Made by a program: the position numbers and the translations under genes
Assembly (NCBI GenBank): GCA_946643435.1
Contig: CAMPCD010000002.1
Coordinates: 13,370 to 77,369, forward strand
DNA from: an uncultured bacterium
Lineage (GTDB): Bacteria > Bacillota_I > Bacilli_A > RF39 > UBA660
Length of the DNA: 64,000 nucleotides
Direction: 5' to 3'
The notes under the pieces: generated by a model
Database searches by the model: none
The model's input: only the letters and a program-made list of their open reading frames with translations
Told to the model about the DNA's origin: nothing
Shown here: positions 1 through 64,000 of the stretch, piece by piece
Numbering within the stretch: the stretch's first letter is position 1
Layout of the letters: every line of letters begins with the position of its first letter

Positions 1-2412
1 GATAGAGCAATCCCAGATGTAAGAGATGGGTTAAAACCAGTTCAAAGAAGAATTATCTATGCCATGCATTTAGATAAAAACACATATGATAAACCTTTTA
101 AGAAGTGTGCAAATGCAGTAGGTAATGTATTAGGTAAGTTCCATCCACATGGTGATACATCAGTATATGATGCATTAATACATTTATCTCAAGAGTGGAA
201 GAATAATAATCCATTAGTTGAAGTAGATGGTAACAATGGTTCTATTGATGGGGATCCTCCAGCTGCCATGCGTTATACTGAAACAAGATTATCAAAGATA
301 GCGGAAGAAACTTTAAAAGATTTACCTAAAGATACAGTAATATGGGCTCCTAACTATTCAGATACTTTAATGGAACCAACTGTATTACCTGCTAAGTTCC
401 CAATTATTTTAGTAAATGGTACTATGGGTATTTCAGCTGGATATGCAACTAATATACCTACACATAATTTAGGTGAAATAATAGATGCTACAATCAAGAG
501 AATTGATTCTCCTAATTGTCATTTAGATAGTATCTTAGATATTGTTAAAGGACCTGATTTTCCTACTGGTGGTATAGTTGAAGGTAAAAATGATATAAGA
601 CAAGCTTTAGAAACAGGTAAGGGAAAAGTATCAGTAAGAGCTAAATATGAATTCGTTAAAGAAAAAGGAAAAGAATCATGTGTAATTACTGAAATACCTT
701 ATGATGTTATTAAACAACAATTAGTTAAAAAGATTGATGATATAAGAATAAATAATAATGTATCAGGTATAGCTGAAGTAAGAGATGAATCTGATAAAGA
801 TGCATTCTGTAGAATAGTTATTGATTTTAAACCTGGAGCTAATAAAGAATTAGTTATGAACTATTTATTAAAGAATACAGATCTTAAAGTAAATTGTTCA
901 TATAATATGGTAACAATAGTTAATAGAAGACCTAGACAATTAGGTATTCTAGGAATATTAGATGCTTATATTGCTTTTGATAAAGAAGTAGTAAGAAAAA
1001 GATCAGAATATGATTTAAAGAAAGCAGAAGATGCTGCTAACTTAGCATTAGGTATGTTAAAAGCAGTTGATATATTAGACAAGATTATTAAAACTATTAG
1101 AGCTTCTAAAGGTAAAGCTGATGCTAAACAAAACATTATTAAAGAATATGGTTTCAATGAAGCTCAAGCTGAATATATAGTTACATTACAATTATATAGA
1201 TTAGCTAATACAGAAGTAGCTGAAGAACAAGCTAAATATGATAATGCAATGAAGATTATTAATATGTTAAAAGAAATATTAAGTGATGAATCTAAATTAA
1301 ACCAAGTTATTAAAAATGAATTAAGAGCTATTAAGAAAGAATATGCTACTCCAAGAAAGACTGAAATATCTGATGAAGTAAAAGAAATTTCTTATAATGC
1401 AGAAGATTTAATCATGAAAGAAAATGTAATAGTATCTTTATCAAAAGATGGATACTTAAAGAAGGTTTCATCTAAATCTTATAATGCTGCTGATTCAAGT
1501 GGTGTTAAAGAAGGAGATTATTTAATTAATCTATATGAAACAACTACATTAAATAAGATCATGGTATTAACAAAGAAAGGTAATTATATCTATTTACCTA
1601 TAAATGATATTCCTACATTTAAGTGGAAAGATTTAGGTAAACATATATCTAACTTTGTTGCTATTGATCCTAATGATGAAGTAGTTAAATCATATGTAGT
1701 AGATGATAGATCTCATGATATGGAAGTAGTTATTTATACAAAAGATGGTAATGTTAAGAAGATTAACTTAAATGACTTAACTGTATCTAAATATAATAAA
1801 CTATATACATATATTAAGTTAAAAGATAATGATTTAGTTGTTGATGTACAAAGAGCTAAAGAAAATACTATTATAGTATCTAAGACAGGATATTATATAT
1901 CTTATAAGACAGATGAAATACCTGTTGTATCATCAGGTAAGTCTGCAGGTGTTAAAGGTATTAACTTAAAAGATGATGAAGTTGTATCTGGTTTAACATA
2001 TGATGCTGATGATGAATATTTAAATATATTTACAAATCAAAAGACAGGTAAACGTATTAAATTATCTGACTTAACTGAATCATCAAGAGCTAAACGTGGT
2101 TCTATGGTAATTAAACCAGTTAAATCAACTAACTATGAAATAATATCTGCTTTAATTACTTCAACTAAAGATATGATAGGATTAGAAAAATTAGATGATG
2201 TAGAAGAATTAAAGAATACAGATATATCTATCATGGATTTAGCTTCTACTGGATCTAATATAACTAAATCTAGATATACTAAAGCGTTTGTTGTAACTAC
2301 TTTAAAGAAAGTTGATGAAGTAGAAAAAGATTCTAAACCTAAAGAAGTAAAAAAGACAAAGGCTGAAGTAAAACAAGAAGAATTAGATTTTATTGATGAT
2401 TTTAAAATATAA
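1..2412 (+). CDS. parC: DNA topoisomerase IV subunit A (5' end cut by window edge)
   Basis: Frame is open from base 1 (DRAIPDVRDGLKPVQRRIIYAM...), so the track start at 64 is an internal Met. KPVQRR is the Gram-positive ParC/GrlA form (GyrA has KPVHRR). HPHGDTSVYD QRDR segment, with a Thr codon at 157-159 at the Ser79/80-equivalent position. AAMRYTE catalytic-Tyr motif. No GyrA box (QRRGGKG) seen in the C-terminal domain. Confidence 0.8.
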   Translation, partial: DRAIPDVRDGLKPVQRRIIYAMHLDKNTYDKPFKKCANAVGNVLGKFHPHGDTSVYDALIHLSQEWKNNNPLVEVDGNNGSIDGDPPAAMRYTETRLSKIAEETLKDLPKDTVIWAPNYSDTLMEPTVLPAKFPIILVNGTMGISAGYATNIPTHNLGEIIDATIKRIDSPNCHLDSILDIVKGPDFPTGGIVEGKNDIRQALETGKGKVSVRAKYEFVKEKGKESCVITEIPYDVIKQQLVKKIDDIRINNNVSGIAEVRDESDKDAFCRIVIDFKPGANKELVMNYLLKNTDLKVNCSYNMVTIVNRRPRQLGILGILDAYIAFDKEVVRKRSEYDLKKAEDAANLALGMLKAVDILDKIIKTIRASKGKADAKQNIIKEYGFNEAQAEYIVTLQLYRLANTEVAEEQAKYDNAMKIINMLKEILSDESKLNQVIKNELRAIKKEYATPRKTEISDEVKEISYNAEDLIMKENVIVSLSKDGYLKKVSSKSYNAADSSGVKEGDYLINLYETTTLNKIMVLTKKGNYIYLPINDIPTFKWKDLGKHISNFVAIDPNDEVVKSYVVDDRSHDMEVVIYTKDGNVKKINLNDLTVSKYNKLYTYIKLKDNDLVVDVQRAKENTIIVSKTGYYISYKTDEIPVVSSGKSAGVKGINLKDDEVVSGLTYDADDEYLNIFTNQKTGKRIKLSDLTESSRAKRGSMVIKPVKSTNYEIISALITSTKDMIGLEKLDDVEELKNTDISIMDLASTGSNITKSRYTKAFVVTTLKKVDEVEKDSKPKEVKKTKAEVKQEELDFIDDFKI

Positions 2413-2414
2413 AG

Positions 2415-2439
2415 AGTAGATAATATATCTACTTTTTTA
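2415..2439 (+). terminator. intrinsic terminator after parC
   Basis: Hairpin agtagat/atctact with loop aatat, followed by a T6 run. Confidence 0.6.
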
Positions 2440-2473
2440 TATGAATAATATATAATTATAATAGGTGAACAAT

Positions 2474-3064
2474 ATGAATGATATATTAAAATATTTTGAA
2501 TATAATGCTCCGGTTACCTTGACATTCTTTTTAATATCCTTTGGAGTATTGATATTATCATGGTTAACAAGAGGAAAGAGTAATTATTTATTTTCAAGTG
2601 AAAAAGCATCTTTATTAAATCCTTTAACATATATAAGATTTTTTACTAATATATTAGGACATAAAGACTTTGGACATTTTAGTAATAATTTCTTAAAGAT
2701 ATTATTATTAGGTCCTATGATAGAAGAAAAGTATGGATCAATTAATTTATTAATTATGATATTAATAACTGCATTTATTACAGGTGTAATTAATTTCATA
2801 ATTGGTAAATATAGAATACTAGGTGCATCAAATATAGTATTTATGTTAATAGCATTATCAGCATTTGTTAATATGTCTGATAAGATACCTTTAACATTAG
2901 TATTCATTATATTATTCTATTTTATTGATGAAGTAAGACAATTGTTTAATAAAGATGGTGTATCTCATTATGGACATTTAATAGGTGCACTATGTGGTGT
3001 AGCATTTGGATTTATATGCCAAAATCAAAGTTTAATAGATTTTATTATGTCATATGTAAAATAA
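2474..3064 (+). CDS. rhomboid-family intramembrane serine protease (probable)
   Basis: Polytopic membrane protein with rhomboid-like GASNIVF (Ser) and HYGHLIGALCG (His) motifs. AGGTGA RBS lies 5 nt before ATG 2474; the track start at 2465 is a GTG inside that RBS. Confidence 0.6.
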   Translation: MNDILKYFEYNAPVTLTFFLISFGVLILSWLTRGKSNYLFSSEKASLLNPLTYIRFFTNILGHKDFGHFSNNFLKILLLGPMIEEKYGSINLLIMILITAFITGVINFIIGKYRILGASNIVFMLIALSAFVNMSDKIPLTLVFIILFYFIDEVRQLFNKDGVSHYGHLIGALCGVAFGFICQNQSLIDFIMSYVK

Positions 3065-3074
3065 ATAATATAAA

Positions 3075-3107
3075 AGATAGATTTATTGTATAATCTATCT
3101 TTTTTTA
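3075..3107 (+). terminator. intrinsic terminator
   Basis: Hairpin agatagatt/aatctatct followed by T7. Confidence 0.65.
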
Positions 3108-3131
3108 TTAATATTAAAGTAGGTGATATTT

Positions 3132-4403
3132 ATGAAGAAAAAAATATTATTAATAATTCCAATAGCAATAATAATAGTATTATTAGCTAGTATTATATTG
3201 ATGGCTATGAACTATCATAAAAAGATTAGTACAATACATCCTAGAAAAGATGTTAATTATCAACAATATGAATCCGATAATAAAACATTCATGTTTAATA
3301 TGTTAAAACAAATAAACGAAGAAGAAAAAAATAATTATTTAATATCACCTTATAGTATAAATGTTGCTTTATCAATGTTAAGAGATGGTTCAAAAGGTGA
3401 TACTTATGAACAAATAAATAAACTAATAGGTAATGAAAAAGTAGCAGTTATCAACAATGAAAATATCAAGATATCTAATGCTATGTTTACAAAGAATAAA
3501 TATAAGAGTTTTATTGAAGAAACATATATTACAAACTTAAAAGATAATTATTCTTCTGAATTCTTATTTGATGATTTTAAAACACCAAAAGTTATTAATG
3601 ATTGGGTTAATAATAAAACAGATGGAATGATTCCTAAATTATTGGATAGAATAGATGAAGACTTTGTTTTAGGATTAGCTAACGCAATTGCAATAGATGT
3701 TAAATGGCAAAAAAGATTCGAATGTGAATTAACAACTGAAGCAGAATTCACTAAGCAAGATGGTGAAAAGATAAAAGTGGAAATGATGCATAATGAATAT
3801 CGTGGAATTGATAATTATCTTGAATCTGATAAAGCAAAAGGTATTATTATTCCATATAAAGAAGATACTAATTTAGAATATATTGCTATATTACCTAATG
3901 ATGATATAAATGAATATATAAAGAACTTTGATGATAAAGAATTAGCTAAATTAGAATCTAAAAAAGCAGAACAAAATGATAAGCCAACAAAAATATTCTT
4001 ATCTATACCAAGATATACATATGATTATGATTTACAATCTTTCAAAACATTGTTAATTAATAATGGTATGTCTGATGCATTTGATATGGATAAAGCTGAT
4101 TTCTCTGGAATAATATCTAAGGAAACAAGAACAAAGAATAATGTTAATAATTTATATGTAGAAGAAGCAATTCATAAAACACATATTGCATTAAATGAAG
4201 AAGGAACAAAAGCAGCAGCCGTTACATACTTTGGTTTAAATGAAGCTACAGCATTTATAGAACCTGATTATAATATAATCAATATTGATTTAAATAAACC
4301 ATTTATATATATGATTAGAGAAAAAACAACTAATAGTATTTTATTCTTAGGTGTTGTTAATGAACCTAATAAATGGAATGGAACAACATGTGGAAAAAGA
4401 TAG
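3132..4403 (+). CDS. serpin (serine protease inhibitor family) with N-terminal membrane anchor
   Basis: ISPYSINVALSMLRDGSKGDT serpin N-terminal signature, hinge/RCL EEGTKAAAVTYFG, C-terminal KPFIYMIRE...ILFLGVVNEP. Hydrophobic N-terminus ILLIIPIAIIIVLLASIILMA. ATG 3132 is preceded by AGGTGA. Confidence 0.85.
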   Translation: MKKKILLIIPIAIIIVLLASIILMAMNYHKKISTIHPRKDVNYQQYESDNKTFMFNMLKQINEEEKNNYLISPYSINVALSMLRDGSKGDTYEQINKLIGNEKVAVINNENIKISNAMFTKNKYKSFIEETYITNLKDNYSSEFLFDDFKTPKVINDWVNNKTDGMIPKLLDRIDEDFVLGLANAIAIDVKWQKRFECELTTEAEFTKQDGEKIKVEMMHNEYRGIDNYLESDKAKGIIIPYKEDTNLEYIAILPNDDINEYIKNFDDKELAKLESKKAEQNDKPTKIFLSIPRYTYDYDLQSFKTLLINNGMSDAFDMDKADFSGIISKETRTKNNVNNLYVEEAIHKTHIALNEEGTKAAAVTYFGLNEATAFIEPDYNIINIDLNKPFIYMIREKTTNSILFLGVVNEPNKWNGTTCGKR

Positions 4404-4423
4404 AGATTAATCTATCTTTTTTT
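4399..4423 (+). terminator. intrinsic terminator after serpin
   Basis: Hairpin gataga/tctatc (includes the stop codon) followed by T7. Confidence 0.6.
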
Positions 4424-4436
4424 ATGTTATAATTAA

Positions 4437-4447
4437 TGTGGTATAAT
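4437..4447 (+). promoter_or_regulatory. extended -10 promoter element TGTGGTATAAT (mgtE)
   Basis: TGTGGTATAAT lies ~35 nt upstream of the AAGGAG-ATG of mgtE. A second TGTTATAAT sits at 4425-4433. The track ORF start at 4436 is the ATG embedded in this element. Confidence 0.5.
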
Positions 4448-4480
4448 AAAAAACGTTTTTGCAAAAAGGAGTTGATTTAT

Positions 4481-5818
4481 ATGGAATTAGATTTCTTTAA
4501 AGAATTATTAGACAATAAAAAATATACTGATATTAAGAATATTTATAAGGATATGAATGAAGTAGATATAGCTACATTAATTCAAGAATTAGAGGATGAT
4601 AAATTAACTCAAGCATTTAGATTATTACCTAAAAAGATGGCAACTGATGTTTTTGTTAATATGGATGATGATGTACAAAAGAAGTTAATAACTGCTTTAA
4701 CTAATAAAGAAGCAACATCAATCATTGAAGATATGTATTCAGATGATGCTGCTGACTTATTTGATGAAATGCCTGCTGTAATGGTAGCTAAATTATTATC
4801 AAATGTATCTAAAGAAACTAGATCAGTTATTAATAAGTTATTAAGATATCCAGATAATTCAGCTGGTTCTTTAATGGCTACAGAGTATATTCATTTAAAG
4901 AAAGGTTTAACAATTAAACAATCTATTGAAAGAATAAGAAAACAAAAGAATGAATTTGTTTCATATGATAATTGTTATGTGACAGATGATGAAAGACATT
5001 TATTAGGTTTAGTTTCTATAAAAGATTTATTGGTTAATGATCCTGATACATTAATAGAAGATGTAATGACTGAAGCAGAACATATGATACCAACTTTAAT
5101 GGATCAAGAGGATGTTGCTGATATGTTCCAAGATTATGACTATAACACAATGCCTGTTGTTGATTCTGAATCCAGACTTGTTGGTGTTATTACAATTGAT
5201 GATATCATCGATGTAATCGTAGAAGAATCTACTGAGGATATTGAAAAGATGGCAGCGATTACTCCAACTGATAAATCATATATTAATACTGGGGTATTTG
5301 AAACATTCTATAAAAGAATACCTTGGTTATTATTATTAATGATATCTGCTACTTTTACTGGTGGTATTATTACTCATTTTGAAGCTTCATTAGCATCATG
5401 TGTAGCTTTAACTGCATTTATTCCTATGTTAATGGATACAGGTGGAAACGCTGGTTCTCAAGCATCTGTTTCAGTTATAAGAAGTTTATCTTTAAATGAA
5501 ATAGAATTTAAAGATACATTTAAAGTTTTATGGAAAGAGTTTAGAGTATCTTTATTATGTGGAATAACATTAGCTTTAGCTAATTTCTTAAAATTAATAT
5601 TTATTGATAATATTGAAGTATTAATAGCAACTGTTGTATGTGGAACATTAGTAATAACTGTATGTGTTGCTAAGTTAATAGGATCATCTTTACCAATCTT
5701 AGCTAAGAAGGTTGGATTTGACCCAGCAGTCATGGCATCACCATTTATTACAACTATAGTTGATGCATGTTCATTATTAATATATTTCAAGATTGCTTCA
5801 ATTTTATTGGGAATATAA
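4481..5818 (+). CDS. mgtE: magnesium transporter MgtE
   Basis: MgtE N-domain, CBS-pair region (LLGLVSIKDLL, LVGVITIDDIIDVI) and TM domain with PMLMDTGGNAGSQAS motif. AAGGAG RBS before ATG 4481. Confidence 0.9.
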   Translation: MELDFFKELLDNKKYTDIKNIYKDMNEVDIATLIQELEDDKLTQAFRLLPKKMATDVFVNMDDDVQKKLITALTNKEATSIIEDMYSDDAADLFDEMPAVMVAKLLSNVSKETRSVINKLLRYPDNSAGSLMATEYIHLKKGLTIKQSIERIRKQKNEFVSYDNCYVTDDERHLLGLVSIKDLLVNDPDTLIEDVMTEAEHMIPTLMDQEDVADMFQDYDYNTMPVVDSESRLVGVITIDDIIDVIVEESTEDIEKMAAITPTDKSYINTGVFETFYKRIPWLLLLMISATFTGGIITHFEASLASCVALTAFIPMLMDTGGNAGSQASVSVIRSLSLNEIEFKDTFKVLWKEFRVSLLCGITLALANFLKLIFIDNIEVLIATVVCGTLVITVCVAKLIGSSLPILAKKVGFDPAVMASPFITTIVDACSLLIYFKIASILLGI

Positions 5819-5819
5819 G

Positions 5820-5842
5820 AGCAAGTAATACTTGCTTTTATT
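5820..5842 (+). terminator. intrinsic terminator after mgtE
   Basis: Hairpin agcaagt/acttgct followed by TTTTATTTT. Confidence 0.6.
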
Positions 5843-5880
5843 TTGTTATAAAAATATAATAAATCTTGAAGGAGATAAGT

Positions 5881-6633
5881 ATGAAAGTAGTAAAATTCAT
5901 TAAAGATAAAGGCAATAAATATAAAGTTATAATTGATGATGAAACATATAAACTATATGATGATACTATCATTAAATATAATTTATTAAGTAAAAAAGAA
6001 ATAGATAAAAAATTATTAGATGAAATATTATCCTATAATGATGAATTACTTTCTTACTATGAATCTATTAAATATATAAATAGAAAACTAAGATCTGAAA
6101 AAGAAATAAGAGAGTATTTGAAGAAGAAAGAAATAAGTGCATCTATTATTAATAAAACAGTTAAACTATTATATGATAATAATTTCTTAAATGAAGATTT
6201 ATATTTAAAGAGTTATATAAATGATAGAATTAATCTATCTAATGATGGACCTTTAAAGATAAAAAGAGATTTACTTAAATTAGGATTAAAAGAAGAAGAT
6301 ATAATTGATAGATTAAATACTATTTCTAGTGATATATGGTTAGATAGAATAGATACTATTGTTTCTAAAAAAATAAAAGGTAATAGTAAATATTCAAGTT
6401 ATATGTTGAAAAATAAGGTGTTATTAAATCTAACTAATTTAGGTTATTATAAAGAAGATATATTAAGTATTTTAAATAGATATGATATAATAGATTCAGA
6501 TATATATTTAAAAGAGAAAGAAAAAGCCTATAAAGAATTAAGTAAAAAATATTCTGGATATGAACTAGAACAAAAAATAAATGCTAGATTATATAGAAAA
6601 GGTTTTAGAGGAAGTGGAAGTTATGAAGAATAA
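5881..6633 (+). CDS. recX: RecX-like regulatory protein
   Basis: All-helical ~250-aa protein with a repeated ~45-aa module pattern typical of RecX (..RSEKEIREYLKKKEIS..I..V..L..NNFLNEDLY..). Assigned by pattern only. AAGGAG RBS before ATG 5881. Confidence 0.55.
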   Translation: MKVVKFIKDKGNKYKVIIDDETYKLYDDTIIKYNLLSKKEIDKKLLDEILSYNDELLSYYESIKYINRKLRSEKEIREYLKKKEISASIINKTVKLLYDNNFLNEDLYLKSYINDRINLSNDGPLKIKRDLLKLGLKEEDIIDRLNTISSDIWLDRIDTIVSKKIKGNSKYSSYMLKNKVLLNLTNLGYYKEDILSILNRYDIIDSDIYLKEKEKAYKELSKKYSGYELEQKINARLYRKGFRGSGSYEE

Positions 6634-7141
6634 ATATCAAAGATTAACAAGAGAAGAAAAGAAACAAGTTGTAAAAGATTTTAGAGCAGAAAGTGAAAAG
6701 AATAACAATTATATGAGTGTATTAAATAGAATGTTAATTCTTGGTATAATTGGTTTAATATATGGTATTGCATCAATGCTTGGAGATCTATTCTTCTTTA
6801 AAGCTAGTGTATTAGCTTATATTATTGATGGTATTGTAATAGCATTTTCAGTATTCTTAATAGTTCAACATTTTAGAATTAAAGGTGCTGTATTAAATTA
6901 TTATTTAGTTAATCCTAAAGCTAAAGAAATAAGAGAAGCAGTTGAAGATACTGAAGAAGAAGTTAAAGAATCAACAATGGTAATGATTAAAGATACTGAA
7001 AAGAAACCAACAAAGAAAAAAACAACTAATAAAAAAACAAGTACTGCTAAGAAGAGTACTACAAGTAAAAAGACTACAAGTAAGTCTACTTCAACAAAGA
7101 AGACTACAACTAAAAAAACAACAAAGAAAAGTGATAAATAA
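6623..7141 (+). CDS. membrane protein with Lys/Thr/Ser-rich C-terminal tail (hypothetical)
   Basis: Two TM helices, then a KKPTKKKTTNKKTSTAKKSTTSKKTTSKSTSTKKTTTKKTTKK tail. ATG 6623 follows GGAAGTGGAAG and overlaps the recX end by 11 nt. Confidence 0.5.
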   Translation: MKNKYQRLTREEKKQVVKDFRAESEKNNNYMSVLNRMLILGIIGLIYGIASMLGDLFFFKASVLAYIIDGIVIAFSVFLIVQHFRIKGAVLNYYLVNPKAKEIREAVEDTEEEVKESTMVMIKDTEKKPTKKKTTNKKTSTAKKSTTSKKTTSKSTSTKKTTTKKTTKKSDK

Positions 7142-7167
7142 GATATGTATTAATCATATCTTTTTTA
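7141..7167 (+). terminator. intrinsic terminator
   Basis: Hairpin agatatg/catatct followed by T6. Confidence 0.6.
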
Positions 7168-7187
7168 CTATTTAAGGAGGAATAAAT

Positions 7188-7895
7188 ATGGAAAGAATTC
7201 AAAAGATTATTTCTGAATCTGGATATACATCAAGAAGAAAAGCTGAAGAATTAATTAAACAAGGAAAAGTATATGTTAATGGTGAACTTGCTACACTTGG
7301 TATGAAAGTATCATATGAAGATGATATAGAAGTAGAAGGTGTATCAATCCAAAGAGAAGAAAAAGTATATTATTTATTAAATAAACCTGAAGGTTATATT
7401 TGTTCTTTAAAAGATGAAAAGAATAGACCTGTTATTACAGAATTAATTGATGAAGATAAAAGAATCTATCCTGTTGGTAGATTAGATTATAATACTACTG
7501 GTTTAATAATTTTAACTAATGATGGTGAATTAGATAATATCTTAACTCATCCTTCTTTCCATATTGAAAAAACATATATAGCTAAATTAGATAAAAAGAT
7601 TTTAACTGATGATATATATGCTTTAAAGAAAGGTGTAGTAATAGATAATAGAAGATGTACACCTACTAGAGTTAAAGTTAAAAGTAATAATAAATATGCT
7701 ACAGTTGAAATATCTATTATTGAAGGAAGAAATCATATTGTTAAAAAAGTATTTGGTGCTTTAGGTTATAAAGTAATAAGATTACATAGATCTAAATATG
7801 GATTCTTAGTTGATGATATACCTGAAGGTAATTATAGAAAACTAACATTAAAGGAAGTACATAAATTATATGCATACAAAGTTAATAATAAGTAA
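7188..7895 (+). CDS. pseudouridine synthase, RsuA/RluB family
   Basis: N-terminal S4 domain (RIQKIISESGYTSRRKAEELIKQGKVYVNG) and catalytic-Asp motif VGRLDYNTTGLIILTNDGEL. AAGGAGG RBS. Confidence 0.8.
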   Translation: MERIQKIISESGYTSRRKAEELIKQGKVYVNGELATLGMKVSYEDDIEVEGVSIQREEKVYYLLNKPEGYICSLKDEKNRPVITELIDEDKRIYPVGRLDYNTTGLIILTNDGELDNILTHPSFHIEKTYIAKLDKKILTDDIYALKKGVVIDNRRCTPTRVKVKSNNKYATVEISIIEGRNHIVKKVFGALGYKVIRLHRSKYGFLVDDIPEGNYRKLTLKEVHKLYAYKVNNK

Positions 7896-9066
7896 ATTAG
7901 ATAATCAAGGAAGAGGTATATCATATTACAATAATAAGATAATATTTATTCCTAATTCTTTGCCTAATGAAGAAGTAGAAGTAGAAATAACTAAAGAGAA
8001 TTCCAAGTATTATGAAGGTAAAGTTATTAATATTATTAAGCCTTCACTTAATAGAGTTTTACCTAAATGCCCTTATATAAATGATTGTGGTGGATGTACA
8101 TTTATGCATTTAAACTATACTGATCAAATAGAATATAAAAGGAATGTAGTTAAAGATATATTAAAGAAATACTGTGGAATAGATGAAAATGTAAAAATAA
8201 TAGAATCAAATAAAGATTTATTTTATAGAAATAAAGTTGAATTGAAAATACATAGGAATACTTATTCTTATTATAATAATTCATCTCATGATTACTGTGA
8301 TATAGCAAAATGTTTATTAGCTAATAATACTATAAATGAAATAATAGATTATCATTCTTTCATGAATATATATGATGGAAGTATAACTATAAGAACTAAT
8401 TATAATAACGATTTATTATTAGTTATAGAAACATCTAAATTTGAATTCTTTAATGATCCACCTGAAAATGTAGTAGGTGTTGTAGTAAATGGTAAAACAG
8501 TATATGGAAATAATTACTTCTTTGATTATATAGGTGAATATAAATTTAAAGTATCATATGATTCTTTCTTTCAAATTAATAATTATATAGCTAATGAAAT
8601 ATTTAAAATATTAAATAATAATTTATCTGGTAATACTTTATTAGACCTTTACTGTGGTTCAGGAGTAATGGGTATTTCTTTAAAAGATAAATTTAATAAA
8701 ATAATAGGTATTGAAAAAGTTAAGAATGCCATTAAAGATGCAAATGACAATGCAGTCTTAAACAAAGTTAAAAACTATAAATATTATGCTGGTGATACAA
8801 GTGAAATATTACCAACTATAAATGATGAAATAGATACTGTAATAATTGATCCTCCTAGATCAGGATTAAATGATAAAACATTAAATGATATTTTAATAAT
8901 TAATCCTGATAAGATAGGATATGTATCATGTAATCCTATTACACTTGCAAGAGATTTAAATATCTTAAAAGAAAGATATAATATAACTAAAATATATGCA
9001 CTAGATATGTTTCCTAATACATACCATGTGGAAACAGTTATGATACTAGAGAAGAAAGATGTTTAA
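7870..9066 (+). CDS. 23S rRNA (uracil-5-)-methyltransferase, RumA/RlmD family
   Basis: TRAM-like N-terminus, Fe-S Cys cluster CPYINDCGGCTFMH, SAM motifs LDLYCGSG and IIDPPRSGL, catalytic-Cys segment YVSCNP. Confidence 0.8.
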   Translation: MHTKLIISKLDNQGRGISYYNNKIIFIPNSLPNEEVEVEITKENSKYYEGKVINIIKPSLNRVLPKCPYINDCGGCTFMHLNYTDQIEYKRNVVKDILKKYCGIDENVKIIESNKDLFYRNKVELKIHRNTYSYYNNSSHDYCDIAKCLLANNTINEIIDYHSFMNIYDGSITIRTNYNNDLLLVIETSKFEFFNDPPENVVGVVVNGKTVYGNNYFFDYIGEYKFKVSYDSFFQINNYIANEIFKILNNNLSGNTLLDLYCGSGVMGISLKDKFNKIIGIEKVKNAIKDANDNAVLNKVKNYKYYAGDTSEILPTINDEIDTVIIDPPRSGLNDKTLNDILIINPDKIGYVSCNPITLARDLNILKERYNITKIYALDMFPNTYHVETVMILEKKDV

Positions 9067-9081
9067 TAGACATCTTTTTTT
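9056..9081 (+). terminator. intrinsic terminator
   Basis: Hairpin aagatgt/acatctt followed by T7. Confidence 0.6.
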
Positions 9082-9126
9082 GATCGTAAAATAGTAATAT
9101 TGCGATGTAATTAGATTTAGAAGAAT

Positions 9127-9137
9127 TGTGATATAAT
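9127..9137 (+). promoter_or_regulatory. extended -10 element TGTGATATAAT
   Basis: TGnTATAAT-type element lies ~20 nt upstream of the GNAT gene start. Confidence 0.4.
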
Positions 9138-9155
9138 AAACATAGAGGTATGAGT

Positions 9156-9899
9156 ATGAATGAGTATATTAATTTAGATGAAAAGAATATTGATGAAGAA
9201 CATATTTGTTGTGCTATAGGAGATCCTAAACATCAAGATGGTGTAGATAAAAAGAAAGAATGGATTAAAAGCAAATTAAAAGATGGACACGTATTTAGAA
9301 AGCTAAATGCAAGAGGTAAAATTTTTATTGAATATGAACCAATAGAAACGGCTTGGGTTCCTATTAACGGAAAAAATTATATGCATATTTACTGTTTATG
9401 GGTAGCAGGTAGCTTTAAAGGAAAGGGTATTGGTAAAGAATTATTAGAATATGCTATTGAAGATGCAAAAAATAAAAAAATGAGTGGTGTATGTACATTA
9501 GTATCACAAAAGAAGAAACCATTTATTGGAGATAAAAAATTCTTTGAACATTATGGATTTAAAGTTGTAGATACAATCAACGATTATGAATTAATGGCAC
9601 TTTCTTTTGATGATAAAGAAACACCTAAATTTAGTGATAGTGCTAGAAAAATGGAAATTGATAGTCAAGATTTTACTATTTATTATTCTAATGAATGTCC
9701 TTATGTAGAATATGAAGTAAAAGAATTATCTGATTATGCAAAAGATAAAGGAATTAAATTAGATTTTATTAAAATAGATTCGTTAGAAAAAGCAAAAAAT
9801 GCTCCATGTGTATTTAATAACTGGGCAAACTTTTATAAAGGTAAATTTGTCTCAAATACAATTCTTAATGCAAATGCATTTGAAAAACTGTTAAAATAA
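9156..9899 (+). CDS. GNAT N-acetyltransferase with YoaP-like C-terminal domain
   Basis: GNAT core YCLWVAGSFKGKGIGKELLEYAIEDAK. C-terminal half (ECPY...NAPCVFNNWANFYKGKFVS) resembles the YoaP-like domain. GAGG spacing favours ATG 9156 over 9150. Confidence 0.65.
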   Translation: MNEYINLDEKNIDEEHICCAIGDPKHQDGVDKKKEWIKSKLKDGHVFRKLNARGKIFIEYEPIETAWVPINGKNYMHIYCLWVAGSFKGKGIGKELLEYAIEDAKNKKMSGVCTLVSQKKKPFIGDKKFFEHYGFKVVDTINDYELMALSFDDKETPKFSDSARKMEIDSQDFTIYYSNECPYVEYEVKELSDYAKDKGIKLDFIKIDSLEKAKNAPCVFNNWANFYKGKFVSNTILNANAFEKLLK

Positions 9900-9935
9900 C
9901 ATGCACGGAAGATTAAAATATTAGGAATTTATAAA

Positions 9936-10181
9936 ATGAATAAGGAAATATTATTTCAAAATATAGATAAAGTTCATACCACTGAAATGGGTATTGATAG
10001 AATTAAAAAAAATCTAAAATTAGATACAAATAATGTGATTGAATTTTGTAAGAGCAAAGTATTAGATAAAAAATGTAATATTTATAAGCAAGGAAAGAAT
10101 TGGTATTGTGAAATTGATAATATTAAAATTACTATCAACTCTTATAGTTATACAATTATAACAGCACATATCATTAACTAG
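9936..10181 (+). CDS. DUF3781-like small protein
   Basis: VHTTEMGIDRIKKNL...KQGKNWYCEIDNIKITINSYSYTIITAH matches my recollection of the DUF3781 pattern. Confidence 0.55.
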   Translation: MNKEILFQNIDKVHTTEMGIDRIKKNLKLDTNNVIEFCKSKVLDKKCNIYKQGKNWYCEIDNIKITINSYSYTIITAHIIN

Positions 10182-10207
10182 AACAATCAGAATATTAAGA
10201 TATATAG

Positions 10208-10228
10208 AACGGATGAGAATCCGTTTTT
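10208..10228 (+). terminator. intrinsic terminator
   Basis: Hairpin aacgga/tccgtt followed by T5. Confidence 0.55.
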
Positions 10229-10229
10229 A

Positions 10230-10240
10230 TGTGGTATAAT
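10230..10240 (+). promoter_or_regulatory. extended -10 element TGTGGTATAAT
   Basis: Same 11-mer as at 4437, 50338 and 60343. The track ORF start at 10229 is the ATG embedded in it. Confidence 0.45.
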
Positions 10241-10270
10241 ATTTATATAAGTATAGAGGTAGACTATGGA

Positions 10271-10450
10271 ATGGATAATCCTGAAGATTTTTTACAATTA
10301 AAAAATAATTTAGAGTATGTAGCAACACATTTGATTAAGAAAGAAGATAATAATTTACATGGATTAACTAAGTTTATTTTTAATAATTTATATTGTGGTA
10401 AAATATCACAATCAATTTATAAGATATATGAATTTAATTTAAAAAGATAA
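10271..10450 (+). CDS. hypothetical small protein (59 aa)
   Basis: In-frame ATG downstream of GAGGT. No recognisable motif. The coding call is weak. Confidence 0.35.
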   Translation: MDNPEDFLQLKNNLEYVATHLIKKEDNNLHGLTKFIFNNLYCGKISQSIYKIYEFNLKR

Positions 10451-10549
10451 TCGGAAGATTTATAAAAGATTAAAAATACATAATTTTTATTAATGAAAAT
10501 AAATAACGTGTTTTTTATATTTGATTAAGTATAGGAAGGGAGAATGTAT

Positions 10550-11059
10550 ATGGATAACTTAAAAGAATATAGTAAAGATGAAATCATTAAAATGCTTGAG
10601 GAAAAGAAGATTAAAGCAAAAGATTTAACTGACTCAGGAATATGTCCTACATGCTTTAATAAAGAAAGCAATGGAGCAGTATTTGGTGATGACACTGATA
10701 AAACAATATATGAAAATGATAAGTTTAGCGTTTTCTTAGTTGGTAATCCAAGAGCTGAAGGACATACAGCAATAAGCACTAAAAAGCATTTTAAAGATAT
10801 GATGGATATTGATGATGATACTTGTAAAGAAATATTTGTACTTGCTAAAAAAGTAATGAATGTAATAAGAGAAGTATATAAGTCAGAAAGTGTTTATTTA
10901 TGTACAATGTGTGATGGACCTATGAATCATTTCCATCTTCAATTGATTCCAAGATATTCATTTGAAGAAAGAGGTTCAGATAATTTCGTAAAACCTAGAT
11001 TTGATTATAAAGAAGATAAAGAAAAAATAGAAAAGTTAAGAGAATTACTAAAGAATTAG
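10550..11059 (+). CDS. HIT-superfamily protein (HxHxQ variant)
   Basis: CPTC zinc-type motif, GNPRAEGHTAISTKKHF and HFHLQLIPR (H-x-H-x-Q as in the GalT-like branch, rather than HxHxH). GGAAGGGAG RBS lies 7 nt before ATG 10550. Confidence 0.7.
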   Translation: MDNLKEYSKDEIIKMLEEKKIKAKDLTDSGICPTCFNKESNGAVFGDDTDKTIYENDKFSVFLVGNPRAEGHTAISTKKHFKDMMDIDDDTCKEIFVLAKKVMNVIREVYKSESVYLCTMCDGPMNHFHLQLIPRYSFEERGSDNFVKPRFDYKEDKEKIEKLRELLKN

Positions 11060-11084
11060 TATAAAATTGCTAATTCTTTTTTTG
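11052..11084 (+). terminator. intrinsic terminator after the HIT gene
   Basis: Hairpin agaattag/ctaattct followed by T7. Confidence 0.6.
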
Positions 11085-11189
11085 TTGTAAAAATAGTAAT
11101 AAAAATACTGATTATTGTATGCATATTATTCTTTTATTATGATAAATACTATGATAAAATTATTATGTATGATAGTAAGGAGTGATAGG

Positions 11190-11765
11190 ATGAAGAAATT
11201 AGGTATGGTGATGTTAAACATAGTATTAATAGTATGGTTTATTATTGCTTTATTTACGACAGCATGCTTGTTATCTTATAACGATTTTAGAGTAACAACA
11301 TTTGGTAATTATTCATTAGTTATAGTAGATTCAGATGAATTAGAACCAGATTATCAAGAAGGATCTTTATTACTTGTTAAAAAGAATGGTAATAGTAAGA
11401 TTAATGTAGATGATAAAATATTCTATTACAATACTTCTAAAGATAATGATACAACTATTTATACTGATGTTATTACAAAGAAAGATGATATCAATAAAGC
11501 AGAGTCCACATTTACTCTAAGTGATAATCAAAAGGTTTCATCAGAGTTTGTGTTAGGTACAACAAAGAGTACAACTGTATTACCTTATTTAGGTACTGCG
11601 CTTGGTATCCTTACATCTAAGTGGGGATTTATGTTTATCATTATATTCCCAACATTATTCATGACATTATATGAGTTATTAATGATAATAGAATTATTCA
11701 GATCCGATTCTGATGAAGATGAAGAGGACAACAAAAATGAAAGACGCGATAAAAAGAAAGAGTAA
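11190..11765 (+). CDS. SipW/Sec11-like signal peptidase homologue with catalytic residues replaced (predicted pseudo-enzyme)
   Basis: N-terminal TM. Core aligns with the two downstream paralogues (IVDSDELEPDYQEGSLLLVKK vs VASGSMEPTLSINDLLIVK and VATGSMEPEYPVGDVIVVKK). C-terminal TM plus acidic tail. The SGSM and THR boxes are not conserved (SDEL, IYTDV). AAGGAG RBS before ATG 11190. Confidence 0.6.
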   Translation: MKKLGMVMLNIVLIVWFIIALFTTACLLSYNDFRVTTFGNYSLVIVDSDELEPDYQEGSLLLVKKNGNSKINVDDKIFYYNTSKDNDTTIYTDVITKKDDINKAESTFTLSDNQKVSSEFVLGTTKSTTVLPYLGTALGILTSKWGFMFIIIFPTLFMTLYELLMIIELFRSDSDEDEEDNKNERRDKKKE

Positions 11766-12309
11766 AATCATGTTATTTAGTATTATGTTCTTACTTATTG
11801 TTGTATTAGTTATAGTTGATACATATGCATTATTTGAGACAAATGGTAGTGCAGATGTTGAATACAATGTTGGTAAGTGGGAAATAAAACTTAATAACGT
11901 TAATATTTCACTAGAAAGAGTTATCACGTTAAATGACTTCGTATATACAGGTTCAACACACGTCGAGGATGGCTATTTTGCACCAGGAGTTAATGCAGAA
12001 TACGAACTAGATATTGATACTAGCAACACAGATACATCTGTAGAATATGATTTATTGATTGATGATAGCCATATTGAATTATATCCTAATATTCATTTTA
12101 AAATAATTGATTTAGATACAAATGAAGAATTAGTAGGTAATAATAAACATGGTGTTATAAGTGTAGATTCTACAAATAAGATTAAAAAGATTAAAGTAGT
12201 ATTAGAATGGGAAGATTTAGAAGAGTATGATGAATCTGATTCAACTCTTATCGGCAAAAGTCTAACATTTAACATGCAAGCTAATTTCAAACAATATTTA
12301 GGAGACTAA
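11737..12309 (+). CDS. secreted protein with SipW-class (TasA-type) signal peptide
   Basis: Basic N-terminus, h-region, then VDTYALFETNGS (compare TasA GGGTWAAFND). C-terminal LEWEDLEEYDESD...SLTFNMQANFKQ signature is shared with paralogues. Start is uncertain (11713, 11719 or 11737); it overlaps the upstream gene. Confidence 0.65.
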   Translation: MKDAIKRKSKIMLFSIMFLLIVVLVIVDTYALFETNGSADVEYNVGKWEIKLNNVNISLERVITLNDFVYTGSTHVEDGYFAPGVNAEYELDIDTSNTDTSVEYDLLIDDSHIELYPNIHFKIIDLDTNEELVGNNKHGVISVDSTNKIKKIKVVLEWEDLEEYDESDSTLIGKSLTFNMQANFKQYLGD

Positions 12310-12323
12310 AGGGGCTGATTGTT

Positions 12324-13229
12324 ATGAACCAAATAAGGATAATAACAAAAAAGATAGAAAATGTTTTATGTGTAGTCTTGTTGATAATATTAATATTTGC
12401 AGTATATGCAAAAGTTAAAATAACGTTCAACAAAGATATACATACTAATTTCTTTGGATACAGAGTATTCGAAGTAGCATCTGGTTCAATGGAACCAACA
12501 TTATCTATAAATGATTTATTAATAGTTAAGGTATCAGATGAAGAGTTAAAAAAAGATGATATCATTGCATACATGAGAGATGATTCAATAATTACCCATA
12601 GAATTATCATGGTTGATGAAAATTCGTTGATAGTTAAAGGTGATGCAAACAATACTATAGATTCACCAATTAACAAAGATCAAGTAATTGGTAAAGTTGT
12701 TAAAGTATTACCTCAATTTGGTGTATGGCATAAGATATTCTCAGAACCTAAAATCTTAGTACTAATGTTTATAACATTATTACTATTTGACTTTGCTCTT
12801 TCATATGGTATTAAGAATGAAGAAACTAAAAAAGATGAAAATGTTTCTTCTAAAGATAAAACTAAGAAGACAACTACTAAACAAAAAGAAGTAGTTGAAG
12901 AAAAAGTAGAAGACAAAGTTGAAGATAAAGAAGAAGAGATAGTAATTAAAGAAATAAAAAATGAAGAAAAGAAAAAGAAGGAACAAAAAGAAAAATTACT
13001 AGAATTCACCAGAAAGATTGATCTTTCTCAATTAGATAATATTATTGATGATAAGACTGTTGATGGAGTTAAAGAAGTATATAAACCTATCAATGATAAT
13101 AAAAAGAAAGAAGAAAAAGAAGGGAAGAAAGAGAAATCTAAAGAAGAAGATTTATCTGAGACTAAAGAATATACAATCAGATTAGACTTAAATGAATTAC
13201 AAAAGAATATTCATAAAAAAGTTAAGTAA
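12324..13229 (+). CDS. sipW: signal peptidase I, ER/SipW type, with ~150-aa K/E-rich C-terminal extension
   Basis: All boxes are present: VASGSMEPTL, IITHRII, VKGDANNTIDSP. A second TM (ILVLMFITLLLFDFAL) is followed by a long KE-rich low-complexity tail. Confidence 0.8.
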   Translation: MNQIRIITKKIENVLCVVLLIILIFAVYAKVKITFNKDIHTNFFGYRVFEVASGSMEPTLSINDLLIVKVSDEELKKDDIIAYMRDDSIITHRIIMVDENSLIVKGDANNTIDSPINKDQVIGKVVKVLPQFGVWHKIFSEPKILVLMFITLLLFDFALSYGIKNEETKKDENVSSKDKTKKTTTKQKEVVEEKVEDKVEDKEEEIVIKEIKNEEKKKKEQKEKLLEFTRKIDLSQLDNIIDDKTVDGVKEVYKPINDNKKKEEKEGKKEKSKEEDLSETKEYTIRLDLNELQKNIHKKVK

Positions 13230-13240
13230 GTGAGGTGGGA

Positions 13241-13840
13241 ATGATGGAAGTAATTAAGAATTTTCTAAAAAATATTAACCTTAATGATTTTAAGAATAGA
13301 CTTATTATTTCCGTTGTTTTTATCATTGTTATTGTTACTATATTCTCAATTAGTTTTACTCAAGCTAGATATGAAACAGATACAACTGTAAGATTATCAC
13401 CTGACTTAGCATTCTTTATCGCAGATGTTCAAAGTGAAACAGGACAAATAAGGTTAGATGGTATGGTTCCTAGTGCAACACCATATCTATATACATTTAA
13501 TGTATCTAATTACTACAAACAAAAGAAAGCTAATGTAGATTTAAAGTATAAGATTGAAATAATAACAACAACTAACATGCCTCTTAGATATAAAGCGTAT
13601 CATGGTGATGATATGACTACGAACATAGTAAGCAGTCAATACTATGATACTGATTCGAATGGTGTTTACTATCAACATTTAGTTATTGATAGTGAATACA
13701 TATTACATTATCAAAATAAAGAAACTGATCAATTTACATTATATGTAGAATATCCTCTAGAATTTAAAAATAACTATAAGGAATATGCAGGTATTATTGA
13801 TCTAGTAGATATAAAAGTAAATGCAGAGCAGGTAGTTTAA
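13241..13840 (+). CDS. secreted protein with SipW-class signal peptide
   Basis: h-region then SISFTQARYETDTT. C-terminal LYVEYPLEF...GIIDLVDIKVNAEQ resembles the paralogue signature. Start could be 13241 or 13244, after GAGGTGG. Confidence 0.6.
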   Translation: MMEVIKNFLKNINLNDFKNRLIISVVFIIVIVTIFSISFTQARYETDTTVRLSPDLAFFIADVQSETGQIRLDGMVPSATPYLYTFNVSNYYKQKKANVDLKYKIEIITTTNMPLRYKAYHGDDMTTNIVSSQYYDTDSNGVYYQHLVIDSEYILHYQNKETDQFTLYVEYPLEFKNNYKEYAGIIDLVDIKVNAEQVV

Positions 13841-13841
13841 T

Positions 13842-14768
13842 ATGAAAAAAGTAATAAGTTTATTAAAAAGAATAAAACCTATTTATTACATTGTATTTAT
13901 GCCTCTATTGATATTTGGTACTTATACTTTTGCAAAGTTTGTTACTGAAGAGTTTCATAGTTACTTTACAAATAGTAAGAATTTCTATTTTACTAGTAAT
14001 ATCCTAACTGAAGATAATAATTTGTATCAAATAAACAACTGGATAGGTATAGGACAATTTAATATTTCATACGAATTATACTCAAAGGAAAACAACTATG
14101 TATTTACTGAATATGATGTTACTTACGTAACTAGTGTGTCTTGTTCAGATGACGTGTTATGTGAAGTAGATAAACCAAGTGGAACAATTTATTCTTCATC
14201 TCATGAAGAAGAAATACATATAAATATAGTTCCTCAAAGATTATTTAATGAAGGAGAAAAAATAGAAATTCAAATAAATGCTGAGTCATCGTCGCCTTAT
14301 GTTAAAAAACTAAGTGCTAAATTCGAATATATTGTAGGTAAACAAGGTGTTACCTATGAAATAGAAGATGAACCTAATAGAGCATATTTATTGTTGAAAA
14401 TAACTAACGCCTTAAACTATTGTACAGTGCAAACAGCATTTGATACTTATAGTGTAGGTGATGCTATTGAATATGATAAATATAGATCATTAAGTGATGA
14501 CAATAAAGCTAAATGTGTTAGTCAACATGCTAAGTTAGACTTTAATCCTAACGATGTAATTATTGATAATACTGGTGATATATTAAAGAAATCAACATTC
14601 ACGACAACACCAATAAGTGGTATTGATTTTATTAATAGATTGGAATTTAATATAGGGCCTCTTACAACAGCTTCGGTTAAATTCTATAAGAATAATCCTG
14701 CTAATAATTATACTTTCCCAGTAGTAAACAATAGCAGCATTATTGATGTTGAAATAACAGACCCATAG
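13842..14768 (+). CDS. secreted protein with SipW-class signal peptide
   Basis: h-region then FGTYTFAKFVTEE. 308 aa with 5 Cys. Starts 2 nt after the upstream stop. Confidence 0.6.
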   Translation: MKKVISLLKRIKPIYYIVFMPLLIFGTYTFAKFVTEEFHSYFTNSKNFYFTSNILTEDNNLYQINNWIGIGQFNISYELYSKENNYVFTEYDVTYVTSVSCSDDVLCEVDKPSGTIYSSSHEEEIHINIVPQRLFNEGEKIEIQINAESSSPYVKKLSAKFEYIVGKQGVTYEIEDEPNRAYLLLKITNALNYCTVQTAFDTYSVGDAIEYDKYRSLSDDNKAKCVSQHAKLDFNPNDVIIDNTGDILKKSTFTTTPISGIDFINRLEFNIGPLTTASVKFYKNNPANNYTFPVVNNSSIIDVEITDP

Positions 14769-14783
14769 GAAGAATGTGAAATA

Positions 14784-15758
14784 ATGGAATACAATGTTAT
14801 AGGAATATATACTAATTTTATTCAATCTAAATTGTTAGAATTATTTAAAATACTATTAAAGTATAAATATAATAGATCTGTATGTTTAAACTTTATTGAT
14901 AGATATATAGATGTAAGATATTACAATGAAACTAACTATCCTAAAGAAAAAGATTTTATTCAAAGATTAAATAGAGAATTAGTAGATGTATACAATCAAA
15001 ATGTTGATGATGATAATAAAGATGTATTAAAGAATATTGTAGCTTTATTTGGCTATATAACATATTTAGACGATTTATATAACATTGTAGAAGATGTAGA
15101 AGTTATTCACACATTAGTTACAGATGAAAACTTAAAGTTTGATAAAACTGATGAATTAGAAGATAAGATTAAAGAATGGTATTTAAGTTTCAATAAAGGA
15201 AAGAATAATTTCCAAAATGCCATTAGTTCAAAAGAGTTCTGTATAACTGAAAAAAGTGTATATAGAAAGTTGCATGAAGTTACTTTAAACCATAATGTTA
15301 AAGTATCTAATCTTTATAGTGAGTATGCAATTAATAAAGCATTTAATTCAGGAGTAGTTAATGAAGATAAAGAGTTTATTACGTATATATTAACTTCTCA
15401 ATTAGTATTAAATAGTGCAATTAATTTGGATTTTTCTTATAAGTATGTTGTACCTTTCTCTGAGTCATATTATTCAAAGGAGAAAAAGGCTGGTAGATTA
15501 TTAAATATTTTAAATAATCCATTAGCTAAGAAGTTAATTAATATTAAAATATATTATAGTAATTATTTAGAGAATAAAGAATTCATCAATGGATTAATAA
15601 AACAAGGTTATTCTTTTGCCTTAGTCCTTGATAATGAATTACAAGATTTAAATGAACTAGTTTTATTTACTTATATTTATGTGTTCGAAGATAGTAATAA
15701 TTTTGATATAATTGTAAGTAATAAAGATAAACTAGGAATTAAAGTAATAAAGGTTTAG
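14784..15758 (+). CDS. hypothetical cytoplasmic protein (324 aa)
   Basis: Long ORF with no TM or signal sequence. Tightly linked to flanking genes (gaps of 15 and 11 nt). No motif recognised. Confidence 0.6.
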   Translation: MEYNVIGIYTNFIQSKLLELFKILLKYKYNRSVCLNFIDRYIDVRYYNETNYPKEKDFIQRLNRELVDVYNQNVDDDNKDVLKNIVALFGYITYLDDLYNIVEDVEVIHTLVTDENLKFDKTDELEDKIKEWYLSFNKGKNNFQNAISSKEFCITEKSVYRKLHEVTLNHNVKVSNLYSEYAINKAFNSGVVNEDKEFITYILTSQLVLNSAINLDFSYKYVVPFSESYYSKEKKAGRLLNILNNPLAKKLINIKIYYSNYLENKEFINGLIKQGYSFALVLDNELQDLNELVLFTYIYVFEDSNNFDIIVSNKDKLGIKVIKV

Positions 15759-15769
15759 GAGGATAGAAT

Positions 15770-17311
15770 ATGGATACATTTTTTAGATTCTTATATGAAT
15801 TTCTCCATCAATTCTTTGATGGGTTAGGATATGTATGCCAAGGAATCGGTAAAGGTTTTGCAACAATCTTTAATATTCCTGGATATATGAATGTATTAAA
15901 TGATTATAAGGCTGATTTTAATATACCTGAATGGATATTTACTGGCCTTACAGTTATTTTATTACTTATTGTATTAGGATTAATAATTGGTTTATTCTAT
16001 TTCCTAATAAGAACAATATTTAAATTTAGAAAAACTGCTATTGATCAAGAAGCACTTCTAGAAGAAGTTGCAAACTTAAATGATGAAGTAGCAAAACTAT
16101 ATAAAGAAAAAGAAGATATACTTGCTATGCAAGTATCTAAATTGGGTATTAGACCTGATGAAGAAGTACCTGAAGGAGTTGAACCAAATGCTGCTTCAGA
16201 AGATGGTGAAGCTAATGGTGAACAAACTTCTGAAATCAGATTCCCTAAACTTAACGATGTTGATATCAAATTTAAAGATTATAAAGTTGCTAACTATAAT
16301 AACACATTTGAGTTACCAGAGTTAGTTGATATGTTTAGAAACTTTGCTGCCAGTCAATTAAAACTATATTATAAGACTGAAATGATAAGATTATTTATCT
16401 CAGCATTAGCATCAACTAAGCTTGTTATCTTACAAGGTATTTCTGGTACAGGTAAAACTTCCTTAGCATATGCTTGGGGAAAATTCTTAAAACATGACTC
16501 ATGTATTGCATCAGTTCAACCATCATGGCGTGATAGAACTGAGTTATTCGGATACTTCAACGAGTTTACTAAACGTTTTAATGAAACAGATGTATTAAAA
16601 CAATTATATGAAGCAAGTTATACTGATGATGTTTATACAGTAATCTTAGACGAGATGAACATCTCACGTGTTGAGTATTATTTTGCTGAAATGTTATCTA
16701 TTCTAGAAATGCCTAACAAAGATGAATGGATAGTTGAAATAGTTCCAAGTGCTTGGTCATCAGACCCAGTTAAGTTAAAAGATGGTAAATTAAAAATACC
16801 ACCAAATGTATGGTACATTGGTACAATCAATAACGATGACTCAACATTCATGGTTACTGACAAGGTATACGACCGTGCTATGCCAATTGATATCAATGAT
16901 AAAGGTGAGGTATTTGTACCAAATGAAGTAGAAGCTCAAGATATCAATTATTCTTATCTTGATTCCAAATTCCAAGAAGCTATTGCTGAACATCAAATAA
17001 GTGAAGAAACACTTAAGAAAATTGATGAAATGGACGATTATGTTATTCAACATTTCCGTATTGCCTTCGGTAACCGTATTGTTGCACACATGAGAAAATT
17101 CGTAGCAGTATTCGTTGGATGCGGTGGAGATGAAATAGATGGAGTAGATTACTTCATAGCTAGAAAGATTTTAAGAAAATTCGAACAATTAAATGTTGCT
17201 TATATTAGAGATGAAATTGATGGTTTTGTTGATTTCTTAAATAAGAAATTTGGGGAAAACAAAATGCATGAATGTATCGAATATCTATTAAGACTTAAGA
17301 AGATGGTATAG
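15770..17311 (+). CDS. membrane-tethered McrB-family AAA+ GTPase
   Basis: One TM (WIFTGLTVILLLIVLGLIIGLFYFLI), a coiled coil, an acidic linker, then LVILQGISGTGKTS (Walker A), TVILDEMNISRVEYYFAEMLSILE (Walker B region) and WYIGTINNDDST (NxxD). These are collinear with E. coli McrB as I recall it: FILQGPPGVGKTF / IIDEINRANLSKVFGEVMMLME / IIGLMNTADRS. AGGAGG RBS. Confidence 0.75.
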   Translation: MDTFFRFLYEFLHQFFDGLGYVCQGIGKGFATIFNIPGYMNVLNDYKADFNIPEWIFTGLTVILLLIVLGLIIGLFYFLIRTIFKFRKTAIDQEALLEEVANLNDEVAKLYKEKEDILAMQVSKLGIRPDEEVPEGVEPNAASEDGEANGEQTSEIRFPKLNDVDIKFKDYKVANYNNTFELPELVDMFRNFAASQLKLYYKTEMIRLFISALASTKLVILQGISGTGKTSLAYAWGKFLKHDSCIASVQPSWRDRTELFGYFNEFTKRFNETDVLKQLYEASYTDDVYTVILDEMNISRVEYYFAEMLSILEMPNKDEWIVEIVPSAWSSDPVKLKDGKLKIPPNVWYIGTINNDDSTFMVTDKVYDRAMPIDINDKGEVFVPNEVEAQDINYSYLDSKFQEAIAEHQISEETLKKIDEMDDYVIQHFRIAFGNRIVAHMRKFVAVFVGCGGDEIDGVDYFIARKILRKFEQLNVAYIRDEIDGFVDFLNKKFGENKMHECIEYLLRLKKMV

Positions 17312-17314
17312 TAT

Positions 17315-18421
17315 ATGAGTGATATTAAGTTATTAGATATATATGATAAAACTCCCCAAAATGTAAAAGATTCGTTTTCTAATAATACTAGATCAGAATT
17401 ATCTGTTTCTACTAATTTCAATAAGGTAGAAGCTTCATATGAATGGTTAGAGTTAATGGAAAATACTGTTAGATATATTGATAACGTATTAAGAAATCCT
17501 AATCGTTTCATCATCAATGAAGAAGAGATAGTTAAAGTAGAATTAGCAAGAAGAATTACAGTAGATAGTATTAGACATCTATCTAAACATACAAACTATA
17601 TTCAAAAAATTGAAGATAATGGAGATGTTAAGCCTTCTAAGATCTTAAATATCAATAAAGATGAGAGTTATAACACATATGAAAATAGATTAGTGTTTAC
17701 TCTTATCAATAACATGCGTGATTATTTAGAAATAAAGAAGAAGGGGTTGGCTAAAGCATCATCCGTAAAAGATACTAAAAAAGCAACTTATAGTGCCAAG
17801 ACTAGAGTAGGTAATGAAAATGTATTGGTTGAAATGAGTTATACATCAGCTTTATCTGATAAAGATGAGTTACAAGGAGAATCACCATTAGAGGAAAGAA
17901 TTGCTAAACTTGATGGTGATATCCAAATGTTAACTGGAAGTAATTTATATCAAACATTACATAAAGCTCACGTAGCTAAAGTTATACCTCCTATTAAAAA
18001 GACAAACGTAATATTAAAGAATACAAACTTCCAATATATTATGAAATTATGGGATTTCTTACAAAGTAATCCTCCAGATGACACTAAAGTTATTAAACAA
18101 AAAAGAGAATTCCAAGATACTGGAATACTTAAAGAATATATGGATTCAACATTCTTACTTAATTATTTAGCAATGAATACATTAAGTGATACAAAATCTA
18201 CTATTGAAAGTAAGGAATTAGTTAGTGAAGTAACTGATAAATTAATACAAAAGATAGTTGAATTAAATCCTAACATGCCTATTACAGAATTAAAAGAAAA
18301 GATAGGTGATAAGTTAGTGATGACAAGATATAAATATGAAGCTTCATTAAGTGAAGTAAATGGTGTATTCTCAAGAAGAATAAAAGCGTATTTAGAGAAA
18401 GTTGAAAACATGGAAATGTAG
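17315..18421 (+). CDS. McrC-N-terminal-like (DUF2357-like) partner protein without a recognisable nuclease motif
   Basis: Starts 4 nt after the McrB-like gene. NPNRFIINEEEIVKVELARRI...ESYNTYENRLVFTLINNM resembles the N-terminal region of McrC-type partners. I saw no PD-(D/E)xK pattern in the helical C-terminal half. Confidence 0.4.
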   Translation: MSDIKLLDIYDKTPQNVKDSFSNNTRSELSVSTNFNKVEASYEWLELMENTVRYIDNVLRNPNRFIINEEEIVKVELARRITVDSIRHLSKHTNYIQKIEDNGDVKPSKILNINKDESYNTYENRLVFTLINNMRDYLEIKKKGLAKASSVKDTKKATYSAKTRVGNENVLVEMSYTSALSDKDELQGESPLEERIAKLDGDIQMLTGSNLYQTLHKAHVAKVIPPIKKTNVILKNTNFQYIMKLWDFLQSNPPDDTKVIKQKREFQDTGILKEYMDSTFLLNYLAMNTLSDTKSTIESKELVSEVTDKLIQKIVELNPNMPITELKEKIGDKLVMTRYKYEASLSEVNGVFSRRIKAYLEKVENMEM

Positions 18422-18429
18422 GTAATAAT

Positions 18430-18975
18430 ATGAAAACAATAATCAATGTAATTAGATCAGTTATAACTTTTGTTTTGATAGTAGTACTAATTGGAGTTGT
18501 AATCCAAAGAGTCACTAATTACCGCCTAGCTATTGGTGATATGTATATTTTCCAAGTAGCTACTGGATCAATGGAACCAGAATATCCTGTAGGCGATGTG
18601 ATTGTTGTTAAAAAGGCAGATCCTAGTACAGTTAATGTAGGAGACGATGTTACTTATAAGACAGGTAAAACTTCAAAAGGTGATGTATTTATAACACACA
18701 GAGTAGTTGAAAAGAGAGAAGAAAATGGTAAATATTATTTTACTACTCAAGGTTTAGTTAACTTAGTTGCTGACCCTGAATTCTCAGAAGATGCTCTTGT
18801 TGGAAAAGTTACATATCATACTGTAGTATTAAGTTTTATTGGTCGTTTAATGAATAATATGATTTTCTATTATTGTGCATTTGTATTTATCGCCTTAAGT
18901 TTTTCATATGATATTATTACTAATTATCTAATTAAAAGGGATGATAAAGATGAAGAAGAACAGGAAGAAGAATAA
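18430..18975 (+). CDS. sipW: signal peptidase I, ER/SipW type (second active-looking copy)
   Basis: VATGSMEPEYPVGDVIVVKK and FITHRVV boxes are present. The third box is diverged (TQGLVNLVADPE). C-terminal TM plus acidic tail DDKDEEEQEEE. Confidence 0.75.
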   Translation: MKTIINVIRSVITFVLIVVLIGVVIQRVTNYRLAIGDMYIFQVATGSMEPEYPVGDVIVVKKADPSTVNVGDDVTYKTGKTSKGDVFITHRVVEKREENGKYYFTTQGLVNLVADPEFSEDALVGKVTYHTVVLSFIGRLMNNMIFYYCAFVFIALSFSYDIITNYLIKRDDKDEEEQEEE

Positions 18976-19582
18976 ACATCTCATTAGAACCTTACGTGTT
19001 CTTATCTTAACCGTCTTTATCATGGCGAATACTCTTGCATGGTTTATCTATGTAACAAGAGTAGATAATAGTGTTAATGTACGTGTTAAAGCATGGAATG
19101 TTACCTTCCAAAGTGGAGATACAGTAATATCTAATAATGTAGATGTAGATATTGATAGTTTATATCCTGGTATGCCAGACTATTCATATCAAATAACTGC
19201 ATATAATAAGTCAGAAGTTACTGCTCAATTAACTTATCAAATACTTGAGGCTAGATTATTAGATACTGAATATAAATCTATAGAATATAAAGAAGAATTA
19301 GGAGAAGAAATTCTTCCAACTGATTTAACTAGTAAACAAATAGAGAATATGTTAAATAATGAATTACCTTTTGTAATTATCATCGGTGTAACTGATGAAC
19401 AAGTAGAAGAACAAAACGGGCAATCAATATTTAGTATATCTGCTAGATGGCCATACGAAGGTAAATCTGATGAAGCTGACACTACTTGGGGCATAAATGC
19501 TTCCAATTATAAAGACGCTCATCCTGACAAATCAAGTATTACATTAAAGATTAAAATTACTATGACACAATCAGAGACATAA
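18950..19582 (+). CDS. secreted protein with SipW-class signal peptide
   Basis: Basic N-terminus, h-region, then MANTLAWFIYVTRVDNSVNVRVKAWNVTF. Overlaps the sipW end. AAAAGGG spacing favours ATG 18950 over 18941. Confidence 0.65.
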   Translation: MKKNRKKNKHLIRTLRVLILTVFIMANTLAWFIYVTRVDNSVNVRVKAWNVTFQSGDTVISNNVDVDIDSLYPGMPDYSYQITAYNKSEVTAQLTYQILEARLLDTEYKSIEYKEELGEEILPTDLTSKQIENMLNNELPFVIIIGVTDEQVEEQNGQSIFSISARWPYEGKSDEADTTWGINASNYKDAHPDKSSITLKIKITMTQSET

Positions 19583-19610
19583 AAAAAGAGTTCACTTGAA
19601 CCCTTTTTAA
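19581..19610. terminator. bidirectional terminator between convergent genes
   Basis: A7 run, imperfect hairpin agagttc/gaaccct, then T5. Sits between the + gene ending at 19582 and the - gene ending at 19607. Confidence 0.45.
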
Positions 19611-20197
19611 TTTGCTTGTTGAATAAAGTGTAGATCAATCTTAACACTTGTTGTTCCGTTAGCGGAAGCTTCAGTGTCTTCTTGATTATTCATTGTTTCA
19701 CCAGTACCGTCTATCCATTCAACATAGAATCTATAAACATCTATAGTACTTTCATCACTTAAGTTATGAACAACACTTACAGTATTTGTTTCTCCTATAT
19801 CTGTAACTTCTCCACCATTTAAAGTATATCCAGTAAATACCATATCAGTAATACTATCTTCACCATATGATAGTGTTATATCTTGCTTATAAGAAACACC
19901 AACTCTTGAATGATCTACAATAACATCAAAGTATCCTTTACTTGTTGGAGCAATAACTCCTTCCTTAATATTAGGGTTAGCATCTATTACTGGTATGATA
20001 GTACTTGAGAAATCACTTTCGTTTAATATATCTTGGTCATTAACTTTAAATGTCCATTCAGCAATGGTGAAGTTACCATTCGCAGAGGCACTAGATACAT
20101 ACTTAGCGTATGAATCTTGTATAGAGTTAACTAACAATAATAAAGACGTAAATGCTAATAAGATTTTAACTTTTTTAGATCTAAGTATATTATCCAT
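19607..20197 (-). CDS. secreted protein with SipW-class signal peptide (only minus-strand member of the locus)
   Basis: h-region then IQDSYAKYVSSASANGNFTIAEWTFKVND. C-terminal FYVEWIDGTGET...SVKIDLHFIQQ signature. AAGGAGG RBS. Confidence 0.7.
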   Translation of the reverse strand: MDNILRSKKVKILLAFTSLLLLVNSIQDSYAKYVSSASANGNFTIAEWTFKVNDQDILNESDFSSTIIPVIDANPNIKEGVIAPTSKGYFDVIVDHSRVGVSYKQDITLSYGEDSITDMVFTGYTLNGGEVTDIGETNTVSVVHNLSDESTIDVYRFYVEWIDGTGETMNNQEDTEASANGTTSVKIDLHFIQQAN

Positions 20198-20424
20198 ATA
20201 TGCCTCCTTATCTAATTTTATTTTATCAAAAAATAATAGTATATCCTTAATATAATATCAACAAAATGTATATTGGACACGATGTTTACACGCAAAACAA
20301 CTAGATTTAAAATATGATGTACAAATAAAAGTAAAATTTTTAATAAGTGTTGAATATCAATAACAATTATGATAAATTATAGATATATAATATAAGGGAT
20401 ATTATATAATCAGTGGTGAATAAG

Positions 20425-21147
20425 ATGGCAAAAGAAGTAATGATTAGCGCTAAAAAGATTAAGCGTAGAAAAATTGCATCAAGAACTGCTAAGCTTGCTC
20501 TGTTAGGATTGTTAATATTTTTAATGCTTCTATATATAATACTAACTATTATATATACTGAAGGTAAGTTTACTATATCCCTTGATTCAAATGATTTGAT
20601 GAAAAGTGGATTAGCTATTTATGAAAGTTTGAATAATAGCCAAGGTAAACGTGAATTATCAACCGAAACAATACCATTTATGGATAATATTTCCTACAAA
20701 TGGTTGCCTGAAAACATTGATTCAGATGAGTTGGCGGGTTCTCATAATGGTGATAATTATATAGCGTATACATTCTTTGCAGAAAATCAAGGAAATGAAG
20801 TACTAAATTATTGGTACGAATTAATCTTGGATGATGTAATAAAGAACGTTGATGAAGCTATAAGAATTAGAATTTATCGAAATGGTGAGTATAAAACATA
20901 CGCCAAGAGAAATCCTTTAACTGGTGAACCAGAGAAAGGTACTGAACCATTTACAAATATTGATGGTGCAGAAAAAACAATAATATTAAATCATGTTGAA
21001 GATTTTCAACCGGGACAAAGAGATCGAATAACAATTGTAGTATGGCTTGAAGGAGATGATCCAGACTGTCACGACCCACTAATAGGTGGCGAAATCAAGA
21101 TGCACATGGTTATAACAGAAAACCACATCGGAGAGATAAAGGAGTGA
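20425..21147 (+). CDS. N-terminally membrane-anchored protein related to the downstream putative fibre subunit
   Basis: Basic N-terminus plus TM (LALLGLLIFLMLLYIILTIIY). The C-terminus IVVWLEGDDPDCHDPLIGGEIKMHMVITE parallels RIYMWIEGQDIDCENYATGSDITFNLQFSTE of the next gene. Start is 20413 (GTG) or 20425 (ATG). Confidence 0.6.
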   Translation: MAKEVMISAKKIKRRKIASRTAKLALLGLLIFLMLLYIILTIIYTEGKFTISLDSNDLMKSGLAIYESLNNSQGKRELSTETIPFMDNISYKWLPENIDSDELAGSHNGDNYIAYTFFAENQGNEVLNYWYELILDDVIKNVDEAIRIRIYRNGEYKTYAKRNPLTGEPEKGTEPFTNIDGAEKTIILNHVEDFQPGQRDRITIVVWLEGDDPDCHDPLIGGEIKMHMVITENHIGEIKE

Positions 21148-21151
21148 TATT

Positions 21152-22135
21152 ATGTCTAAGACTAGCAAGAAAAGACAAAAAACAAGCAGAAGCCTAATAC
21201 TATTATTACTAATAAGTATAATTATGTTAGGTACATCAACATATGCATGGTTTACAGCAAACAAGGTTGTAACAATCAATTCAATTGATGTTAAAGTAGA
21301 AGCAAGTAATGGTTTACAAATTTCTACTGATGCAAATAAGTGGAAATCTATTATTACTAATGTAGATATCGCATCAGGTTATACTGATCATAAGAATCAA
21401 TTACCTTCTTATGTAACAGCAGTATCAACAGATGGTACAGTTGATTCTACAAAATCACAATTAAAGATGTATAAAGGTACTGTAGCTACTGACCAAGCAA
21501 CAGGTAACTATACATTAACAACTTCATTAGAAAATGAAGCTGCTGGATCAACAGGTAACTTTGTTGCATTTGATGTATTCTTAAGAGTTGATAGTGCAAA
21601 GACAATCTATTTAACTTCTCAATCAAATGTATATGCTAAAGAAGGTACTGAAGATAAAGGATTAAAGAACTCAGCACGTGTTGGATTTGTTAAATTAGGA
21701 AATGCTGTTTCAACTGCATCTACTGCTTCATTAATAGCATTAAATAATCCTGCTGCTAAAGCAATTATTTGGGAACCAAATATTGATGGACATACAGCAA
21801 TTGTTACAGACCAAGTTGCTAGTGAATATGGTATTACTTTAGGTGTTGGAGAAAGAACTGCTTACCGTGGCATTAAGAATGTAATTCCTACAGCTGTAGA
21901 CTTAAAGAATACAGTAAATGGTACTGATACAACTAATACTTCATCAGTTACTCCAGACATTGCTACAACTGTAGCTAACCCTGACTATACTGAAGCTTTC
22001 GATCTTGAAGCTGGTGTTACAAAAATGAGAATTTATATGTGGATTGAAGGACAAGATATCGATTGTGAAAACTACGCAACAGGTTCTGATATTACATTCA
22101 ACTTACAATTCTCAACTGAATCATCAGGAGCTTAA
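21152..22135 (+). CDS. putative major secreted subunit with SipW-class signal peptide
   Basis: MLGTSTYAWFTANKVVTINSIDVKV N-terminus (compare the GTLAYFT-type signal peptides of TasA/BsaA-class proteins). The mature part is A/T/S/G/N/V-rich. GGAG RBS. Followed by the strongest terminator in the locus. Confidence 0.7.
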   Translation: MSKTSKKRQKTSRSLILLLLISIIMLGTSTYAWFTANKVVTINSIDVKVEASNGLQISTDANKWKSIITNVDIASGYTDHKNQLPSYVTAVSTDGTVDSTKSQLKMYKGTVATDQATGNYTLTTSLENEAAGSTGNFVAFDVFLRVDSAKTIYLTSQSNVYAKEGTEDKGLKNSARVGFVKLGNAVSTASTASLIALNNPAAKAIIWEPNIDGHTAIVTDQVASEYGITLGVGERTAYRGIKNVIPTAVDLKNTVNGTDTTNTSSVTPDIATTVANPDYTEAFDLEAGVTKMRIYMWIEGQDIDCENYATGSDITFNLQFSTESSGA

Positions 22136-22149
22136 TAATAAATAATAAA

Positions 22150-22175
22150 AATGAGGTTTACACCTCATTTTTTTA
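22150..22175 (+). terminator. intrinsic terminator after the putative major subunit
   Basis: Hairpin aatgaggt/acctcatt with loop ttac, followed by T7. Confidence 0.75.
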
Positions 22176-22222
22176 GTGTAATTAAATACTAATTATAGTA
22201 TAATTATATTAGGAGAATAGTT

Positions 22223-25200
22223 ATGCATTTTAGTTTTGGCCGAATTAAAAATGTTAAGTTACTAATTCCACTATTACTGTTCGTAATGGTTGTTTTTGTG
22301 TACCATATTTTAGGTACTTTTAGTACAGTAGTAGAGGATAATGCTTATAACGGTATTCCTGCAACATCATTTGCTGGTGGTAATGGTACTGAAATAAATC
22401 CTTATATTATTTCAACTCCTAATGAAATGGATTATTTTAGACTATTAATTACAGGTGAAGAAGCTGAATACTATAGTGATAAATGTTACATGATTACTAG
22501 TAGTTTAAACTTTGGTGATTATGATATAACTATTGATAATGAAGTTCCTTTTAAAGGTAGTCTTGATGGAGATGGACATCAAATATATAATTTGGAGATA
22601 AATAATAGTTTCTTTAAGAATCTTGATGGTGCTACTATTAAGAATCTTGAATTGACTGATATTCAATATTTAACTACAAGTAATGAACATGGTGTATTCG
22701 TTGATAACTCTGTTAATTCTACTTATAACTTAATTAACTTAGATTTTGAGTTTAATAACAATCATGATTATTTAGCTACATTCATTTATAATGATACTGG
22801 ATCAATAATTAATAATGTTGTTATTAATGTTAATAATGTTAAGAATGATACATATTATGGATTGATATATAAAGCTAATCAAACAACTATTAATTCAGCT
22901 TTAACTAATAATGCTTATAATGATATAGCTGAAGATAATACTATAGTTAGAAATATATATCATTATACATTTACTGGTGGAAGAATATTCTCAACTGATA
23001 TAGATAAATTTGAATCTGAAGGATTTAAGATTGAATATTCTTATAGTAAATATGTTATGAAAGATATAATACCTAGTCTAGGTAATGAAAGAATAGGTGC
23101 TTATCAAGAACATGATACTGGTACTTCTGGTAATACTATTTATATCAATAATTTAACTAAAGATTTAGATTATTATACTAGTTTAAATTATGCATCTTCT
23201 ACAAATAGACAGTTACCAACAATGGATAATAAGAATATTTATAATGAAAATAATTTAGTTAAAGTAATGCTTTCTTATTCAGGTGTAGAAACTAATGGTG
23301 GAACTACTTTAACTGGTACTATTTCTTCAACAGAAAATTATAATAAGATTGTTTATTATGATTACATTCCTGTTGAAAATAATAAAATTAAAATAACATT
23401 AATTGATAATCCTTTTGTTAATAGGCCAAATAACAAAGGATTCAATAATTGGATAAGTGATACAAATGGAGTTATATTATCTTATGACACAGTAAGATAT
23501 GAAAGATTCGCAGAACTAAACGTAACTAAAAATGCTGAAAACAAATATGATCCAATTGAAATAAACTTACATGCAAGTTGGGTAGAAGCAGTTAACTATG
23601 GATTATCTGGTAACAACTGGACTAATGCATTTAACTCATTTGATACTAAAGGTTTAAAACAATTTGAAACTACAAGAGAAGAATGTACAAGACCTAGTGT
23701 TCAAGGATATTATTTAGAACAAACTGCTCCAAGATATACTTATTATACTGGTTATTATCGTTCTTCAGGTAGTGGTAATAATGCTACTTATACTTATGCA
23801 ACTGATAGATATTGTAATACTAGAGGTGGTTGTACATATTATGAAGAGATAGAATATGATGAACTTTATGATCCTGACGAAACATATTATACATTTAGCG
23901 GTAATAGAAGATATGTTGCAACACCTGAAGAGATAGGTGTTACGTGTGAAAATGTTCATACAGTAAGTGATACATTCAGTCCTGCCGGATATTATACTGA
24001 AAAGACATTTGGTAGAGGTGCATCTTATACAGGATATTATAATTCATCAGGACAACCTGTTAGTGGAACATGTAATTCTACAAGTTGTACATATTATGAA
24101 TTTATTCAATCTTTTGATGCATATGGTAATAGACCTGTAATAGATTTCACTAAGAATTATTATTATCTTGTAACAAGAGACACTAATATTGCTTATTTAA
24201 CTGGTGATATTACAAATTATTGGTCAAGTTCAAATGCAAGTAATAAACCATTTACTTTAACAGGATTACACAATGGTTATCAAACATCATATGATTGGAC
24301 TGTTACTGGTAACCATATTAAATTATATAATGATACAGCAATCGAACAATTAACAATTTATAATACTAAGAGTTTAAGCACAGATGATGTTGTTGTCTCA
24401 TCTGGTGGTTGGTGGGCAACATATTATGCTGTAATAGATGTTAATTATCATAACTTAAAAGTTGGTAGAGGAGTTAAACAATATAATTCCAATTATGCTA
24501 CATTCGATTACATATTTGGTGGTGAAGAAGGAACTGGTAGTTCTTCGTCAGATACACAATATAATGTAATTGTTGAATCTGGGCATTATAGTTCTATTGC
24601 ATTGACATTACTTGTTGGTGGTAGTGGAACAGCTTATGTAGCTAATAAGACAACTCTTGGATGTGATGTTGATAAAGTATTAGATACTAACAATAATAAT
24701 TTAGAAGTTTATTATCAGGTAGCATCATCATTCTCAGGTACTATAAATTCATCTGAAGAATGTGCTACAAATTTAACAGTTAAGAGTGGTAAATTTGGTA
24801 CATCACAATCTGACATGTATACAGGTATCTATGTTGGAGGATTAACATCTGGTACACATAATGCTGCAAGACGAATAAATGTTGAAGGTGGATGGATTAA
24901 TAACTTAATCGGTGGACCTTTAACAGCTAGTAATAGAAGATTATATAATGATACATATATTTATATGACAGGTGGTACTGTTGATATCATTATCGGTGGT
25001 GCTGGTAGATCTCCTACTTATGGTAACCGTATAATTTCCGTTACTGGTGGTAAAGTTAATTATAGTGTTCTAGGTGGATCTAATGGTTCTGGTAGTGATG
25101 CATCAGGTACTGATGGAACAATCAATGGTTCATCATACATATATATTGGTGGACATGCTACAATTGGTGATACTACTTTAGTTAATAACAATTCTACACT

Positions 25201-28200
25201 TTGGGGTGTTGCTTCTGGTTCAGTCTTTGGTAATGGTAATGGTAAGAGTGGTTACTCGGGAATTGGATCTAATGAAAATTCTTATGTAATTATTGATGGA
25301 AGTGCAGATATTAAAGGTTCAGTCTTTGGTGGTGGTAACTTTGGTGCTACTGGTGTTAACAGTGCAAGTGATACTAACGAAACAAAGATTAATATTCTTG
25401 GCGGAACAATATCAGGAGACGTCTATGGTGGAGGAAACCAAAACGGTGCAGGTTCTACAGATAAGAGAGTAGATATAACTATTACTCAAACTGGTGGAAC
25501 TGTTAAAGGAAGCGTTTATGGTGGCTCTAATATATCAGGAACAATCTATGGTAATACTTCAGTAAATATTACTAAAGGCTCAATAACTAAGAATGTATAT
25601 GGTGGAGGAAAAGGTAATAGTACATACGTAAGAAATAATTCTAGCGTAGTAATAGGAAATACAACTACACCTAATGTTCCAACAATATCAGGAAGTGTTT
25701 ATGGTGGTTCTGGATATGGTACAGTAAATGGTGTTAATACTACAACAGCTACATCAAATGCAGCAACTACTGTAACAGTTAATAATGGTAAGATTACTGG
25801 TTCAGTATTTGGTGGAGGAGAAGGTAGTACAACTTATACTCCATATGTACTTGGTGATATTACAGTTACAATTAATAATGGTAGTATTGGAAATGTGTTT
25901 GGTGGAAATGACCAAGCAGGATCACATACTAAAACTAATAGAGTTTACCTAAAAGGTGGAACTTTAAATAATGCTTATGGTGGTGGTAACAAATCAAGTG
26001 TTACAACTACAAATGTATACTTACAAGGATCTACATTAAGTAATTTATTTGGTGGATCTAATCAACAAGGTGATGTTACTACATCAAATGTAACTATTTC
26101 TTCTGGTAAAGTTAATAATATTTATGGAGGAAATAATGAAGGTGGTACAACAACTACAACACATATTACTGTAGAAGGTACTGCTGATATAACTGGTTCA
26201 GTATTTGGTGGTGGTAACCAAGCTGCTACTGTAACATCAAATGTTATATTAAATTCGGCCGCGCATAAAATAACAGATGTATTCGGTGGTGGTAATGCTG
26301 CTAATGTTACAACAACTAATATCACAAATAAAATGAGTGTTGATAACATGTTTGGTGGAAGTAACTCAGCAGGTACTGTTCAAAACAGTTATATTATCAA
26401 CAATGGTGGAACACATATTAATATTTATGGTGGTAATAACAGAGGTGGTAATACAGTTGATAGTTCAATAACATTTAACAGTGGTACTGCAGCTGCTATA
26501 TTTGGTGGAGGAAACCTAGCAAGTACAGGTACTACACTTATTAACTTAGAAGGTGGAACAGTAACAACTGTTTATGGTGGAGGTAACTCAGCTGGTGCTA
26601 CTTCTTCTACAATAAATAATAATGCAGGAACTATTACAACAATCTATGGTGGTTCAAATGTTACTGGAGATGTAGGAACAACTAATATCAACAATGATAA
26701 TAGTGTAGGTACAATCTTCGGTGGTGGAAATTCGGCTAATGTAGGAACTACAAATATAGATGTTACATCAGGTAATATTACAACAATCTATGGAGGTGGA
26801 AACTTAGCTAAAGTAACTGGAAATACAACATTATCAATTACTAATGCTAATGTTTCATCTAATATCTATGGAGGTGGAAACTTTGGTGTTGTAAACGGTT
26901 CTTCAAATCTTACTGTTATAGATACTACTGTATTAGGTTCTATCTATGGTGGTGGTAATGGTGGACCTGCAACATTACAAGGAAGTACTGAAGTAAATAT
27001 TGGTGGTAATACTGTTGTTGGTACTGAAACATCAGTTGCTCCTCATTTTGGTTCAGTATTTGCTGGTGGTAACTCAGCAGAAACAGGACTTGAAGCAAAT
27101 AATAATTCAGTAGCTAAATTAAATATTGCTGGTGGAACAATTTACGGTAATATTTATGGTGGTGCTAATACATCAGTTATCTATGGAAATACAATAGTTA
27201 ATGTTGGTAAATCTGTAGATAAGGATATCAAAAAAGGCGATATATTTATTAAAGGTCATGTATTCGGTGGTGGTGAAGCAAATGCTGCCGGTGACGAAAC
27301 ATATGACTGGTACTTTATTTCTGTAACACAAGGTGTTGTAATCACAATAGATGCTGATACATATGATAATTTTACTATCAATGGATCATTCTATGGTGGT
27401 GGTAATGCATCTTCTGCTTCAGGAGATTCATACTTATATATTAAGAATTATGGTGCTGGAGAATCACCTAAACGTAATGTATCTATTCAACGTGTTACTT
27501 ATGTTGATATAGATAATTCATCATTATTGTTATTAGGTGCTATCGATAGAGCCAACGATTATGATAAAGAATTATTCTCAATAAGCCGTGTTGTAAATAT
27601 GACTATTAGAAATAACTCTGAGTTATATTTAGCAACAGGTGCTAACTTACTTGAAAACTTTAACTCATTAGATAGTAGTGGTAATCCTGCAGTTGTTACA
27701 ATTACAGAAGATTCTATTACAAAATCTGTTGATAATAGAGTTTATATGTTTGAAGGTAAGAACCTAAATATAGCAAGAGACCAACAAGTAACTGACTACG
27801 GTAAAGTTACAGGTATGTCATTCTTTGGTATGTTTAATTACAATTATGATGGTACAGTTCATACTGGTAACTATGGACATCAATATAATGATGGAGATGA
27901 GTTATCATGGCAAGGTACATTTACAAGAGGTTCTTATGTATTAGGATTACATGAAACTAATCATGATATAACAGTAAATGGATTCTATAGTAACTTCATG
28001 GATGAAGAAACAATGATAAATGATGTTAAATACATTGAACCAACTCCACCTGACTCAAGATACTACATGTGGTTTATTGGTGAAAATGTAATTGAATATA
28101 ACGTTAATTTAACAGCATCTAAATATTCAACATTAGGTTCTGTCGAAGTTTCATTCCTTGAATTCTATGATCCAAATACTTCATTTGAAATTCTTAACTT

Positions 28201-35642: not shown

Positions 35643-36800
35643 ATGAAAAGAATAATAAATAAATTAATTATTATATTTTTATTCATGCAACCATTCTTGG
35701 ATGTATTAACGTCTTTTCAAATAAGATTTAATATATTAAACATATATATATCTTCTATTATTAGAATAGTATTTTTATTATTTATATTAATATATATGAT
35801 TATTTATAAATATGACTTAAAAATAATTCTATTTATGTTTATATATGGAATTATATATGGTGGTTATTTACTAGCTACAAATAGCTTTAGTTTAACTTTT
35901 GACGCTATTAGAATATTCTATTTACCAGTTATGATTATATTCTTTAATAATGAAGATATTAAAATAGATAAGAAGAAAGTATTAATATTATATTTAATAT
36001 ATATGTTATTATTACTAATTCCTACTATGTTTGGTTTTTCATTTGATATATATGAAGTAGAAAAGTCTAAGAAAGGTTTTATTGGACTATTCTATGGTGG
36101 TAATGAATTATCAGGAATACTATTAGGATTACTTCCTATTATTCTTAATTATTTACAAATAGTTAAGAAGTATTATTTTAGAATTATATATTATATATTA
36201 ATTATTTTTACTTTTATATTAGTATCAACTAAGACACTTTTTATTGGAGGAATAATAGTATTATTAATATATCTATTTAAATATATTCTAAATAAAAAAA
36301 CAGTTAATAAAAAATATATAATAGGTGGAATAGTCGGGGTCTTAGTATTCTTAGTAATAGCATTACCATATACACCAGTTATGAATAATATTAAGGTAAC
36401 ATTAGATTACTATGGTATTAATAATATTACAGATATGTTTAACTTAAAAACAATTGATAATGTTATTTATTCAAGAAGATTATCATATGCATCTAATTTA
36501 ATAGATGAATATAAGAATAGTCCAATTGATAATAAGTTATTTGGACTAAAGAATATTAATAATATTAAAGATTCTGAGTTAGATTTAATTGATACATATA
36601 TGACTATTGGTTTAATAGGCTTTATAGTTTATATAATTGTCATGGGTTATTTATTATATAAATATAGATTAAAAGGAATATATTTATTCTCATTAATACT
36701 ATTTATAATCATGGCATGTTTATCTGGACATATTTTAATTAAACCTGCTGTAGCAATTTATACAGCTTTAATATTTAGACTTAATAAAGAGGTGGAATAA
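35643..36800 (+). CDS. O-antigen ligase/polymerase-like (Wzy_C-type) membrane protein
   Basis: About 10-12 TM helices with a larger loop late in the protein. The layout is typical of O-antigen ligase-like proteins. Pattern-level call only. Confidence 0.45.
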   Translation: MKRIINKLIIIFLFMQPFLDVLTSFQIRFNILNIYISSIIRIVFLLFILIYMIIYKYDLKIILFMFIYGIIYGGYLLATNSFSLTFDAIRIFYLPVMIIFFNNEDIKIDKKKVLILYLIYMLLLLIPTMFGFSFDIYEVEKSKKGFIGLFYGGNELSGILLGLLPIILNYLQIVKKYYFRIIYYILIIFTFILVSTKTLFIGGIIVLLIYLFKYILNKKTVNKKYIIGGIVGVLVFLVIALPYTPVMNNIKVTLDYYGINNITDMFNLKTIDNVIYSRRLSYASNLIDEYKNSPIDNKLFGLKNINNIKDSELDLIDTYMTIGLIGFIVYIIVMGYLLYKYRLKGIYLFSLILFIIMACLSGHILIKPAVAIYTALIFRLNKEVE

Positions 36801-37160
36801 ATGGAACATGTGCATTCAATATTAATTATAAAAAAAGGTAATAAATATTTAAATTATTATGATGATAGATGGAATATGTTGTTATTTCCAAATATTAAAG
36901 GTAATGATATAGAAGATATAAAAAAATATATAAAAGATAAATTTGGGATAGAAACATCTAATATAAAACTATTATTTGATAAGGTTCATGATAAATACTC
37001 TATACCTAATAAAGAGGTAAGAACATATCATCATTACTTCTATGAAATAGATGAAGATATAGATGGAGATTACTATGAACTTAAAGATTTATTACTAGAT
37101 GATAAGGTTAGAGAGAATAATTCCGATATTATTGAATATGTCAAAGAATACTATAATTAA
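36801..37160 (+). CDS. hypothetical small protein (Nudix-fold-like layout, box degenerate)
   Basis: ATG abuts the upstream stop. ILIIKKGNKYL...RWNMLLFPNIKGNDIEDIKKYIKDKFGIE follows the Nudix layout, but the REUxEE glutamates are absent. Confidence 0.4.
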   Translation: MEHVHSILIIKKGNKYLNYYDDRWNMLLFPNIKGNDIEDIKKYIKDKFGIETSNIKLLFDKVHDKYSIPNKEVRTYHHYFYEIDEDIDGDYYELKDLLLDDKVRENNSDIIEYVKEYYN

Positions 37161-37179
37161 TAGTATTCTCTTTTTTTTG
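37145..37179 (+). terminator. intrinsic terminator
   Basis: Hairpin agaatacta/tagtattct followed by T8. Confidence 0.6.
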
Positions 37180-37204
37180 TGATATACTTAAAATAGGTGA
37201 TAGT

Positions 37205-38332
37205 ATGGATCCACAATTAATTGAAAGAGAAGAAGCTAATTCAATATCTTCATCTAAAACAGTTGGTAGTCATTATGTAGTTGACTCTCCATATTTAGAT
37301 GTAGATACTTCTCATTTTGAAGTTGGTAGTTTATTAAGAGCAGCAGCTCAATATGATGTACATAGATCAGAATTTACTAAAGCTGTATTATTAGAAAAAT
37401 TCTTTAGAGCAGCAGCAAGTGTAACTGATCAAAGAGATGTAGAAGAATTACAAAAAATAATTAAAGCTATGATTGAAAAAGGCGGATGCATGGAAACATT
37501 AGGCCCTGACTTATTAACTAAAATATCTTTAGAAGATAAAGCTTTAAATGAATTATTAGCTAGTACATATGGTAGAATCCATACAAGTTTCTCATCATCA
37601 TTTACATCTAAGAGAGATGAACCAGTATCACACATGAAGATGAATGAAGCAGGAGAAATAGCAGGATATGATACTCAATACCATATTGAATATCCACAAA
37701 TAGATGAAGATAGAGAATATATGGAATCAGCAGTAAAAGAATTATTTGATTTTATTGTTGAATATGATGCTACTAGAACTACTGAATCTGAAATGAAGGT
37801 AAATGAATATTTCATCAAGGCTGCATTAAAAGCTAGAGATGAAGAAGATATAGAATATATTTATAAGACAGTTGGACAATTAAATTCTCAAGGTGGTATA
37901 GCATATCAAGTATTAGATAGAAATGAAAAAATATTAGACTTAGATATGATTAAGAACTATCGTAAAGATATGGATCCAACAGTTCTAGAAGATGAAGAAA
38001 AGCAAAAGATAGATGAAAAACATTATAATGAATTTAGAGAAAATTATGATAATGCTGTTAAGTATCTAGATATGTTAGATGCTAAACAAGATATGGGTGA
38101 AGATTTAACAAAAGAAGAACTTGAGGAATGCCAAGATAAAGTTAAGGCAGCTGAGGCATCACTTGAAGTATTAGGTGACTTCTATACTGAAGAAGAAATG
38201 CAAGAGTTTAGAGCAGAGTTAAAAGAACAAGAAATAGTATTACAACAAGTGTTAGAAGAAGTTAAAGAACAAACAGCTACTGAAGTTAATCGAGGAATGC
38301 AAAGAGTCAAAACTATTAAGAAGCCTATCTAG
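37205..38332 (+). CDS. hypothetical acidic protein with an internal duplication
   Basis: TKAVLLEKFFRAAASVTDQRDVEELQKIIKAMIEKGG recurs as MKVNEYFIKAALKARDEEDIEYIYKTVGQLNSQGG. E/D-rich C-terminal half. Confidence 0.55.
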   Translation: MDPQLIEREEANSISSSKTVGSHYVVDSPYLDVDTSHFEVGSLLRAAAQYDVHRSEFTKAVLLEKFFRAAASVTDQRDVEELQKIIKAMIEKGGCMETLGPDLLTKISLEDKALNELLASTYGRIHTSFSSSFTSKRDEPVSHMKMNEAGEIAGYDTQYHIEYPQIDEDREYMESAVKELFDFIVEYDATRTTESEMKVNEYFIKAALKARDEEDIEYIYKTVGQLNSQGGIAYQVLDRNEKILDLDMIKNYRKDMDPTVLEDEEKQKIDEKHYNEFRENYDNAVKYLDMLDAKQDMGEDLTKEELEECQDKVKAAEASLEVLGDFYTEEEMQEFRAELKEQEIVLQQVLEEVKEQTATEVNRGMQRVKTIKKPI

Positions 38333-38394
38333 GCTTCTTAATTTGTCTATAAGTATAAAATGTAGTATAATATAAGCCATTCAAAGGGGTTAAT

Positions 38395-39369
38395 ATGGAA
38401 AAGTTTTATACTAGTGAGATTGAAAATGAACAAGTATCTAAAATGAGTTTAGATGATAGAATGGATTATCTATCTTTTATTAAAGAATACTTAATTGATT
38501 ATAGAGAGACCTTACATTTACCTTCTAGATCTTCATTTGGTGTAGAAATAGAATATCAAGGTGTACCAAAGGAGATAGTTGATGAATATATAGAAGGATT
38601 TGGTTCTTTTGCATCACATGAAGAAGGAGATTTTGAAATTGGAGGAGAAGTAGTATCAAGACCTTTAATTGATAATTTTTCAAATTGGTATGATTTAAAA
38701 GAAATATTAATATATATGTCTAAATTAGATGGTATATATACAAACGGCCGTGCAGGAGCTCATGTACACATGGGTGCACAAATGTTAAAAAGTGAAGATG
38801 CATTTAAAAGATTCTTATTATTATATGCAGTATATGAAAATATAATATATAGATTTGCTTATATGGATAGAAATAAAGCAAGAGATAATATTAGTACTTA
38901 TGCGGAACCTATGAGAGTTGAATTATCTAGAGATTATGAATCATTAGAGAATTGTAAATCATTAAAAGAATTAAAAAAAGAATTTGATAGATATCATGGT
39001 TTAAACTTTAAGAATATTAGATCATTTAAAAACTTTGGCGATAGAAATACTATTGAGTTTAGAATGGCTAATGGTACATTAGATCCAGTATTATGGCAAA
39101 ATACTATTAATTTATATGCTAAATTATTATTAGCATCTCATAAAGATATGGATATAGATAGATTAGATTATCTATTACAAAGAAAGAAATTAGCTAATGC
39201 TCCTTATTCAGAATATGGTTCATTAAGAGTTGATGAAGCATTTGATTTTGCAGATATAGTATTTAACAATATGTTAGATAAGACTAATTTCTTAAGACAA
39301 TATATTAAAGATGGTAATAATTCTGTAGATACATGTGAATCAAAAGTTCAAAAATTTACTAGATATTAA
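38395..39369 (+). CDS. Amidoligase_2-like enzyme (glutamine synthetase/GCS2-fold, putative)
   Basis: FGVEIEYQG, GGEVVSRPL, GAHVHMG and TIEFRMANGTLD occur in the order expected for the putative amidoligase family. Confidence 0.6.
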   Translation: MEKFYTSEIENEQVSKMSLDDRMDYLSFIKEYLIDYRETLHLPSRSSFGVEIEYQGVPKEIVDEYIEGFGSFASHEEGDFEIGGEVVSRPLIDNFSNWYDLKEILIYMSKLDGIYTNGRAGAHVHMGAQMLKSEDAFKRFLLLYAVYENIIYRFAYMDRNKARDNISTYAEPMRVELSRDYESLENCKSLKELKKEFDRYHGLNFKNIRSFKNFGDRNTIEFRMANGTLDPVLWQNTINLYAKLLLASHKDMDIDRLDYLLQRKKLANAPYSEYGSLRVDEAFDFADIVFNNMLDKTNFLRQYIKDGNNSVDTCESKVQKFTRY

Positions 39370-39400
39370 AAATAAATAGACTATTCTATTTATTTTTTTT
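39370..39400 (+). terminator. intrinsic terminator (AT-rich stem)
   Basis: Hairpin aaataaatag/ctatttattt followed by T8. Confidence 0.5.
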
Positions 39401-39442
39401 ATAATAAAAATGAGGAACATATATTGTTTGGAGGATGATAGT

Positions 39443-40969
39443 ATGTTAAAAGATGGTAAAATATTAATAGGTAAAAATGATAACTATGAGGCTAATTTAT
39501 TATTAAGTAAGGCTAATAGACATGGTTTAATTACAGGTGCTACAGGAACTGGAAAGACTATATCTTTAAAAGTATTAGCTGAAAGTTTTTCATCAGCTGG
39601 AGTACCAGTTTTCATGGTTGATGTTAAAGGTGATTTAGCAGGTACTGCTTTTATTGGTGAAGATAATGAAAATGTAAGAACAAGAGTAGAGAAGTTAAAA
39701 CTAGATACATTCAAGTATGATAAATATCCATGTGTATTCTATGATATATATGGTAAATTAGGACATCCACTTAGAACAACAGTAGGTGAGATGGGACATA
39801 GATTATTATCTAAAGTATTAGGATTATCAGAAGTTCAAGATTCAGTATTAACTATTGTATATAAAATAGCTAGTGATGAAGGGAAAGAATTAGATACTCT
39901 AGAGGACTTACAATCTATGTTAGTTTATGTAGCTAATAAAAGAACTGAATTATCACAAGTATATGGTAATATAGCTTCTCAAACATTAACTACAATTCAA
40001 AGAAATGTATTAGAGTTAATAGAAGATTTAAAAGATGGTAACAGTGATAATGTAATGTTTGGATATCCTCCTTTTAATGTTCAAGATTTAAGAGGATTAG
40101 ATGTAGATACAGGATATGGAAGAATAAACATATTAGATGCTCAAGAATTATTTAAACATTCTGATTCATATGCAGCTACTATTTTAACTTTATTAGATAA
40201 AGTATATGATAGTATGCCTGAAGTAGGAGATGTAGATAAACCTAAATTAGTATTATTCTTTGATGAAGCACATCTATTATTCAGTGATATGTCTAAAGCT
40301 ATGTTAGAGCATGTAGTTAAAATAGTTAAATTAATAAGATCAAAAGGTGTAGGTGTATATTTTATATCTCAAAGTCCTGCCGATATACCTGATGAAGTAT
40401 TATCTCAATTAGGTAATAAGATTCAACATGCATTAAGAGTATATACTCCATCTGAAGAAAAGGCTATTAAAGTAGCTGCTGATTCATTTAGAGTTAATCC
40501 TAAATTTGATACTATGAAAGCTATACAAAATTTAGGAACAGGTGAAGCTTTAATTTCTTTAATAGATGAAAATGGTGAACCTACTGTAGTAGAACAAGTA
40601 ACTATCTTACCACCTCAATCAAGAATGGGAACTATTATTGATATGGAAAGACAAGCAATCATTAATAATTCTCCAATTGTAGGTAAGTATGAAAAAGTAG
40701 AAGATAGAGTAAGTGCTAAAGAGAATAATGAAGAAGTATTTAATAAGATTGAACAAGAAAAACAAGAAAAAGAACAAGCTAAGTTAGATGAAAAAAATGC
40801 TAAAGAAGAAGCTAAAAGATTAAAACAAGAAGAAGCAGAAAGAGCTAGAGAAGCAAGAGAAGCTGAAAGAAAGAAAAAACAATCTTTAGGATATAAGATT
40901 GGAAGGAAAGCTGAAAATAAAATAATAGATAAAACATTAAATAAAATATTAAAAGGATTCTTTAAATAA
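39443..40969 (+). CDS. HerA-like (DUF853/YjgR-type) P-loop ATPase
   Basis: RHGLITGATGTGKT Walker A and KLVLFFDEAHLLF Walker B. K/E-rich C-terminal tail. GGAGGA RBS before ATG 39443. Confidence 0.7.
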   Translation: MLKDGKILIGKNDNYEANLLLSKANRHGLITGATGTGKTISLKVLAESFSSAGVPVFMVDVKGDLAGTAFIGEDNENVRTRVEKLKLDTFKYDKYPCVFYDIYGKLGHPLRTTVGEMGHRLLSKVLGLSEVQDSVLTIVYKIASDEGKELDTLEDLQSMLVYVANKRTELSQVYGNIASQTLTTIQRNVLELIEDLKDGNSDNVMFGYPPFNVQDLRGLDVDTGYGRINILDAQELFKHSDSYAATILTLLDKVYDSMPEVGDVDKPKLVLFFDEAHLLFSDMSKAMLEHVVKIVKLIRSKGVGVYFISQSPADIPDEVLSQLGNKIQHALRVYTPSEEKAIKVAADSFRVNPKFDTMKAIQNLGTGEALISLIDENGEPTVVEQVTILPPQSRMGTIIDMERQAIINNSPIVGKYEKVEDRVSAKENNEEVFNKIEQEKQEKEQAKLDEKNAKEEAKRLKQEEAERAREAREAERKKKQSLGYKIGRKAENKIIDKTLNKILKGFFK

Positions 40970-40970
40970 T

Positions 40971-41552
40971 ATGAAGAAGTTATTCTTATTTATTCTATTA
41001 TTAATTCCAATTAATGTATTTGCTTATGATATAAAACTTGATGAATATGAAAAAAAATCATTAAATCAAATTCTTATAGATATTGGTAATGATAAATTTA
41101 TAGATACTGAAGAAAACTATCAAGGTATTCCTATTTATTTCTTTTATGGTAAAGAATGTGGATACTCTAAACAGTTTATAGATTTCTATGTTGATCAAGT
41201 ATTACCTAAGTATAAGCATAAAATACATATAGTTGGATTTGAAACTTGGCATGATAATAAAAATGCTTCATTGTATGCTACTATATTAAAATATAAGAAA
41301 TCAGATTATGAAGGTTCTCCTTTAATTATAATAGGAGATAGAGTATTTGAAGGATATACTCAATCTTATAATAATCAAATAATAAGTGCTATAGATAATA
41401 CTATTAAAAATAATAATAAAAAAGATATTATTGAAGAGATGAATAGTATAAGTGATAATGATTTAGATAATGAAATAAAGAAGATAATACTTATACCATT
41501 ATTTATAATATTACTTACAGTTGCATTAGTGTTTATAATTAAGAAAAAATAA
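40971..41552 (+). CDS. secreted, C-terminally anchored thioredoxin-fold-like protein (CxxS variant)
   Basis: Signal peptide LLLIPINVFAYD. IPIYFFYGKECGYSKQF sits where thioredoxin-like proteins carry WCxxC. C-terminal TM plus KKK. Confidence 0.4.
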   Translation: MKKLFLFILLLIPINVFAYDIKLDEYEKKSLNQILIDIGNDKFIDTEENYQGIPIYFFYGKECGYSKQFIDFYVDQVLPKYKHKIHIVGFETWHDNKNASLYATILKYKKSDYEGSPLIIIGDRVFEGYTQSYNNQIISAIDNTIKNNNKKDIIEEMNSISDNDLDNEIKKIILIPLFIILLTVALVFIIKKK

Positions 41553-41582
41553 CTATTAAGTTTTAAACTTGATAGTTTTTTG
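41552..41582 (+). terminator. intrinsic terminator
   Basis: Hairpin ctattaagttt/aaacttgatag (one G-U pair) followed by T6. Confidence 0.55.
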
Positions 41583-41615
41583 TTATAATTCTATATAGGA
41601 TAGAGAAGTGATTTT

Positions 41616-42425
41616 ATGGGAGCTAAAGAACTATTTATTGCAATAGTACCTGTAGTAGTATTACTTGTTTTTATTTATATAAAAGATGTAGATAAAGAGC
41701 CTAGAAAATTATTAATTAAATTATTCTTATTTGGTTGCTTATCTGTTATTCCTATTTTAATAGGTGAATTATTAATTGATGAAATAATACCAACTACATA
41801 TATACCTAATTTCTTTATTTCTTTTATTACTACATTTATTTCTGTAGCTTTAGTTGAGGAAATAGGTAAGTGGTTTGTTACATATTTTTCTTCATATAAG
41901 AGTAAAGATTATAATCATAGCTTTGATGGAATTGTATATGCAGTATTTGTATCATTAGGATTTGCTATTGTTGAAAATGTATTATATGTATATAAGTTTG
42001 GTTTTGATACAGGTGTAGATAGAGCTAAGTTCTCTATACCTGGTCATGCAGTATTTGGTGTCTTTATGGGATACTATTTATCTTTGTCAAAGAGCTATGC
42101 TTTAAAAGGTGATAAAAAGAGTTTATGGTATTTAATACTATCAATATTAGTGCCATCTTTATGCCATGCTATATATGATAGTATTATACTATTCTATCAA
42201 GCTAATCCATCATTAGAATATTTATCTGAAGTATTTATTATATATGTATATACTTCATATTCTATTGCTCTAGGTTTAGTAAATAAGACTGCTCAAATTA
42301 AATATAACTTTGATGGTAGAGAGATTACGGGTAAAAAAGTAAATAGTAATTACTGCTATTACTGTGGAGCACCTATTACTGATAGGATTTGTTCACAGTG
42401 TGGAAAAGATCAAAGTATAAGGTGA
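41616..42425 (+). CDS. prsW: PrsW-family intramembrane metalloprotease with C-terminal zinc ribbon
   Basis: EEIGKW, FAIVEN, HAVFGVFMG and HAIYDS motifs across the TM helices. C-terminal CYYCGAPITDRICSQCG. Confidence 0.75.
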   Translation: MGAKELFIAIVPVVVLLVFIYIKDVDKEPRKLLIKLFLFGCLSVIPILIGELLIDEIIPTTYIPNFFISFITTFISVALVEEIGKWFVTYFSSYKSKDYNHSFDGIVYAVFVSLGFAIVENVLYVYKFGFDTGVDRAKFSIPGHAVFGVFMGYYLSLSKSYALKGDKKSLWYLILSILVPSLCHAIYDSIILFYQANPSLEYLSEVFIIYVYTSYSIALGLVNKTAQIKYNFDGREITGKKVNSNYCYYCGAPITDRICSQCGKDQSIR

Positions 42426-42429
42426 TTAT

Positions 42430-43347
42430 ATGAAGAATAAATTATATAAAGGATTATTAATTATATTTGCTATTTTTGTGGTTTTATTACCTGTTACTAT
42501 AGCAACAGCTGATTCAGGATGGGGATCATCTTATCATTCATCAGGTGGATCATCACATCATTCATCTGGTAGTTCTTCTCATCACTCATCAAGTAGTTCT
42601 CATAGATCATCAAGTAGTTCTCGTAGTTCATCTAGTAGTATTAATGGTGGTGAGCCTTTAACTCCTTTAGAAACTGTTATTATGGTTATTTTTTTACTAT
42701 TTATACTGTTTATAATTGTTATGACTTTTAATGGTATTATAGCAGCGTTTATTGCTGCAGTAAGAAAGTCTAATGGTGCGATAGATACTCATATGAATAT
42801 CATGACTCAAGATAGAGTTGATAAGATAGATCCTTCTATTAATATTGAAAATACATTAAAAGAAGTATTTGATTTATTTACAAAAGTTCAAGATGCTTGG
42901 AGTGAATTTAAATATGATGAATTAAGAAAATATTTAAGTGATGAATTATTTAATAACTATAAGATGCAACTTGAAACATTAGAATTAGAAGATGGCAAGA
43001 ATGTCATGGGTGACTATAAGTATATAAGTGGTGGAATTATTTCAATTGATAAGAAAAAGAATTTAGAAGAGTTAAGAGTTAAATTACATGTTGAAATGAA
43101 AGATTATGTAATTAATACTAAAACTAATAAGGTTACACATGGAGAAAAAAATGGTATTATGGATAATACATATATCATTACTCTTGAAAGAAGTTTAAAT
43201 AATGAAATAACTAACTGCCCTGATTGTGGTGCTAAAATTAAAAATCAAGCATCTCAAAAATGCGAATTCTGTGATGCTATTCTTGTTAAGGGAGCAAGCA
43301 AATTTGTAATGGTTAAAAAAGAAACAATCAAGAGTGGATACAAATAA
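42430..43347 (+). CDS. Tim44-like domain membrane protein with Ser/His-rich ectodomain and zinc ribbon
   Basis: Signal peptide, ADSGWGSSYHSSGGSSHHSSGSSSHHSSSSSHRSSSSS, a TM, Tim44-like core (VFDLFTKVQDAWSEFKYDELRKYLSDELFNNYKMQLE...) and CPDCG...CEFC. Confidence 0.7.
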   Translation: MKNKLYKGLLIIFAIFVVLLPVTIATADSGWGSSYHSSGGSSHHSSGSSSHHSSSSSHRSSSSSRSSSSSINGGEPLTPLETVIMVIFLLFILFIIVMTFNGIIAAFIAAVRKSNGAIDTHMNIMTQDRVDKIDPSINIENTLKEVFDLFTKVQDAWSEFKYDELRKYLSDELFNNYKMQLETLELEDGKNVMGDYKYISGGIISIDKKKNLEELRVKLHVEMKDYVINTKTNKVTHGEKNGIMDNTYIITLERSLNNEITNCPDCGAKIKNQASQKCEFCDAILVKGASKFVMVKKETIKSGYK

Positions 43348-43399
43348 AAAATATAATAACTCATAATTAATGATATAATAGTTGTAATTAGGAGGATAT

Positions 43400-44272
43400 A
43401 TGAAAGAAAAACTTTTTAAAGGATTATTAATAGTATTTGCTATCATGGTTGTTTTATTACCTTTAAGTAGAACTAGAGCTGACTCAGGATGGGACTCATC
43501 TTATTCTTCTTCAGGTAGTAGTTCTTCTTACTCAGGAGGTAGTTCATATTCAGGAGGAAGTTCATACCATTCTTATAGTTCTTCATCAAGTTATGGTAGT
43601 TCTTTTGATGGAGATTTTAATTTATCTTTATTCATATTTATAATTTTTGTGACAACAATAATTATTATTATAATTTCTAAAAGAGCTCCAAGTTATTATT
43701 CTTCAAATAGATATGAAATTAGATTAATGACTCAAGATGAAGTTAATGCAATTGATTCATCAATTAATATTGATGAGTTCATGAAACAATCATTTGATTT
43801 ATTTGTTAAGATTCAAGAAGCATGGGAAAACTTCAAGTATGATGAATTAAGAGACTTATTAAGTGATGAATTATTTAATAACTATAAGATGCAACTTGAA
43901 ACATTAGAATTAGAATCTGGTAAGAATATCATGGATGATTATACTTATGTTGATGGTGGTATTATATCAATTAATAAAACTGATTTAACTGAAGAAGTTA
44001 AGATTAAATTACATGTTAGAATGAAAGACTATGTAATTGATACAACTGATAATTCAGTTAGACATGGAGATCCTGCTAAGATAATGGATAATAATTATAT
44101 TATTACATTAGAAAGAAGTATAAGATCTGAAATAACAAATTGTCCTAACTGTGGTGGTGAATTAAAAGATACTGCTTCTCAAGTATGTCCATATTGTGAT
44201 GCTGTACTTGTTAAAGGATCAAAAGAATTTGTTATGGTTAAAAAAGAAAATGTTAAAGGACAATATCGATAA
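43400..44272 (+). CDS. Tim44-like domain membrane protein, paralogue (Ser/Tyr/Gly-rich ectodomain, zinc ribbon)
   Basis: Same architecture as the upstream gene. ADSGWDSSYSSSGSSSSYSGGSSYSGGSSYHSYSSSSSYGSS, a TM, Tim44-like core and CPNCG...CPYC. Confidence 0.7.
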   Translation: MKEKLFKGLLIVFAIMVVLLPLSRTRADSGWDSSYSSSGSSSSYSGGSSYSGGSSYHSYSSSSSYGSSFDGDFNLSLFIFIIFVTTIIIIIISKRAPSYYSSNRYEIRLMTQDEVNAIDSSINIDEFMKQSFDLFVKIQEAWENFKYDELRDLLSDELFNNYKMQLETLELESGKNIMDDYTYVDGGIISINKTDLTEEVKIKLHVRMKDYVIDTTDNSVRHGDPAKIMDNNYIITLERSIRSEITNCPNCGGELKDTASQVCPYCDAVLVKGSKEFVMVKKENVKGQYR

Positions 44273-44282
44273 GAGGTAAAAT

Positions 44283-44822
44283 ATGAATATTAATAGTTAT
44301 GACTCAACATTAGATAATGGTATGTTTTACACTAAAGTAGATAATATCTATGTTATGTTGTTTACTGCACTAATGTTTAACGATTTATCAAGAGTAGATC
44401 ATAAAGTATCTGATAAAGTAATGGAACAATATGCTCCTATAGTAGAACAATATAAAAATAAAAATCAAAGACATATGTATGGACAATTAAATGTTAAATC
44501 TACTGAAATAACAAATATCCATTTAGATGAAGAAGGTAATATCCTAGTAAATGTTAGATTAGTAGGTAGATTCTTAGATTATGTAATTGATTTAGCTACA
44601 CGTAAGAAGATATCTGGTGATGATCAAATCAGAACAGAAAGAGTATATGATTTAGTCTTAAAAAAATCTGCAAATGCTAAGAAATTAAGTGAATCTAGAC
44701 ATTGTCCTTCATGTGGACAACATGCTGATTTATCTAATACAGGAAAATGCCCTTCATGTGGAACAATCTTTAATCTTGAAGACTATGATTATATTTTAGA
44801 GTCTATTGATGTTGTAGGATAA
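44283..44822 (+). CDS. soluble Tim44-like/zinc-ribbon protein (third paralogue, no TM)
   Basis: NTF2/Tim44-like core (FTALMFNDLSRVDHKVSDKVMEQY...VRLVGRFLDYVID...RVYDLVLKKS) and CPSCG...CPSCG. Confidence 0.55.
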   Translation: MNINSYDSTLDNGMFYTKVDNIYVMLFTALMFNDLSRVDHKVSDKVMEQYAPIVEQYKNKNQRHMYGQLNVKSTEITNIHLDEEGNILVNVRLVGRFLDYVIDLATRKKISGDDQIRTERVYDLVLKKSANAKKLSESRHCPSCGQHADLSNTGKCPSCGTIFNLEDYDYILESIDVVG

Positions 44823-44823
44823 A

Positions 44824-44852
44824 AGAAATGTAAATTAATACATTTCTTTTTT
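44824..44852 (+). terminator. intrinsic terminator
   Basis: Hairpin agaaatgta/tacatttct followed by T6. Confidence 0.65.
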
Positions 44853-45032
44853 ATTTCATTTAATTTTCATATTAGCTTGTTATTATGTAATCAGACAAGG
44901 AGATGATAATATAGAAATAGATAAGAAAATGTAAATAAAATTAACAATCAATTGCTAGTCAATTTAAATATAAATAAAAAATGATTTCATATAAACTCAA
45001 CCAATCTATAAAAACTTTATTAAGGAGGATAT

Positions 45033-45434
45033 TTGTCAATATCTTCCTTTTATTTTAAAATACCCAAATGGATAAGGAGGGCAGAAAGGTTGAAAAGGGG
45101 AAAAATAGAAAATGTACTAAACAAAATAGGCATGTCTCATTCTTACGAAGGATATAATTATATAGTTGAAGAATCTTTGTTAATAAATAAACAATATAAT
45201 ATGCATAAGAAAATAATCCTTAATGATTTAAATAGAGATGTTGCTAACATGTTTTCAACAAGTACATGTTCAATTGAAAGAGCAATAAGAACATGTATAG
45301 ATGGTACTTTTCTACATGGCAATATAGGATTGTTAAATCAAATATTTGAATACTATGCATCTTATTATGATAGTAGACCATCAAATAAATTGTTTTTAAC
45401 AACTATTGTTAATTATTTAAATACAATAGAATAA
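45033..45434 (+). CDS. stand-alone Spo0A C-terminal (DNA-binding) domain protein, no receiver domain
   Basis: VLNKIGMSHSYEGYNYIVEESL...DVANMFSTSTCSIERAIRTCIDGTFLHGNIGLLNQIFEY is collinear with B. subtilis Spo0A [21 protein letters not shown]...[39 protein letters not shown] (from memory). TTG start lies 5 nt after AAGGAGG. Confidence 0.75.
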   Translation: MSISSFYFKIPKWIRRAERLKRGKIENVLNKIGMSHSYEGYNYIVEESLLINKQYNMHKKIILNDLNRDVANMFSTSTCSIERAIRTCIDGTFLHGNIGLLNQIFEYYASYYDSRPSNKLFLTTIVNYLNTIE

Positions 45435-45469
45435 ATGATATAATAATTATATAGAATAGGAGGAGCAAT

Positions 45470-45709
45470 ATGAACAATGGACCTGTTAGACAAATAAACA
45501 ATTTTGCTAAAGTCATTAAAGTAGATGCTCAAGGGAACCCTATTCGTAATGATAATAATGAAGTAAAAGAAGTAATAGTACCAATTAAAAGTGAAGTAAT
45601 TATTAAAGAGAAGAATCCATATATTGTTTTTTATCTTGTAATAATATTAATATTAATTGCTATATTATTAGCTTTTATATCATTTTATGTATTGCCTAGA
45701 GTAATATAA
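45470..45709 (+). CDS. small C-terminally anchored membrane protein (hypothetical)
   Basis: AGGAGG RBS. One TM (IVFYLVIILILIAILLAFISFYVL). Confidence 0.5.
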   Translation: MNNGPVRQINNFAKVIKVDAQGNPIRNDNNEVKEVIVPIKSEVIIKEKNPYIVFYLVIILILIAILLAFISFYVLPRVI

Positions 45710-45738
45710 CTCTTGTTGAAATAACAAGAGTATTTTTA
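45710..45738 (+). terminator. intrinsic terminator
   Basis: Hairpin ctcttgtt/aacaagag followed by TATTTTT. Confidence 0.6.
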
Positions 45739-45834
45739 TATAATACATTTAAAAGGAATTGATGAGTATGTTTACAAAACGATGTTGTACTTCTTATTTA
45801 TATATAAAATAAAAAAGATAGGAAGGAAATAGAA

Positions 45835-47229
45835 ATGAAATTATATAATACATTAACAAGACAAATAGAAGATTTTAAACCAATTGAAGAAGGTAAAGTA
45901 AAAATATATACATGTGGTCCTACAGTATATCATTATGCACATATTGGTAATATGAGAAACTATATAGGACATGATATCTTAGTAAGAACATTAGAATACT
46001 TAGGATATCAAGTAACTAGAGCTATGAATATAACTGATGTAGGTCATTTATCAGGTGATTCAGACACTGGTGAAGATAAAATGATTACTGCAATGAAAAG
46101 AGAACATAAATCAGCTATGGAAATAGCTAAGTTTTATACAGAAGAATTCTTTAAAGACTATGATAAATTACATTTAAAGAGACCTGATATATTAAAACCA
46201 GCTACTGGTGAAATAGATATGTATATTAAGATGATAACTAAATTATTAGAAGATGGATATGCTTATCAATCAGGTGGTAATGTTTATTTTGATGTATCTA
46301 AAGTAAAAGATTATTATCAATTAACTAATCATGTACAAGATGATATGGTAGTTGGTGCAAGAGAATCAGTAGAAGAAGATTCTAATAAAAGAAATCAAGC
46401 AGACTTTGCTTTATGGTTTACTTCATCTAAATTTGCAAACCAAGAATTACAATGGGATTCTCCATGGGGTAAAGGATATCCAGGATGGCATATAGAATGT
46501 TCTGGTATTTCAATAAAATATTTAGGAGAACGTTTAGATATTCATGGTGGTGGAGTAGATAATATATTCCCTCATCATACAAATGAGATAGCTCAATCAG
46601 AAAGTTATCTTGGACATAAATGGACTAATTATTGGTTCCATAATGAACACTTACTTGATTCATCAGGTAAGATGAGTAAGTCTAAAGGTGCAATATTAAC
46701 AGTATCTGTTCTTGAACAAGAAGGATATGATCCTATTGCATTTAGATTTATGTGCTTAAACTCTCATTATAGAAAACAATTATTATTTACATTTGATAAT
46801 TTAAATCAAGCTGAACAAACTTTAAATAAATTAAAGAATAAAATAGCTAGTATTAAAGATTCTGGAGATTTAGATGATGGGTCATTTAATGAATATAATG
46901 GTAAATTCATCGATGCTATATCTGATGATTTAAATACTGCTAATGCTATATCAGTATTGTATGAACTATTAAAAGATGAACAAGTAAATGGTCATACAAA
47001 ATTAGATTTAATTAATAAATTTGATAAAGTATTTGCATTAGATTTAATTAAAGAAGAAAAACATGCTGAAAATGAAGAAGAAATATTAAGTTTGATTGAA
47101 AAAAGAAAAGAAGCTAAACAAAATAAAGACTTTGAGTTAGCTGATTCAATTAGAAATGAATTATTAGAAAAAGGTATTGAATTAATTGATACAAGAGAAG
47201 GTACTACATATAAAATAATAAATAGTTAG
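45835..47229 (+). CDS. cysS: cysteine--tRNA ligase
   Basis: HIGN (YAHIGNMRNY) and KMSKS motifs, WHIECS zinc/Cys-binding segment, full length. Confidence 0.93.
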   Translation: MKLYNTLTRQIEDFKPIEEGKVKIYTCGPTVYHYAHIGNMRNYIGHDILVRTLEYLGYQVTRAMNITDVGHLSGDSDTGEDKMITAMKREHKSAMEIAKFYTEEFFKDYDKLHLKRPDILKPATGEIDMYIKMITKLLEDGYAYQSGGNVYFDVSKVKDYYQLTNHVQDDMVVGARESVEEDSNKRNQADFALWFTSSKFANQELQWDSPWGKGYPGWHIECSGISIKYLGERLDIHGGGVDNIFPHHTNEIAQSESYLGHKWTNYWFHNEHLLDSSGKMSKSKGAILTVSVLEQEGYDPIAFRFMCLNSHYRKQLLFTFDNLNQAEQTLNKLKNKIASIKDSGDLDDGSFNEYNGKFIDAISDDLNTANAISVLYELLKDEQVNGHTKLDLINKFDKVFALDLIKEEKHAENEEEILSLIEKRKEAKQNKDFELADSIRNELLEKGIELIDTREGTTYKIINS

Positions 47230-47239
47230 GAGTAATAAT

Positions 47240-47923
47240 ATGAGTAATTTAGCAATTACAGTAATAGCATTTTTTGCTATGATGCTTATTCCTCTTTTTG
47301 CTTACATTAAGTTGAATATAACTTATTCATCTATGAAGAAGAAAAACAACTTAAAGGGTATAACTGGACAAGAAGTAGCAAGAAAAATATTAGATAACAA
47401 TAATTTAAATAATATTTATATTGTTGAAACAAATGGTAATATGACAGATCATTTTGATTCTCAAAGAAAAGTTATAAGATTATCTAAAGATGTTTTCAAT
47501 GGCAAATCAATTGCTTCTATTGCAATAGCTGCTCATGAAGCAGGTCATGCTGTACAACATGCTGAAGGTTATAAGTGGGCTGTATTTAGATCTAAGATTG
47601 TACCTACAGTACAAATTGGTGAAAAAGCTTCTTATATTCTAATCATGATTGGTTTTATATTAGGTTCTATTAATTTTATATATGCTGGTATTGCCTTTAT
47701 GCTATTTGGTTTAGTATTTCAAGTAGTAACATTACCATGTGAATTTGATGCATCTAAACGTGGATTAAAGTTTATTGAAGAATACAACATGGTTGAAGAT
47801 AAAGAAAGTAAAGATGCAAAGAAGATGTTAAAAGCTGCTGCTTATACATATATAGCTGGTATATTATCAACAATACTTGAAATATTATACTATGTTGCTA
47901 GATTATCAAATAGAAGGGATTAA
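47240..47923 (+). CDS. membrane zinc metallopeptidase (YugP/Zn_peptidase_2-like)
   Basis: N-terminal TM, HEAGHAVQH zinc motif, two C-terminal TM helices, typical ~225-aa size. Confidence 0.75.
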   Translation: MSNLAITVIAFFAMMLIPLFAYIKLNITYSSMKKKNNLKGITGQEVARKILDNNNLNNIYIVETNGNMTDHFDSQRKVIRLSKDVFNGKSIASIAIAAHEAGHAVQHAEGYKWAVFRSKIVPTVQIGEKASYILIMIGFILGSINFIYAGIAFMLFGLVFQVVTLPCEFDASKRGLKFIEEYNMVEDKESKDAKKMLKAAAYTYIAGILSTILEILYYVARLSNRRD

Positions 47924-47925
47924 CT

Positions 47926-48336
47926 ATGAATAATACTATTAAGAAAGTCCTAATAGGTGTAGGTTTAATTATAATTGTTTTATTTGTATTTATCGTAGTA
48001 TCATCTGTTAATAATAAAAAACAAAAAGAAACAGAAAAACTAAATAATACTCTAAAAGAAGTGGCTACTACTTTCTATAAAGATTACTATTATAAAGTTG
48101 TATTATCTAGTGATAGAAATAAAGTAGTTAGTTTTAAAGATAATGGTATTAAGTTAACATTGAATGACTTAGCTAAATATAAGATTAACGAAGAAGATAG
48201 TATATTATCTCAATTTAAGAATTATAAGACTAATGAAAATTGTGATTACTATAATACTAAAGTAGTAATATATCCTATTGAGCCATATGGTGATAGTGAT
48301 ATAAGAGTTGAAACTACTGTTGTTTGTGGAATATAA
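47926..48336 (+). CDS. hypothetical N-terminally anchored protein
   Basis: Signal anchor VLIGVGLIIIVLFVFIVVSS. No motif recognised. Confidence 0.5.
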   Translation: MNNTIKKVLIGVGLIIIVLFVFIVVSSVNNKKQKETEKLNNTLKEVATTFYKDYYYKVVLSSDRNKVVSFKDNGIKLTLNDLAKYKINEEDSILSQFKNYKTNENCDYYNTKVVIYPIEPYGDSDIRVETTVVCGI

Positions 48337-48368
48337 AAAAAGATATAGTTTAAACTATATCTTTTTAT
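48335..48368. terminator. bidirectional terminator between convergent genes
   Basis: A7 run, hairpin agatatagtt/aactatatct, then T5. Confidence 0.6.
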
Positions 48369-49173
48369 TTTTTGCGTAGTCTAATTCAACACTGTCATCA
48401 TCAACAAGTACTGGATAGAATGCTCTAGTATTTCTTGTATTACCTAAGTTATTGATACTAAAATTCATTCTTGCTTTATCAACATATTCACTATTATTGA
48501 TAGCGCTTAATTGATGTTTATTTAAAGCCTCTTCATCAATTGGTGTATTAAATACAGACATTATTTGATCATAGTATGCAGCTTCTTCATAAGAAGTAAT
48601 ACTAATTGTATCAGTTAATGGTTTATATGATATTCCAACTGGTGGACAATCGCATGTTCCTTCTGTTGTTACTACAATTCCTTGAGGTTTAGTAGTAATA
48701 GTCATCTTTTTATCTTTATCTTCATAGTTAAGTCCTACTATGTTTTTAACAAAAACACTTTTAAATATAAAATCATCAATCATTTCTTTGATTGTATCTA
48801 TCGAATAACCATCATGTGAATATAAATCACTTTGAGGAAGTATTAAGAATTTACCACATTCATCAGTTGATCCTGGTAGCGTGTGTGTAACTTTTATTTC
48901 TCCCTTATTTAATAGCTCTTTAATTTTTTCTAACATATCCAAAATAGCGTTTTGTCTTTTTTTGATTAAAAATTCTAAGTATAGATTATGATTATGTTCA
49001 TAGAATAAAAAATTATAATACTCATAATAATTTTTCAAATCAATTCTATATTTACTTGGTTCACCATTTGGTGCAGGAATAAAATATTGATTTTCTATAA
49101 TTTTTAATCTGCGTTGGTTAATACGATATTCATCACTTAAACCTAAAACTAAGTCTCTTACTGTTATACTCAT
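48355..49173 (-). CDS. hypothetical cytoplasmic protein (272 aa)
   Basis: Long ORF on the minus strand, with AAGAGGA upstream of the ATG. No motif recognised. Confidence 0.55.
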   Translation of the reverse strand: MSITVRDLVLGLSDEYRINQRRLKIIENQYFIPAPNGEPSKYRIDLKNYYEYYNFLFYEHNHNLYLEFLIKKRQNAILDMLEKIKELLNKGEIKVTHTLPGSTDECGKFLILPQSDLYSHDGYSIDTIKEMIDDFIFKSVFVKNIVGLNYEDKDKKMTITTKPQGIVVTTEGTCDCPPVGISYKPLTDTISITSYEEAAYYDQIMSVFNTPIDEEALNKHQLSAINNSEYVDKARMNFSINNLGNTRNTRAFYPVLVDDDSVELDYAKNKKI

Positions 49174-49225
49174 TATGCTGTCCTCTTTTCTTTATGCCTT
49201 TATAATAACATAGAAATAAATTAAT

Positions 49226-49256
49226 GCAAATAAAAATAAGAGGTTAGACCTCTTAT
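49226..49256 (-). terminator. intrinsic terminator after prsA (minus strand)
   Basis: Hairpin ataagaggt/acctcttat. On the minus strand it is followed by TTTTTATTT. Confidence 0.6.
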
Positions 49257-50260
49257 TTATTTGTTGTTGTTGGATTTAATTGTCTATTAATTGATCTATC
49301 ATAATAAGTTTGAATGTCTGAATCATTAATAGAGAATCCATATTTATTTCTTAGATTAATCATTGCTTTAACACTTAATGTAGAATCATCATTAGATTTA
49401 GTTTCAGCTAATGTTGTTTTAATTTCTTCTTTCTTATCATCTAAACTTGGTTTATCAAATTCAGCTGTCTTTAAGATTATATGATATCCGAATGAAGACT
49501 TAACTGGAGTAGAAGACATTTCATTAACCTTTAATGCATAAGCAGCTTTAGAGAATGCTTCATCCATTTGAGTATAATTAAATGTTCCTAAATCTTGATA
49601 TGTTACAGAAGTATCATCTTTATATTTTTCAAATGCTTCTTTTACATCAGTACCATTATTTACATCTTCTTTAATTGCTTTAAGAACTTCTTCAGCTTTT
49701 TTCTTAGCTTTATCTAAATCATCATTTGAAGTTGATGCAGGTTTAACTAAAATGTGAACACCTGACATATCTCCATATACTTTTTCATCATAATATTTTT
49801 TGATTTCATCATCTGTTATTAGTGTTTTTGCATATTCAGTAGTTGCATAAGTGTTGTATTGACTAGTTCTTACTAATGATAAGTAATCTTCTAAAGATTC
49901 ATATCCATAGTTTTGTAAAGCTGTTTCTAATTCTTGATCAGAACCATAGTTAGCTTTTAAGTTAGATTTAGCATTACTTACATATTTTTCTACTTCATCT
50001 TTCTTATCAGCAAATTCAGTAGTTAATATTTTACTATCAATACTTTCAAGAATAGTAGTTAATGCATATTTAGATTTCATTTCCTTATATACATCATTTA
50101 CTGTTAATTGTGTTCCATCGTTTAATGATACTACGATATCTTCACCATTAGCATTCTTAGGCACCTTAGTTAAAGCACCAGTTATTAATAATATTGTTTC
50201 TACTAATACACATACAACTAATACACATATAGCAATAGTTGATCCTTTTACTTTTTTCAT
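49253..50260 (-). CDS. prsA: PrsA-like peptidylprolyl isomerase (parvulin-type foldase)
   Basis: N-terminal membrane anchor, SurA-N-like helical region, and a parvulin core with VHILV...SSFGYHIILK. Confidence 0.8.
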   Translation of the reverse strand: MKKVKGSTIAICVLVVCVLVETILLITGALTKVPKNANGEDIVVSLNDGTQLTVNDVYKEMKSKYALTTILESIDSKILTTEFADKKDEVEKYVSNAKSNLKANYGSDQELETALQNYGYESLEDYLSLVRTSQYNTYATTEYAKTLITDDEIKKYYDEKVYGDMSGVHILVKPASTSNDDLDKAKKKAEEVLKAIKEDVNNGTDVKEAFEKYKDDTSVTYQDLGTFNYTQMDEAFSKAAYALKVNEMSSTPVKSSFGYHIILKTAEFDKPSLDDKKEEIKTTLAETKSNDDSTLSVKAMINLRNKYGFSINDSDIQTYYDRSINRQLNPTTTNK

Positions 50261-50337
50261 TTTTATTCATCCTCCCATAATTGATATTATAACATACTAT
50301 TTATTATTGTAATCAATAATTTATATTTTTTTGATAT

Positions 50338-50348
50338 TGTGGTATAAT
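50338..50348 (+). promoter_or_regulatory. extended -10 element TGTGGTATAAT (LCP gene)
   Basis: Same 11-mer again, ~25 nt upstream of the AAGAGGTG RBS and ATG 50374. Confidence 0.45.
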
Positions 50349-50373
50349 TATTAAACGTAAAAAGAGGTGTATT

Positions 50374-51849
50374 ATGAAAAAGACCAAGAAGATAAATAAA
50401 ACAAGTAAAAAAATGGGAAAGAAATTACTATTCTTTAACTTTGTATTATTTAGTATTTTATTATTAGCTAGTATATTCTTTGTTTATACTATGTATAATA
50501 CAAGAATTGTACCTGATAAATACTTAATACTAGTTAGTGCAGTATTATTAGTATTCCTAGTAACTCACTTTGTATTAACAATAAAGAGAAAGAAAGTATT
50601 TTCTATAATATTAGACTTATTATTAGTATTGATAGTAGCAGTAGAATGTTTATCAATTCCTAAGATGGGTGAATTCATTGATTTTATTAAATATAACTTC
50701 AATGCACAATATGATGTATCTGTTTATAATATTATGGTATCAACTAAATCAGAATATAATTCTATAGAAGATTTAAAAGGTAAAGATATCATCTTATTTA
50801 ATGAAACAGAAGGCGATGAATTAATTAATCAAATAAATAATAGAATTCCTGATAATAAAATAACTAATACAGAAGATATCATGGGTGATTTAACTAAATT
50901 AAAGAAAGATAAGACTATGATTGTTATATGTGATTCTTCATACTATGAAACTCAAGTAGAAAATGATTTAGAATTTGAGAATAGTGTAAAAGTATTAGAT
51001 ACTATTGAAATAAAGGTTAAGATTGATAAAAAAGATTCTAAGAATATTAATGTTACTAAGAATTCATTTGTGGTATATATTTCAGGTATTGATACAAGAA
51101 GTAATTCAATGCCTACAAGAAGTTTATCTGACGTTAATATTTTAATGGCAGTTAATCCTGATACTAAAAAGATATTATTAGTACATACTCCAAGAGATTA
51201 CTATGTACAATTACATGGTACTACAGGATTAAAAGATAAATTAACTCATGCAGGAACTAAGAAAGGTGGAATTAATTCATCTATTGCAACAATAGAAGAT
51301 TTATATGATTCTGAAATACCTTTCTATATTAGAGTTAATTTCCAATCTGTTATTAAGGTAGTAGATGCTATAGGTGGTATTAATATTTATAATGATCAAA
51401 ACTATACAGTTAAATCATATGTAGATGATACATGTTCTTATAAACCAGGATGGAATAATAATGTAAAAGGTAAATGTGCTTTAGCATTTGCTAGAGAAAG
51501 ACATGCTTATAAGACAGGAGATAAACATAGAGGTGAAAACCAAGAACAAGTTATTACTAGAATAATAGAAAAGGTTTCATCATCTACTGTATTATTAAAT
51601 AAATATTCAGATATATTAAAATCATTAAATAATTCATTTGAAACTAATATGGATGCAGATAAGATTACATCATTAGTTAAAATGCAAGTAAATGATATGG
51701 CTAAATGGAATATTGATTCATATAATGTAACAGGTACCGGAGCAATGGAATATACATATTCTTATCCTCATCAAAAGTTATATGTTATGAAGCCAAATAT
51801 GGAAACTGTAGAAACAGCTAAACAAAAGATTAAAGAAGTATTAGGTTAA
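50374..51849 (+). CDS. LytR-CpsA-Psr (LCP) family cell-envelope phosphotransferase
   Basis: N-terminal TM helices. LCP core FVVYISGIDTR...SDVNILMAVNP..KKILLVHTPRDYYV...RERHAY..GDKHRGENQ. Confidence 0.8.
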   Translation: MKKTKKINKTSKKMGKKLLFFNFVLFSILLLASIFFVYTMYNTRIVPDKYLILVSAVLLVFLVTHFVLTIKRKKVFSIILDLLLVLIVAVECLSIPKMGEFIDFIKYNFNAQYDVSVYNIMVSTKSEYNSIEDLKGKDIILFNETEGDELINQINNRIPDNKITNTEDIMGDLTKLKKDKTMIVICDSSYYETQVENDLEFENSVKVLDTIEIKVKIDKKDSKNINVTKNSFVVYISGIDTRSNSMPTRSLSDVNILMAVNPDTKKILLVHTPRDYYVQLHGTTGLKDKLTHAGTKKGGINSSIATIEDLYDSEIPFYIRVNFQSVIKVVDAIGGINIYNDQNYTVKSYVDDTCSYKPGWNNNVKGKCALAFARERHAYKTGDKHRGENQEQVITRIIEKVSSSTVLLNKYSDILKSLNNSFETNMDADKITSLVKMQVNDMAKWNIDSYNVTGTGAMEYTYSYPHQKLYVMKPNMETVETAKQKIKEVLG

Positions 51850-51861
51850 TACTTCTTTTTT
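51833..51861 (+). terminator. intrinsic terminator
   Basis: Hairpin aagaagtatt/aatacttctt followed by T6. Confidence 0.65.
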
Positions 51862-51924
51862 GTTGCAATTTGTAGAAAAAGATGTATAATTAAATTGTAT
51901 ACAACTCATTAAGGAGCGATACAA

Positions 51925-52809
51925 ATGAAATATGATGTAATAGTAATAGGTGGAGGAATCGCTGGATTAACTGCCTCAATATATTTAAAAAGAGCATCTA
52001 AAAATGTTCTATTATTAGAAGAATCAACATTTGGAGGACAAATAATTACTGCGTCTAGTGTTGAAAACTATCCTGGTTTTGAACATATAAGTGGAGCGGA
52101 ACTAGGAATGATTATATATAATCAAGCTAAAAACTGTGGTGTAGAAATTAAACAAGAAAAAGTATTAGAAATAGATGGTGTTGATAATAACTTTACTATA
52201 AGTACTAATGATAATAAGTATGAATGTAAAAAAGTTATAATTGCTACAGGTGCTAAACCTAGAAGATTAGGTTTACCTAATGAAGAAGAATATGTAGGAA
52301 AAGGTTTATCTTTCTGTGCCACATGTGATGGTAACTTCTTTAAGAATAGAGTAGTTGCTGTTATAGGTGGAGGTAATGTTGCGATTGATGACGCAATATA
52401 TTTATCTAATATTGCTTCAAAAGTATACCTAATACATAGAAGAGATGGATTTAGATCTGAAGAATCTCAATTAGAATTATTAAAGAGTAAAGAAAATGTT
52501 GAATTTATTCTTAATGCTAACTTAAAAGAAATAAAAGGTAGTCCAATGATTAATAAAATAATTGTTGATCAAAATGGAAAAGATATAGAATTAGATGTAA
52601 ATGGTGTATTTATGTGTATAGGTAGAATACCTAATGCTACCTTTGATGTTAAGGTAGATGAACAAGGTTATATTATCACTGATGATACCATGGAAACTAG
52701 TATAAAAGGAGTATATGCAATAGGTGATGTAAGACAAAAAGAAGTACGTCAATTAACTACTGCAGCAGCTGATGGAACAATAGCTGTGTCAAGTATAATA
52801 AAAAATTAA
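51925..52809 (+). CDS. trxB: thioredoxin-disulfide reductase
   Basis: GGGIAGLTA FAD motif, redox-active CATCDG, GGGNVAIDDA NADPH motif, ~294 aa. Confidence 0.9.
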   Translation: MKYDVIVIGGGIAGLTASIYLKRASKNVLLLEESTFGGQIITASSVENYPGFEHISGAELGMIIYNQAKNCGVEIKQEKVLEIDGVDNNFTISTNDNKYECKKVIIATGAKPRRLGLPNEEEYVGKGLSFCATCDGNFFKNRVVAVIGGGNVAIDDAIYLSNIASKVYLIHRRDGFRSEESQLELLKSKENVEFILNANLKEIKGSPMINKIIVDQNGKDIELDVNGVFMCIGRIPNATFDVKVDEQGYIITDDTMETSIKGVYAIGDVRQKEVRQLTTAAADGTIAVSSIIKN

Positions 52810-52827
52810 AAAAAATAAAAAATATTG

Positions 52828-52856
52828 TTGACTTTTATATATACAAATATTACAAT
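52828..52856 (+). promoter_or_regulatory. near-consensus sigma-A promoter TTGACT-17-TACAAT
   Basis: TTGACT 52828-52833, a 17-nt spacer, TACAAT 52851-52856. No ORF follows for ~500 nt. Confidence 0.55.
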
Positions 52857-52862
52857 GAAATT

Positions 52863-53278
52863 ACTTAGTATGGTAGACAACTAAGTGTGTGATTTATAAT
52901 AATTATTGATTTATCCAAACAAATCTTAATTATTAAAAAAATCATATAAAAATAATAATATGTATTTTGTATAATAATAAAATAATTAGGATTGTGATGA
53001 TTAAATTCGTCTGCCTAATTATAAAAACAAATTACATGACTTACTTAGTTGTCGGAATATTATTTATTTGATTAGTTATGTTGAACATACTATATTGAAT
53101 TTTTAATATTTTCTCAATTCCTGTGATGTATTGTTATACCTCATCTAGTACTAAGTATATAGCTATAGGAGAAAGAAAACTCGTTTATGGATGAGCTTTT
53201 ATATCTAGCAATCTGACAATTGCTTGGTATAGAGGATCTAAACTTGAAGATAGGAAGTTGTCAGCTTCCTATTTTTTA
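52863..53278 (+). ncRNA. candidate ~415-nt non-coding transcript or leader (unclassified)
   Basis: Bounded by the promoter at 52828-52856 and the terminator at 53250-53278. Contains four copies of ACTTAGT/ACTAAGT, an 11-nt long-range complement (52876-52886 vs 53043-53053) and loop-loop complementarity (53213-53219 vs 53258-53264). No convincing ORF. Confidence 0.3.
53250..53278 (+). terminator. intrinsic terminator
   Basis: Hairpin ataggaag/cttcctat with loop ttgtcag, followed by T6. Confidence 0.7.
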
Positions 53279-53309
53279 ATGTTTGAAAGTATTTTGTTGT
53301 ATAGTTTTA

Positions 53310-53339
53310 TTGATTATTATCTCTTTAATATGGTATACT
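53310..53339 (+). promoter_or_regulatory. promoter TTGATT-18-TATACT with TG extension (surface-protein operon)
   Basis: TTGATT 53310-53315 and TGgTATACT 53331-53339, ~25 nt upstream of GGGGAG and ATG 53364. Confidence 0.45.
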
Positions 53340-53363
53340 TTTTATAGAATATGGGGAGTTGTC

Positions 53364-54119
53364 ATGAAGAAAAAAATTATAAGAATGATGATAATTATTC
53401 TTATGATAGTATGCATTCCTATTGTACATGCTGAATCTACTTGTACGTATAAAGATAAAGCTGAGGCAAAAAAAATAGCTCAAAATGTTACTGCAGCGTA
53501 TGAGATTAAACAAAGAGAAGATGGAACATATTACATAAATATAATTATCTACAATCTAACTGATGATTTGTATGTATCTTATAACTGGAGCACTGGTAAA
53601 GGTAAATACGCAACATCTTCAAAAAACACTATTACAGTTTTTAATTTTGATACTTCTATGCAAGATGGAAAATATACAGGAATATATACAATAGAAGATA
53701 ATGATATAAATATAATAAAAAAATATGTGATAAGTGTTAAAAGTACAAAAATAGGATGTGCAGATACATTAAAAACAATAACATTAACAAAACCAAGATG
53801 GAATCCGATTTCTCAAATAGATGAATGCAAATATTATGATGCTAAAGATAATATGTATTGTAAGGAATGGACATCTCAAGACTTTAAATTAACTCTTGAA
53901 GGTGCTGCTATACAATTAAGAAAACAAAGAGAATTAAATAGAGAAATTGCTCCAACTGAATGTTATTCATGTGAAAAAGATGAACAATATAATACATGGA
54001 TGGAAAGATTTGAAAAAATTAGAAAATATGCAATTATTGGATTATCAATTGGTATAGTTGTTGATCTAGTAGTAATAGTTGTTTTAATAATAAAAATTAA
54101 GGAGGACAGTATAGTATGA
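53364..54119 (+). CDS. secreted, C-terminally anchored 4-Cys protein (paralogue 1)
   Basis: Signal peptide MMIIILMIVCIPIVHAES. Four Cys positions are shared with the next gene. C-terminal TM. The track start at 53283 lies upstream of the promoter. Confidence 0.6.
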   Translation: MKKKIIRMMIIILMIVCIPIVHAESTCTYKDKAEAKKIAQNVTAAYEIKQREDGTYYINIIIYNLTDDLYVSYNWSTGKGKYATSSKNTITVFNFDTSMQDGKYTGIYTIEDNDINIIKKYVISVKSTKIGCADTLKTITLTKPRWNPISQIDECKYYDAKDNMYCKEWTSQDFKLTLEGAAIQLRKQRELNREIAPTECYSCEKDEQYNTWMERFEKIRKYAIIGLSIGIVVDLVVIVVLIIKIKEDSIV

Positions 54120-54979
54120 GTCGTAGTTATCAACCTTATAGATTTAAAAGAGAGTATATACCAGTTATCATTGCAATATTAATACTAGGATTATTAATAG
54201 CTGCATTAGTATATACAATTACATATAAACCAAAAACTAAAGATCAATATTATGAAGAAAACTCAGTTGCAACTGATGAAGTAATTGTTGATACAAGTAA
54301 TACTGTATGTACTGAAGAAGTAAATAATAAAATTAAAGAAGATGCAAAAAATGTAAATATTAAATATGAAGTTGTATCAGATTATTACTTTGGTAAAGCA
54401 GATGAACTTGACACTGATTTAAATGGTGATGGTGAATTTGGTGAAATAGACATATACGGTCCTGCATTAAGAATATCCATTGAAGGAATAACTGATAATG
54501 TATATGTTAAACTTGAAAATGACTTAGACTATCAAGTTCAAACATATAAAGCAAGTGATGCACAAGATGGAATTGTTAAGTTCGATCAAACAGAAAATGC
54601 TTATATAAGAACATATGATGTTAAAGTTTATTCAGCAAATACTGAATGTGGAGAAGTACTATTTAGAGAGTTTACTTTTAAACTTCCTAGATTAAATGAA
54701 CTAAGACAAACAAACGCTTGTAGTGAATACCCTGATATGAAAATGTGTTCTTCATTTGTTTGGGAGCAAGATGAACCTACATTAAGAAATGCTATAACTA
54801 AAGAATACAAAGAATTCAAACGTGAAGCAGAAGAAAAGAAACAACAAGAAGAACAAGAACAAAACAAGAGTATATTTGAAAAGATTAAAGATAATAAGGT
54901 GTTAATGATTGCTATAGTAGCATGTGTTGTTGTAGTAATTGGTGTAGTTGTGATAGTTATAAAAAGGAGAAGAAAGTAA
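54116..54979 (+). CDS. membrane protein with N- and C-terminal TM helices, paralogue 2 of the upstream gene
   Basis: ATGA start/stop overlap. Shared blocks: CT..V..KI...A.NV...YE, I.I.(N/G)(L/I)TD(D/N).YV, (G/E)C..(T/V)L...T..KPR.N...Q...C..Y....MC. C-terminal TM plus KRRRK. Confidence 0.6.
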   Translation: MSRSYQPYRFKREYIPVIIAILILGLLIAALVYTITYKPKTKDQYYEENSVATDEVIVDTSNTVCTEEVNNKIKEDAKNVNIKYEVVSDYYFGKADELDTDLNGDGEFGEIDIYGPALRISIEGITDNVYVKLENDLDYQVQTYKASDAQDGIVKFDQTENAYIRTYDVKVYSANTECGEVLFREFTFKLPRLNELRQTNACSEYPDMKMCSSFVWEQDEPTLRNAITKEYKEFKREAEEKKQQEEQEQNKSIFEKIKDNKVLMIAIVACVVVVIGVVVIVIKRRRK

Positions 54980-54980
54980 T

Positions 54981-57900
54981 ATGAAGACTAAGAGATTATT
55001 ATTTATACTTATAACTATTATAATGTTAACTGCAACTACATCTGTTAATGCCGCATATGAGAAAACTGGAACTATAACAGGACATGTTAATTTTGGTTCA
55101 GCAATTCCTATGGACTTAGGATGTTCAAGTTGTACACATGCTTATAAGTACTTTGATTATCAATTTATTCCTGATGGTGGTGGAGGACCTTATCCTGCAT
55201 ACTGTATTTCTCCAGATTATACTGGATCTCATGGTTTAAATTTATCATGTGAATTAGCTAATCCTAAGAATTATGCTGAAGCATACTATTTATTAAGTAA
55301 GTATGGTGCTACTGCAGACAAAGCTGCGTTAGCTTTAGCTATACGTGTAGCAGGTTTCCAAAGTAATGGTATTGAGGATAATGACAACTTTGCAATGGAA
55401 GCAACTCAACAATATCGTATAGCATTCGCTGCATCAACTATGTATTATATGGGTATTGCTCAAGATCCAAAATTTGATGGATATGTTTTAAGAAGTGGAA
55501 TTGCTCCTAGCGCATTTGCTATGTGGAAAGATGCTACATTAGTTGCAAATGATCAAAGAGCTAAAGGAACATTAAAAGATAATATAACTACAACTTATAC
55601 TGCGAGTACTATTACTGAAGAGGCTGGTGCTCAAGGAAAGTTAGTTAAGTTAACTGTAAAAGAAGTTATTGAAAGTGAAAATGGTTCTGGGGCAAAAATA
55701 GTTAAGTATAGAATCGATAAAACTGTTCCTGGTGAACTAGGAAGACTAAAAGTAATAAGTGATGGTAATGTAATTGCATCAGTTAAAGAATGGAATGGTA
55801 CAACTGGAGAACTTGTTGTAACACCTACAAGTGAAACAAATTGTGAAGGAAGTATCATAATTACTGCTGCTGATGTTCAACAGGTAAGTGGCGAGCCTGG
55901 TAAAACAATTTATAAATGCTCAGGTAATGGAAATGAAACACAACAATTCTTAATATTGGGACCTGATTTAATCGGTGATGAATTCCCAGTAAAATTCGAC
56001 TGTGATAGCTGTGAGGAAGCTGGTGAAGGTGATGCTGGAGATGACTGTACAACATTTAGATTACCTGGTGATCCAGTATATGACTCTAATAACTGCTGTG
56101 AAGATGGTGGATATAAAAACTTCCGTCAAGAAATATTAAATAACATCTTCTGTTATAACAAAACTTTAGATGTTCAAAATTATAAATTAAAATGTGGTGC
56201 TGAAGTTTATTTAGACACAGTAATAGATGAAGAATTCTGCTCTTTATATTGTGTTCAATCAATGCATTATAAACTTCCTGGAGTAACTTATGCTAAGGCT
56301 GGTAGATATTTCAAACTAGCTAGTCAAGGCTCTGGTGAAGGTGGAGAAATAACAGGACCAATATTAACAATGTACTATAGATGTAGAACATTAATTAATT
56401 ATGAAAAATGGTATGGTAGATACTTTGGTGAAGTTGAAAAACAAGTAGAAGGTTATAATAAACATCAACAAAATAAAGCATATCAAATGGTATGGGAAGA
56501 TTTAAAAGTTGAAGGCGAAAAAGAAAGTAGAAAGATCAGTTTGAATTCGGATACAGGAATAACTGAAGTTGCATGTGAATGGGAATATAGCTGGTCTTGG
56601 GATTGTACACAAACAACATACGTTAATGGTTCGCCAGTAGTTACTGACGCCGATCAAGATGGTACTAGTAACAGTGGTACTGAGAAAAAATCTATTACCG
56701 ATGTTAAATCTCGTAGTTATAAATTTGATTATGTTCAAGCAAGTACAAATAATAAGTATAAATATAATGTTATAAAAATAGATGCCGATGGAGGACCTGA
56801 ACACACTGCATTTGATGGTGAAAAGAAATATACATATATTAATGTAGTATATGATCATGTTGAAAGTCCAAGTGATGGAACTAGATACTTAAATAAATCA
56901 GATGTTGAAAAATGGGAAGGAAACTTTGATAAAGCTCATACAGATGCTAAGAAAGATGCACAAGATAAATATGATGCAGCTAAGGCTGCTGGTGGTAAAG
57001 CTACAAATCCAAGTAACAGTAGTACTGGATTATCTTGTAGTCAATCTGTTACAGACAAAGCTCCTTCATGTACATCAAAACCTAGTCCTGGTGTAAAAGT
57101 TGATCCAGACAAAAAGATTAGTGATTATAGAACTGCTAAAGAAAATGGTGGCGATGTAGTTGAAAACGCTGCAAAAGAAGCTAAGAGCTTGGAAGAAAGA
57201 TTAACTAAATGTGATACAGAAGCAGAAAAGATAGTTAAAATAACTGAAACTCCTGAAATGCAATTCTCTTATACACAAGCATATATTAATGATTATGGTA
57301 AAGTTCAAACTGATTTAAGAACGATTCCATTTACAAGACATTGTTCTGAGGGTACTCAACACGGTGGTGAAAGTTCATGGAACCCTGATGGAGATTCTGG
57401 TGGTGCTAGTGGACAACATGGTATTGATGCAGATAAATATTCAATAAAAGAATATAAAACTGGAATTGATACAGTTACAGATTTTGCAACTGCTGGTGGA
57501 CATTGGGTTGATACATTATTCCCATTCTCAACATCATTTGGTAAAAAAGCTATAGTTAAAGATCATAAGGATTCAGAATATGAATCACATAAGAACTTTA
57601 CTACTGATGATGTTGCATGGAAAGAATGTTATTGGACAGATTCAGAAAACAATAAATTATATACATTAGTTCCTGCTGGTGAAGTTGGATATGTAACAAC
57701 AGAAAACTATACAATTCATGATAGAACATACTTTGTTACAAAGACACATATGGAAGGTGAATTCCAAACATATTTCACAATGAGTAATGTTGGTAAAGAT
57801 TACTTATGGGATGAATTCTTACTTAAGACAGATACATGTAAGGGTGGTCCTGAAGATGGAGCAACTTCTACATGTAAGATTATAATTGATAATGAGATCC

Positions 57901-58430
57901 CTAAAACAGGTAAGTGTAATGAAGTTGTTACTACAGATACAGATATTTGTCATTCTTGTTATGGTGATAAACAATGTGGAAACGTTACTATTCCATTTGA
58001 ATATAAAGAAATAGATAATCTTAATCCATTTGTATATGATGAATTATATAAGAATTCAGTAGCTCATAACTGGTTAGTAGATCCTGTAGGTAAAGCAGAG
58101 TTAAGTAAAATTGTTGAAACAGCTAAGAAGGATAAAACTTATGCTCCTGAAAATTTAACATATTCATTTACTTTAACTCCTAAAGATTTAAAAGCTATTA
58201 GATCTTATAATAAAAAGAGATTATATCAAGGTGGATATACTGATTTCACACTTGAATGCCAAGACGGAGTAAAAACTGAAAATGGTGTAGCAGAAAGATG
58301 TTATTCTAAATTCTTAACTGCTATATCTGGTGGTAGTGGCTTTGAAGGATTAGAGATAAATACATTTAATGGTAATATTAATTCTGTTAGAGAAAGATTA
58401 AGATGGAATTATAATAACATAGAAAGGTGA
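54981..58430 (+). CDS. large secreted Cys-rich protein (1149 aa, hypothetical)
   Basis: Signal peptide LTATTSVNAAYE. Clustered Cys motifs (DCDSCEE, NNCCEDGG, CSLYCV, CHSCYGDKQCG). No anchor motif and no recognised domain. Confidence 0.7.
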   Translation: MKTKRLLFILITIIMLTATTSVNAAYEKTGTITGHVNFGSAIPMDLGCSSCTHAYKYFDYQFIPDGGGGPYPAYCISPDYTGSHGLNLSCELANPKNYAEAYYLLSKYGATADKAALALAIRVAGFQSNGIEDNDNFAMEATQQYRIAFAASTMYYMGIAQDPKFDGYVLRSGIAPSAFAMWKDATLVANDQRAKGTLKDNITTTYTASTITEEAGAQGKLVKLTVKEVIESENGSGAKIVKYRIDKTVPGELGRLKVISDGNVIASVKEWNGTTGELVVTPTSETNCEGSIIITAADVQQVSGEPGKTIYKCSGNGNETQQFLILGPDLIGDEFPVKFDCDSCEEAGEGDAGDDCTTFRLPGDPVYDSNNCCEDGGYKNFRQEILNNIFCYNKTLDVQNYKLKCGAEVYLDTVIDEEFCSLYCVQSMHYKLPGVTYAKAGRYFKLASQGSGEGGEITGPILTMYYRCRTLINYEKWYGRYFGEVEKQVEGYNKHQQNKAYQMVWEDLKVEGEKESRKISLNSDTGITEVACEWEYSWSWDCTQTTYVNGSPVVTDADQDGTSNSGTEKKSITDVKSRSYKFDYVQASTNNKYKYNVIKIDADGGPEHTAFDGEKKYTYINVVYDHVESPSDGTRYLNKSDVEKWEGNFDKAHTDAKKDAQDKYDAAKAAGGKATNPSNSSTGLSCSQSVTDKAPSCTSKPSPGVKVDPDKKISDYRTAKENGGDVVENAAKEAKSLEERLTKCDTEAEKIVKITETPEMQFSYTQAYINDYGKVQTDLRTIPFTRHCSEGTQHGGESSWNPDGDSGGASGQHGIDADKYSIKEYKTGIDTVTDFATAGGHWVDTLFPFSTSFGKKAIVKDHKDSEYESHKNFTTDDVAWKECYWTDSENNKLYTLVPAGEVGYVTTENYTIHDRTYFVTKTHMEGEFQTYFTMSNVGKDYLWDEFLLKTDTCKGGPEDGATSTCKIIIDNEIPKTGKCNEVVTTDTDICHSCYGDKQCGNVTIPFEYKEIDNLNPFVYDELYKNSVAHNWLVDPVGKAELSKIVETAKKDKTYAPENLTYSFTLTPKDLKAIRSYNKKRLYQGGYTDFTLECQDGVKTENGVAERCYSKFLTAISGGSGFEGLEINTFNGNINSVRERLRWNYNNIER

Positions 58431-58438
58431 TGTAGCAA

Positions 58439-58948
58439 ATGAAGGAAAGCATTTGGGGATACTGGATTGTAGTATTAGGTATTTCAATATTTGCAATAAT
58501 GATATTATTGCAAAACTATTCAATAACAGATGAACAATCATTCTTTCTTGTTAAAGAATCTCTATCAGCTGCCATGAAGGAATCGGTTGACTATGGTTAT
58601 ATTGCGGATTCTCCAAAAAATCCAATTACTCCAGACAACTATAAAGATACTAAAAATTATGGTAGATTAAAGATTAATAGAGAAAAAGTTATTGAAAACT
58701 TTATTAGAAGATTTGCTGAATCTGTAGATATTAATAAAACATATAATATTAATTTCTATAATGTTTCTGAAGTTCCTCCATGTATTTCTGTTGAGGTAAC
58801 TGCAAATACTACTCCTTCTTCATTTGGTCAATGGCAAACAGCTGCTGATACTGAAGTAGTAACATCAAGTAGATTTACAGGAATACTATTTACAACAGAA
58901 GACTATAACTATTGTTGGGATTTCAACAATGATGGCAAATGTGATTAA
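58439..58948 (+). CDS. small N-terminally anchored protein (hypothetical)
   Basis: N-terminal TM WGYWIVVLGISIFAIMILL. Last gene of the operon, followed by a terminator. Confidence 0.55.
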   Translation: MKESIWGYWIVVLGISIFAIMILLQNYSITDEQSFFLVKESLSAAMKESVDYGYIADSPKNPITPDNYKDTKNYGRLKINREKVIENFIRRFAESVDINKTYNINFYNVSEVPPCISVEVTANTTPSSFGQWQTAADTEVVTSSRFTGILFTTEDYNYCWDFNNDGKCD

Positions 58949-58952
58949 TAAA

Positions 58953-58980
58953 AAAGATGCTTTATAAAAGCATCTTTTTA
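58953..58980 (+). terminator. intrinsic terminator
   Basis: Hairpin aaagatgcttt/aaagcatcttt followed by a T run. Confidence 0.7.
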
Positions 58981-59005
58981 TTTTATAATTAATATAGGTG
59001 ATAAT

Positions 59006-59917
59006 ATGAATAATAAAGTGGTTGTTATTGGTTGTGGTAATGTTGGTATGTCATATGCATATGCATTACTTAATCAAGGTAGCAGAGTAGATGAACTAGT
59101 ATTAATAGATGTTAATAAAGAAAAGATAATTGGTGAAGCTGAAGATTTAAATCATGCATTACCATATGCTCCTTGGAAAGTAGATGTTAAAGCAGGTGAT
59201 TATTCTGACTGTGGAGATGCAAGAATAATTGTTATAGCTGCTGGTGCTAATCAAAAAGAAGGAGAAACTAGATTAGATTTATTGAATAAGAATTCAGTCA
59301 TATTTAAGGACATAATATCTAATGTTATGAGTACAGGTTTTGATGGAGTATTTGTTGTAGCAACTAACCCCCTTGATGTTATGACTTATTTGACATGGAA
59401 ATATTCTAAATTACCATCATATAAAGTAATAGGATCTGGTACTACATTAGATACAGCTAGATTACAATATATGATAGGTGAGAAAACAAATGTTAATCCA
59501 AAAGATGTAGATGCTTATGTTATGGGTGAACATGGTGATTCTGAGTTTATTCCATGGTCATCTGCTGTAATAGCACAACAAAGTATAGATAATTATTTAA
59601 CTAAAGATGAAATGTTGAAAATTGCTGATGAAGTAAAGAATTCAGCATATGATATTATTAAGCGTAAAGGTGCAACTTATTATGGAATAGGTGCATCATT
59701 AGTAAAAATTACTAATGCTATATTAGAAGATGAGCATAGTATATTATCTATATCTAATTATGATCCAGATAATCAAATATTTATCTCAACACCTTGTATA
59801 ATTAATAAAAATGGAGTATTTAAGCGTATTTTTGTACAATTAAATGAAGAAGAAACAGCTAAAATGGCTAATAGTGTTAAGGTTATTAAAGATGCTATAG
59901 ATTCTATAAATGAATAA
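59006..59917 (+). CDS. ldh: L-lactate dehydrogenase
   Basis: VVVIGCGNVGMSYAYAL NAD motif, GANQKEGETRLDLL, LDTARL and GEHGDSEF motifs. Confidence 0.9.
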   Translation: MNNKVVVIGCGNVGMSYAYALLNQGSRVDELVLIDVNKEKIIGEAEDLNHALPYAPWKVDVKAGDYSDCGDARIIVIAAGANQKEGETRLDLLNKNSVIFKDIISNVMSTGFDGVFVVATNPLDVMTYLTWKYSKLPSYKVIGSGTTLDTARLQYMIGEKTNVNPKDVDAYVMGEHGDSEFIPWSSAVIAQQSIDNYLTKDEMLKIADEVKNSAYDIIKRKGATYYGIGASLVKITNAILEDEHSILSISNYDPDNQIFISTPCIINKNGVFKRIFVQLNEEETAKMANSVKVIKDAIDSINE

Positions 59918-59948
59918 AAAAAGACCAGTTCAAATGAACTGGTTTTTA
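59916..59948 (+). terminator. intrinsic terminator after ldh
   Basis: A7 run, hairpin accagttc/gaactggt, then T5. Confidence 0.7.
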
Positions 59949-59954
59949 TTATAC

Positions 59955-59985
59955 TTTCAAAAATAAAATGCTCAATAAGAGCATT
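59955..59985 (-). terminator. intrinsic terminator after the tRNA pair (minus strand)
   Basis: Hairpin aatgctc/gagcatt. On the minus strand it is followed by TTATTTTTG. Confidence 0.5.
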
Positions 59986-59995
59986 ATTTTATCGA

Positions 59996-60080
59996 TGGTG
60001 CGGGTAAGAGGACTTGAACCTCCACGGAGTAATCCACTAGATCCTAAGTCTAGCGCGTCTGCCAATTTCGCCATACCCGC
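59996..60080 (-). tRNA. tRNA-Leu (anticodon UAG), CCA encoded
   Basis: The reverse complement folds as a cloverleaf: acceptor GCGGGTA/TACCCGC, anticodon stem CTAGA/TCTAG with loop CTTAGGA, a long variable arm, T arm GGAGG-TTCAAGT-CCTCT, and 3' ACCA. Confidence 0.9.
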
Positions 60081-60090
60081 ATAAAAAAAA

Positions 60091-60167
60091 TGGTGGATCT
60101 TATAGGACTCGAACCTATGACCGCCCGGTTATGAGCCGGATGCTCTAACCAACTGAGCTAAAGATCC
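60091..60167 (-). tRNA. tRNA with CAU anticodon (elongator Met or lysidine-dependent Ile2), CCA encoded
   Basis: Acceptor GGATCTT/AAGATCC with a paired 1:72 position (so not an initiator), D arm GCTC-AGTTGGTTA-GAGC, anticodon loop CTCATAA, T arm ATAGG-TTCGAGT-CCTAT. Confidence 0.88.
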
Positions 60168-60191
60168 ATTTCATGTCTTGCTGACTACTCA

Positions 60192-60220
60192 AATATAACA
60201 CATATTTTTGATTGATGCAA
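60192..60220 (-). promoter_or_regulatory. tRNA operon promoter TTGCAT-17-TATATT (minus strand)
   Basis: On the minus strand: TTGCAT (60220-60215), a 17-nt spacer, TATATT (60197-60192). Lies ~25 nt upstream of the tRNA 5' end. Confidence 0.45.
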
Positions 60221-60227
60221 GACTTTT

Positions 60228-60256
60228 TTGCATTTTATAAACCTCTGTGCTATAAT
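60228..60256 (+). promoter_or_regulatory. promoter TTGCAT-17-TATAAT with TG extension (distal, adhesin operon)
   Basis: TTGCAT 60228-60233 and TGcTATAAT 60248-60256. Confidence 0.45.
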
Positions 60257-60325
60257 AGGAAACCATTAGAAAAGAAAGGTTTGTTGTGCTGCTAATTTTC
60301 TAATTAAATCTAAGCGTCTGAAAAT

Positions 60326-60353
60326 TTGCAATTTTTAGGAATTGTGGTATAAT
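60326..60353 (+). promoter_or_regulatory. promoter TTGCAA-16-TATAAT with TGTGGTATAAT element (proximal, adhesin operon)
   Basis: TTGCAA 60326-60331 and TGTGGTATAAT 60343-60353, ~25 nt upstream of GGGGGAAAGGG and ATG 60382. Confidence 0.5.
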
Positions 60354-60381
60354 AAGACGCAATTCAAGGGGGAAAGGGATT

Positions 60382-62022
60382 ATGAAGAGATTTAAATTTT
60401 TAACAATCATGATGATCTTAGCTGCATTCTTATTTGGTGGTATTGTAACAGTTAATGCTGATACAATTTTACCAAAGACATTCGTTACTCACAAAGATGA
60501 TAGAGTAAAATTAAACTACATCAAATATGTAGACTCTGCTGGTAATAACGATGATTATGCATTAATCGCTAAGAAAGCAACAGATGGTACATATGTATAT
60601 TGTATAGACTTACATAAGAAATATGATGGAAATCTTACATATACTAAAACAGGTACTATGGATGAAGGTATAGAATATATCTTAAAGCATAAATCAAATA
60701 CTGGTGATGCTAATAAAGACTTCTATATCACACAAATGGCCGTTTATTTCTATCAAGACTGGTTAAATAATAATGACAACAATTTACAAGAACCATTCAA
60801 GAAATTAATCGTTGCCGCAGCTACAATTGAAAATGCTGAAGTAGATGCTACTACTAAAGAAGTATCTAAAGCAATCTATAAGTTATGGGCAGACGCTGTT
60901 CATTATAGACAATCATATGTAGCAAAAAATGGTTATATTAATATAACTACAAACTCAGTAAAATTCACACAAAAAGATGGTTACTTTGAATCTTCTAAGA
61001 TTTATGTAGATTCAGGGAACTTAATTGGTGATATGAGTAAAACAATGATCAATGCTACTCCTAATACAAGAATATTAAGAGATAAAGCAGATGGTGGTTA
61101 TGTAGTAAGAGTTCCTGTTACTGACATACCTGAAGGTAAAAAAGTTACTTTCACATTAAAATGGGCAGGACAATATAATGATGAATCAGCATGGTATTAT
61201 TATACTAATGATGCACATCAAAGATTACTATATGACAAGATAGAAACTGAAACAAAAGATGTTCAAGCAACTATCACATTAACAGTTAAAAATTATATTG
61301 AAAATTATCAAGTTAAAATCAGTAAAACTGATGTAACTCAACAATATGAAATACCAGGTGCTACTTTAGTAGTTAAAGATGCAAATGGTAAAGAAATTGA
61401 AACTTGGGTTTCAACAACAGAAACTCATAAATTAGTATTAGCTGAAGGTGAATATAGTTTAACTGAAACTATTGCACCAAAAGGCTACAGATTAAGCACA
61501 ACAACTATTTACTTCAAACTTGATGAAAACGGCAGAATATATGCTAAAGTAAATGGTAACTATGTACAAGTTGATAAGATTAATATGATTAATGAATTAA
61601 AAGATGTAACTTCAATCGCTAAGAAAGATGCATCAAATGATAAGTATTTACCTGGAGCTACTTTAGTTGTTAAAGATAACAAAGGTAATGTAGTTCAAGA
61701 ATTCGTATCAAATGATTCAGTATATCAATTAGTATTACAACCTGGTGAATATACATTAGAAGAAAAAGCTGCACCTAGTGGTTATATCCTAAGTAAAGAT
61801 AAAGTTTCATTTAGAGTATTAGTAAGTGGAGCTTTACAAGTTAAGAATAGTAATGGGGTTTATGAAGATAGTGTTATGGTAGTATTCTATAATACTCCTG
61901 AAAAAGAAGAAGAAGTCATTGTTCCAAGTACTGGAGCTTCTGGATTATTCATGACAATTGCAGGTTTAACACTATTAATTTCTGGTGTGGTTTATGTTAC
62001 TAAAACTACAAAAGAATGCTAA
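60382..62022 (+). CDS. cell-wall-anchored adhesin: thioester (TQxA-like) domain + two CnaB/SpaA-type domains + VPSTG sorting signal
   Basis: Signal peptide. YVYCIDLHKK (Cys74) and FYITQMAVYFY (Gln118) fit the thioester-domain Cys and TQxA(I/V)W pattern. Two repeats carry E-box-like YSLTETIAPKGY and YTLEEKAAPSGY. C-terminal VPSTGAS, a hydrophobic helix, and TKTTKEC. Confidence 0.75.
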   Translation: MKRFKFLTIMMILAAFLFGGIVTVNADTILPKTFVTHKDDRVKLNYIKYVDSAGNNDDYALIAKKATDGTYVYCIDLHKKYDGNLTYTKTGTMDEGIEYILKHKSNTGDANKDFYITQMAVYFYQDWLNNNDNNLQEPFKKLIVAAATIENAEVDATTKEVSKAIYKLWADAVHYRQSYVAKNGYINITTNSVKFTQKDGYFESSKIYVDSGNLIGDMSKTMINATPNTRILRDKADGGYVVRVPVTDIPEGKKVTFTLKWAGQYNDESAWYYYTNDAHQRLLYDKIETETKDVQATITLTVKNYIENYQVKISKTDVTQQYEIPGATLVVKDANGKEIETWVSTTETHKLVLAEGEYSLTETIAPKGYRLSTTTIYFKLDENGRIYAKVNGNYVQVDKINMINELKDVTSIAKKDASNDKYLPGATLVVKDNKGNVVQEFVSNDSVYQLVLQPGEYTLEEKAAPSGYILSKDKVSFRVLVSGALQVKNSNGVYEDSVMVVFYNTPEKEEEVIVPSTGASGLFMTIAGLTLLISGVVYVTKTTKEC

Positions 62023-62626
62023 GATAACCCTTAGTATTCTTTTCATCTTTATAGGTATTGCCTTATTAACATTCAATTATTTTGGATCAGTTAAGTCAAA
62101 CCTATTTAATGAAAAAAATATAGAGTTATTAAGTCAACAAATTGAATTACCTGAAGAGGTAAAAACAATAGATGAAGAAGAACCCGACATTACTAGTCCA
62201 GTGCAACCATCTACTACTGGTTATATAGGTTATTTATCAGTACCTGATGTTAATATTAAAAGAGGTTTTGTAGACTTTGATAATCCAGATAATACATTAA
62301 GTAAAAACATAATGCTTATTAAAGGATCATCAATGCCTGATGTAAAAAACGGAAACTTAATATTAGCTGGTCACAATGGTAGATCATGGTATTCATTCTT
62401 CAATGACTTATATAAACTTAAAGATGGTGCTCATGCATATGTTACCTATAATGGTAGAGTGTATGACTATACATTAAAAAATAGATATGATGTACCTAAG
62501 ATTGGTACAATAACAGTCCAAAGAAATGGAGACGTTAATACATTAACATTGATTACATGTCATAGAACAGATAATCATAAACAAGTTGTATTTATATTTG
62601 AATTATCAAATGTAACTATAGCTTAA
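61994..62626 (+). CDS. sortase-family transpeptidase (class not assigned)
   Basis: N-terminal TM, GYLSVPDVNIKRGF, LILAGHNG (His), TLTLITCH (Cys). Overlaps the adhesin 3' end. Start is 61985 (GTG) or 61994 (ATG). Confidence 0.75.
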   Translation: MLLKLQKNAKITLSILFIFIGIALLTFNYFGSVKSNLFNEKNIELLSQQIELPEEVKTIDEEEPDITSPVQPSTTGYIGYLSVPDVNIKRGFVDFDNPDNTLSKNIMLIKGSSMPDVKNGNLILAGHNGRSWYSFFNDLYKLKDGAHAYVTYNGRVYDYTLKNRYDVPKIGTITVQRNGDVNTLTLITCHRTDNHKQVVFIFELSNVTIA

Positions 62627-62646
62627 TAAAAAGGGAAGTGATAATA

Positions 62647-63372
62647 ATGAAGGAATTAACATTATTACAAATTTTAAAGAATGCTTTTAAAGCTATAATT
62701 AATTCGGAAGTATTAGTACTTATTATATTAGAGTTAGCTATTCTATTATTATCTATTGGTTTCAGTAAGGTAATAAGTAAGAAATTAGTTAAGTCTGTAG
62801 CAACTGTTGCAAGTATAGTAATTGCTGTATTCTATGGTATTAATTATATTGATACTTTAACAGTATTCATGGATAATGTAACTACTAAATTAATGGAATT
62901 TATATATTTTCCATCTACTTTAGAATTCTTAGCAACTATGGTAATATCATTTATTATAATGTTTGTTACTTTAGCTAATAAGAAAGAAAAAAAATTAGTA
63001 AAAGTATTAAATGTTGCTGTTCCAGTAACAATATCATTCTTATTCTTATGTATTATAGAATATATGAATGGTGCAAATATTGAATTTAATGAATTCGCTA
63101 TATTCACTGAACCTGTATTAATGAGTTTAAATGAATTAGCAATTGGTTTATTTGTAGCATGGATAATATCATTAATTATTTATAAGGTAGATGTTCATGT
63201 AATAAGAAGAGCAAATGCTAAGAAAATAGTTGAATCTAATGTACTAGAAATGCCTGAAATCAGAATACCTGGTGTTCAAGCAAGTAATACATTAGTAACA
63301 GTTAATTTAAATAATCTTGAGTCAGCTGATGACGAAGATATTGAATTACCTAAACTAAAATCAGAAATATAA
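62647..63372 (+). CDS. hypothetical polytopic membrane protein
   Basis: About six TM helices and an acidic C-terminus. AAGGGAAG RBS before ATG 62647. Sits between the two sortase genes. Confidence 0.55.
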   Translation: MKELTLLQILKNAFKAIINSEVLVLIILELAILLLSIGFSKVISKKLVKSVATVASIVIAVFYGINYIDTLTVFMDNVTTKLMEFIYFPSTLEFLATMVISFIIMFVTLANKKEKKLVKVLNVAVPVTISFLFLCIIEYMNGANIEFNEFAIFTEPVLMSLNELAIGLFVAWIISLIIYKVDVHVIRRANAKKIVESNVLEMPEIRIPGVQASNTLVTVNLNNLESADDEDIELPKLKSEI

Positions 63373-63373
63373 T

Positions 63374-63402
63374 AAAAAGGATGTTTAGTAACATCCTTTT
63401 TA
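63374..63402. terminator. bidirectional terminator between convergent genes
   Basis: A5 run, hairpin aaggatgt/acatcctt, then T5. Confidence 0.65.
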
Positions 63403-63404
63403 AT

Positions 63405-64000
63405 TTAATTATTTACTACAGTTGTTGGACTTTCAGTTATAGGTTCAACTTTTTCAGGAGTATTAGGAGTAGTTTCAACTAATACTGCATGTACTACATT
63501 TCTTGTTTTATTAGTAGAGCATGTTGATAAAGTTAAGATCTTATCATTTTCAGTAACTGTAACATTAAATTGATGTGTTGATCTAGATTGAATCATATTA
63601 ATGAATGCTTTAAAGTCCTCTTTAGTGTAGAAATTATTTTGTAAGTAATCAGTTGTTTCAGGTATTCTATATACTGAGAATATTCTCCATTTCATATTAC
63701 CTTGTTTAGTATTGAAAGTAATATAATTATTTGATTCCTTAGATAAGTATGATTTTTGTAATAATTGACTTAATTGTCCGAACATAATACCACCTTTAAT
63801 ATTATGTCCATATATAATTGTATTAGGATCTAAATCATTAGGATTATTTCTGAAATCCATGAATACCCATCCCATAGAATTTTTATTTTTCTTAAAGTCA
63901 CGGAATAAATAATATTTATTATCATTTCCTTGTACAACTGGATAATCAATTCGAGTATTATTAACTTTTAACCATCCAACTGTATCATCATTTATTTGAA
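63405..64000 (-). CDS. srtB: class B sortase (N-terminus beyond window edge)
   Basis: The minus-strand frame stays open to base 64000: ...NDDTVGWLKVNNTRIDYPVVQGNDNKYYLFRDF...MGWVFMD...IIYGHNIKGGIMFGQL...ILTLSTCS. These are typical SrtB blocks. The track Met at 63875 is internal. Confidence 0.85.
   Translation of the reverse strand, partial: QINDDTVGWLKVNNTRIDYPVVQGNDNKYYLFRDFKKNKNSMGWVFMDFRNNPNDLDPNTIIYGHNIKGGIMFGQLSQLLQKSYLSKESNNYITFNTKQGNMKWRIFSVYRIPETTDYLQNNFYTKEDFKAFINMIQSRSTHQFNVTVTENDKILTLSTCSTNKTRNVVHAVLVETTPNTPEKVEPITESPTTVVNN

Follow-up and report, generated by a model that had tools for sequence, protein, structure and literature searches.

The locus

The window analysed is a stretch of 64,000 nt from an uncultured bacterium, in which coordinates are counted from the first letter. 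The three plus-strand open reading frames reported in the earlier note, g06 (14784..15758), g07 (15770..17311) and g08 (17315..18421), lie at just these positions and encode 324, 513 and 368 aa. The product of g06 is a cytoplasmic protein predicted by an AF2 model and Foldseek to have an EAL-like fold, g07 encodes a membrane-tethered McrB-like GTPase of the NxD type, and g08 a McrC-like partner with an N-terminal DUF2357 domain and no nuclease. The three genes are tightly embedded, as the gaps from g05 through to g09 measure 15, 11, 3 and 8 nt.

Upstream on the same strand lie g01 (11115..11765), a SipW-like paralogue predicted to be catalytically dead (NCBIfam SipW E=8.8e-14, below the cutoff) that probably starts at an internal Met near 11190; g02 (11713..12309), a putative TasA-like paralogue of small size that is secreted, carries a signal-anchor at its N-terminus, is syntenic in relatives and matches no family; and g03 (12324..13229), a SipW/archaeal-type signal peptidase predicted to be active (TIGR02228, 77.7 bits versus a cutoff of 51.85). 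Two further secreted paralogues, the small g04 (13235..13840) and the 308-aa g05 (13842..14768), both on the plus strand, are assigned by synteny, their family searches giving no match. Downstream, g09 (18430..18975, plus strand) encodes a second SipW-type signal peptidase predicted to be active (80.4 bits versus 51.85 for TIGR02228) and g10 (18941..19582, plus strand) a small secreted paralogue recognized by synteny. A palindromic, terminator-like hairpin (19583..19608, without strand) between the convergent g10 and g11 closes the unit formed by g01-g10.

Beyond the hairpin, g11 (19607..20197, minus strand) is another small secreted paralogue placed by synteny. The plus-strand gene g12 (20413..21147) encodes a membrane-anchored protein of 244 aa (TM aa 29-47) that always pairs with g13, its synteny reaching Clostridia-type loci. 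The product of g13 (21152..22135, plus strand) is a candidate major fibre subunit with a signal peptide of the SipW-dependent type (TIGR04088, 19.4 versus a cutoff of 19), and among the secreted genes it is the most widely conserved. A second palindromic hairpin (22147..22172, without strand) lies 3' of g13 and is followed by g14 (22223..29977, plus strand), which is syntenic in relatives and encodes a giant surface protein of 2584 aa, a candidate adhesin or cargo. A Pfam search with g14 gave no match; its counterpart at locus L062 matches Peptidase_M26_N and GLUG.

A membrane-tethered GTPase

The only strong hydrophobic segment of g07 (aa 62-80, hydropathy score 3.21) lies within a TM helix delimited by hydropathy and flanking charges (aa 58-83, 15941..16018, plus strand, as are all g07 features). 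As four R/K residues directly follow this helix, by which the protein is predicted to be anchored, the C-terminal part with the catalytic domain should face the cytoplasm. Next come a helical/coiled-coil stalk (aa 84-125, 16019..16144; conservation 0.60) and a variable acidic linker (aa 126-155, 16145..16234; conservation 0.20) with 33% D+E and 23% P+G. The layout proposed in the earlier note holds for the single TM helix and the acidic linker, and the string quoted for the coiled coil is present, but the coiled coil itself was not significant in a crude heptad-versus-shuffle test (p about 0.1-0.35). Conserved hydrophobic residues of the stalk occur at heptad-like spacing, and a coiled coil is plausible. 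Pfam DivIC/FtsB gave a weak match in 1 of 34 family members (E=0.012), and no DNA-binding family matched the N-terminus, which is made up of TM helix, stalk and acidic linker.

The AAA+ core is collinear over aa 198-371 with the E. coli McrB structures 6ut6, 7vsr and 6hz4 (phmmer, E=3e-4), which upholds the three alignments to McrB given in the earlier note, except that E. coli reads 'IILQGPPGVGKTF' and not 'FILQG...'. McrB is the only significant PDB match of the g07 family profile (E=2.4e-5) and the top NCBIfam match of g07, although at 22.6 bits versus a cutoff of 637; AAA_5 was found in 30/34 family members. MoxR/RavA does not appear among the family profile matches, and membership in that group was rejected, significance being reached by McrB alone in the NCBIfam, PDB single-sequence and family-profile searches; the core groups with McrB.

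The predicted NTPase site is complete in Walker A, Walker B and NxD sensor. In Walker A (GISGTGKT, aa 223-230, 16436..16459) G223, G226, G228, K229 and T230 are all invariant in A1, where in Walker B (LDEM, 16646..16657) D294 is invariant and E295 at least 90% conserved, LDE(M/V/A/I/L)N dominating in the family. In the GTPase signature N354-N-D356-D357 (16829..16840) N354 and D356 are invariant in 131/131 family representatives, while position 357 holds D or E in 126 (94 and 32, respectively) and another residue in 5. The signature of the family is NxD followed by D/E and belongs to the NxD branch, so that the retention of a McrB-specific NxxD, as the earlier note had it, is wrong at family level. 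The NNDD of g07 itself satisfies NxD and NxxD alike, by coincidence.

A McrC-like partner without nuclease

The DUF2357-like character suspected for g08 was confirmed, as the NPNRFI and YENR strings are present and Pfam DUF2357 (PF09823) matches aa 22-155 with 38.6 bits versus a gathering score of 23.3 (E=9e-10). Homologues share 60-69% identity and range in length from 367 to 379 aa. That a PD-(D/E)xK nuclease is missing also proved correct: in 82 homologues the acidic residues conserved to at least 90% all fall within aa 49-123, no acidic or Lys triad is conserved outside DUF2357, nothing is conserved across the set beyond aa ~250, and neither a Pfam nuclease nor a PDB sequence match was obtained. 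Clostridia homologues carry, instead of a nuclease, an extra charged helix (300-450 aa). DUF2357 is, as far as profile searches and conservation show, the sole domain kept by g08, the predicted structure of which is poor (pLDDT 56).

An EAL-like protein linked to SipW

The AF2 model of g06 is confident (pLDDT 90, pTM 0.87), and EAL domains, among them FimX EAL structures, make up 30 of its top 32 Foldseek matches in the PDB (best E=2e-4), with a probability of 1.00 for the top 27, yet TM scores of only 0.3-0.5. By this model, the fold of g06 is EAL-like. Sequence and profile similarity to EAL was not significant (Pfam; hhalign versus PdeH and versus the EAL family of the locus), and recognisable EAL catalytic motifs are missing. 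In 42 loci the gene directly precedes that of the ATPase; in 10 loci (10 genomes) it forms the C-terminal part of a fusion with a SipW peptidase, an arrangement that points to a functional link of g06 with SipW. Clostridia-type loci without g06 (n=12) are headed by a stand-alone canonical EAL gene (PF00563, 7e-47) whose catalytic residues are substituted. No GGDEF gene was found in the 64,000-nt window.

Signal peptidases and secreted proteins

Signal peptidases are encoded near the trio, g03 and g09 both scoring above the TIGR02228 cutoff and keeping the catalytic Ser and His, which in the aligned g01 are replaced by Glu and Asp, respectively. Past TM2, g03 has a K/E-rich tail of 145 aa (27% D+E, 27% K+R) that should be cytoplasmic. 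A dead SipW paralogue accompanies active ones in 47/81 loci and is absent from the compact Clostridia-type modules, while the SipW adjoining the GTPase pair is predicted to be active in 25/25 cases. The label 'TasA-like', which the earlier note gave to the secreted neighbours, is weakly supported, as Peptidase_M73 matches 3/140 secreted paralogues (best E=3.7e-4); the g13 family profile found zero sequences in the PDB.

Conservation and distribution

Relatives are encoded in at least 586 species genomes. The comparison covered 80 species-level genomes (76-52% identity), in which the pair is always found beside SipW-type peptidases and small secreted TasA-like proteins, and 85 loci, where the synteny of the GTPase pair with SipW-like and TasA-like genes holds down to 52%: the partner is encoded in 83 of the 85 loci, a SipW-like gene is adjacent in 84 and a TasA-like gene is found in 82. 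Among the genes of the locus that of the ATPase is conserved best, with a median identity of 69% versus 30-47% for all others, and the module stays constant while the flanking genes vary between loci. Nuclease, HEPN and methylase families are absent from the locus and neighbour genes scanned, and neither mobile-element nor defence-island neighbours were seen at the loci inspected. A more distant sister class with four TM helices also adjoins SipW-like and 'GFAAW' secreted proteins.

Gene neighbourhoods across more than 80 species tie the pair inseparably to SipW peptidases and to small secreted proteins resembling SipW substrates, and it is fixed and highly conserved in what is predicted to be a signal-peptidase-dependent surface-fibre cluster of uncultured gut Firmicutes. 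The 324-aa gene, on the other hand, is lineage-specific: it can stand on its own, be joined to SipW or be missing, and the trio as a whole is not a constant set.

Relationship to known systems

An arrangement of this kind has a precedent in CoCoPALM, a clade that Bell et al. (eLife 2024, PMC11090510) named in a few sentences, deferring its analysis, and that is uncharacterised; no later literature on it was found. CoCoPALM combines an NxD McrB GTPase bearing an FtsB-like domain, made up of a TM helix and a coiled coil, with associated genes of the signal-peptidase family and is found in Bacillota (PMC11090510). The pair g07-g08 very likely belongs to this clade, as g07 is an NxD GTPase with an N-terminal TM and helical/coiled-coil region, g08 is a DUF2357-type McrC homologue without nuclease, and both are tightly associated with signal-peptidase-family genes in Bacillota. 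In CoCoPALM coiled coils are 'usually', though not obligatorily, found on both the McrB and the McrC homologue (PMC11090510), whereas in the window, and generally in RF39-like Bacilli, the McrC homologue is a short one (368 aa) without the long coiled coil of the Clostridia relatives. Beyond the few sentences on CoCoPALM, the locus adds the gene for the EAL-like 324-aa protein, a set of three SipW paralogues with a dead one among them, and at least six small secreted paralogues.

With E. coli McrBC (6ut6, 6hz4, 7vsr) the pair shares the collinear AAA+ GTPase core with Walker A, Walker B and sensor Asn, and the DUF2357-containing McrC-type N-terminal domain encoded immediately downstream, here after 3 nt. 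Unlike E. coli McrBC, g07 and g08 have neither an N-terminal DNA-binding domain nor a PD-(D/E)xK nuclease, the motif of the family reads NxD in place of NxxD, and g07 is predicted to be membrane-tethered and lies in a surface-structure operon rather than a defence island. The NxD GTPase core is shared with CoCoNuT/PADLOC PDC-M26 (109-155 bits to PDC-M26A), as are helical or coiled N-terminal extensions. However, CoCoNuT systems are soluble and always include HEPN or other nucleases, while in the nuclease-less g07 locus the N-terminus is a membrane anchor; membership in CoCoNuT was rejected, as nuclease families are missing from all locus genes scanned.

Like tapA-sipW-tasA of B. subtilis and sipW-bsaABC of C. 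perfringens, the locus combines a SipW-type peptidase with several small secreted paralogues bearing SipW-type signal peptides, but these matrix-fibre operons encode no NTPase, and the secreted proteins of the locus resemble TasA in sequence only faintly (Peptidase_M73, 3/140). In C. perfringens, several type IV pilus mutants cut the secretion of BsaA oligomers, evidence deemed inconclusive by the authors (PMC11580942), which by analogy hints that an energy-dependent step can exist. A degenerate EAL protein together with a surface-filament assembly NTPase also recalls the control of type IV pili by FimX/PilZ/PilB, although sequence homology and PilZ are lacking and the NTPase family is different.

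Interpretation

We consider g07-g08 to be a CoCoPALM-type, McrBC-derived module that has lost DNA targeting and nuclease and is dedicated to SipW-dependent surface-fibre biogenesis, a statement to which, with the mechanism below, we assign a probability of roughly 0.6. A dedicated non-defence role of the pair in fibre biogenesis is on its own clearly probable from comparative genomics. Exaptation of a McrB/McrC-derived motor for the surface system, one of two alternatives in the earlier note, is strongly favoured because of the SipW (84/85) and TasA-like (82/85) synteny, the superior conservation of the ATPase, the lack of nuclease or effector and the SipW-linked 4-TM sister class. These grounds also speak against the other alternative, a defence module without nuclease nested in the operon. 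The findings that the earlier note named as refuting it were looked for and not obtained: the partner carries no nuclease, and the core sorts with McrB, not with MoxR/RavA. Unusual such an exaptation is, but with CoCoPALM already named (PMC11090510) it is not unprecedented, and for this reason, as well as the NxD motif and the variable trio, the original interpretation was borne out in part.

By analogy with the E. coli McrBC structures and Bell et al., g07 would form a hexameric ring under the membrane, held by six TM/helical stalks, into which the DUF2357 domain of g08 would insert to stimulate GTP hydrolysis; the insertion is pure analogy, given the poor g08 model. As a motor or platform on the cytoplasmic side, the pair would then, through GTP turnover, drive or license one step in the making of the fibre, at the membrane beside SipW. 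In this candidate step signal-anchored subunits (g13 and its paralogues) might be handed over or released for cleavage and polymerisation; alternatively, the fibre and the giant g14 might be extruded through the wall. The cytoplasmic g06, with its EAL-like fold and its fusions to SipW in some genomes, is the probable coupling between peptidase and GTPase and may provide an input for a cyclic-di-GMP-like signal. Counting against a fibre motor, the TasA fibres of B. subtilis are not known to need an NTPase. Polymerisation, moreover, is extracellular and the GTPase intracellular, with no channel evident besides Sec.

That the pair works as a motor rather than a switch is tentative, at somewhat less than even odds. 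As a GTP-dependent regulatory switch, with a cycle modulated by g08 and g06/EAL, the pair would gate SipW or the timing of assembly without mechanical work. Such a switch would fit the association of the locus with EAL-type proteins, the SipW-g06 fusions and the prediction that the truncation to NxD modulates the hydrolysis rate (PMC11090510), and it is not easy to see how a single TM helix per subunit could transmit force. It is nevertheless rather unlikely, as no other gene of the locus is conserved as well as that of the ATPase, a pattern typical of motors, and both the long charged helices and the 4-TM relatives, with 24 TM helices to a hexamer, have a structural look. McrB-type AAA+ rings are also generally understood to be translocases or remodellers, not simple switches. 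Improbable, to a considerably greater degree, is a membrane-protein extraction or quality-control machine that, like AAA+ extractases, clears the membrane of SipW signal peptides after cleavage or of signal-anchored precursors that have stalled: a membrane-tethered AAA+ ring would sit directly beside predictedly active signal peptidases at a locus encoding up to eight signal-anchored proteins, and dead SipW paralogues could serve as substrate receptors, yet McrB-type rings are not known to thread polypeptides, the compact Clostridia-type modules lack dead paralogues, and SipW of B. subtilis is understood to work without such a factor.

Scarcely more credit, and if anything a shade less, is given to a membrane-associated, nuclease-less anti-phage module that possibly detects phages attacking the fibre and responds by abortive infection. 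The GTPase core does match the PADLOC defence-candidate model PDC-M26A (E=3e-36), JGI annotates homologues as viral defence components and the closest soluble relatives are CoCoNuT-like, but in all architecture classes the PADLOC match is confined to the GTPase core they have in common, an effector domain is absent, and the synteny with SipW and fibre genes kept at all 80 species-level loci, the very strong purifying selection (69% versus 30-47%) and the lack of mobile-element or defence-island neighbours at the loci inspected all argue otherwise. The chance insertion of a standard McrBC type IV restriction system, for which McrB as best structural-database relative and the DUF2357 domain of the partner could be invoked, has a negligible probability and is refuted by the TM helix and stalk in place of a DNA-binding N-terminal domain, the missing PD-(D/E)xK domain, the NxD motif, the low NCBIfam McrB score and the fixed synteny.

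What is new here are the EAL-like model of g06, its SipW fusions and the substituted EAL gene in Clostridia-type loci without g06. Under the favoured reading of a CoCoPALM-type module in fibre biogenesis, a restriction motor has apparently been re-used for building a cell-surface structure.

A membrane-anchored McrB-type GTPase with a nuclease-less partner

The three open reading frames singled out in an earlier note stand as delimited there, all on the forward strand: g06 (14784-15758, 324 aa), the ATPase/GTPase g07 (15770-17311, 513 aa) and its partner g08 (17315-18421, 368 aa), with gaps of 15, 11, 3 and 8 nt leading to, separating and closing them. g07 is membrane-anchored, with a single strong hydrophobic segment (aa 62-80) followed by four Arg/Lys residues, so that the remainder should be cytoplasmic and the catalytic domain would lie inside the cell. 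A conserved helical segment (aa 84-125) and an acidic, poorly conserved linker lead to the AAA+ core. The helical segment had been read as a coiled coil; it is helical-looking and conserved, but a crude heptad shuffle test was not significant. The transmembrane (TM) and stalk region (aa 57-159, 15770-16240) matches ATP synthase subunit b weakly and without significance (E = 0.11), an architectural analogy only, of a TM helix with a long-helix peripheral stalk.

The kinship of the core with McrB holds. The three segments that the note aligned with E. coli McrB are recovered by phmmer, collinear over g07 aa 198-371 (E = 3e-4). When a profile is built from 34 family members, McrB is its sole significant PDB relative (E = 2.4e-5) and MoxR/RavA does not appear. 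McrB is also the best NCBIfam match, at 22.6 bits far under the equivalog cutoff of 637. The NTPase site is intact, though its signature is not the NxxD proposed earlier: all 131 representatives keep N354 and D356, and 126 of them have D or E at position 357, giving a family signature NxD(D/E), and the NNDD of g07 fits both patterns by coincidence only.

The partner g08 scores above the Pfam gathering threshold for DUF2357, the N-terminal domain of McrC. That it has no nuclease was borne out when 82 partners, taken from different species, were aligned: all acidic positions conserved at 90% or more fall inside DUF2357, between aa 49 and 123. Another conserved block (aa 225-246, PI.TN..KN.NF...LW) holds no conserved acidic residue, and beyond aa ~250 there is zero conservation. 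Partners from Clostridia are longer (677-821 aa), the extra part being a K/E/R/A-rich helix of 300-450 residues and not a nuclease. Since the AlphaFold2 model of g08, built from 53 close homologues, is poor (pLDDT 56) and gave no meaningful Foldseek match, the nuclease fold was judged from conservation, and the model speaks neither for nor against it. The g08 profile found no match to E. coli McrC by hhalign, a comparison in which McrC is too divergent from partners of the DUF2357 type to be informative, and neither the g08 nor the g06 profile matched any PDB sequence.

Distribution and conservation of the cluster

g07 has thousands of close homologues, the best 120 clusters being 74-81% identical and coming from uncultured gut genomes labelled 'Bacilli bacterium', 'Tenericutes' and 'Clostridium sp. 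CAG', and relatives occur in at least 586 genomes in a scan with one genome per species. Homologues of g08 reach 60-69% identity, and only 198 are detectable for g06. All 14 genes of the cluster (g01-g14) were matched against related loci in other genomes, of which the best 80 (76-52% identity) belong to RF39-like Bacilli and to Clostridia (Acutalibacteraceae, Oscillospiraceae, Ruminococcus). Of the three genes, the ATPase and partner keep company with sipW and TasA-like genes: among 85 loci the partner lies downstream of the ATPase in 83, and 84 have a SipW-like and 82 a TasA-like gene. g06 is missing from 12 Clostridia-type loci. The loci in which partner, SipW-like or TasA-like gene is missing are short contigs, and the co-occurrence of the pair with SipW and likely substrates is obligatory.

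The cluster stays constant while the flanking genes vary among genomes, and in Clostridia it is condensed to a minimal module of g12-like and g13-like genes, an active SipW, the ATPase, a long partner and a giant protein. In the window, which has about 26% G+C and nearly all genes on the forward strand, it sits in an ordinary chromosomal housekeeping context: a 510-aa open reading frame without family (30150-31682) lies just downstream, a pyruvate kinase gene occupies 31734-33149, and Rfam places two adjacent tRNA genes on the reverse strand (59999-60167).

SipW peptidases and secreted proteins

The peptidases g03 and g09 are SipW-type and of the active type, while g01 (11115-11765) is a dead paralogue with Ser replaced by Glu (SGSMEP to SDELEP) and His by Asp (ITHR to YTDV). 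Of 81 related loci, 47 have such a dead paralogue in addition to active SipW genes, which makes g01 a conserved pseudo-peptidase. The idea that a dead signal peptidase serves the AAA+ ring as receptor, by analogy with Derlin/p97, was rejected as a general model because in 25 of 25 cases the ATPase has a SipW with an intact catalytic site beside it, and the compact modules of Clostridia lack any dead paralogue. The called frames of g01 and g02 overlap by 53 nt (11713-11765) and those of g09 and g10 by 35 nt (18941-18975), which are probably over-long start calls by a mechanical caller and not real.

The tentative 'TasA-like' label of the small secreted paralogues is based on context, on the signal peptide and on faint similarity to Peptidase_M73 (weak in Pfam, 3 of 140). 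g13 just attains the threshold set for SipW-dependent signal peptides, and its family profile found no match in the PDB. A palindromic, terminator-like hairpin (22147-22172) separates g13 from the giant g14, in keeping with g13 as a major subunit made in abundance and with attenuation after its gene; another (19583-19608), between the convergent g10 and g11, closes the g01-g10 unit that holds the GTPase genes. g14 itself (22223-29977, 2584 aa) combines a signal-anchor at its N-terminus with numerous G/N/S/T-rich repeats and has no Pfam or NCBIfam match; its counterpart in the related locus L062 (13876-21075) matches Peptidase_M26_N and GLUG.

Long charged K/E(R/A)-rich helices are found on different proteins according to lineage: on the tail of g03 in the window (12792-13229), in the linker between fused SipW and g06 domains, and at the C-terminus of Clostridia partners (for example L061:11569-13743). 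Such shifting placement hints at a mobile element that serves the complex as spacer or ruler.

EAL likeness of g06 and its fusion to SipW

While sequence searches gave no family or PDB match for g06, its model is confident (pLDDT 90, pTM 0.87), and EAL domains make up 30 of its top 32 Foldseek matches in the PDB, with E down to 2e-4 and a probability of 1.00 for the top 27, at TM scores of only 0.3-0.5. Among these matches is FimX, a degenerate cyclic di-GMP receptor that controls type IV pilus assembly. Sequence tests of g06 against the active EAL protein PdeH and against the EAL family associated with related loci were not significant; with a more diverse profile g06 aligned collinearly with EAL, its invariant G275 and D283 falling on the 'GF.VSIDDFG' strand, at a probability of only 4%.

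The slot upstream of the ATPase holds g06 or a diverged form in 64 loci. Twelve Clostridia-type loci have no g06; at the head of their module, and on its strand, lies a separate gene that Pfam assigns to EAL (7e-47; L062:5390-6145, with equivalents in L061, L063, L065, L070, L071, L073, L077, L078, L079, L083 and L084), and the two are never found in one locus. The stand-alone EAL protein has the catalytic Lys replaced by Gly and several further catalytic positions substituted, and is on these residues probably of the receptor type and not enzymatic.

In 10 further species (L053, L055, L057, L059, L060, L066 at 7749-10004, L067, L069, L074 and L076) a SipW-g06 fusion of 646-756 aa lies directly upstream of the ATPase. 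In it a K/E-rich charged linker joins a SipW-like peptidase (TM1, catalytic domain, TM2) to a full-length g06 domain, which by SipW topology is predicted to be cytoplasmic. This Rosetta-stone link speaks for physical cooperation of g06 with the peptidase beside the GTPase, and the fusions together with the stand-alone EAL genes support the g06 link as real. A motif search found no GGDEF gene within the 64-kb window. Cyclic di-GMP may be involved at the locus.

Relation to CoCoPALM and the wider GTPase family

The window system very probably belongs to CoCoPALM, a clade that was named, with its treatment deferred to a forthcoming paper (Bell et al., 2024; PMC11090510), and is otherwise uncharacterised; a literature search did not find a later CoCoPALM paper. 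The supplementary text of Bell et al. mentions none of CoCoPALM, FtsB, SipW and TasA, and the likeness is thus one of description and not of accessions. The window locus shares the NxD feature and the association with a signal peptidase, and g07 the TM and helical stalk architecture, whereas DivIC (the FtsB homology) matches only one of 34 family members and g08 lacks the coiled coil of the McrC homologue, which its relatives in Clostridia do have. The EAL-like g06, the SipW-g06 fusions, the Clostridia-type EAL genes, the conservation ranking of the cluster genes and a SipW-linked class with four TM helices go beyond the literature.

An exhaustive search (E<=1e-30) gave 764 representative clusters in three architectures, with 1-2 TM, with 4 TM, or soluble with a long N-terminus. 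In the 4-TM class, sampled from metagenomes (L088-L167), the ATPase of about 607 aa adjoins a SipW-like peptidase, two 'GVGFAAW' secreted proteins and a 415-aa partner-like protein with a YEN motif and a terminal CxxC...CxxC zinc ribbon; the operon (for example L095:5503-16884) also encodes an ABC ATPase with an ABC-2 permease, an 810-aa protein and a Listeria-Bacteroides-repeat lipoprotein. The membrane-anchored members as a whole appear to be tied to SipW-type surface systems.

Proposed mechanism and alternatives

From McrBC structures, g07 would form a hexameric ring into which the DUF2357 domain of g08 inserts, stimulating GTP hydrolysis, while g06 or the EAL proteins may act as adaptor or input. 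Such a GTP-driven motor or platform at the cytoplasmic face might drive or license the hand-over, processing or extrusion of subunits. In its general form, which we put at a probability of roughly 30%, membrane-anchored NxD McrB-like GTPases (1-2-TM and 4-TM), DUF2357 partners, SipW and EAL-derived cytoplasmic adaptors would constitute an unrecognised NTP-driven, second-messenger-gated machine that assembles or exports Gram-positive surface fibres and occurs widely among Bacilli and Clostridia of the gut that are uncultured, a new class beside sortase pili, type IV pili and passive TasA-type assembly. The main weakness is that there is no explanation of how cytoplasmic GTP hydrolysis would act on extracellular polymerisation; TasA assembly in Bacillus is not known to need an NTPase. 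A pure regulatory switch formed by the pair, next to its putative EAL-type input, is a possible though less favoured reading. In Clostridium perfringens, secretion of BsaA oligomers is lower in several type IV pilus mutants, evidence deemed inconclusive by its authors (PMC11580942).

That the pair extracts signal peptides or precursors, as its place beside an active SipW might invite, is improbable. Slightly less probable still is a nested defence module, one of two alternatives raised in the earlier note: the PADLOC match to PDC-M26A was rejected as evidence of defence, as only the shared GTPase core matches and does so in all architecture classes, and no nuclease, HEPN, methylase or mobile-element gene occurs among the scanned neighbours. 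Against it stands the conservation ranking, in which the ATPase, compared over 33 species, far surpasses every other gene of the cluster (median identity 69% vs 30-47% for the others), the pattern of a core motor and not of a defence gene. Ordinary restriction, which the McrB-type core would recall, can with a partner devoid of nuclease be practically dismissed. Comparative genomics thus favours the other alternative of the note, a McrB/McrC-derived motor that may have been exapted for the surface system.

Significance

SipW/TasA-type fibres are thought to assemble without energy input. If the motor reading is true, a restriction-enzyme motor has been turned into part of a cell-surface assembly machine, a clear instance of a defence system re-used for cell biology, and an NTP-dependent variant of these fibres exists in hundreds of gut Firmicutes that are abundant but uncultured (at least 586 species genomes). 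The system is surprising in its biology and widespread, but previously flagged in print; the SipW-g06 fusions and the EAL association lead to concrete hypotheses on interaction and regulation for a clade that is named but unstudied in the literature. In these small-genome organisms, attachment to host or particles is likely to be determined by the fibre and by the giant adhesin-like protein.

Follow-up and report, generated by a model that had tools for sequence, protein, structure and literature searches.

Within the 64,000-nucleotide stretch of DNA analysed here (the window), the giant gene P0001 (22223..29977, + strand) encodes a 2584-aa protein that represents a new protein family within a known kind and is predicted to carry a variable N-terminal head on a long beta-solenoid, followed by a conserved C-terminal tail. 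The gene is a fixed component of a cluster encoding SipW-type signal peptidases, TasA-like exported proteins and McrBC-like proteins, not a chance neighbour. On balance, we favour a role of the protein within the fibre apparatus, as a rod-shaped adhesin or spacer that bears a variable head and docks by its invariant tail. Two AlphaFold2 models, with pLDDT values of 88.0 (model 1, N-terminal half) and 87.1 (model 2), predict the following order: a signal or anchor, a beta-helix cap with a possible likeness to GLUG and M26_N, two variable beta-sandwiches, the solenoid, and five beta-sandwich domains.

The gene is real and intact. A reading made from the sequence alone (the sequence-only reading) had described a single 7.75-kb ORF at this position, and this description holds. 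The source is a 56-contig MAG, 80% complete and about 1.1 Mb in size, of which the giant gene makes up 0.7%. A repeat-rich gene in an assembly so divided and incomplete raises the suspicion that the ORF is an assembly or annotation error, for example a collapsed or chimeric repeat. We consider this scarcely credible. Five further near-full-length copies with at least 90% identity contain no internal indels, independent assemblies give an identical length, and hundreds of species carry full-length homologues. The fragmentation in other assemblies that the sequence-only reading had named as a sign of an artefact is thus not seen. Furthermore, the repeats are only 60–80% alike at the DNA level, and TRF found no tandem array in the DNA of the giant gene, which argues for old and diverged repeats and against assembly collapse. 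Variation in repeat number among strains was looked for in the near-full-length copies (at least 90% identity), and none was seen.

The giant protein has more than 2400 homologues among uncultured gut Bacilli, where they span at least 344 species; in a sample of the class, 16 of 17 positive genomes fall in the window's own family. P0001 has no domain match in Pfam or NCBIfam at E<=1. Neither the full-length sequence nor a 37-sequence profile gave a usable match when run against Pfam, NCBIfam and PDB sequences, the sole PDB sequence match being a Rab GTPase at E=0.79, and two short versions of the protein gave no match in Pfam. Lineages retain both ends but differ in the length of the middle, from about 1.1 to more than 5 kaa. 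The N-terminal part is 750–1444 aa long across homologues and the tail is invariant in length. The conservation profile follows a similar division, with 17–30% identity at aa 150–300 and 450–600 and 60–72% at aa 1600–2200.

The first 34 residues (22223..22324, + strand) form a putative signal peptide or signal anchor with a basic n-region, a hydrophobic region of about 18–20 aa and the sequence G-T-F-S. The sole hydrophobic segment of P0001 lies at aa 12–33 and ends in ...HILGTFSTVVED, in agreement with the sequence-only reading. With this one N-terminal signal and no further TM segment, the protein is of the exported type, as judged from its sequence. Directly after G-T-F-S, seven residues lead to YNG (22325-22354, + strand), which is WDG in most homologues. 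Of 128 homologues, 122 have a [ST][FYWL][STAG] motif that precedes W[DN]G, with a spacing of exactly 7 aa in 83, and this [ST]-aromatic-small motif parallels the T-aromatic-A motif in the TasA-like signals of the cluster. The proposal that the giant protein is displayed through the SipW system by virtue of its signal fared less well. The SipW-signal model TIGR04088 (cut-off 19 bits) did not match any of eight family N-termini at E<=10, the 327-aa neighbour serving as positive control with 22.1 bits, and the hhalign comparison of the signal region with TasA-like signals gave a weak alignment (probability <=25%). What remains is a likeness of motif, an [ST]-aromatic-small site after the H-region, at which a SipW peptidase of the cluster might cleave. 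The motifs LPxT[GAN], [LIV]PxTG and NPxTG and a C-terminal hydrophobic segment are all absent from P0001, as the earlier statement that there is no LPXTG anchor had it; the genome encodes four sortase genes.

The N-terminal beta-helix cap spans aa 45–289 (22355..23089, + strand) and is modelled with pLDDT values mostly between 80 and 96. The opening FAGGNGTEINPYIIS...FKGSLDGDGHQIYNL, which the sequence-only reading had associated with beta-helix adhesins, is present in P0001 and conserved across the family. The cap features an FxGGxGTxxNPYxI entry, a cap helix and the stretch PFxGxxDGxGxxIxNL, and its residues 150–289 are hypervariable in the conservation profile. In homologues, the equivalent stretch gives partial matches to PF05342 (Peptidase_M26_N) of 28.7 (cut-off 27.7), 25.0 and 24.5 bits that cover only the last ~70 profile positions (177–250), and homologue P0195 scores 17 bits against GLUG (PF07581; cut-off 20.5). 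Neither PF05342 nor PF07581 matches P0001 itself at E<=1. After the cap come a linker with helical structure and two beta-sandwich domains, which bear Tyr-rich Cys-pair motifs (aa 290–645; 23090..24157, + strand; DSSP of model 1). This is the most strain-variable region and the site of lineage-specific inserts: strain-level substitutions are densest at aa 300–650, with 24 in 350 aa in copy P0273. The N-terminal parts of other family members bear ALK_LTK_GRD, DUF285 (BspA-type LRR) or GLUG; no adhesin domain was recognised in P0001 itself.

The solenoid comprises about 1230 aa, from ~aa 646 to ~aa 1873, and includes 33–35 hGG(G/S)N coils. It begins with irregular coils with long loops (aa 646–871; 24158..24835, + strand), for which DSSP of model 1 assigns short strands with an autocorrelation peak at a lag of 26–28 and another at 52. 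A regular array of about 33 coils follows (aa 872–1750; 24836..27472, + strand), modelled with pLDDT values mostly above 90. Its coils follow the pattern x-x-(V/I)-(Y/F)-G-G-(G/S)-N-x7-9-(T/N)-x-(I/V)-x-x-x-G-x-(I/V), 24–26 aa in length, are rich in Gly (20%) and Ser/Thr/Asn (36%), and give strand autocorrelation peaks (DSSP) at lags of 24 and 48. About six more coils without GG complete the solenoid in model 2 (aa 1751–1873; 27473..27841, + strand; DSSP); these are of an N/S-ladder type, such as IDNSSLLLLG and IRNNSELYL, with a family identity of 61–63%. In total, the modelled solenoid has 46–49 coils and, at an assumed 4.8 A per coil, would be about 22 nm long. The sequence-only reading had counted 24–25 units spaced 19–24 residues apart. 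Its count stands, with 24 occurrences of the strict motif [YF]GG[GSNA][NEDGK] in P0001, but the spacing is that of the gap between motifs, the true period being 24–26 aa. A looser anchor, hGG, occurs 35 times at aa 766–1725 and twice across the remaining ~1600 aa, and homologues have 24–49 coils each.

The long beta-solenoid stalk proposed earlier is borne out by these models, in which pLDDT is mostly above 85 over aa 646–1873, by strand autocorrelation at the repeat period, and by best fold matches that are all beta-helix proteins for the N-terminal half, though weak. A parallel beta-helix fold of aa 646–1873 is thus predicted with confidence. Foldseek returned nothing below E=0.1 for the N-terminal model against PDB, the matches to autotransporter passengers, pectate lyase and MpAFP having E values of 0.1–2. 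Among viral models there was one match below 1e-3, a right-handed beta-helix protein of phage SA11 (E=4e-4). The Foldseek queries were large multi-domain models, which blunt such searches. We rejected an RTX-like or Ca-binding beta-roll as a family assignment: the period is 24–26 aa, not 9 or 18, the coils are almost free of acidic residues, and the MpAFP match is non-significant. An hGG(G/S)N repeat with a period of 24–26 aa would be a new type among beta-solenoids.

The tail consists of five beta-sandwich domains (aa 1874–2584; 27842..29974, + strand) in model 2 and is the best-conserved part of the protein, with an invariant length and the invariant residues H1910 and H1914. The sequence-only reading had assigned an Ig-like character to a C-terminal region of about 850 aa, and the stretch after the last GG is indeed 853–858 aa long in most homologues. 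The Ig-like beta-sandwiches are there, but since the solenoid extends past the GG array to ~aa 1873, the tail measures ~710 aa rather than 850. Compared with PDB folds, the tail model gave 233 matches at E<1e-3; the best 50 of these 233 are all multi-beta-sandwich (Ig-like) proteins, and the CfaE and CfaB pilins are among the significant matches. The last domain appears as a complete nine-strand sandwich in model 2. By sequence, hhalign of the giant-protein alignment against seven TasA-like subunit-family alignments returned signal and TM alignments only, with probabilities of at most 25% (84–100% for the strongest pairs of subunit families, used as controls), and found no domain homology to the 324-aa and 510-aa families either. 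We therefore dropped the idea of the tail as a TasA-like pilin domain by sequence, and donor-strand docking is unsupported given this lack of homology to TasA-like subunits. The last three beta-sandwiches (aa 2130–2584; 28610..29974, + strand) are a module shared with short versions of the protein. These short versions (1073–1243 aa) match the giant protein at the N-terminus and over the last ~450 aa and occupy the same position in all six inspected loci of genomes in which a full-length tail was not found. The module is C-terminal in every protein of the giant family that carries it.

Upstream of the giant gene lie the genes for a membrane-anchored 244-aa protein and a 327-aa protein with a SipW signal (20413..22135, + strand; TIGR04088, 22.1 bits versus 19 for the latter), which is likely the major fibre subunit. 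Downstream are the genes for a charged 59-aa peptide and a helical 510-aa protein without a TM segment (29974..31682, + strand); the start of the 59-aa gene overlaps the stop of the giant gene (ATGA). The remainder of the cluster (11115..19582, + strand) encodes SipW-type peptidases, small exported proteins with TasA-like signal motifs, an McrB-like GTPase and an McrC-N-like protein. The three SipW-type signal peptidases (11115-11765, 12324-13229 and 18430-18975, all + strand) are of the SipW/archaeal type, two of them scoring 77.7 and 80.4 bits with TIGR02228 and the third falling below the cut-off. The GTPase (513 aa; 15770-17311, + strand) has a hydrophobic stretch near aa 59–85, and its only PDB sequence matches are to E. 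coli McrB (E=3e-4). The McrC-N-like protein (17315-18421, + strand) matches DUF2357, the McrC N-terminal region, at E=9e-10.

Of 80 loci, about 70 have the giant gene inside such a SipW/TasA-like/McrBC-like cluster, and two gene orders occur. Most loci have the order 244-327-GIANT-510; in the other, 244-327-510-sipW-GIANT-sipW'..., the giant gene is still within the cluster. The 244/327-aa pair lies upstream of the giant gene at 71 of 80 loci, and the 510-aa gene adjoins either the giant gene or the 327-aa gene at 66 of 80. In a set of 201 genomes from the order, 44 carry the tail module and 64 the McrB-like GTPase, and all 44 are among the 64. The tie to a SipW/fibre system that the sequence-only reading had drawn is therefore strong, by way of this synteny and co-occurrence. 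The spacer that separates the 327-aa gene from the giant gene contains a terminator-like hairpin, AAAAATGAGGT-TTAC-ACCTCATTTTT, which precedes a T-run (22147..22172); on its 3' side follow TATAAT (22199-22204) and AGGAG (22211-22215), a possible -10 element and RBS for the giant gene. A comparable spacer hairpin is present in 9 of 14 analysable related loci and may act as an attenuator. No c-di-GMP riboswitch was found in the 64-kb window at gathering thresholds.

To rationalize these features, we propose that the giant protein is exported and then probably cleaved at the [ST]-aromatic-small site by a SipW peptidase of the cluster. The conserved tail would dock it on the fibre or on the membrane base of the fibre, the solenoid would act as a rigid spacer of lineage-specific length, and the fast-evolving, module-swapping head would bind a ligand on the surface of a host, a food particle or a partner cell. 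SipW cleavage, the point of attachment and an adhesive role of the giant protein are inferences. The hairpin after the 327-aa gene suggests that the giant protein would be less plentiful than the 327-aa main subunit, as a tip or accessory component. A further-reaching and rather speculative extension, which we hold to be unlikely, makes it the cargo or tip of an unrecognised GTP-dependent Gram-positive appendage. In this extension, an McrB/McrC motor and dedicated SipW peptidases would assemble a fibre of small beta-sandwich subunits bearing a single rod-like protein of head, stalk and tail, evolution would tune the stalk from about 1.1 to more than 5 kaa, and the appendage would let uncultured gut Bacilli with reduced genomes hold on to the host or partner cells that they need. 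The motor of such an appendage would be restriction-derived.

The H-region is long enough for a stable membrane anchor, in which case the proposed polarity would be inverted: with an uncleaved signal anchor, head and solenoid would span the wall zone and the tail would form a distal platform for a TasA-like fibre. Such a base or nucleator would resemble TapA, the membrane-proximal initiator that starts TasA filaments (PMC10151520). The 18–20-aa hydrophobic region, the lack of a TIGR04088 match, and the lack of any other retention signal despite four genomic sortases are in line with it, as is the strong conservation of the tail, which would be expected of a partner-binding platform. However, a hypervariable, module-swapping head would then be the least exposed part, the cluster already has a membrane-anchored TasA-like protein of 244 aa beside the main subunit gene, and the conserved motif right after the H-region resembles a processing site. 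We regard a base or nucleator as a serious alternative, albeit the less likely one.

A looser association would make the protein an independent surface adhesin or coat protein that shares location and regulation with the fibre genes but is physically linked neither to the fibre nor to the McrB-like machinery. This reading would fit the lack of detectable homology to TasA-like subunits and the possible -10 element and RBS behind the hairpin. It is improbable in light of the retention of the gene within the cluster in two distinct gene orders, the 44/44 co-occurrence with the cluster GTPase and the short versions found at this position in those divergent variants of the cluster that we inspected; furthermore, the tail module is absent elsewhere in the class sample and always C-terminal in the giant family. 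A secreted enzyme, whether an M26-type protease or a polysaccharide lyase or hydrolase of the beta-helix kind, could instead be read from the weak resemblance of the fold to those of pectate lyases, tailspikes and IgA1 proteases, from the partial M26_N matches of homologues and from a HETNH string at aa 1910–1914. No catalytic family matched at E<=1, PF05342 models the part of M26 proteases that lies N-terminal and is non-catalytic, and the GG array is nearly devoid of charged residues. We rejected HETNH as a zincin motif because the Glu of HExxH is not conserved (family consensus HxTNH). An enzymatic role is thus very improbable.

Although abundant uncultured gut bacteria encode thousands of members of the giant family, it is unannotated, Pfam and NCBIfam contain no model for it, and no relative has a solved structure. 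As a fixed, length-variable component, it gives the barely described McrBC-linked fibre clusters a likely business end, and it provides the fibre system with testable parts: a signal cleavage site, a docking tail and a variable head. Should the head prove adhesive, it would be a candidate determinant of gut attachment by small-genome bacteria.

The giant protein is not a Pmp or autotransporter, a TasA or an LPXTG protein. In common with autotransporter and chlamydial Pmp passengers, it has glycine-containing repeats of about 25 aa and a predicted long, single-chain parallel beta-helix, which in such passengers is a rigid stalk that bears an adhesive or enzymatic head; autotransporter passengers (SepA, Hap, Hbp and IgA1 protease) are its top PDB fold matches, though not significant ones. 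In contrast to these proteins, it has no C-terminal beta-barrel and no outer membrane to cross, the GGA(I/L/V) and FxxN motifs of Pmp are absent, PF02415 (Chlam_PMP) is unmatched at E<=1 in Pfam, and the polarity is opposite, its conserved anchor-like part being a C-terminal array of Ig-like beta-sandwiches. The resemblance suggested by the sequence-only reading is therefore an analogy of shape. With the IgA1 protease/Zmp (PF05342) and GLUG (PF07581) proteins of Gram-positive cocci, the giant protein shares the FxGGxGTxxxPYxI entry and the PFxGxxDGxGxxIxNL stretch, but it lacks the M26 catalytic domain and LPXTG.

The TasA/TapA/SipW system of Bacillus subtilis likewise has dedicated SipW-type peptidases and exported beta-sandwich subunits with a T-aromatic-A signal motif, which the [ST]-aromatic-small motif in the signal of the giant protein resembles; its accessory protein, TapA, is less abundant than its main subunit (PMC9674648, PMC10151520). 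The B. subtilis TasA operon has no GTPase, unlike the window's cluster. The giant protein shows no homology to TasA by hhalign and no TIGR04088 match; it is 10x larger than TapA and has a solenoid, and the TapA model matched one giant-protein homologue and one neighbour only, insignificantly (E ~0.1). Much as proposed for the giant protein, the two-domain tip adhesins of donor-strand pili (FimH, PapG and CfaE) bind through a variable N-terminal part and join the fibre by a conserved C-terminal part of Ig-like character, and their expression below that of the main subunit gene would likewise apply to the giant gene. The giant protein is ~8x larger and has no chaperone-usher machinery; the CfaE/CfaB fold matches of its tail are generic to Ig-like arrays. 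Finally, the CoCoPALM class combines an McrB-type GTPase with an N-terminal TM/coiled-coil part, an McrC-like partner and signal-peptidase-family genes. The passages of its source paper considered here only name the class and leave its description for later, and they do not mention a giant beta-helix family in long or short form. The window's cluster has all the features named in those passages (GTPase, McrC-like partner and signal-peptidase-family genes), and the giant protein is the long-stalk form of a protein present in every CoCoPALM-type cluster that we inspected in uncultured gut bacteria with small genomes.

The giant gene is a single frame of 2,584 codons on the forward strand (22223..29977), as the sequence-only reading had stated. 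The sole hydrophobic segment of its product spans aa 12–33 and ends in HILGTFSTVVED; a scan of the whole protein found no second TM-like segment. The beta-helix-type opening FAGGNGTEINPYIIS...PFKGSLDGDGHQIYNL and the absence of an LPxTG-type motif were likewise borne out. Neither Pfam nor NCBIfam gave a domain at E ≤ 1, and the PDB gave no sequence match. At 90% identity the protein falls into a cluster of nine, drawn from NCBI, ENA and JGI assemblies; three of these are fragments on contigs of 1–3.5 kb. The five other near-full-length members carry 9–79 substitutions and no internal indels, and their length differences are terminal only (the N-terminus is 21 or 68 aa shorter, or the C-terminus 9 aa longer). 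The gene is therefore intact in other assemblies and its repeat number constant among these strains: the variation between strains raised earlier is absent from five near-full-length copies at ≥90% identity.

The glycine-rich repeat region proved to be a dense array, the tally of which varies with motif strictness. The pattern [YF]GG[GSNA][NEDGK] occurs 24 times, in line with the 24–25 units originally counted, but a looser 'hydrophobic-GG' anchor gives 35 within aa 766–1725, versus two in the other ~1,600 residues. The unit, x-x-(V/I)-(Y/F)-G-G-(G/S)-N-x7-9-(T/N)-x-(I/V)-x-x-x-G-x-(I/V), has a start-to-start period of 24–26 aa in the regular part (aa 1227–1600). Its copies are only 60–80% alike at the DNA level, and Tandem Repeats Finder detected no array in the DNA of the giant gene, which argues that the repeats are ancient and that assembly collapse is unlikely.

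Two AlphaFold2 predictions from 37-sequence alignments, covering aa 40–1200 (mean pLDDT 88.0, pTM 0.72) and aa 1400–2584 (mean pLDDT 87.1, pTM 0.54), were divided into parts by DSSP and confidence. In the predicted model, aa 45–289 form a beta-helix cap closed by a capping helix at its N-terminal end. Next come a linker with helical parts and a pair of beta-sandwich domains bearing Tyr-rich Cys pairs (aa 290–645). Short strands then run without a break, virtually helix-free, from aa 646 to about 1873, followed by five beta-sandwich domains (aa 1874–2584). Strand/non-strand autocorrelation peaks at lags of 24 and 48 for aa 1400–1730 and of 26–28 and 52 for aa 640–1200; these match the repeat period, so that each sequence repeat would form one coil. 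The prediction thus upholds the proposed beta-solenoid stalk. The supposed Ig-like C-terminal region of ~850 aa does have beta-sandwich character, but its sandwiches are confined to aa 1874–2584, since the solenoid outruns the GG array: it opens with ~225 aa of irregular coils, and its last six or so coils are of N/S-ladder type and lack GG. At 25–27 aa per coil, its ~1,230 aa would make 46–49 coils and, taking the 4.8 Å per coil of beta-helices in general, a rod of roughly 22 nm.

Fold comparison of the N-terminal model with the PDB gave nothing below E=0.1. Beta-helix proteins head the list, all at E ≥ 0.1: the SepA, Hap, Hbp and IgA1-protease passengers, pectate lyases, CsgA, P22 tailspike and the MpAFP antifreeze helix. 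Among viral models, the top match was a Staphylococcus phage SA11 protein labelled 'right handed beta helix domain' (E=4e-4). The C-terminal model gave 233 PDB matches below 1e-3, the best 50 of which all consist of Ig-like or beta-sandwich domains strung together, among them complement MG domains, CfaE/CfaB pilins, an S-layer protein, factor XIII, cadherins and titin. The first tail domain contains the string HETNH (window 27950–27964, aa 1910–1914). Both histidines are invariant in 37 sequences and may form a metal site; the glutamate varies, which rules out a zincin motif.

Identity to the window protein among 36 homologues is 17–30% at aa 150–300 and 450–600, ~50–60% in the solenoid and 60–72% at aa 1600–2200, and the alignment is gap-free past aa 1700. 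Most homologues have 853–858 residues after the last GG motif; the part N-terminal to the array ranges from ~750 to 1,444 aa and the array from 24 to 49 anchors. Within the window's species, substitutions are most dense at aa 300–650. In the N-terminal part, individual family members contain an ALK/LTK-type glycine-rich domain (PF12810; P0110, aa 332–586, E=1e-36), DUF285/BspA-type repeats (P0266 and P0267, aa ~1070–1190, E=1e-24 to 1e-27) or a weakly matching GLUG motif, and three homologues have partial PF05342 (Peptidase_M26_N) matches at the PFxGxxDGxGxxIxNL stretch. Judged by these alignments and domain matches, the head is modular, and the pattern is that of a variable, module-swapping head on a conserved tail, as would be expected for an adhesin with a conserved partner binding its tail.

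Three genes for SipW/archaeal-type signal peptidases lie upstream of the giant gene. So do genes for several small exported proteins whose signals have T-aromatic-A-aromatic motifs; one of these, the 327-aa protein encoded directly upstream, passes TIGR04088. The same stretch encodes a DUF2357 (McrC N-terminal) protein and a 513-aa protein with PDB sequence matches to E. coli McrB only. The giant gene sits within the cluster in about 70 of 80 related loci (10-kb flanks), the majority order being 244aa-327aa-GIANT-510aa and a second one 244-327-510-sipW-GIANT-sipW'-...-McrB-McrC. The McrB-like GTPase occurs in 64 of 201 genomes sampled from the order, and all 44 tail-module genomes fall among these 64. 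Some genomes (for example G021, G103, G095, G088, G126, G072, G081 and G196) have two GTPases of this type, one from a clade at 57–77% identity to the window's and one from a clade at 50–55%, which indicates two paralogous cluster types; the only second-type locus inspected, in genome G066, encodes a short version of the giant protein. The housekeeping-type genes flanking the cluster (window 33223–34350 and 10544–11059; on the upstream side a HIT-like gene, on the downstream side pyk, trmB and an orphan gene of 375 aa) are kept beside it in none of the 80 loci, so the cluster moves as one unit. A 59-aa ORF, highly charged and helical-looking (window 29974–30153), shares bases with the stop of the giant gene (ATGA) and with the beginning of the 510-aa gene; in the 80 loci, no homologue of it was detected by tblastn at 1e-5.

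A word-indexed search with 8,000 candidates scored returned at least 2,443 relatives at E ≤ 1e-3. The best 120 of these are 1887–3241 aa long, nameless or 'hypothetical', and derive from uncultured 'Bacilli', 'Tenericutes' and CAG-type gut and rumen MAGs. Relatives occur in at least 344 species (one genome scanned per species), among them two with ~1.26 Mb genomes that are each one single sequence, one of them circular. The C-terminal module is present in 44 of 201 genomes (31 of 98 genera) in an even sample of the same order and in 17 of 399 genomes of the class, 16 of them from the window's own family; the giant protein is thus lineage-restricted and patchy. The window's assembly (1.13 Mb, 80% complete, ~26% G+C) has four sortase genes, two of them near the window end (62234–63971; G000:C2:75603-77340). 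Sortase-anchored proteins therefore exist in this bacterium, and the giant protein is not among them.

We judge the short versions the most informative result. Six loci were inspected from genomes matching only the last part of the tail or, for G066 (one of 20 GTPase-positive genomes without a tail match), nothing. All six encode a same-family protein, in the same cluster slot at four loci and in G066; the remaining one lies on a contig too short for the cluster to be visible. These open frames of 1073–1243 aa (L087:7790-11467, +; L092:5553-8786, −; others at L085, L086, L088 and L089) have no long GG solenoid. The two read fully have the N-terminus of the long form (TM, [ST]-aromatic-small, WDG, FxSGxGTxxxPYxI), and the last ~450 aa are common to all; Pfam gave no match for two short versions. 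Their loci have three 327-like subunit genes, versus one or two elsewhere. The family therefore belongs to every cluster variant inspected here, and its architecture is one of fixed ends and a variable middle (~1.1 to >5 kaa). The longest member listed has 5,007 aa; an 855-aa C-terminal query aligns at the C-terminus of every full-length protein listed, and shorter entries look like fragments.

The signal of the giant protein comprises an n-region, an ~18–20-aa H-region and a G-T-F-S motif, resembling the TasA-like signals of the cluster (T-Y-A, T-F-A, T-L-A and similar). Among 128 full-length homologues having W[DN]G, 122 have [ST][FYWL][STAG] upstream of it, most commonly at exactly 7 aa. 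TIGR04088 matched none of eight family N-termini (the 327-aa control matched), and hhalign of the signal regions with TasA-like families gave probabilities ≤25%. From the motif, cleavage is plausible. The spacer separating the 327-aa and giant genes contains a symmetric A-run, hairpin and T-run (window 22147–22172), and TATAAT and AGGAG come after it; 9 of 14 parsable related loci have a comparable hairpin. It may be an attenuator, which would fit a high subunit-to-giant ratio; in fibre operons elsewhere, main subunits outnumber accessory proteins. In the window (1–64000), no c-di-GMP riboswitch reached the Rfam gathering score, the sole matches at that score being two tRNAs (59999–60167, minus strand).

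With its predicted anatomy, fixed cluster place, co-occurrence with the cluster and variable middle between fixed ends, the giant protein is most likely a rod-like extracellular component of a CoCoPALM-type fibre apparatus. A SipW paralogue would process it, the beta-sandwich tail would dock it, the solenoid would serve as spacer and the head would bind a ligand. The main alternative inverts this polarity: the N-terminus would remain membrane-embedded, and the tail would serve as a distal platform for anchoring or nucleating the fibre, a role like that of TapA (PMC10151520). The ~18–20-aa H-region and the TIGR04088 non-match are compatible with a stable anchor, and we regard this arrangement as possible but doubtful. 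Beside the fixed cluster place, an adhesin unlinked to the apparatus seems improbable, and an enzyme, given that no catalytic family matched at E ≤ 1 and that the glutamate of HETNH varies, highly unlikely. An artefact of assembly or annotation, against which the indel-free copies in other assemblies speak, has a negligible chance.

The CoCoPALM class is named in one paragraph of PMC11090510, its description deferred, and the available text of that paper makes no mention of the giant protein. As a kind, long beta-solenoid surface proteins were already known. Unlike TasA-like proteins, this one has no TasA-like domain in profile comparison, and unlike LPXTG proteins it does not carry that motif. 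It would work similarly to the beta-helical stalk adhesins (autotransporter passengers and Pmp proteins) but is no member of either family: it has neither a Pmp repeat nor a beta-barrel, and the likeness once suggested is one of shape only. It would perhaps also work like the two-domain tip adhesins of donor-strand pili, again outside their family. The novelty lies in the repeat type and in the family itself, unannotated with thousands of members, together with its role as a constant component, variable in length, of a GTPase-linked fibre cluster which, as far as the available text goes, had been named but not described.

Follow-up and report, generated by a model that had tools for sequence, protein, structure and literature searches.

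A four-gene operon of an uncultured gut bacterium that probably encodes the cargo-and-adaptor module of a diverged, chromosomal Tad-like machine

We analysed a window of 64,000 nucleotides of DNA from an uncultured member of the gut Bacilli. The four open reading frames described in an initial annotation, here termed A to D, are all present in the sequence and form a single tightly coupled unit bounded by two terminators (Table 1). A promoter-like site and a terminator-like hairpin were located at the two ends between which the operon had been placed, and a scan found 8 terminator-like hairpins in the region, against 1.9 expected. The upstream hairpin ends the preceding non-coding unit, and direct reading identifies a GGGGAG ribosome-binding site 5 nt ahead of the ATG of gene A. 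Genes A and B share an ATGA overlap with AAGGAGG ahead of it, while the gaps are each slightly shorter than first reported, at 1 nt rather than 2 nt between B and C (TAA t ATG), and 8 nt rather than 9 nt between C and D. Searching Rfam for regulatory RNAs upstream of the operon returned only a sub-threshold PGK-motif (32.7 bits, against a cut-off of 50.8). The module is set, in the window's genus, among the housekeeping genes LCP, trxB and ldh.

Table 1. Genes and flanking signals of the operon, in window coordinates.
Feature	Position	Strand	Product	Description
Terminator-like hairpin, 5' operon bound	53246..53276	+		14-bp stem then T-run
Promoter-like site, extended -10	53310..53339	+		TTGATT, 18 nt, TG-n-TATACT; consensus scan and direct reading, consensus match only
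Gene A	53364..54119	+	251 aa	
Gene B	54116..54979	+	287 aa	
Gene C	54981..58430	+	1149 aa	
Gene D	58439..58948	+	169 aa	
Intrinsic terminator-like hairpin, operon end	58951..58979	+		13-bp stem then T-run

Proteins A and B had been proposed to be paralogues with four conserved cysteines, and profile comparisons bear this out. BLASTP detects only 23% identity between them (E 0.003), against a probability of 99.6% and an E-value of 9e-24 when their profiles are compared by hhalign. Residues C27, C132, C155 and C166 of A correspond to C65, C178, C202 and C211 of B, and all four are invariant across 8 A and 10 B sequences. Hydropathy places a C-terminal transmembrane segment in both proteins, as annotated, but does not fit the original description of them as tail-anchored. 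Protein A is of type I, with a cleavable-looking signal peptide (..VHA before the site, EST after it), an ectodomain of ~190 aa containing the four cysteines, and one C-terminal transmembrane segment followed by a short tail. In B, an uncleaved N-terminal transmembrane segment (17-35) replaces the signal peptide of A, and the C-terminal segment (264-282) is accompanied by an RRRK tail. No match to A or B was found in Pfam, NCBIfam, PHROG or PDB sequence-profile searches; the family that they form contains 1236 cluster representatives at E<=1e-3. Among the loci examined, the B-type topology is confined to the window's genus, and all members found outside it are A-type, which is the ancestral form of this unnamed family.

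For protein C, the annotated signal peptide, abundance of cysteines and absence of a wall anchor were all recovered. The protein has a Sec signal peptide (..VNA before the site, AYE after it), 31 cysteines and no wall or membrane anchor, its C-terminus (...RERLRWNYNNIER) showing neither an LPXTG-type sorting signal nor a hydrophobic tail. Its N-terminal third varies but retains a conserved YxAYC(I/V)xP(D/G) motif, and conservation is otherwise found in a Cys-rich core (~400-500) and a C-terminal domain (~850-1120). A word-index homologue search with C gave 6 hits only; hhalign aligned residues 416-1120 to the giant proteins adjoining DUF5411 in other genera, with 100% probability and an E-value of 4e-52. 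The Pfam, NCBIfam, PHROG and PDB sequence-profile searches gave no match for C, and the searches with A, B and C produced weak, non-significant family hits to TraN, Big_13 and ATP-synt_F6. An AF2 model of C (pLDDT 64) had no Foldseek match in the PDB at E<=1e-3, retrieving Ig-like pieces only, and no recognisable adhesin domain was found in the protein. Thioester-domain (TED/TIE) adhesins were considered and rejected: PF08341 had no hit in 15 + 41 family members, C has no similarity to a TED adhesin encoded next door, and no conserved partner Gln could be placed for the YxAYC(I/V)xP motif, which is conserved in 12/15 C sequences.

The first reading of the operon had matched no domain in any of the products, which remains true of A, B and C, none of which falls within a well-characterised domain family, but not of D. 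This protein belongs to Pfam DUF5411 (PF17424; E 2.5e-37, 128.3 bits against a gathering threshold of 30, profile positions 1-119/134), itself a DUF. As annotated, D is small and N-terminally anchored, starting with MKESIWGYW and a hydrophobic stretch that hydropathy assigns as its one N-terminal transmembrane segment. The AF2 model (pLDDT 68.6) consists of a helix at 3-48 (46 residues), a helix at 81-95 and a three-stranded sheet, for which Foldseek found no fold match in the PDB (best E 0.5). When the D profile was compared by hhalign with the pseudopilin-like proteins of the locus only the first 25 residues aligned, at 8% probability, so that "pilin-like" refers here solely to the N-terminal motif and the order of secondary-structure elements. 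PDB sequence-profile searches brought no meaningful hit for either D or the pseudopilin-like proteins, and D had no tblastn match in plasmids.

We investigated gene order around 84 D genes in 79 loci of other uncultured gut Bacilli, and confirmed at least 572 D-encoding stretches in species-representative genomes. The operon is syntenic in many genomes. The typical locus contains an A-type gene, a giant Cys-rich homologue of C, D, CpaB, a TadA/VirB11-type ATPase and two platform-like membrane proteins, then Flp-sized pilins and pseudopilin-like genes, often with VirB6-, VirB4- and VirD4-like genes next. A C-family or giant Cys-rich gene lies directly upstream of D in 73/82 cases, with an A/B-family gene ahead of it in 64 of those 73. 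Giant genes normally come each with an A-type gene of their own, and the almost invariable position of an A-type gene directly before a giant gene fits a dedicated membrane-bound partner of a large ectoprotein. CpaB directly follows D in 59/80 informative cases, with the ATPase and the two platform-like proteins after it; in one such locus (L038), these neighbours contain SAF (1.6e-7) and RcpC (7.4e-7) domains, for CpaB, and a T2SSE domain (2.8e-29), for the ATPase. Flp-sized genes whose products start MKEATGE(L/A)N and continue into a hydrophobic stretch were found after the TadC-like gene in 8/8 loci checked, and Pfam gave no hit on the platform-like, pseudopilin-like and TadZ-position proteins. 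In sister genera, a gene set resembling a Gram-positive T4SS adjoins the Tad-like machine.

In the window's genus this block is split between the operon and three other contigs. The motor, on contig C37, comprises two CpaB genes, an ATPase sharing 73% identity with its L038 counterpart, and TadB-like and TadC-like genes. The ATPase, which lies outside the window, matches T2SSE (PF00437) at 5.4e-26, its best NCBIfam hits being VirB11, TadA-family and FlaI, all below equivalog cut-offs; the CpaB of this genome matches RcpC at 1.6e-6 (28.4 bits, against a cut-off of 28.8). Contig C3 encodes the pilins, as a pseudopilin-like gene, flp (C3:40540), a second pseudopilin-like gene and a TadZ-position gene. 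The T4SS-like genes are on C12 and encode a VirB4-like protein (P-loop_TraG 8e-15), M23 and M15 hydrolases and VirD4 (T4SS-DNA_transf 1.3e-51). No tadV prepilin peptidase was noticed among the ORFs listed for the loci examined and their flanks. A PilD-like gene adjoins PilC on contig C9 of the window's genome, and we took the linkage of PilC/PilD to the module (~2.8 kb upstream in G005) as coincidence, since in G005 unrelated genes intervene and in the window's own genome the pair is on a separate contig.

Across 121 genomes of the family, D is present in 105 (~87%). Both D and the ATPase were identified in 104, D only in 1, the ATPase only in 5, with no detectable D, and neither in 11 (Fisher p = 4e-11); D and the ATPase have been gained and lost together. 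The D-CpaB-ATPase synteny, this co-occurrence and the parts found on the genome's own contigs indicate that A to D are one module of a larger Tad-like/T4SS-like apparatus. It thus seems to us quite improbable that the operon encodes a stand-alone surface complex, with A and B holding C, D as a further membrane subunit and, at least in this genus, no need for a Tad-like motor. Such a complex would fit the promoter-like site and terminators of the operon, its detachment from the motor amid housekeeping genes, and an isolated A, A, C, D block in another genome (L047, G021), but it sits poorly with the co-occurrence of D and the ATPase, with the retention of the motor in every genome of the genus checked (G000, G009 and the window's own), with the contiguity of the ancestral arrangement and with the much stronger constraint on D than on its partners. 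The proteins of the surface complex originally suggested are uncharacterised, exported, Cys-containing and syntenic, as proposed, but a self-contained complex is not supported, given the CpaB genes downstream of D and the co-occurrence with the ATPase. We consider it reasonably likely that A to D make up the cargo and adaptor part of a strongly diverged Tad-like machine, of the type IV filament kind, encoded on the chromosome.

Like the Tad/Flp (type IVc) pili of Caulobacter (Cpa), Aggregatibacter (Tad) and Bifidobacterium breve (Tad), these loci encode a short ATPase of the TadA/CpaF class, a protein with a CpaB/RcpC domain, a tandem pair of platform-sized membrane proteins, and very small pilin-sized alongside larger pseudopilin-sized proteins, and a role in adhesion is plausible in both. 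In contrast, the pilin leader is M-K-E-A-T-G-E and not G/XXXXEY, the small genes starting MKEATGE(L/A)N(M/L)T with no EY. The two membrane proteins resemble TadB and TadC in position, size and topology, with no Pfam T2SSF hit, and neither L038 nor the loci of the window's genome gave T2SSF, TadE or Flp hits in Pfam. Classical Tad loci have no counterpart to the module of A-type, giant Cys-rich and DUF5411 genes.

As far as we know, conjugative plasmids of the pLS20 family are said to have no pilus. Their genes 34-41 (Tie, p36, "VirB11" p37, p38, p39, p40 and p41; PMC8557374, PMC8092201) are the closest studied relative, encoding in the order seen in the gut Bacilli a large secreted adhesin, a small N-anchored protein, a VirB11/TadA-type ATPase, two membrane proteins and small N-anchored proteins, with VirD4, VirB6 and VirB4 further along. 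Among 18 proteins of pBatNRS213, the profiles built here detected p37 (1e-66), p38 and p39 (4e-8 and 6e-9, with the TadB/TadC-like profiles) and p36 (8e-7, with the D profile); by hhalign, p36 reached 53% only (E 1.4e-4). The plasmid block differs in having neither CpaB nor an A-type partner gene, and the function of p36-p41 is itself uninterpreted. Tie, which is needed for efficient conjugation (PMC8092201), has a class II thioester domain and one Cys, as opposed to the 31 Cys of C.

By analogy with Tie, C might act as an adhesin for mating or cell-to-cell contact within a conjugation-type (T4SS) machine, the Tad-like filament joining partner cells for DNA or protein transfer via a VirB4/VirB6/VirD4 channel. 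The architecture would be the same as in the cargo-and-adaptor reading, the difference lying in the target (other bacteria) and the purpose. Several linkages point this way: in G137 the TadZ-position gene directly precedes genes for VirB6-like, VirB3-like, VirB4-like (594 aa), peptidoglycan-hydrolase and VirD4-like proteins; C12 encodes the VirB4-like protein, hydrolases and VirD4 noted above; at least ~45 genomes place D and VirD4 on a single contig, separated by 14-22 kb, as read from listed coordinates; and the pLS20-family block has the same order (PMC8557374). We nevertheless judge this unlikely. The pLS20 block lies on a plasmid that has a relaxase, but the cluster of the gut Bacilli is chromosomal, belonging to the core of an entire bacterial family and not to a mobile element, and the three relaxase families searched for (Relaxase, Rep_trans and MobA_MobL; PF03432, PF02486, PF03389) are absent from 10 genomes, including some that are 96-100% complete. 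VirD4 is present in 118/121 genomes, including 10/11 that have neither D nor the ATPase, indicating that the two parts are separable, and C does not have the thioester domain that defines Tie.

A DUF5411-containing, secretion-related operon has been computationally predicted, with no experimental test, in Roseburia, Ruminococcus and Eubacterium (Miller et al. 2022, PMC9523054). As here, a DUF5411 protein is encoded beside a platform protein, an ATPase of the CpaF type and one large protein of a surface or invasion-like kind, but the operon belongs to the Clostridia, another phylum-level lineage, has a partner described as internalin-B-like and not Cys-rich, and is not reported with A-type genes or T4SS-like neighbours. 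We found one paper only in the literature on DUF5411, and located nothing on the system of the lineage studied here. PilY1/PilC of type IVa pili, at ~1100 aa, carries a Sec signal peptide but lacks the N-terminus of a pilin, is encoded next to small pilin-like proteins and is presented by the filament. The parallel between C and PilY1/PilC with its minor pilins is one of functional analogy only, with no sequence or fold similarity found.

We additionally identified duplications within the module. A-C pairs have been duplicated together in L070, L100, L101, L088, L109 and L116, and B-C-D units within the window's genus in L012, L014 and L016. Copies within one genome are 34-42% identical for C and 27-38% for B, as against 99-100% DNA identity for D in those same genomes (424/426, 491/495 and 441/441), and the near-perfect identity stops close to the limits of the D gene, making this a clear case in which to study concerted beside diversifying evolution. 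The ATPase is 65-90% identical across the family, and C ~25-50% among members of one genus. The far stronger constraint on D is what docking to a conserved machine would lead one to expect, and the rapid evolution of C is expected of a surface-exposed, ligand-binding (adhesin-like) protein.

It is improbable, in our estimation, that C is not an adhesin but a structural component of the machine that spans or remodels the wall, as a conduit across the peptidoglycan, or a secreted substrate or effector tethered by A/B. An N-terminal NlpC/P60 peptidoglycan endopeptidase domain does replace the YC..P domain in 2/15 genus-level C paralogues (E 6.8e-8), the machine has no secretin and a thick wall to cross, and A-C pairs are duplicated as cassettes. 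Nonetheless, structural channel parts are usually conserved, and C diverges strongly both within the genus and between copies in one genome; its variability is N-terminal and its conservation C-terminal, the opposite of polymorphic toxins; and the cluster already has dedicated M23 and M15 hydrolases.

From homology, synteny, co-occurrence and topology, we infer the following contacts and mode of display for the Tad-like machine. C would be a Sec-exported, anchorless, probably disulfide-stabilised and adhesin-like cargo, which A and B, as membrane-anchored partners with a disulfide-bonded ectodomain, may hold on the outer side of the membrane. D, a conserved N-terminally anchored and possibly pilin-like adaptor, would link the C complex to a motor of CpaB, TadA, TadB-like and TadC-like proteins as well as to the Flp-sized pilins; as it grows, the filament could then carry C, or push it, across the wall for display. 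In the window's genus, where the module lies apart from the C37 motor, the C3 pilin and the C12 VirB4/VirD4 genes, it would act in trans.

More tentatively, the gut Bacilli and pLS20-type plasmids could together represent a separate, unnamed "DUF5411-type" branch of type IV filament machines, a joint proposal that we hold to be possible but doubtful. All subunits of such a branch may start M-[KR]-[ED]-[AS]-x-G/W, perhaps used without classical prepilin processing; its task may lie in loading a giant protein that has no anchor and displaying it, with the module of A-type, giant and DUF5411 genes as the loading unit; and, in duplicated modules, gene conversion may keep D identical while C and its A/B partner diverge. 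If true, this would be a cassette system that varies the displayed adhesin upon one constant machine.

Three of the four parts of the operon, A, B and C, are in families without a name. The core of the machine sits uninterpreted in pLS20-family conjugative plasmids, and study of either system would inform the other; a tractable stand-in is laboratory Bacillus subtilis carrying pLS20. Common to hundreds of uncultured gut Bacilli, the pilus-like, DUF5411-linked machine is not known to have been the subject of experiments. Most sampled genomes (~87%) of a large family of uncultured gut bacteria with small genomes encode it, and it is likely the main device by which this family attaches to host or other cells.

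The initial annotation of a four-gene operon carrying two paralogues stood, apart from the gap sizes, which we correct to 1 nt between B and C and 8 nt between C and D. The genes, designated A to D, are listed with the other features in the table below. A and B overlap by an ATGA, and a Shine-Dalgarno sequence precedes every start; as read from the sequence, these junctions point to translational coupling of all four genes. Pairwise BLASTP between A and B is weak (E 0.003, 23% identity), and comparison of profiles from 8 A and 10 B sequences of the genus gives a probability of 99.6% (E 9e-24), with Cys 27, 132, 155 and 166 of A aligned to Cys 65, 178, 202 and 211 of B. The description of both proteins as tail-anchored was contradicted by hydropathy, which gave a signal peptide and a C-terminal transmembrane segment (TM) for A and a TM at either end for B; C has a signal peptide and nothing else, and D an N-terminal TM.

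Coordinates of the operon, its surroundings and related features in other contigs and loci
Feature	Sequence	Coordinates	Strand	Description
Operon A-D	window	53364-58948	+	four ORFs, all in the same direction
A	window	53364-54119	+	251-aa ORF
B	window	54116-54979	+	287-aa ORF
C	window	54981-58430	+	1149-aa ORF
D	window	58439-58948	+	169-aa ORF
PGK RNA motif (Rfam), sub-threshold	window	53132-53227	+	32.7 bits, gathering score 50.8, E 0.059
Terminator-like hairpin	window	53246-53276		ends non-coding stretch upstream of operon
Promoter-like site	window	53310-53339		extended -10, 3' of upstream hairpin
Strong hairpin with T-run	window	58951-58979		downstream of D
AAA_10 ORF	window	39410-40969	+	519 aa
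TED/SpaA protein	window	60382-62626	+	546 aa, then sortase-like gene
TadA-like ATPase	contig C37	3274-4896		540 aa, Pro/Gln-rich tail
Flp-sized pilin candidate	contig C3	40540-40803	+	87 aa
CPHC thioredoxin-like protein	contig C1	38260-39045	-	exported, membrane-anchored
C-family paralogue	locus L015	10755-14252	-	NlpC/P60 domain
C-family paralogue	locus L016	3290-6781	+	NlpC/P60 domain
D copy pair	locus L012	9198-9623 and 14143-14568		99-100% DNA identity
D copy pair	locus L014	4976-5470 and 9784-10278		99-100% DNA identity
D copy pair	locus L016	6792-7232 and 14192-14632		99-100% DNA identity

The window has a G+C content of about 26%, and its genome is assembled to 1.13 Mb at 80% completeness. 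The operon is flanked by ordinary housekeeping and envelope genes: upstream cysS, a Zn peptidase, a PrsA-like PPIase, an LCP protein and a thioredoxin reductase, and downstream an L-lactate dehydrogenase, a thioester/SpaA adhesin and a sortase. This adhesin, with a Pfam TED and two SpaA domains, forms together with the sortase-like gene a classical surface-adhesin system separate from the adjoining operon. The sub-threshold PGK motif lies in the long non-coding stretch 5' of the operon, just before the terminator. The 519-aa ORF, which is the genome's best match to AAA_10 (VirB4/HerA-like P-loop; 32.7 bits), lies beside genes of the amidoligase-like kind and seems to have no relation to the operon.

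D belongs to the Pfam family DUF5411 (128 bits), and A, B and C had no match in Pfam, NCBIfam, PHROGs or PDB sequences. The sole literature mention of DUF5411 that we found is a machine-learning study, which predicted a secretion-related operon in Clostridia comprising CpaF, a platform protein, DUF5411 and a large invasion-like protein (PMC9523054). DUF5411 occurs in 105 of the 121 genomes sampled from the bacterial family and is rare in the rest of the class. In species-representative genomes we confirmed at least 572 stretches that encode D; their records carry the labels uncultured Bacilli, Tenericutes, Mollicutes, Erysipelotrichales or 'Mycoplasma sp. CAG:956' and originate from rabbit, mouse and human gut and from rumen.

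We annotated 79 of these loci, containing 84 D genes, with profiles built here. In other genera an A-type gene is followed by a giant Cys-rich secreted protein and then D, and 3' of D lie one or two CpaB/RcpC proteins, a T2SSE ATPase, two polytopic membrane proteins, one to three Flp-sized genes (starting MKEATGE(L/A)N plus a hydrophobic stretch), one or two pseudopilin-sized genes (MRESxG.., MRDAFGG..) and a protein of about 330 aa in the TadZ position. A giant gene stood immediately 5' of D in 73/82 cases, preceded in 64 of those 73 by an A/B-family gene, and CpaB immediately 3' of D in 59/80. The A-D module has been kept within the window's genus, often in more than one copy (A B C D B C D in G005, B C D B C D A in G004, C D A B A B C (D) in G006 and G010), and in G011 its context is that of the window.

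Across the 121 family genomes, D and the ATPase occurred together in 104 and were both absent from 11, with D alone in one and the ATPase alone in five (Fisher p = 4e-11). The VirD4-type coupling protein is encoded chromosomally almost throughout this family (118/121 genomes; 47-77% identity among the matches listed at the top), and its presence in 10 of the 11 genomes lacking both D and the ATPase indicates that the Tad-like part and the cargo module can be separated from the T4SS-like part, to which they are an addition. Of three common relaxase families (Relaxase, Rep_trans and MobA_MobL), none was found in the 10 genomes examined.

By tblastn and ORF reading we placed the remaining machine parts of the window's own genome on three further contigs. 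C37 encodes two CpaB proteins, the ATPase and TadB-like and TadC-like proteins, and ends immediately beyond; C3 carries a pseudopilin-like gene, flp, a second pseudopilin-like gene, a 336-aa TadZ-position gene and a 119-aa membrane protein; and C12 carries a VirB6-like fragment, a VirB3-sized protein, a VirB4-like ATPase (P-loop_TraG, 8e-15), M23 and M15 peptidoglycan hydrolases and the VirD4 coupling protein (T4SS-DNA_transf, 1.3e-51). In genome G137 the T4SS-like genes lie directly 3' of the TadZ-position gene, and a distance of 14-22 kb separates D from VirD4 on the same contig in about 45 genomes or more, as read by eye from listed coordinates, indicating that the ancestral state was a single cluster of about 27 kb, which in the window's genus is broken into at least four loci.

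At its C-terminus the ATPase on C37 is extended by about 170 aa with a high content of Pro, Gln and Val; most orthologues (reading frames of 360-400 aa) lack this extension. The C-terminal half of the Flp-sized candidate (MKDATGELSMTAVAVVAIAAIG..) contains six Cys, an unusual feature among Flp-type pilins. The genome also encodes, by motif and a weak tblastn match, a thioredoxin-like protein whose CPHC motif is of the DsbA type, making it a candidate to oxidise the machine's many Cys; the presence of such an exported thioredoxin-fold protein makes extracytoplasmic disulfide formation plausible.

Among systems that have been studied, that of the pLS20-family plasmids comes closest. The best plasmid matches of the ATPase are 'CpaF/VirB11 family' genes of Bacillus plasmids. 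The pLS20-family plasmid pBatNRS213 encodes in order the Tie adhesin, a 65-aa product, p36 (126 aa, N-terminal TM), a VirB11-like ATPase, p38 and p39, then a DUF4320 protein and several tiny membrane proteins, with VirD4 and VirB6 further on. Our machine profiles matched p37 (1e-66), p38 (4e-8), p39 (6e-9) and p36 (8e-7; hhalign 53%), and the DUF4320 protein weakly. In the published description, pLS20 genes 36 and 38-41 are given as unknown, and plasmids of this family are stated to lack homologues of VirB2 and VirB5, which are pilus components (PMC8557374); efficient conjugation needs Tie (PMC8092201).

Used by itself, the genus-level profile of C matches the giants of other genera only weakly. 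Aligning the genus C family against 41 giants gave 100% probability (E 4e-52) over C residues 416-1120, with a shared Cys pair C420/C424 (..YC...C..), downstream P433, a GRYF motif around F444 and a C-terminal domain ..NW..YSFTLTP..IR.YNK..Y.DF.L.C..C.S.FL. Conservation of C peaks at 1051-1100, 851-1000 and 401-500 and is low at 101-200 and 501-700. An N-terminal YxAYC(I/V)xP(D/G) motif, kept in 12/15 genus members, recalls a thioester Cys motif; our tests did not support a thioester domain: the partner Gln could not be placed, no member matches Pfam TED, and we found no similarity between C and the neighbouring TED adhesin. Two C paralogues carry, in place of the N-terminal YC..P domain, an NlpC/P60 peptidoglycan endopeptidase domain (GLDCSGFVWW; Pfam E 6.8e-8).

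The predicted structure of C (15 sequences, pLDDT 64) contains Ig-like sandwiches at about 200-340 and long helices and hairpins at about 455-800, with no Foldseek match at E<=1e-3. That of D (14 sequences, pLDDT 68.6) has an N-terminal helix of 46 residues, a second helix and three strands, a predicted order compatible with a pilin or PilO-like protein; fold comparison gave no match. D shares the start M-[KR]-[ED]-[AS]-x-(G/W) and a hydrophobic stretch with the Flp-sized and pseudopilin-like proteins, and in profile comparison the likeness stops there.

The module's components change at different rates. ATPase identity is 65-90% across the family, and that of C drops to about 25-50% inside one genus. 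Within a genome that has duplicated modules, protein identity is 34-42% between the C copies and 27-38% between the B copies, and D copies in three genomes are identical at 424/426, 491/495 and 441/441 DNA positions, identity falling off near the limits of D. Near-identical D beside diverged C and B speaks for gene conversion of D, or else for its having been copied very recently, and the copy pairs look like either gene conversion or a cassette arrangement.

The reading with the best support makes A/B, C and D the cargo-and-adaptor module of a Tad-like filament machine. Their genetic association with the machine is well supported, and we infer the physical mechanism: C would be an anchorless adhesin-like protein put on display, A and B its membrane-bound partners, and D the conserved connection to the motor. 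Set against D, the long divergence of C and of its partner is in keeping with one part that docks and stays constant and another that is exposed and varies.
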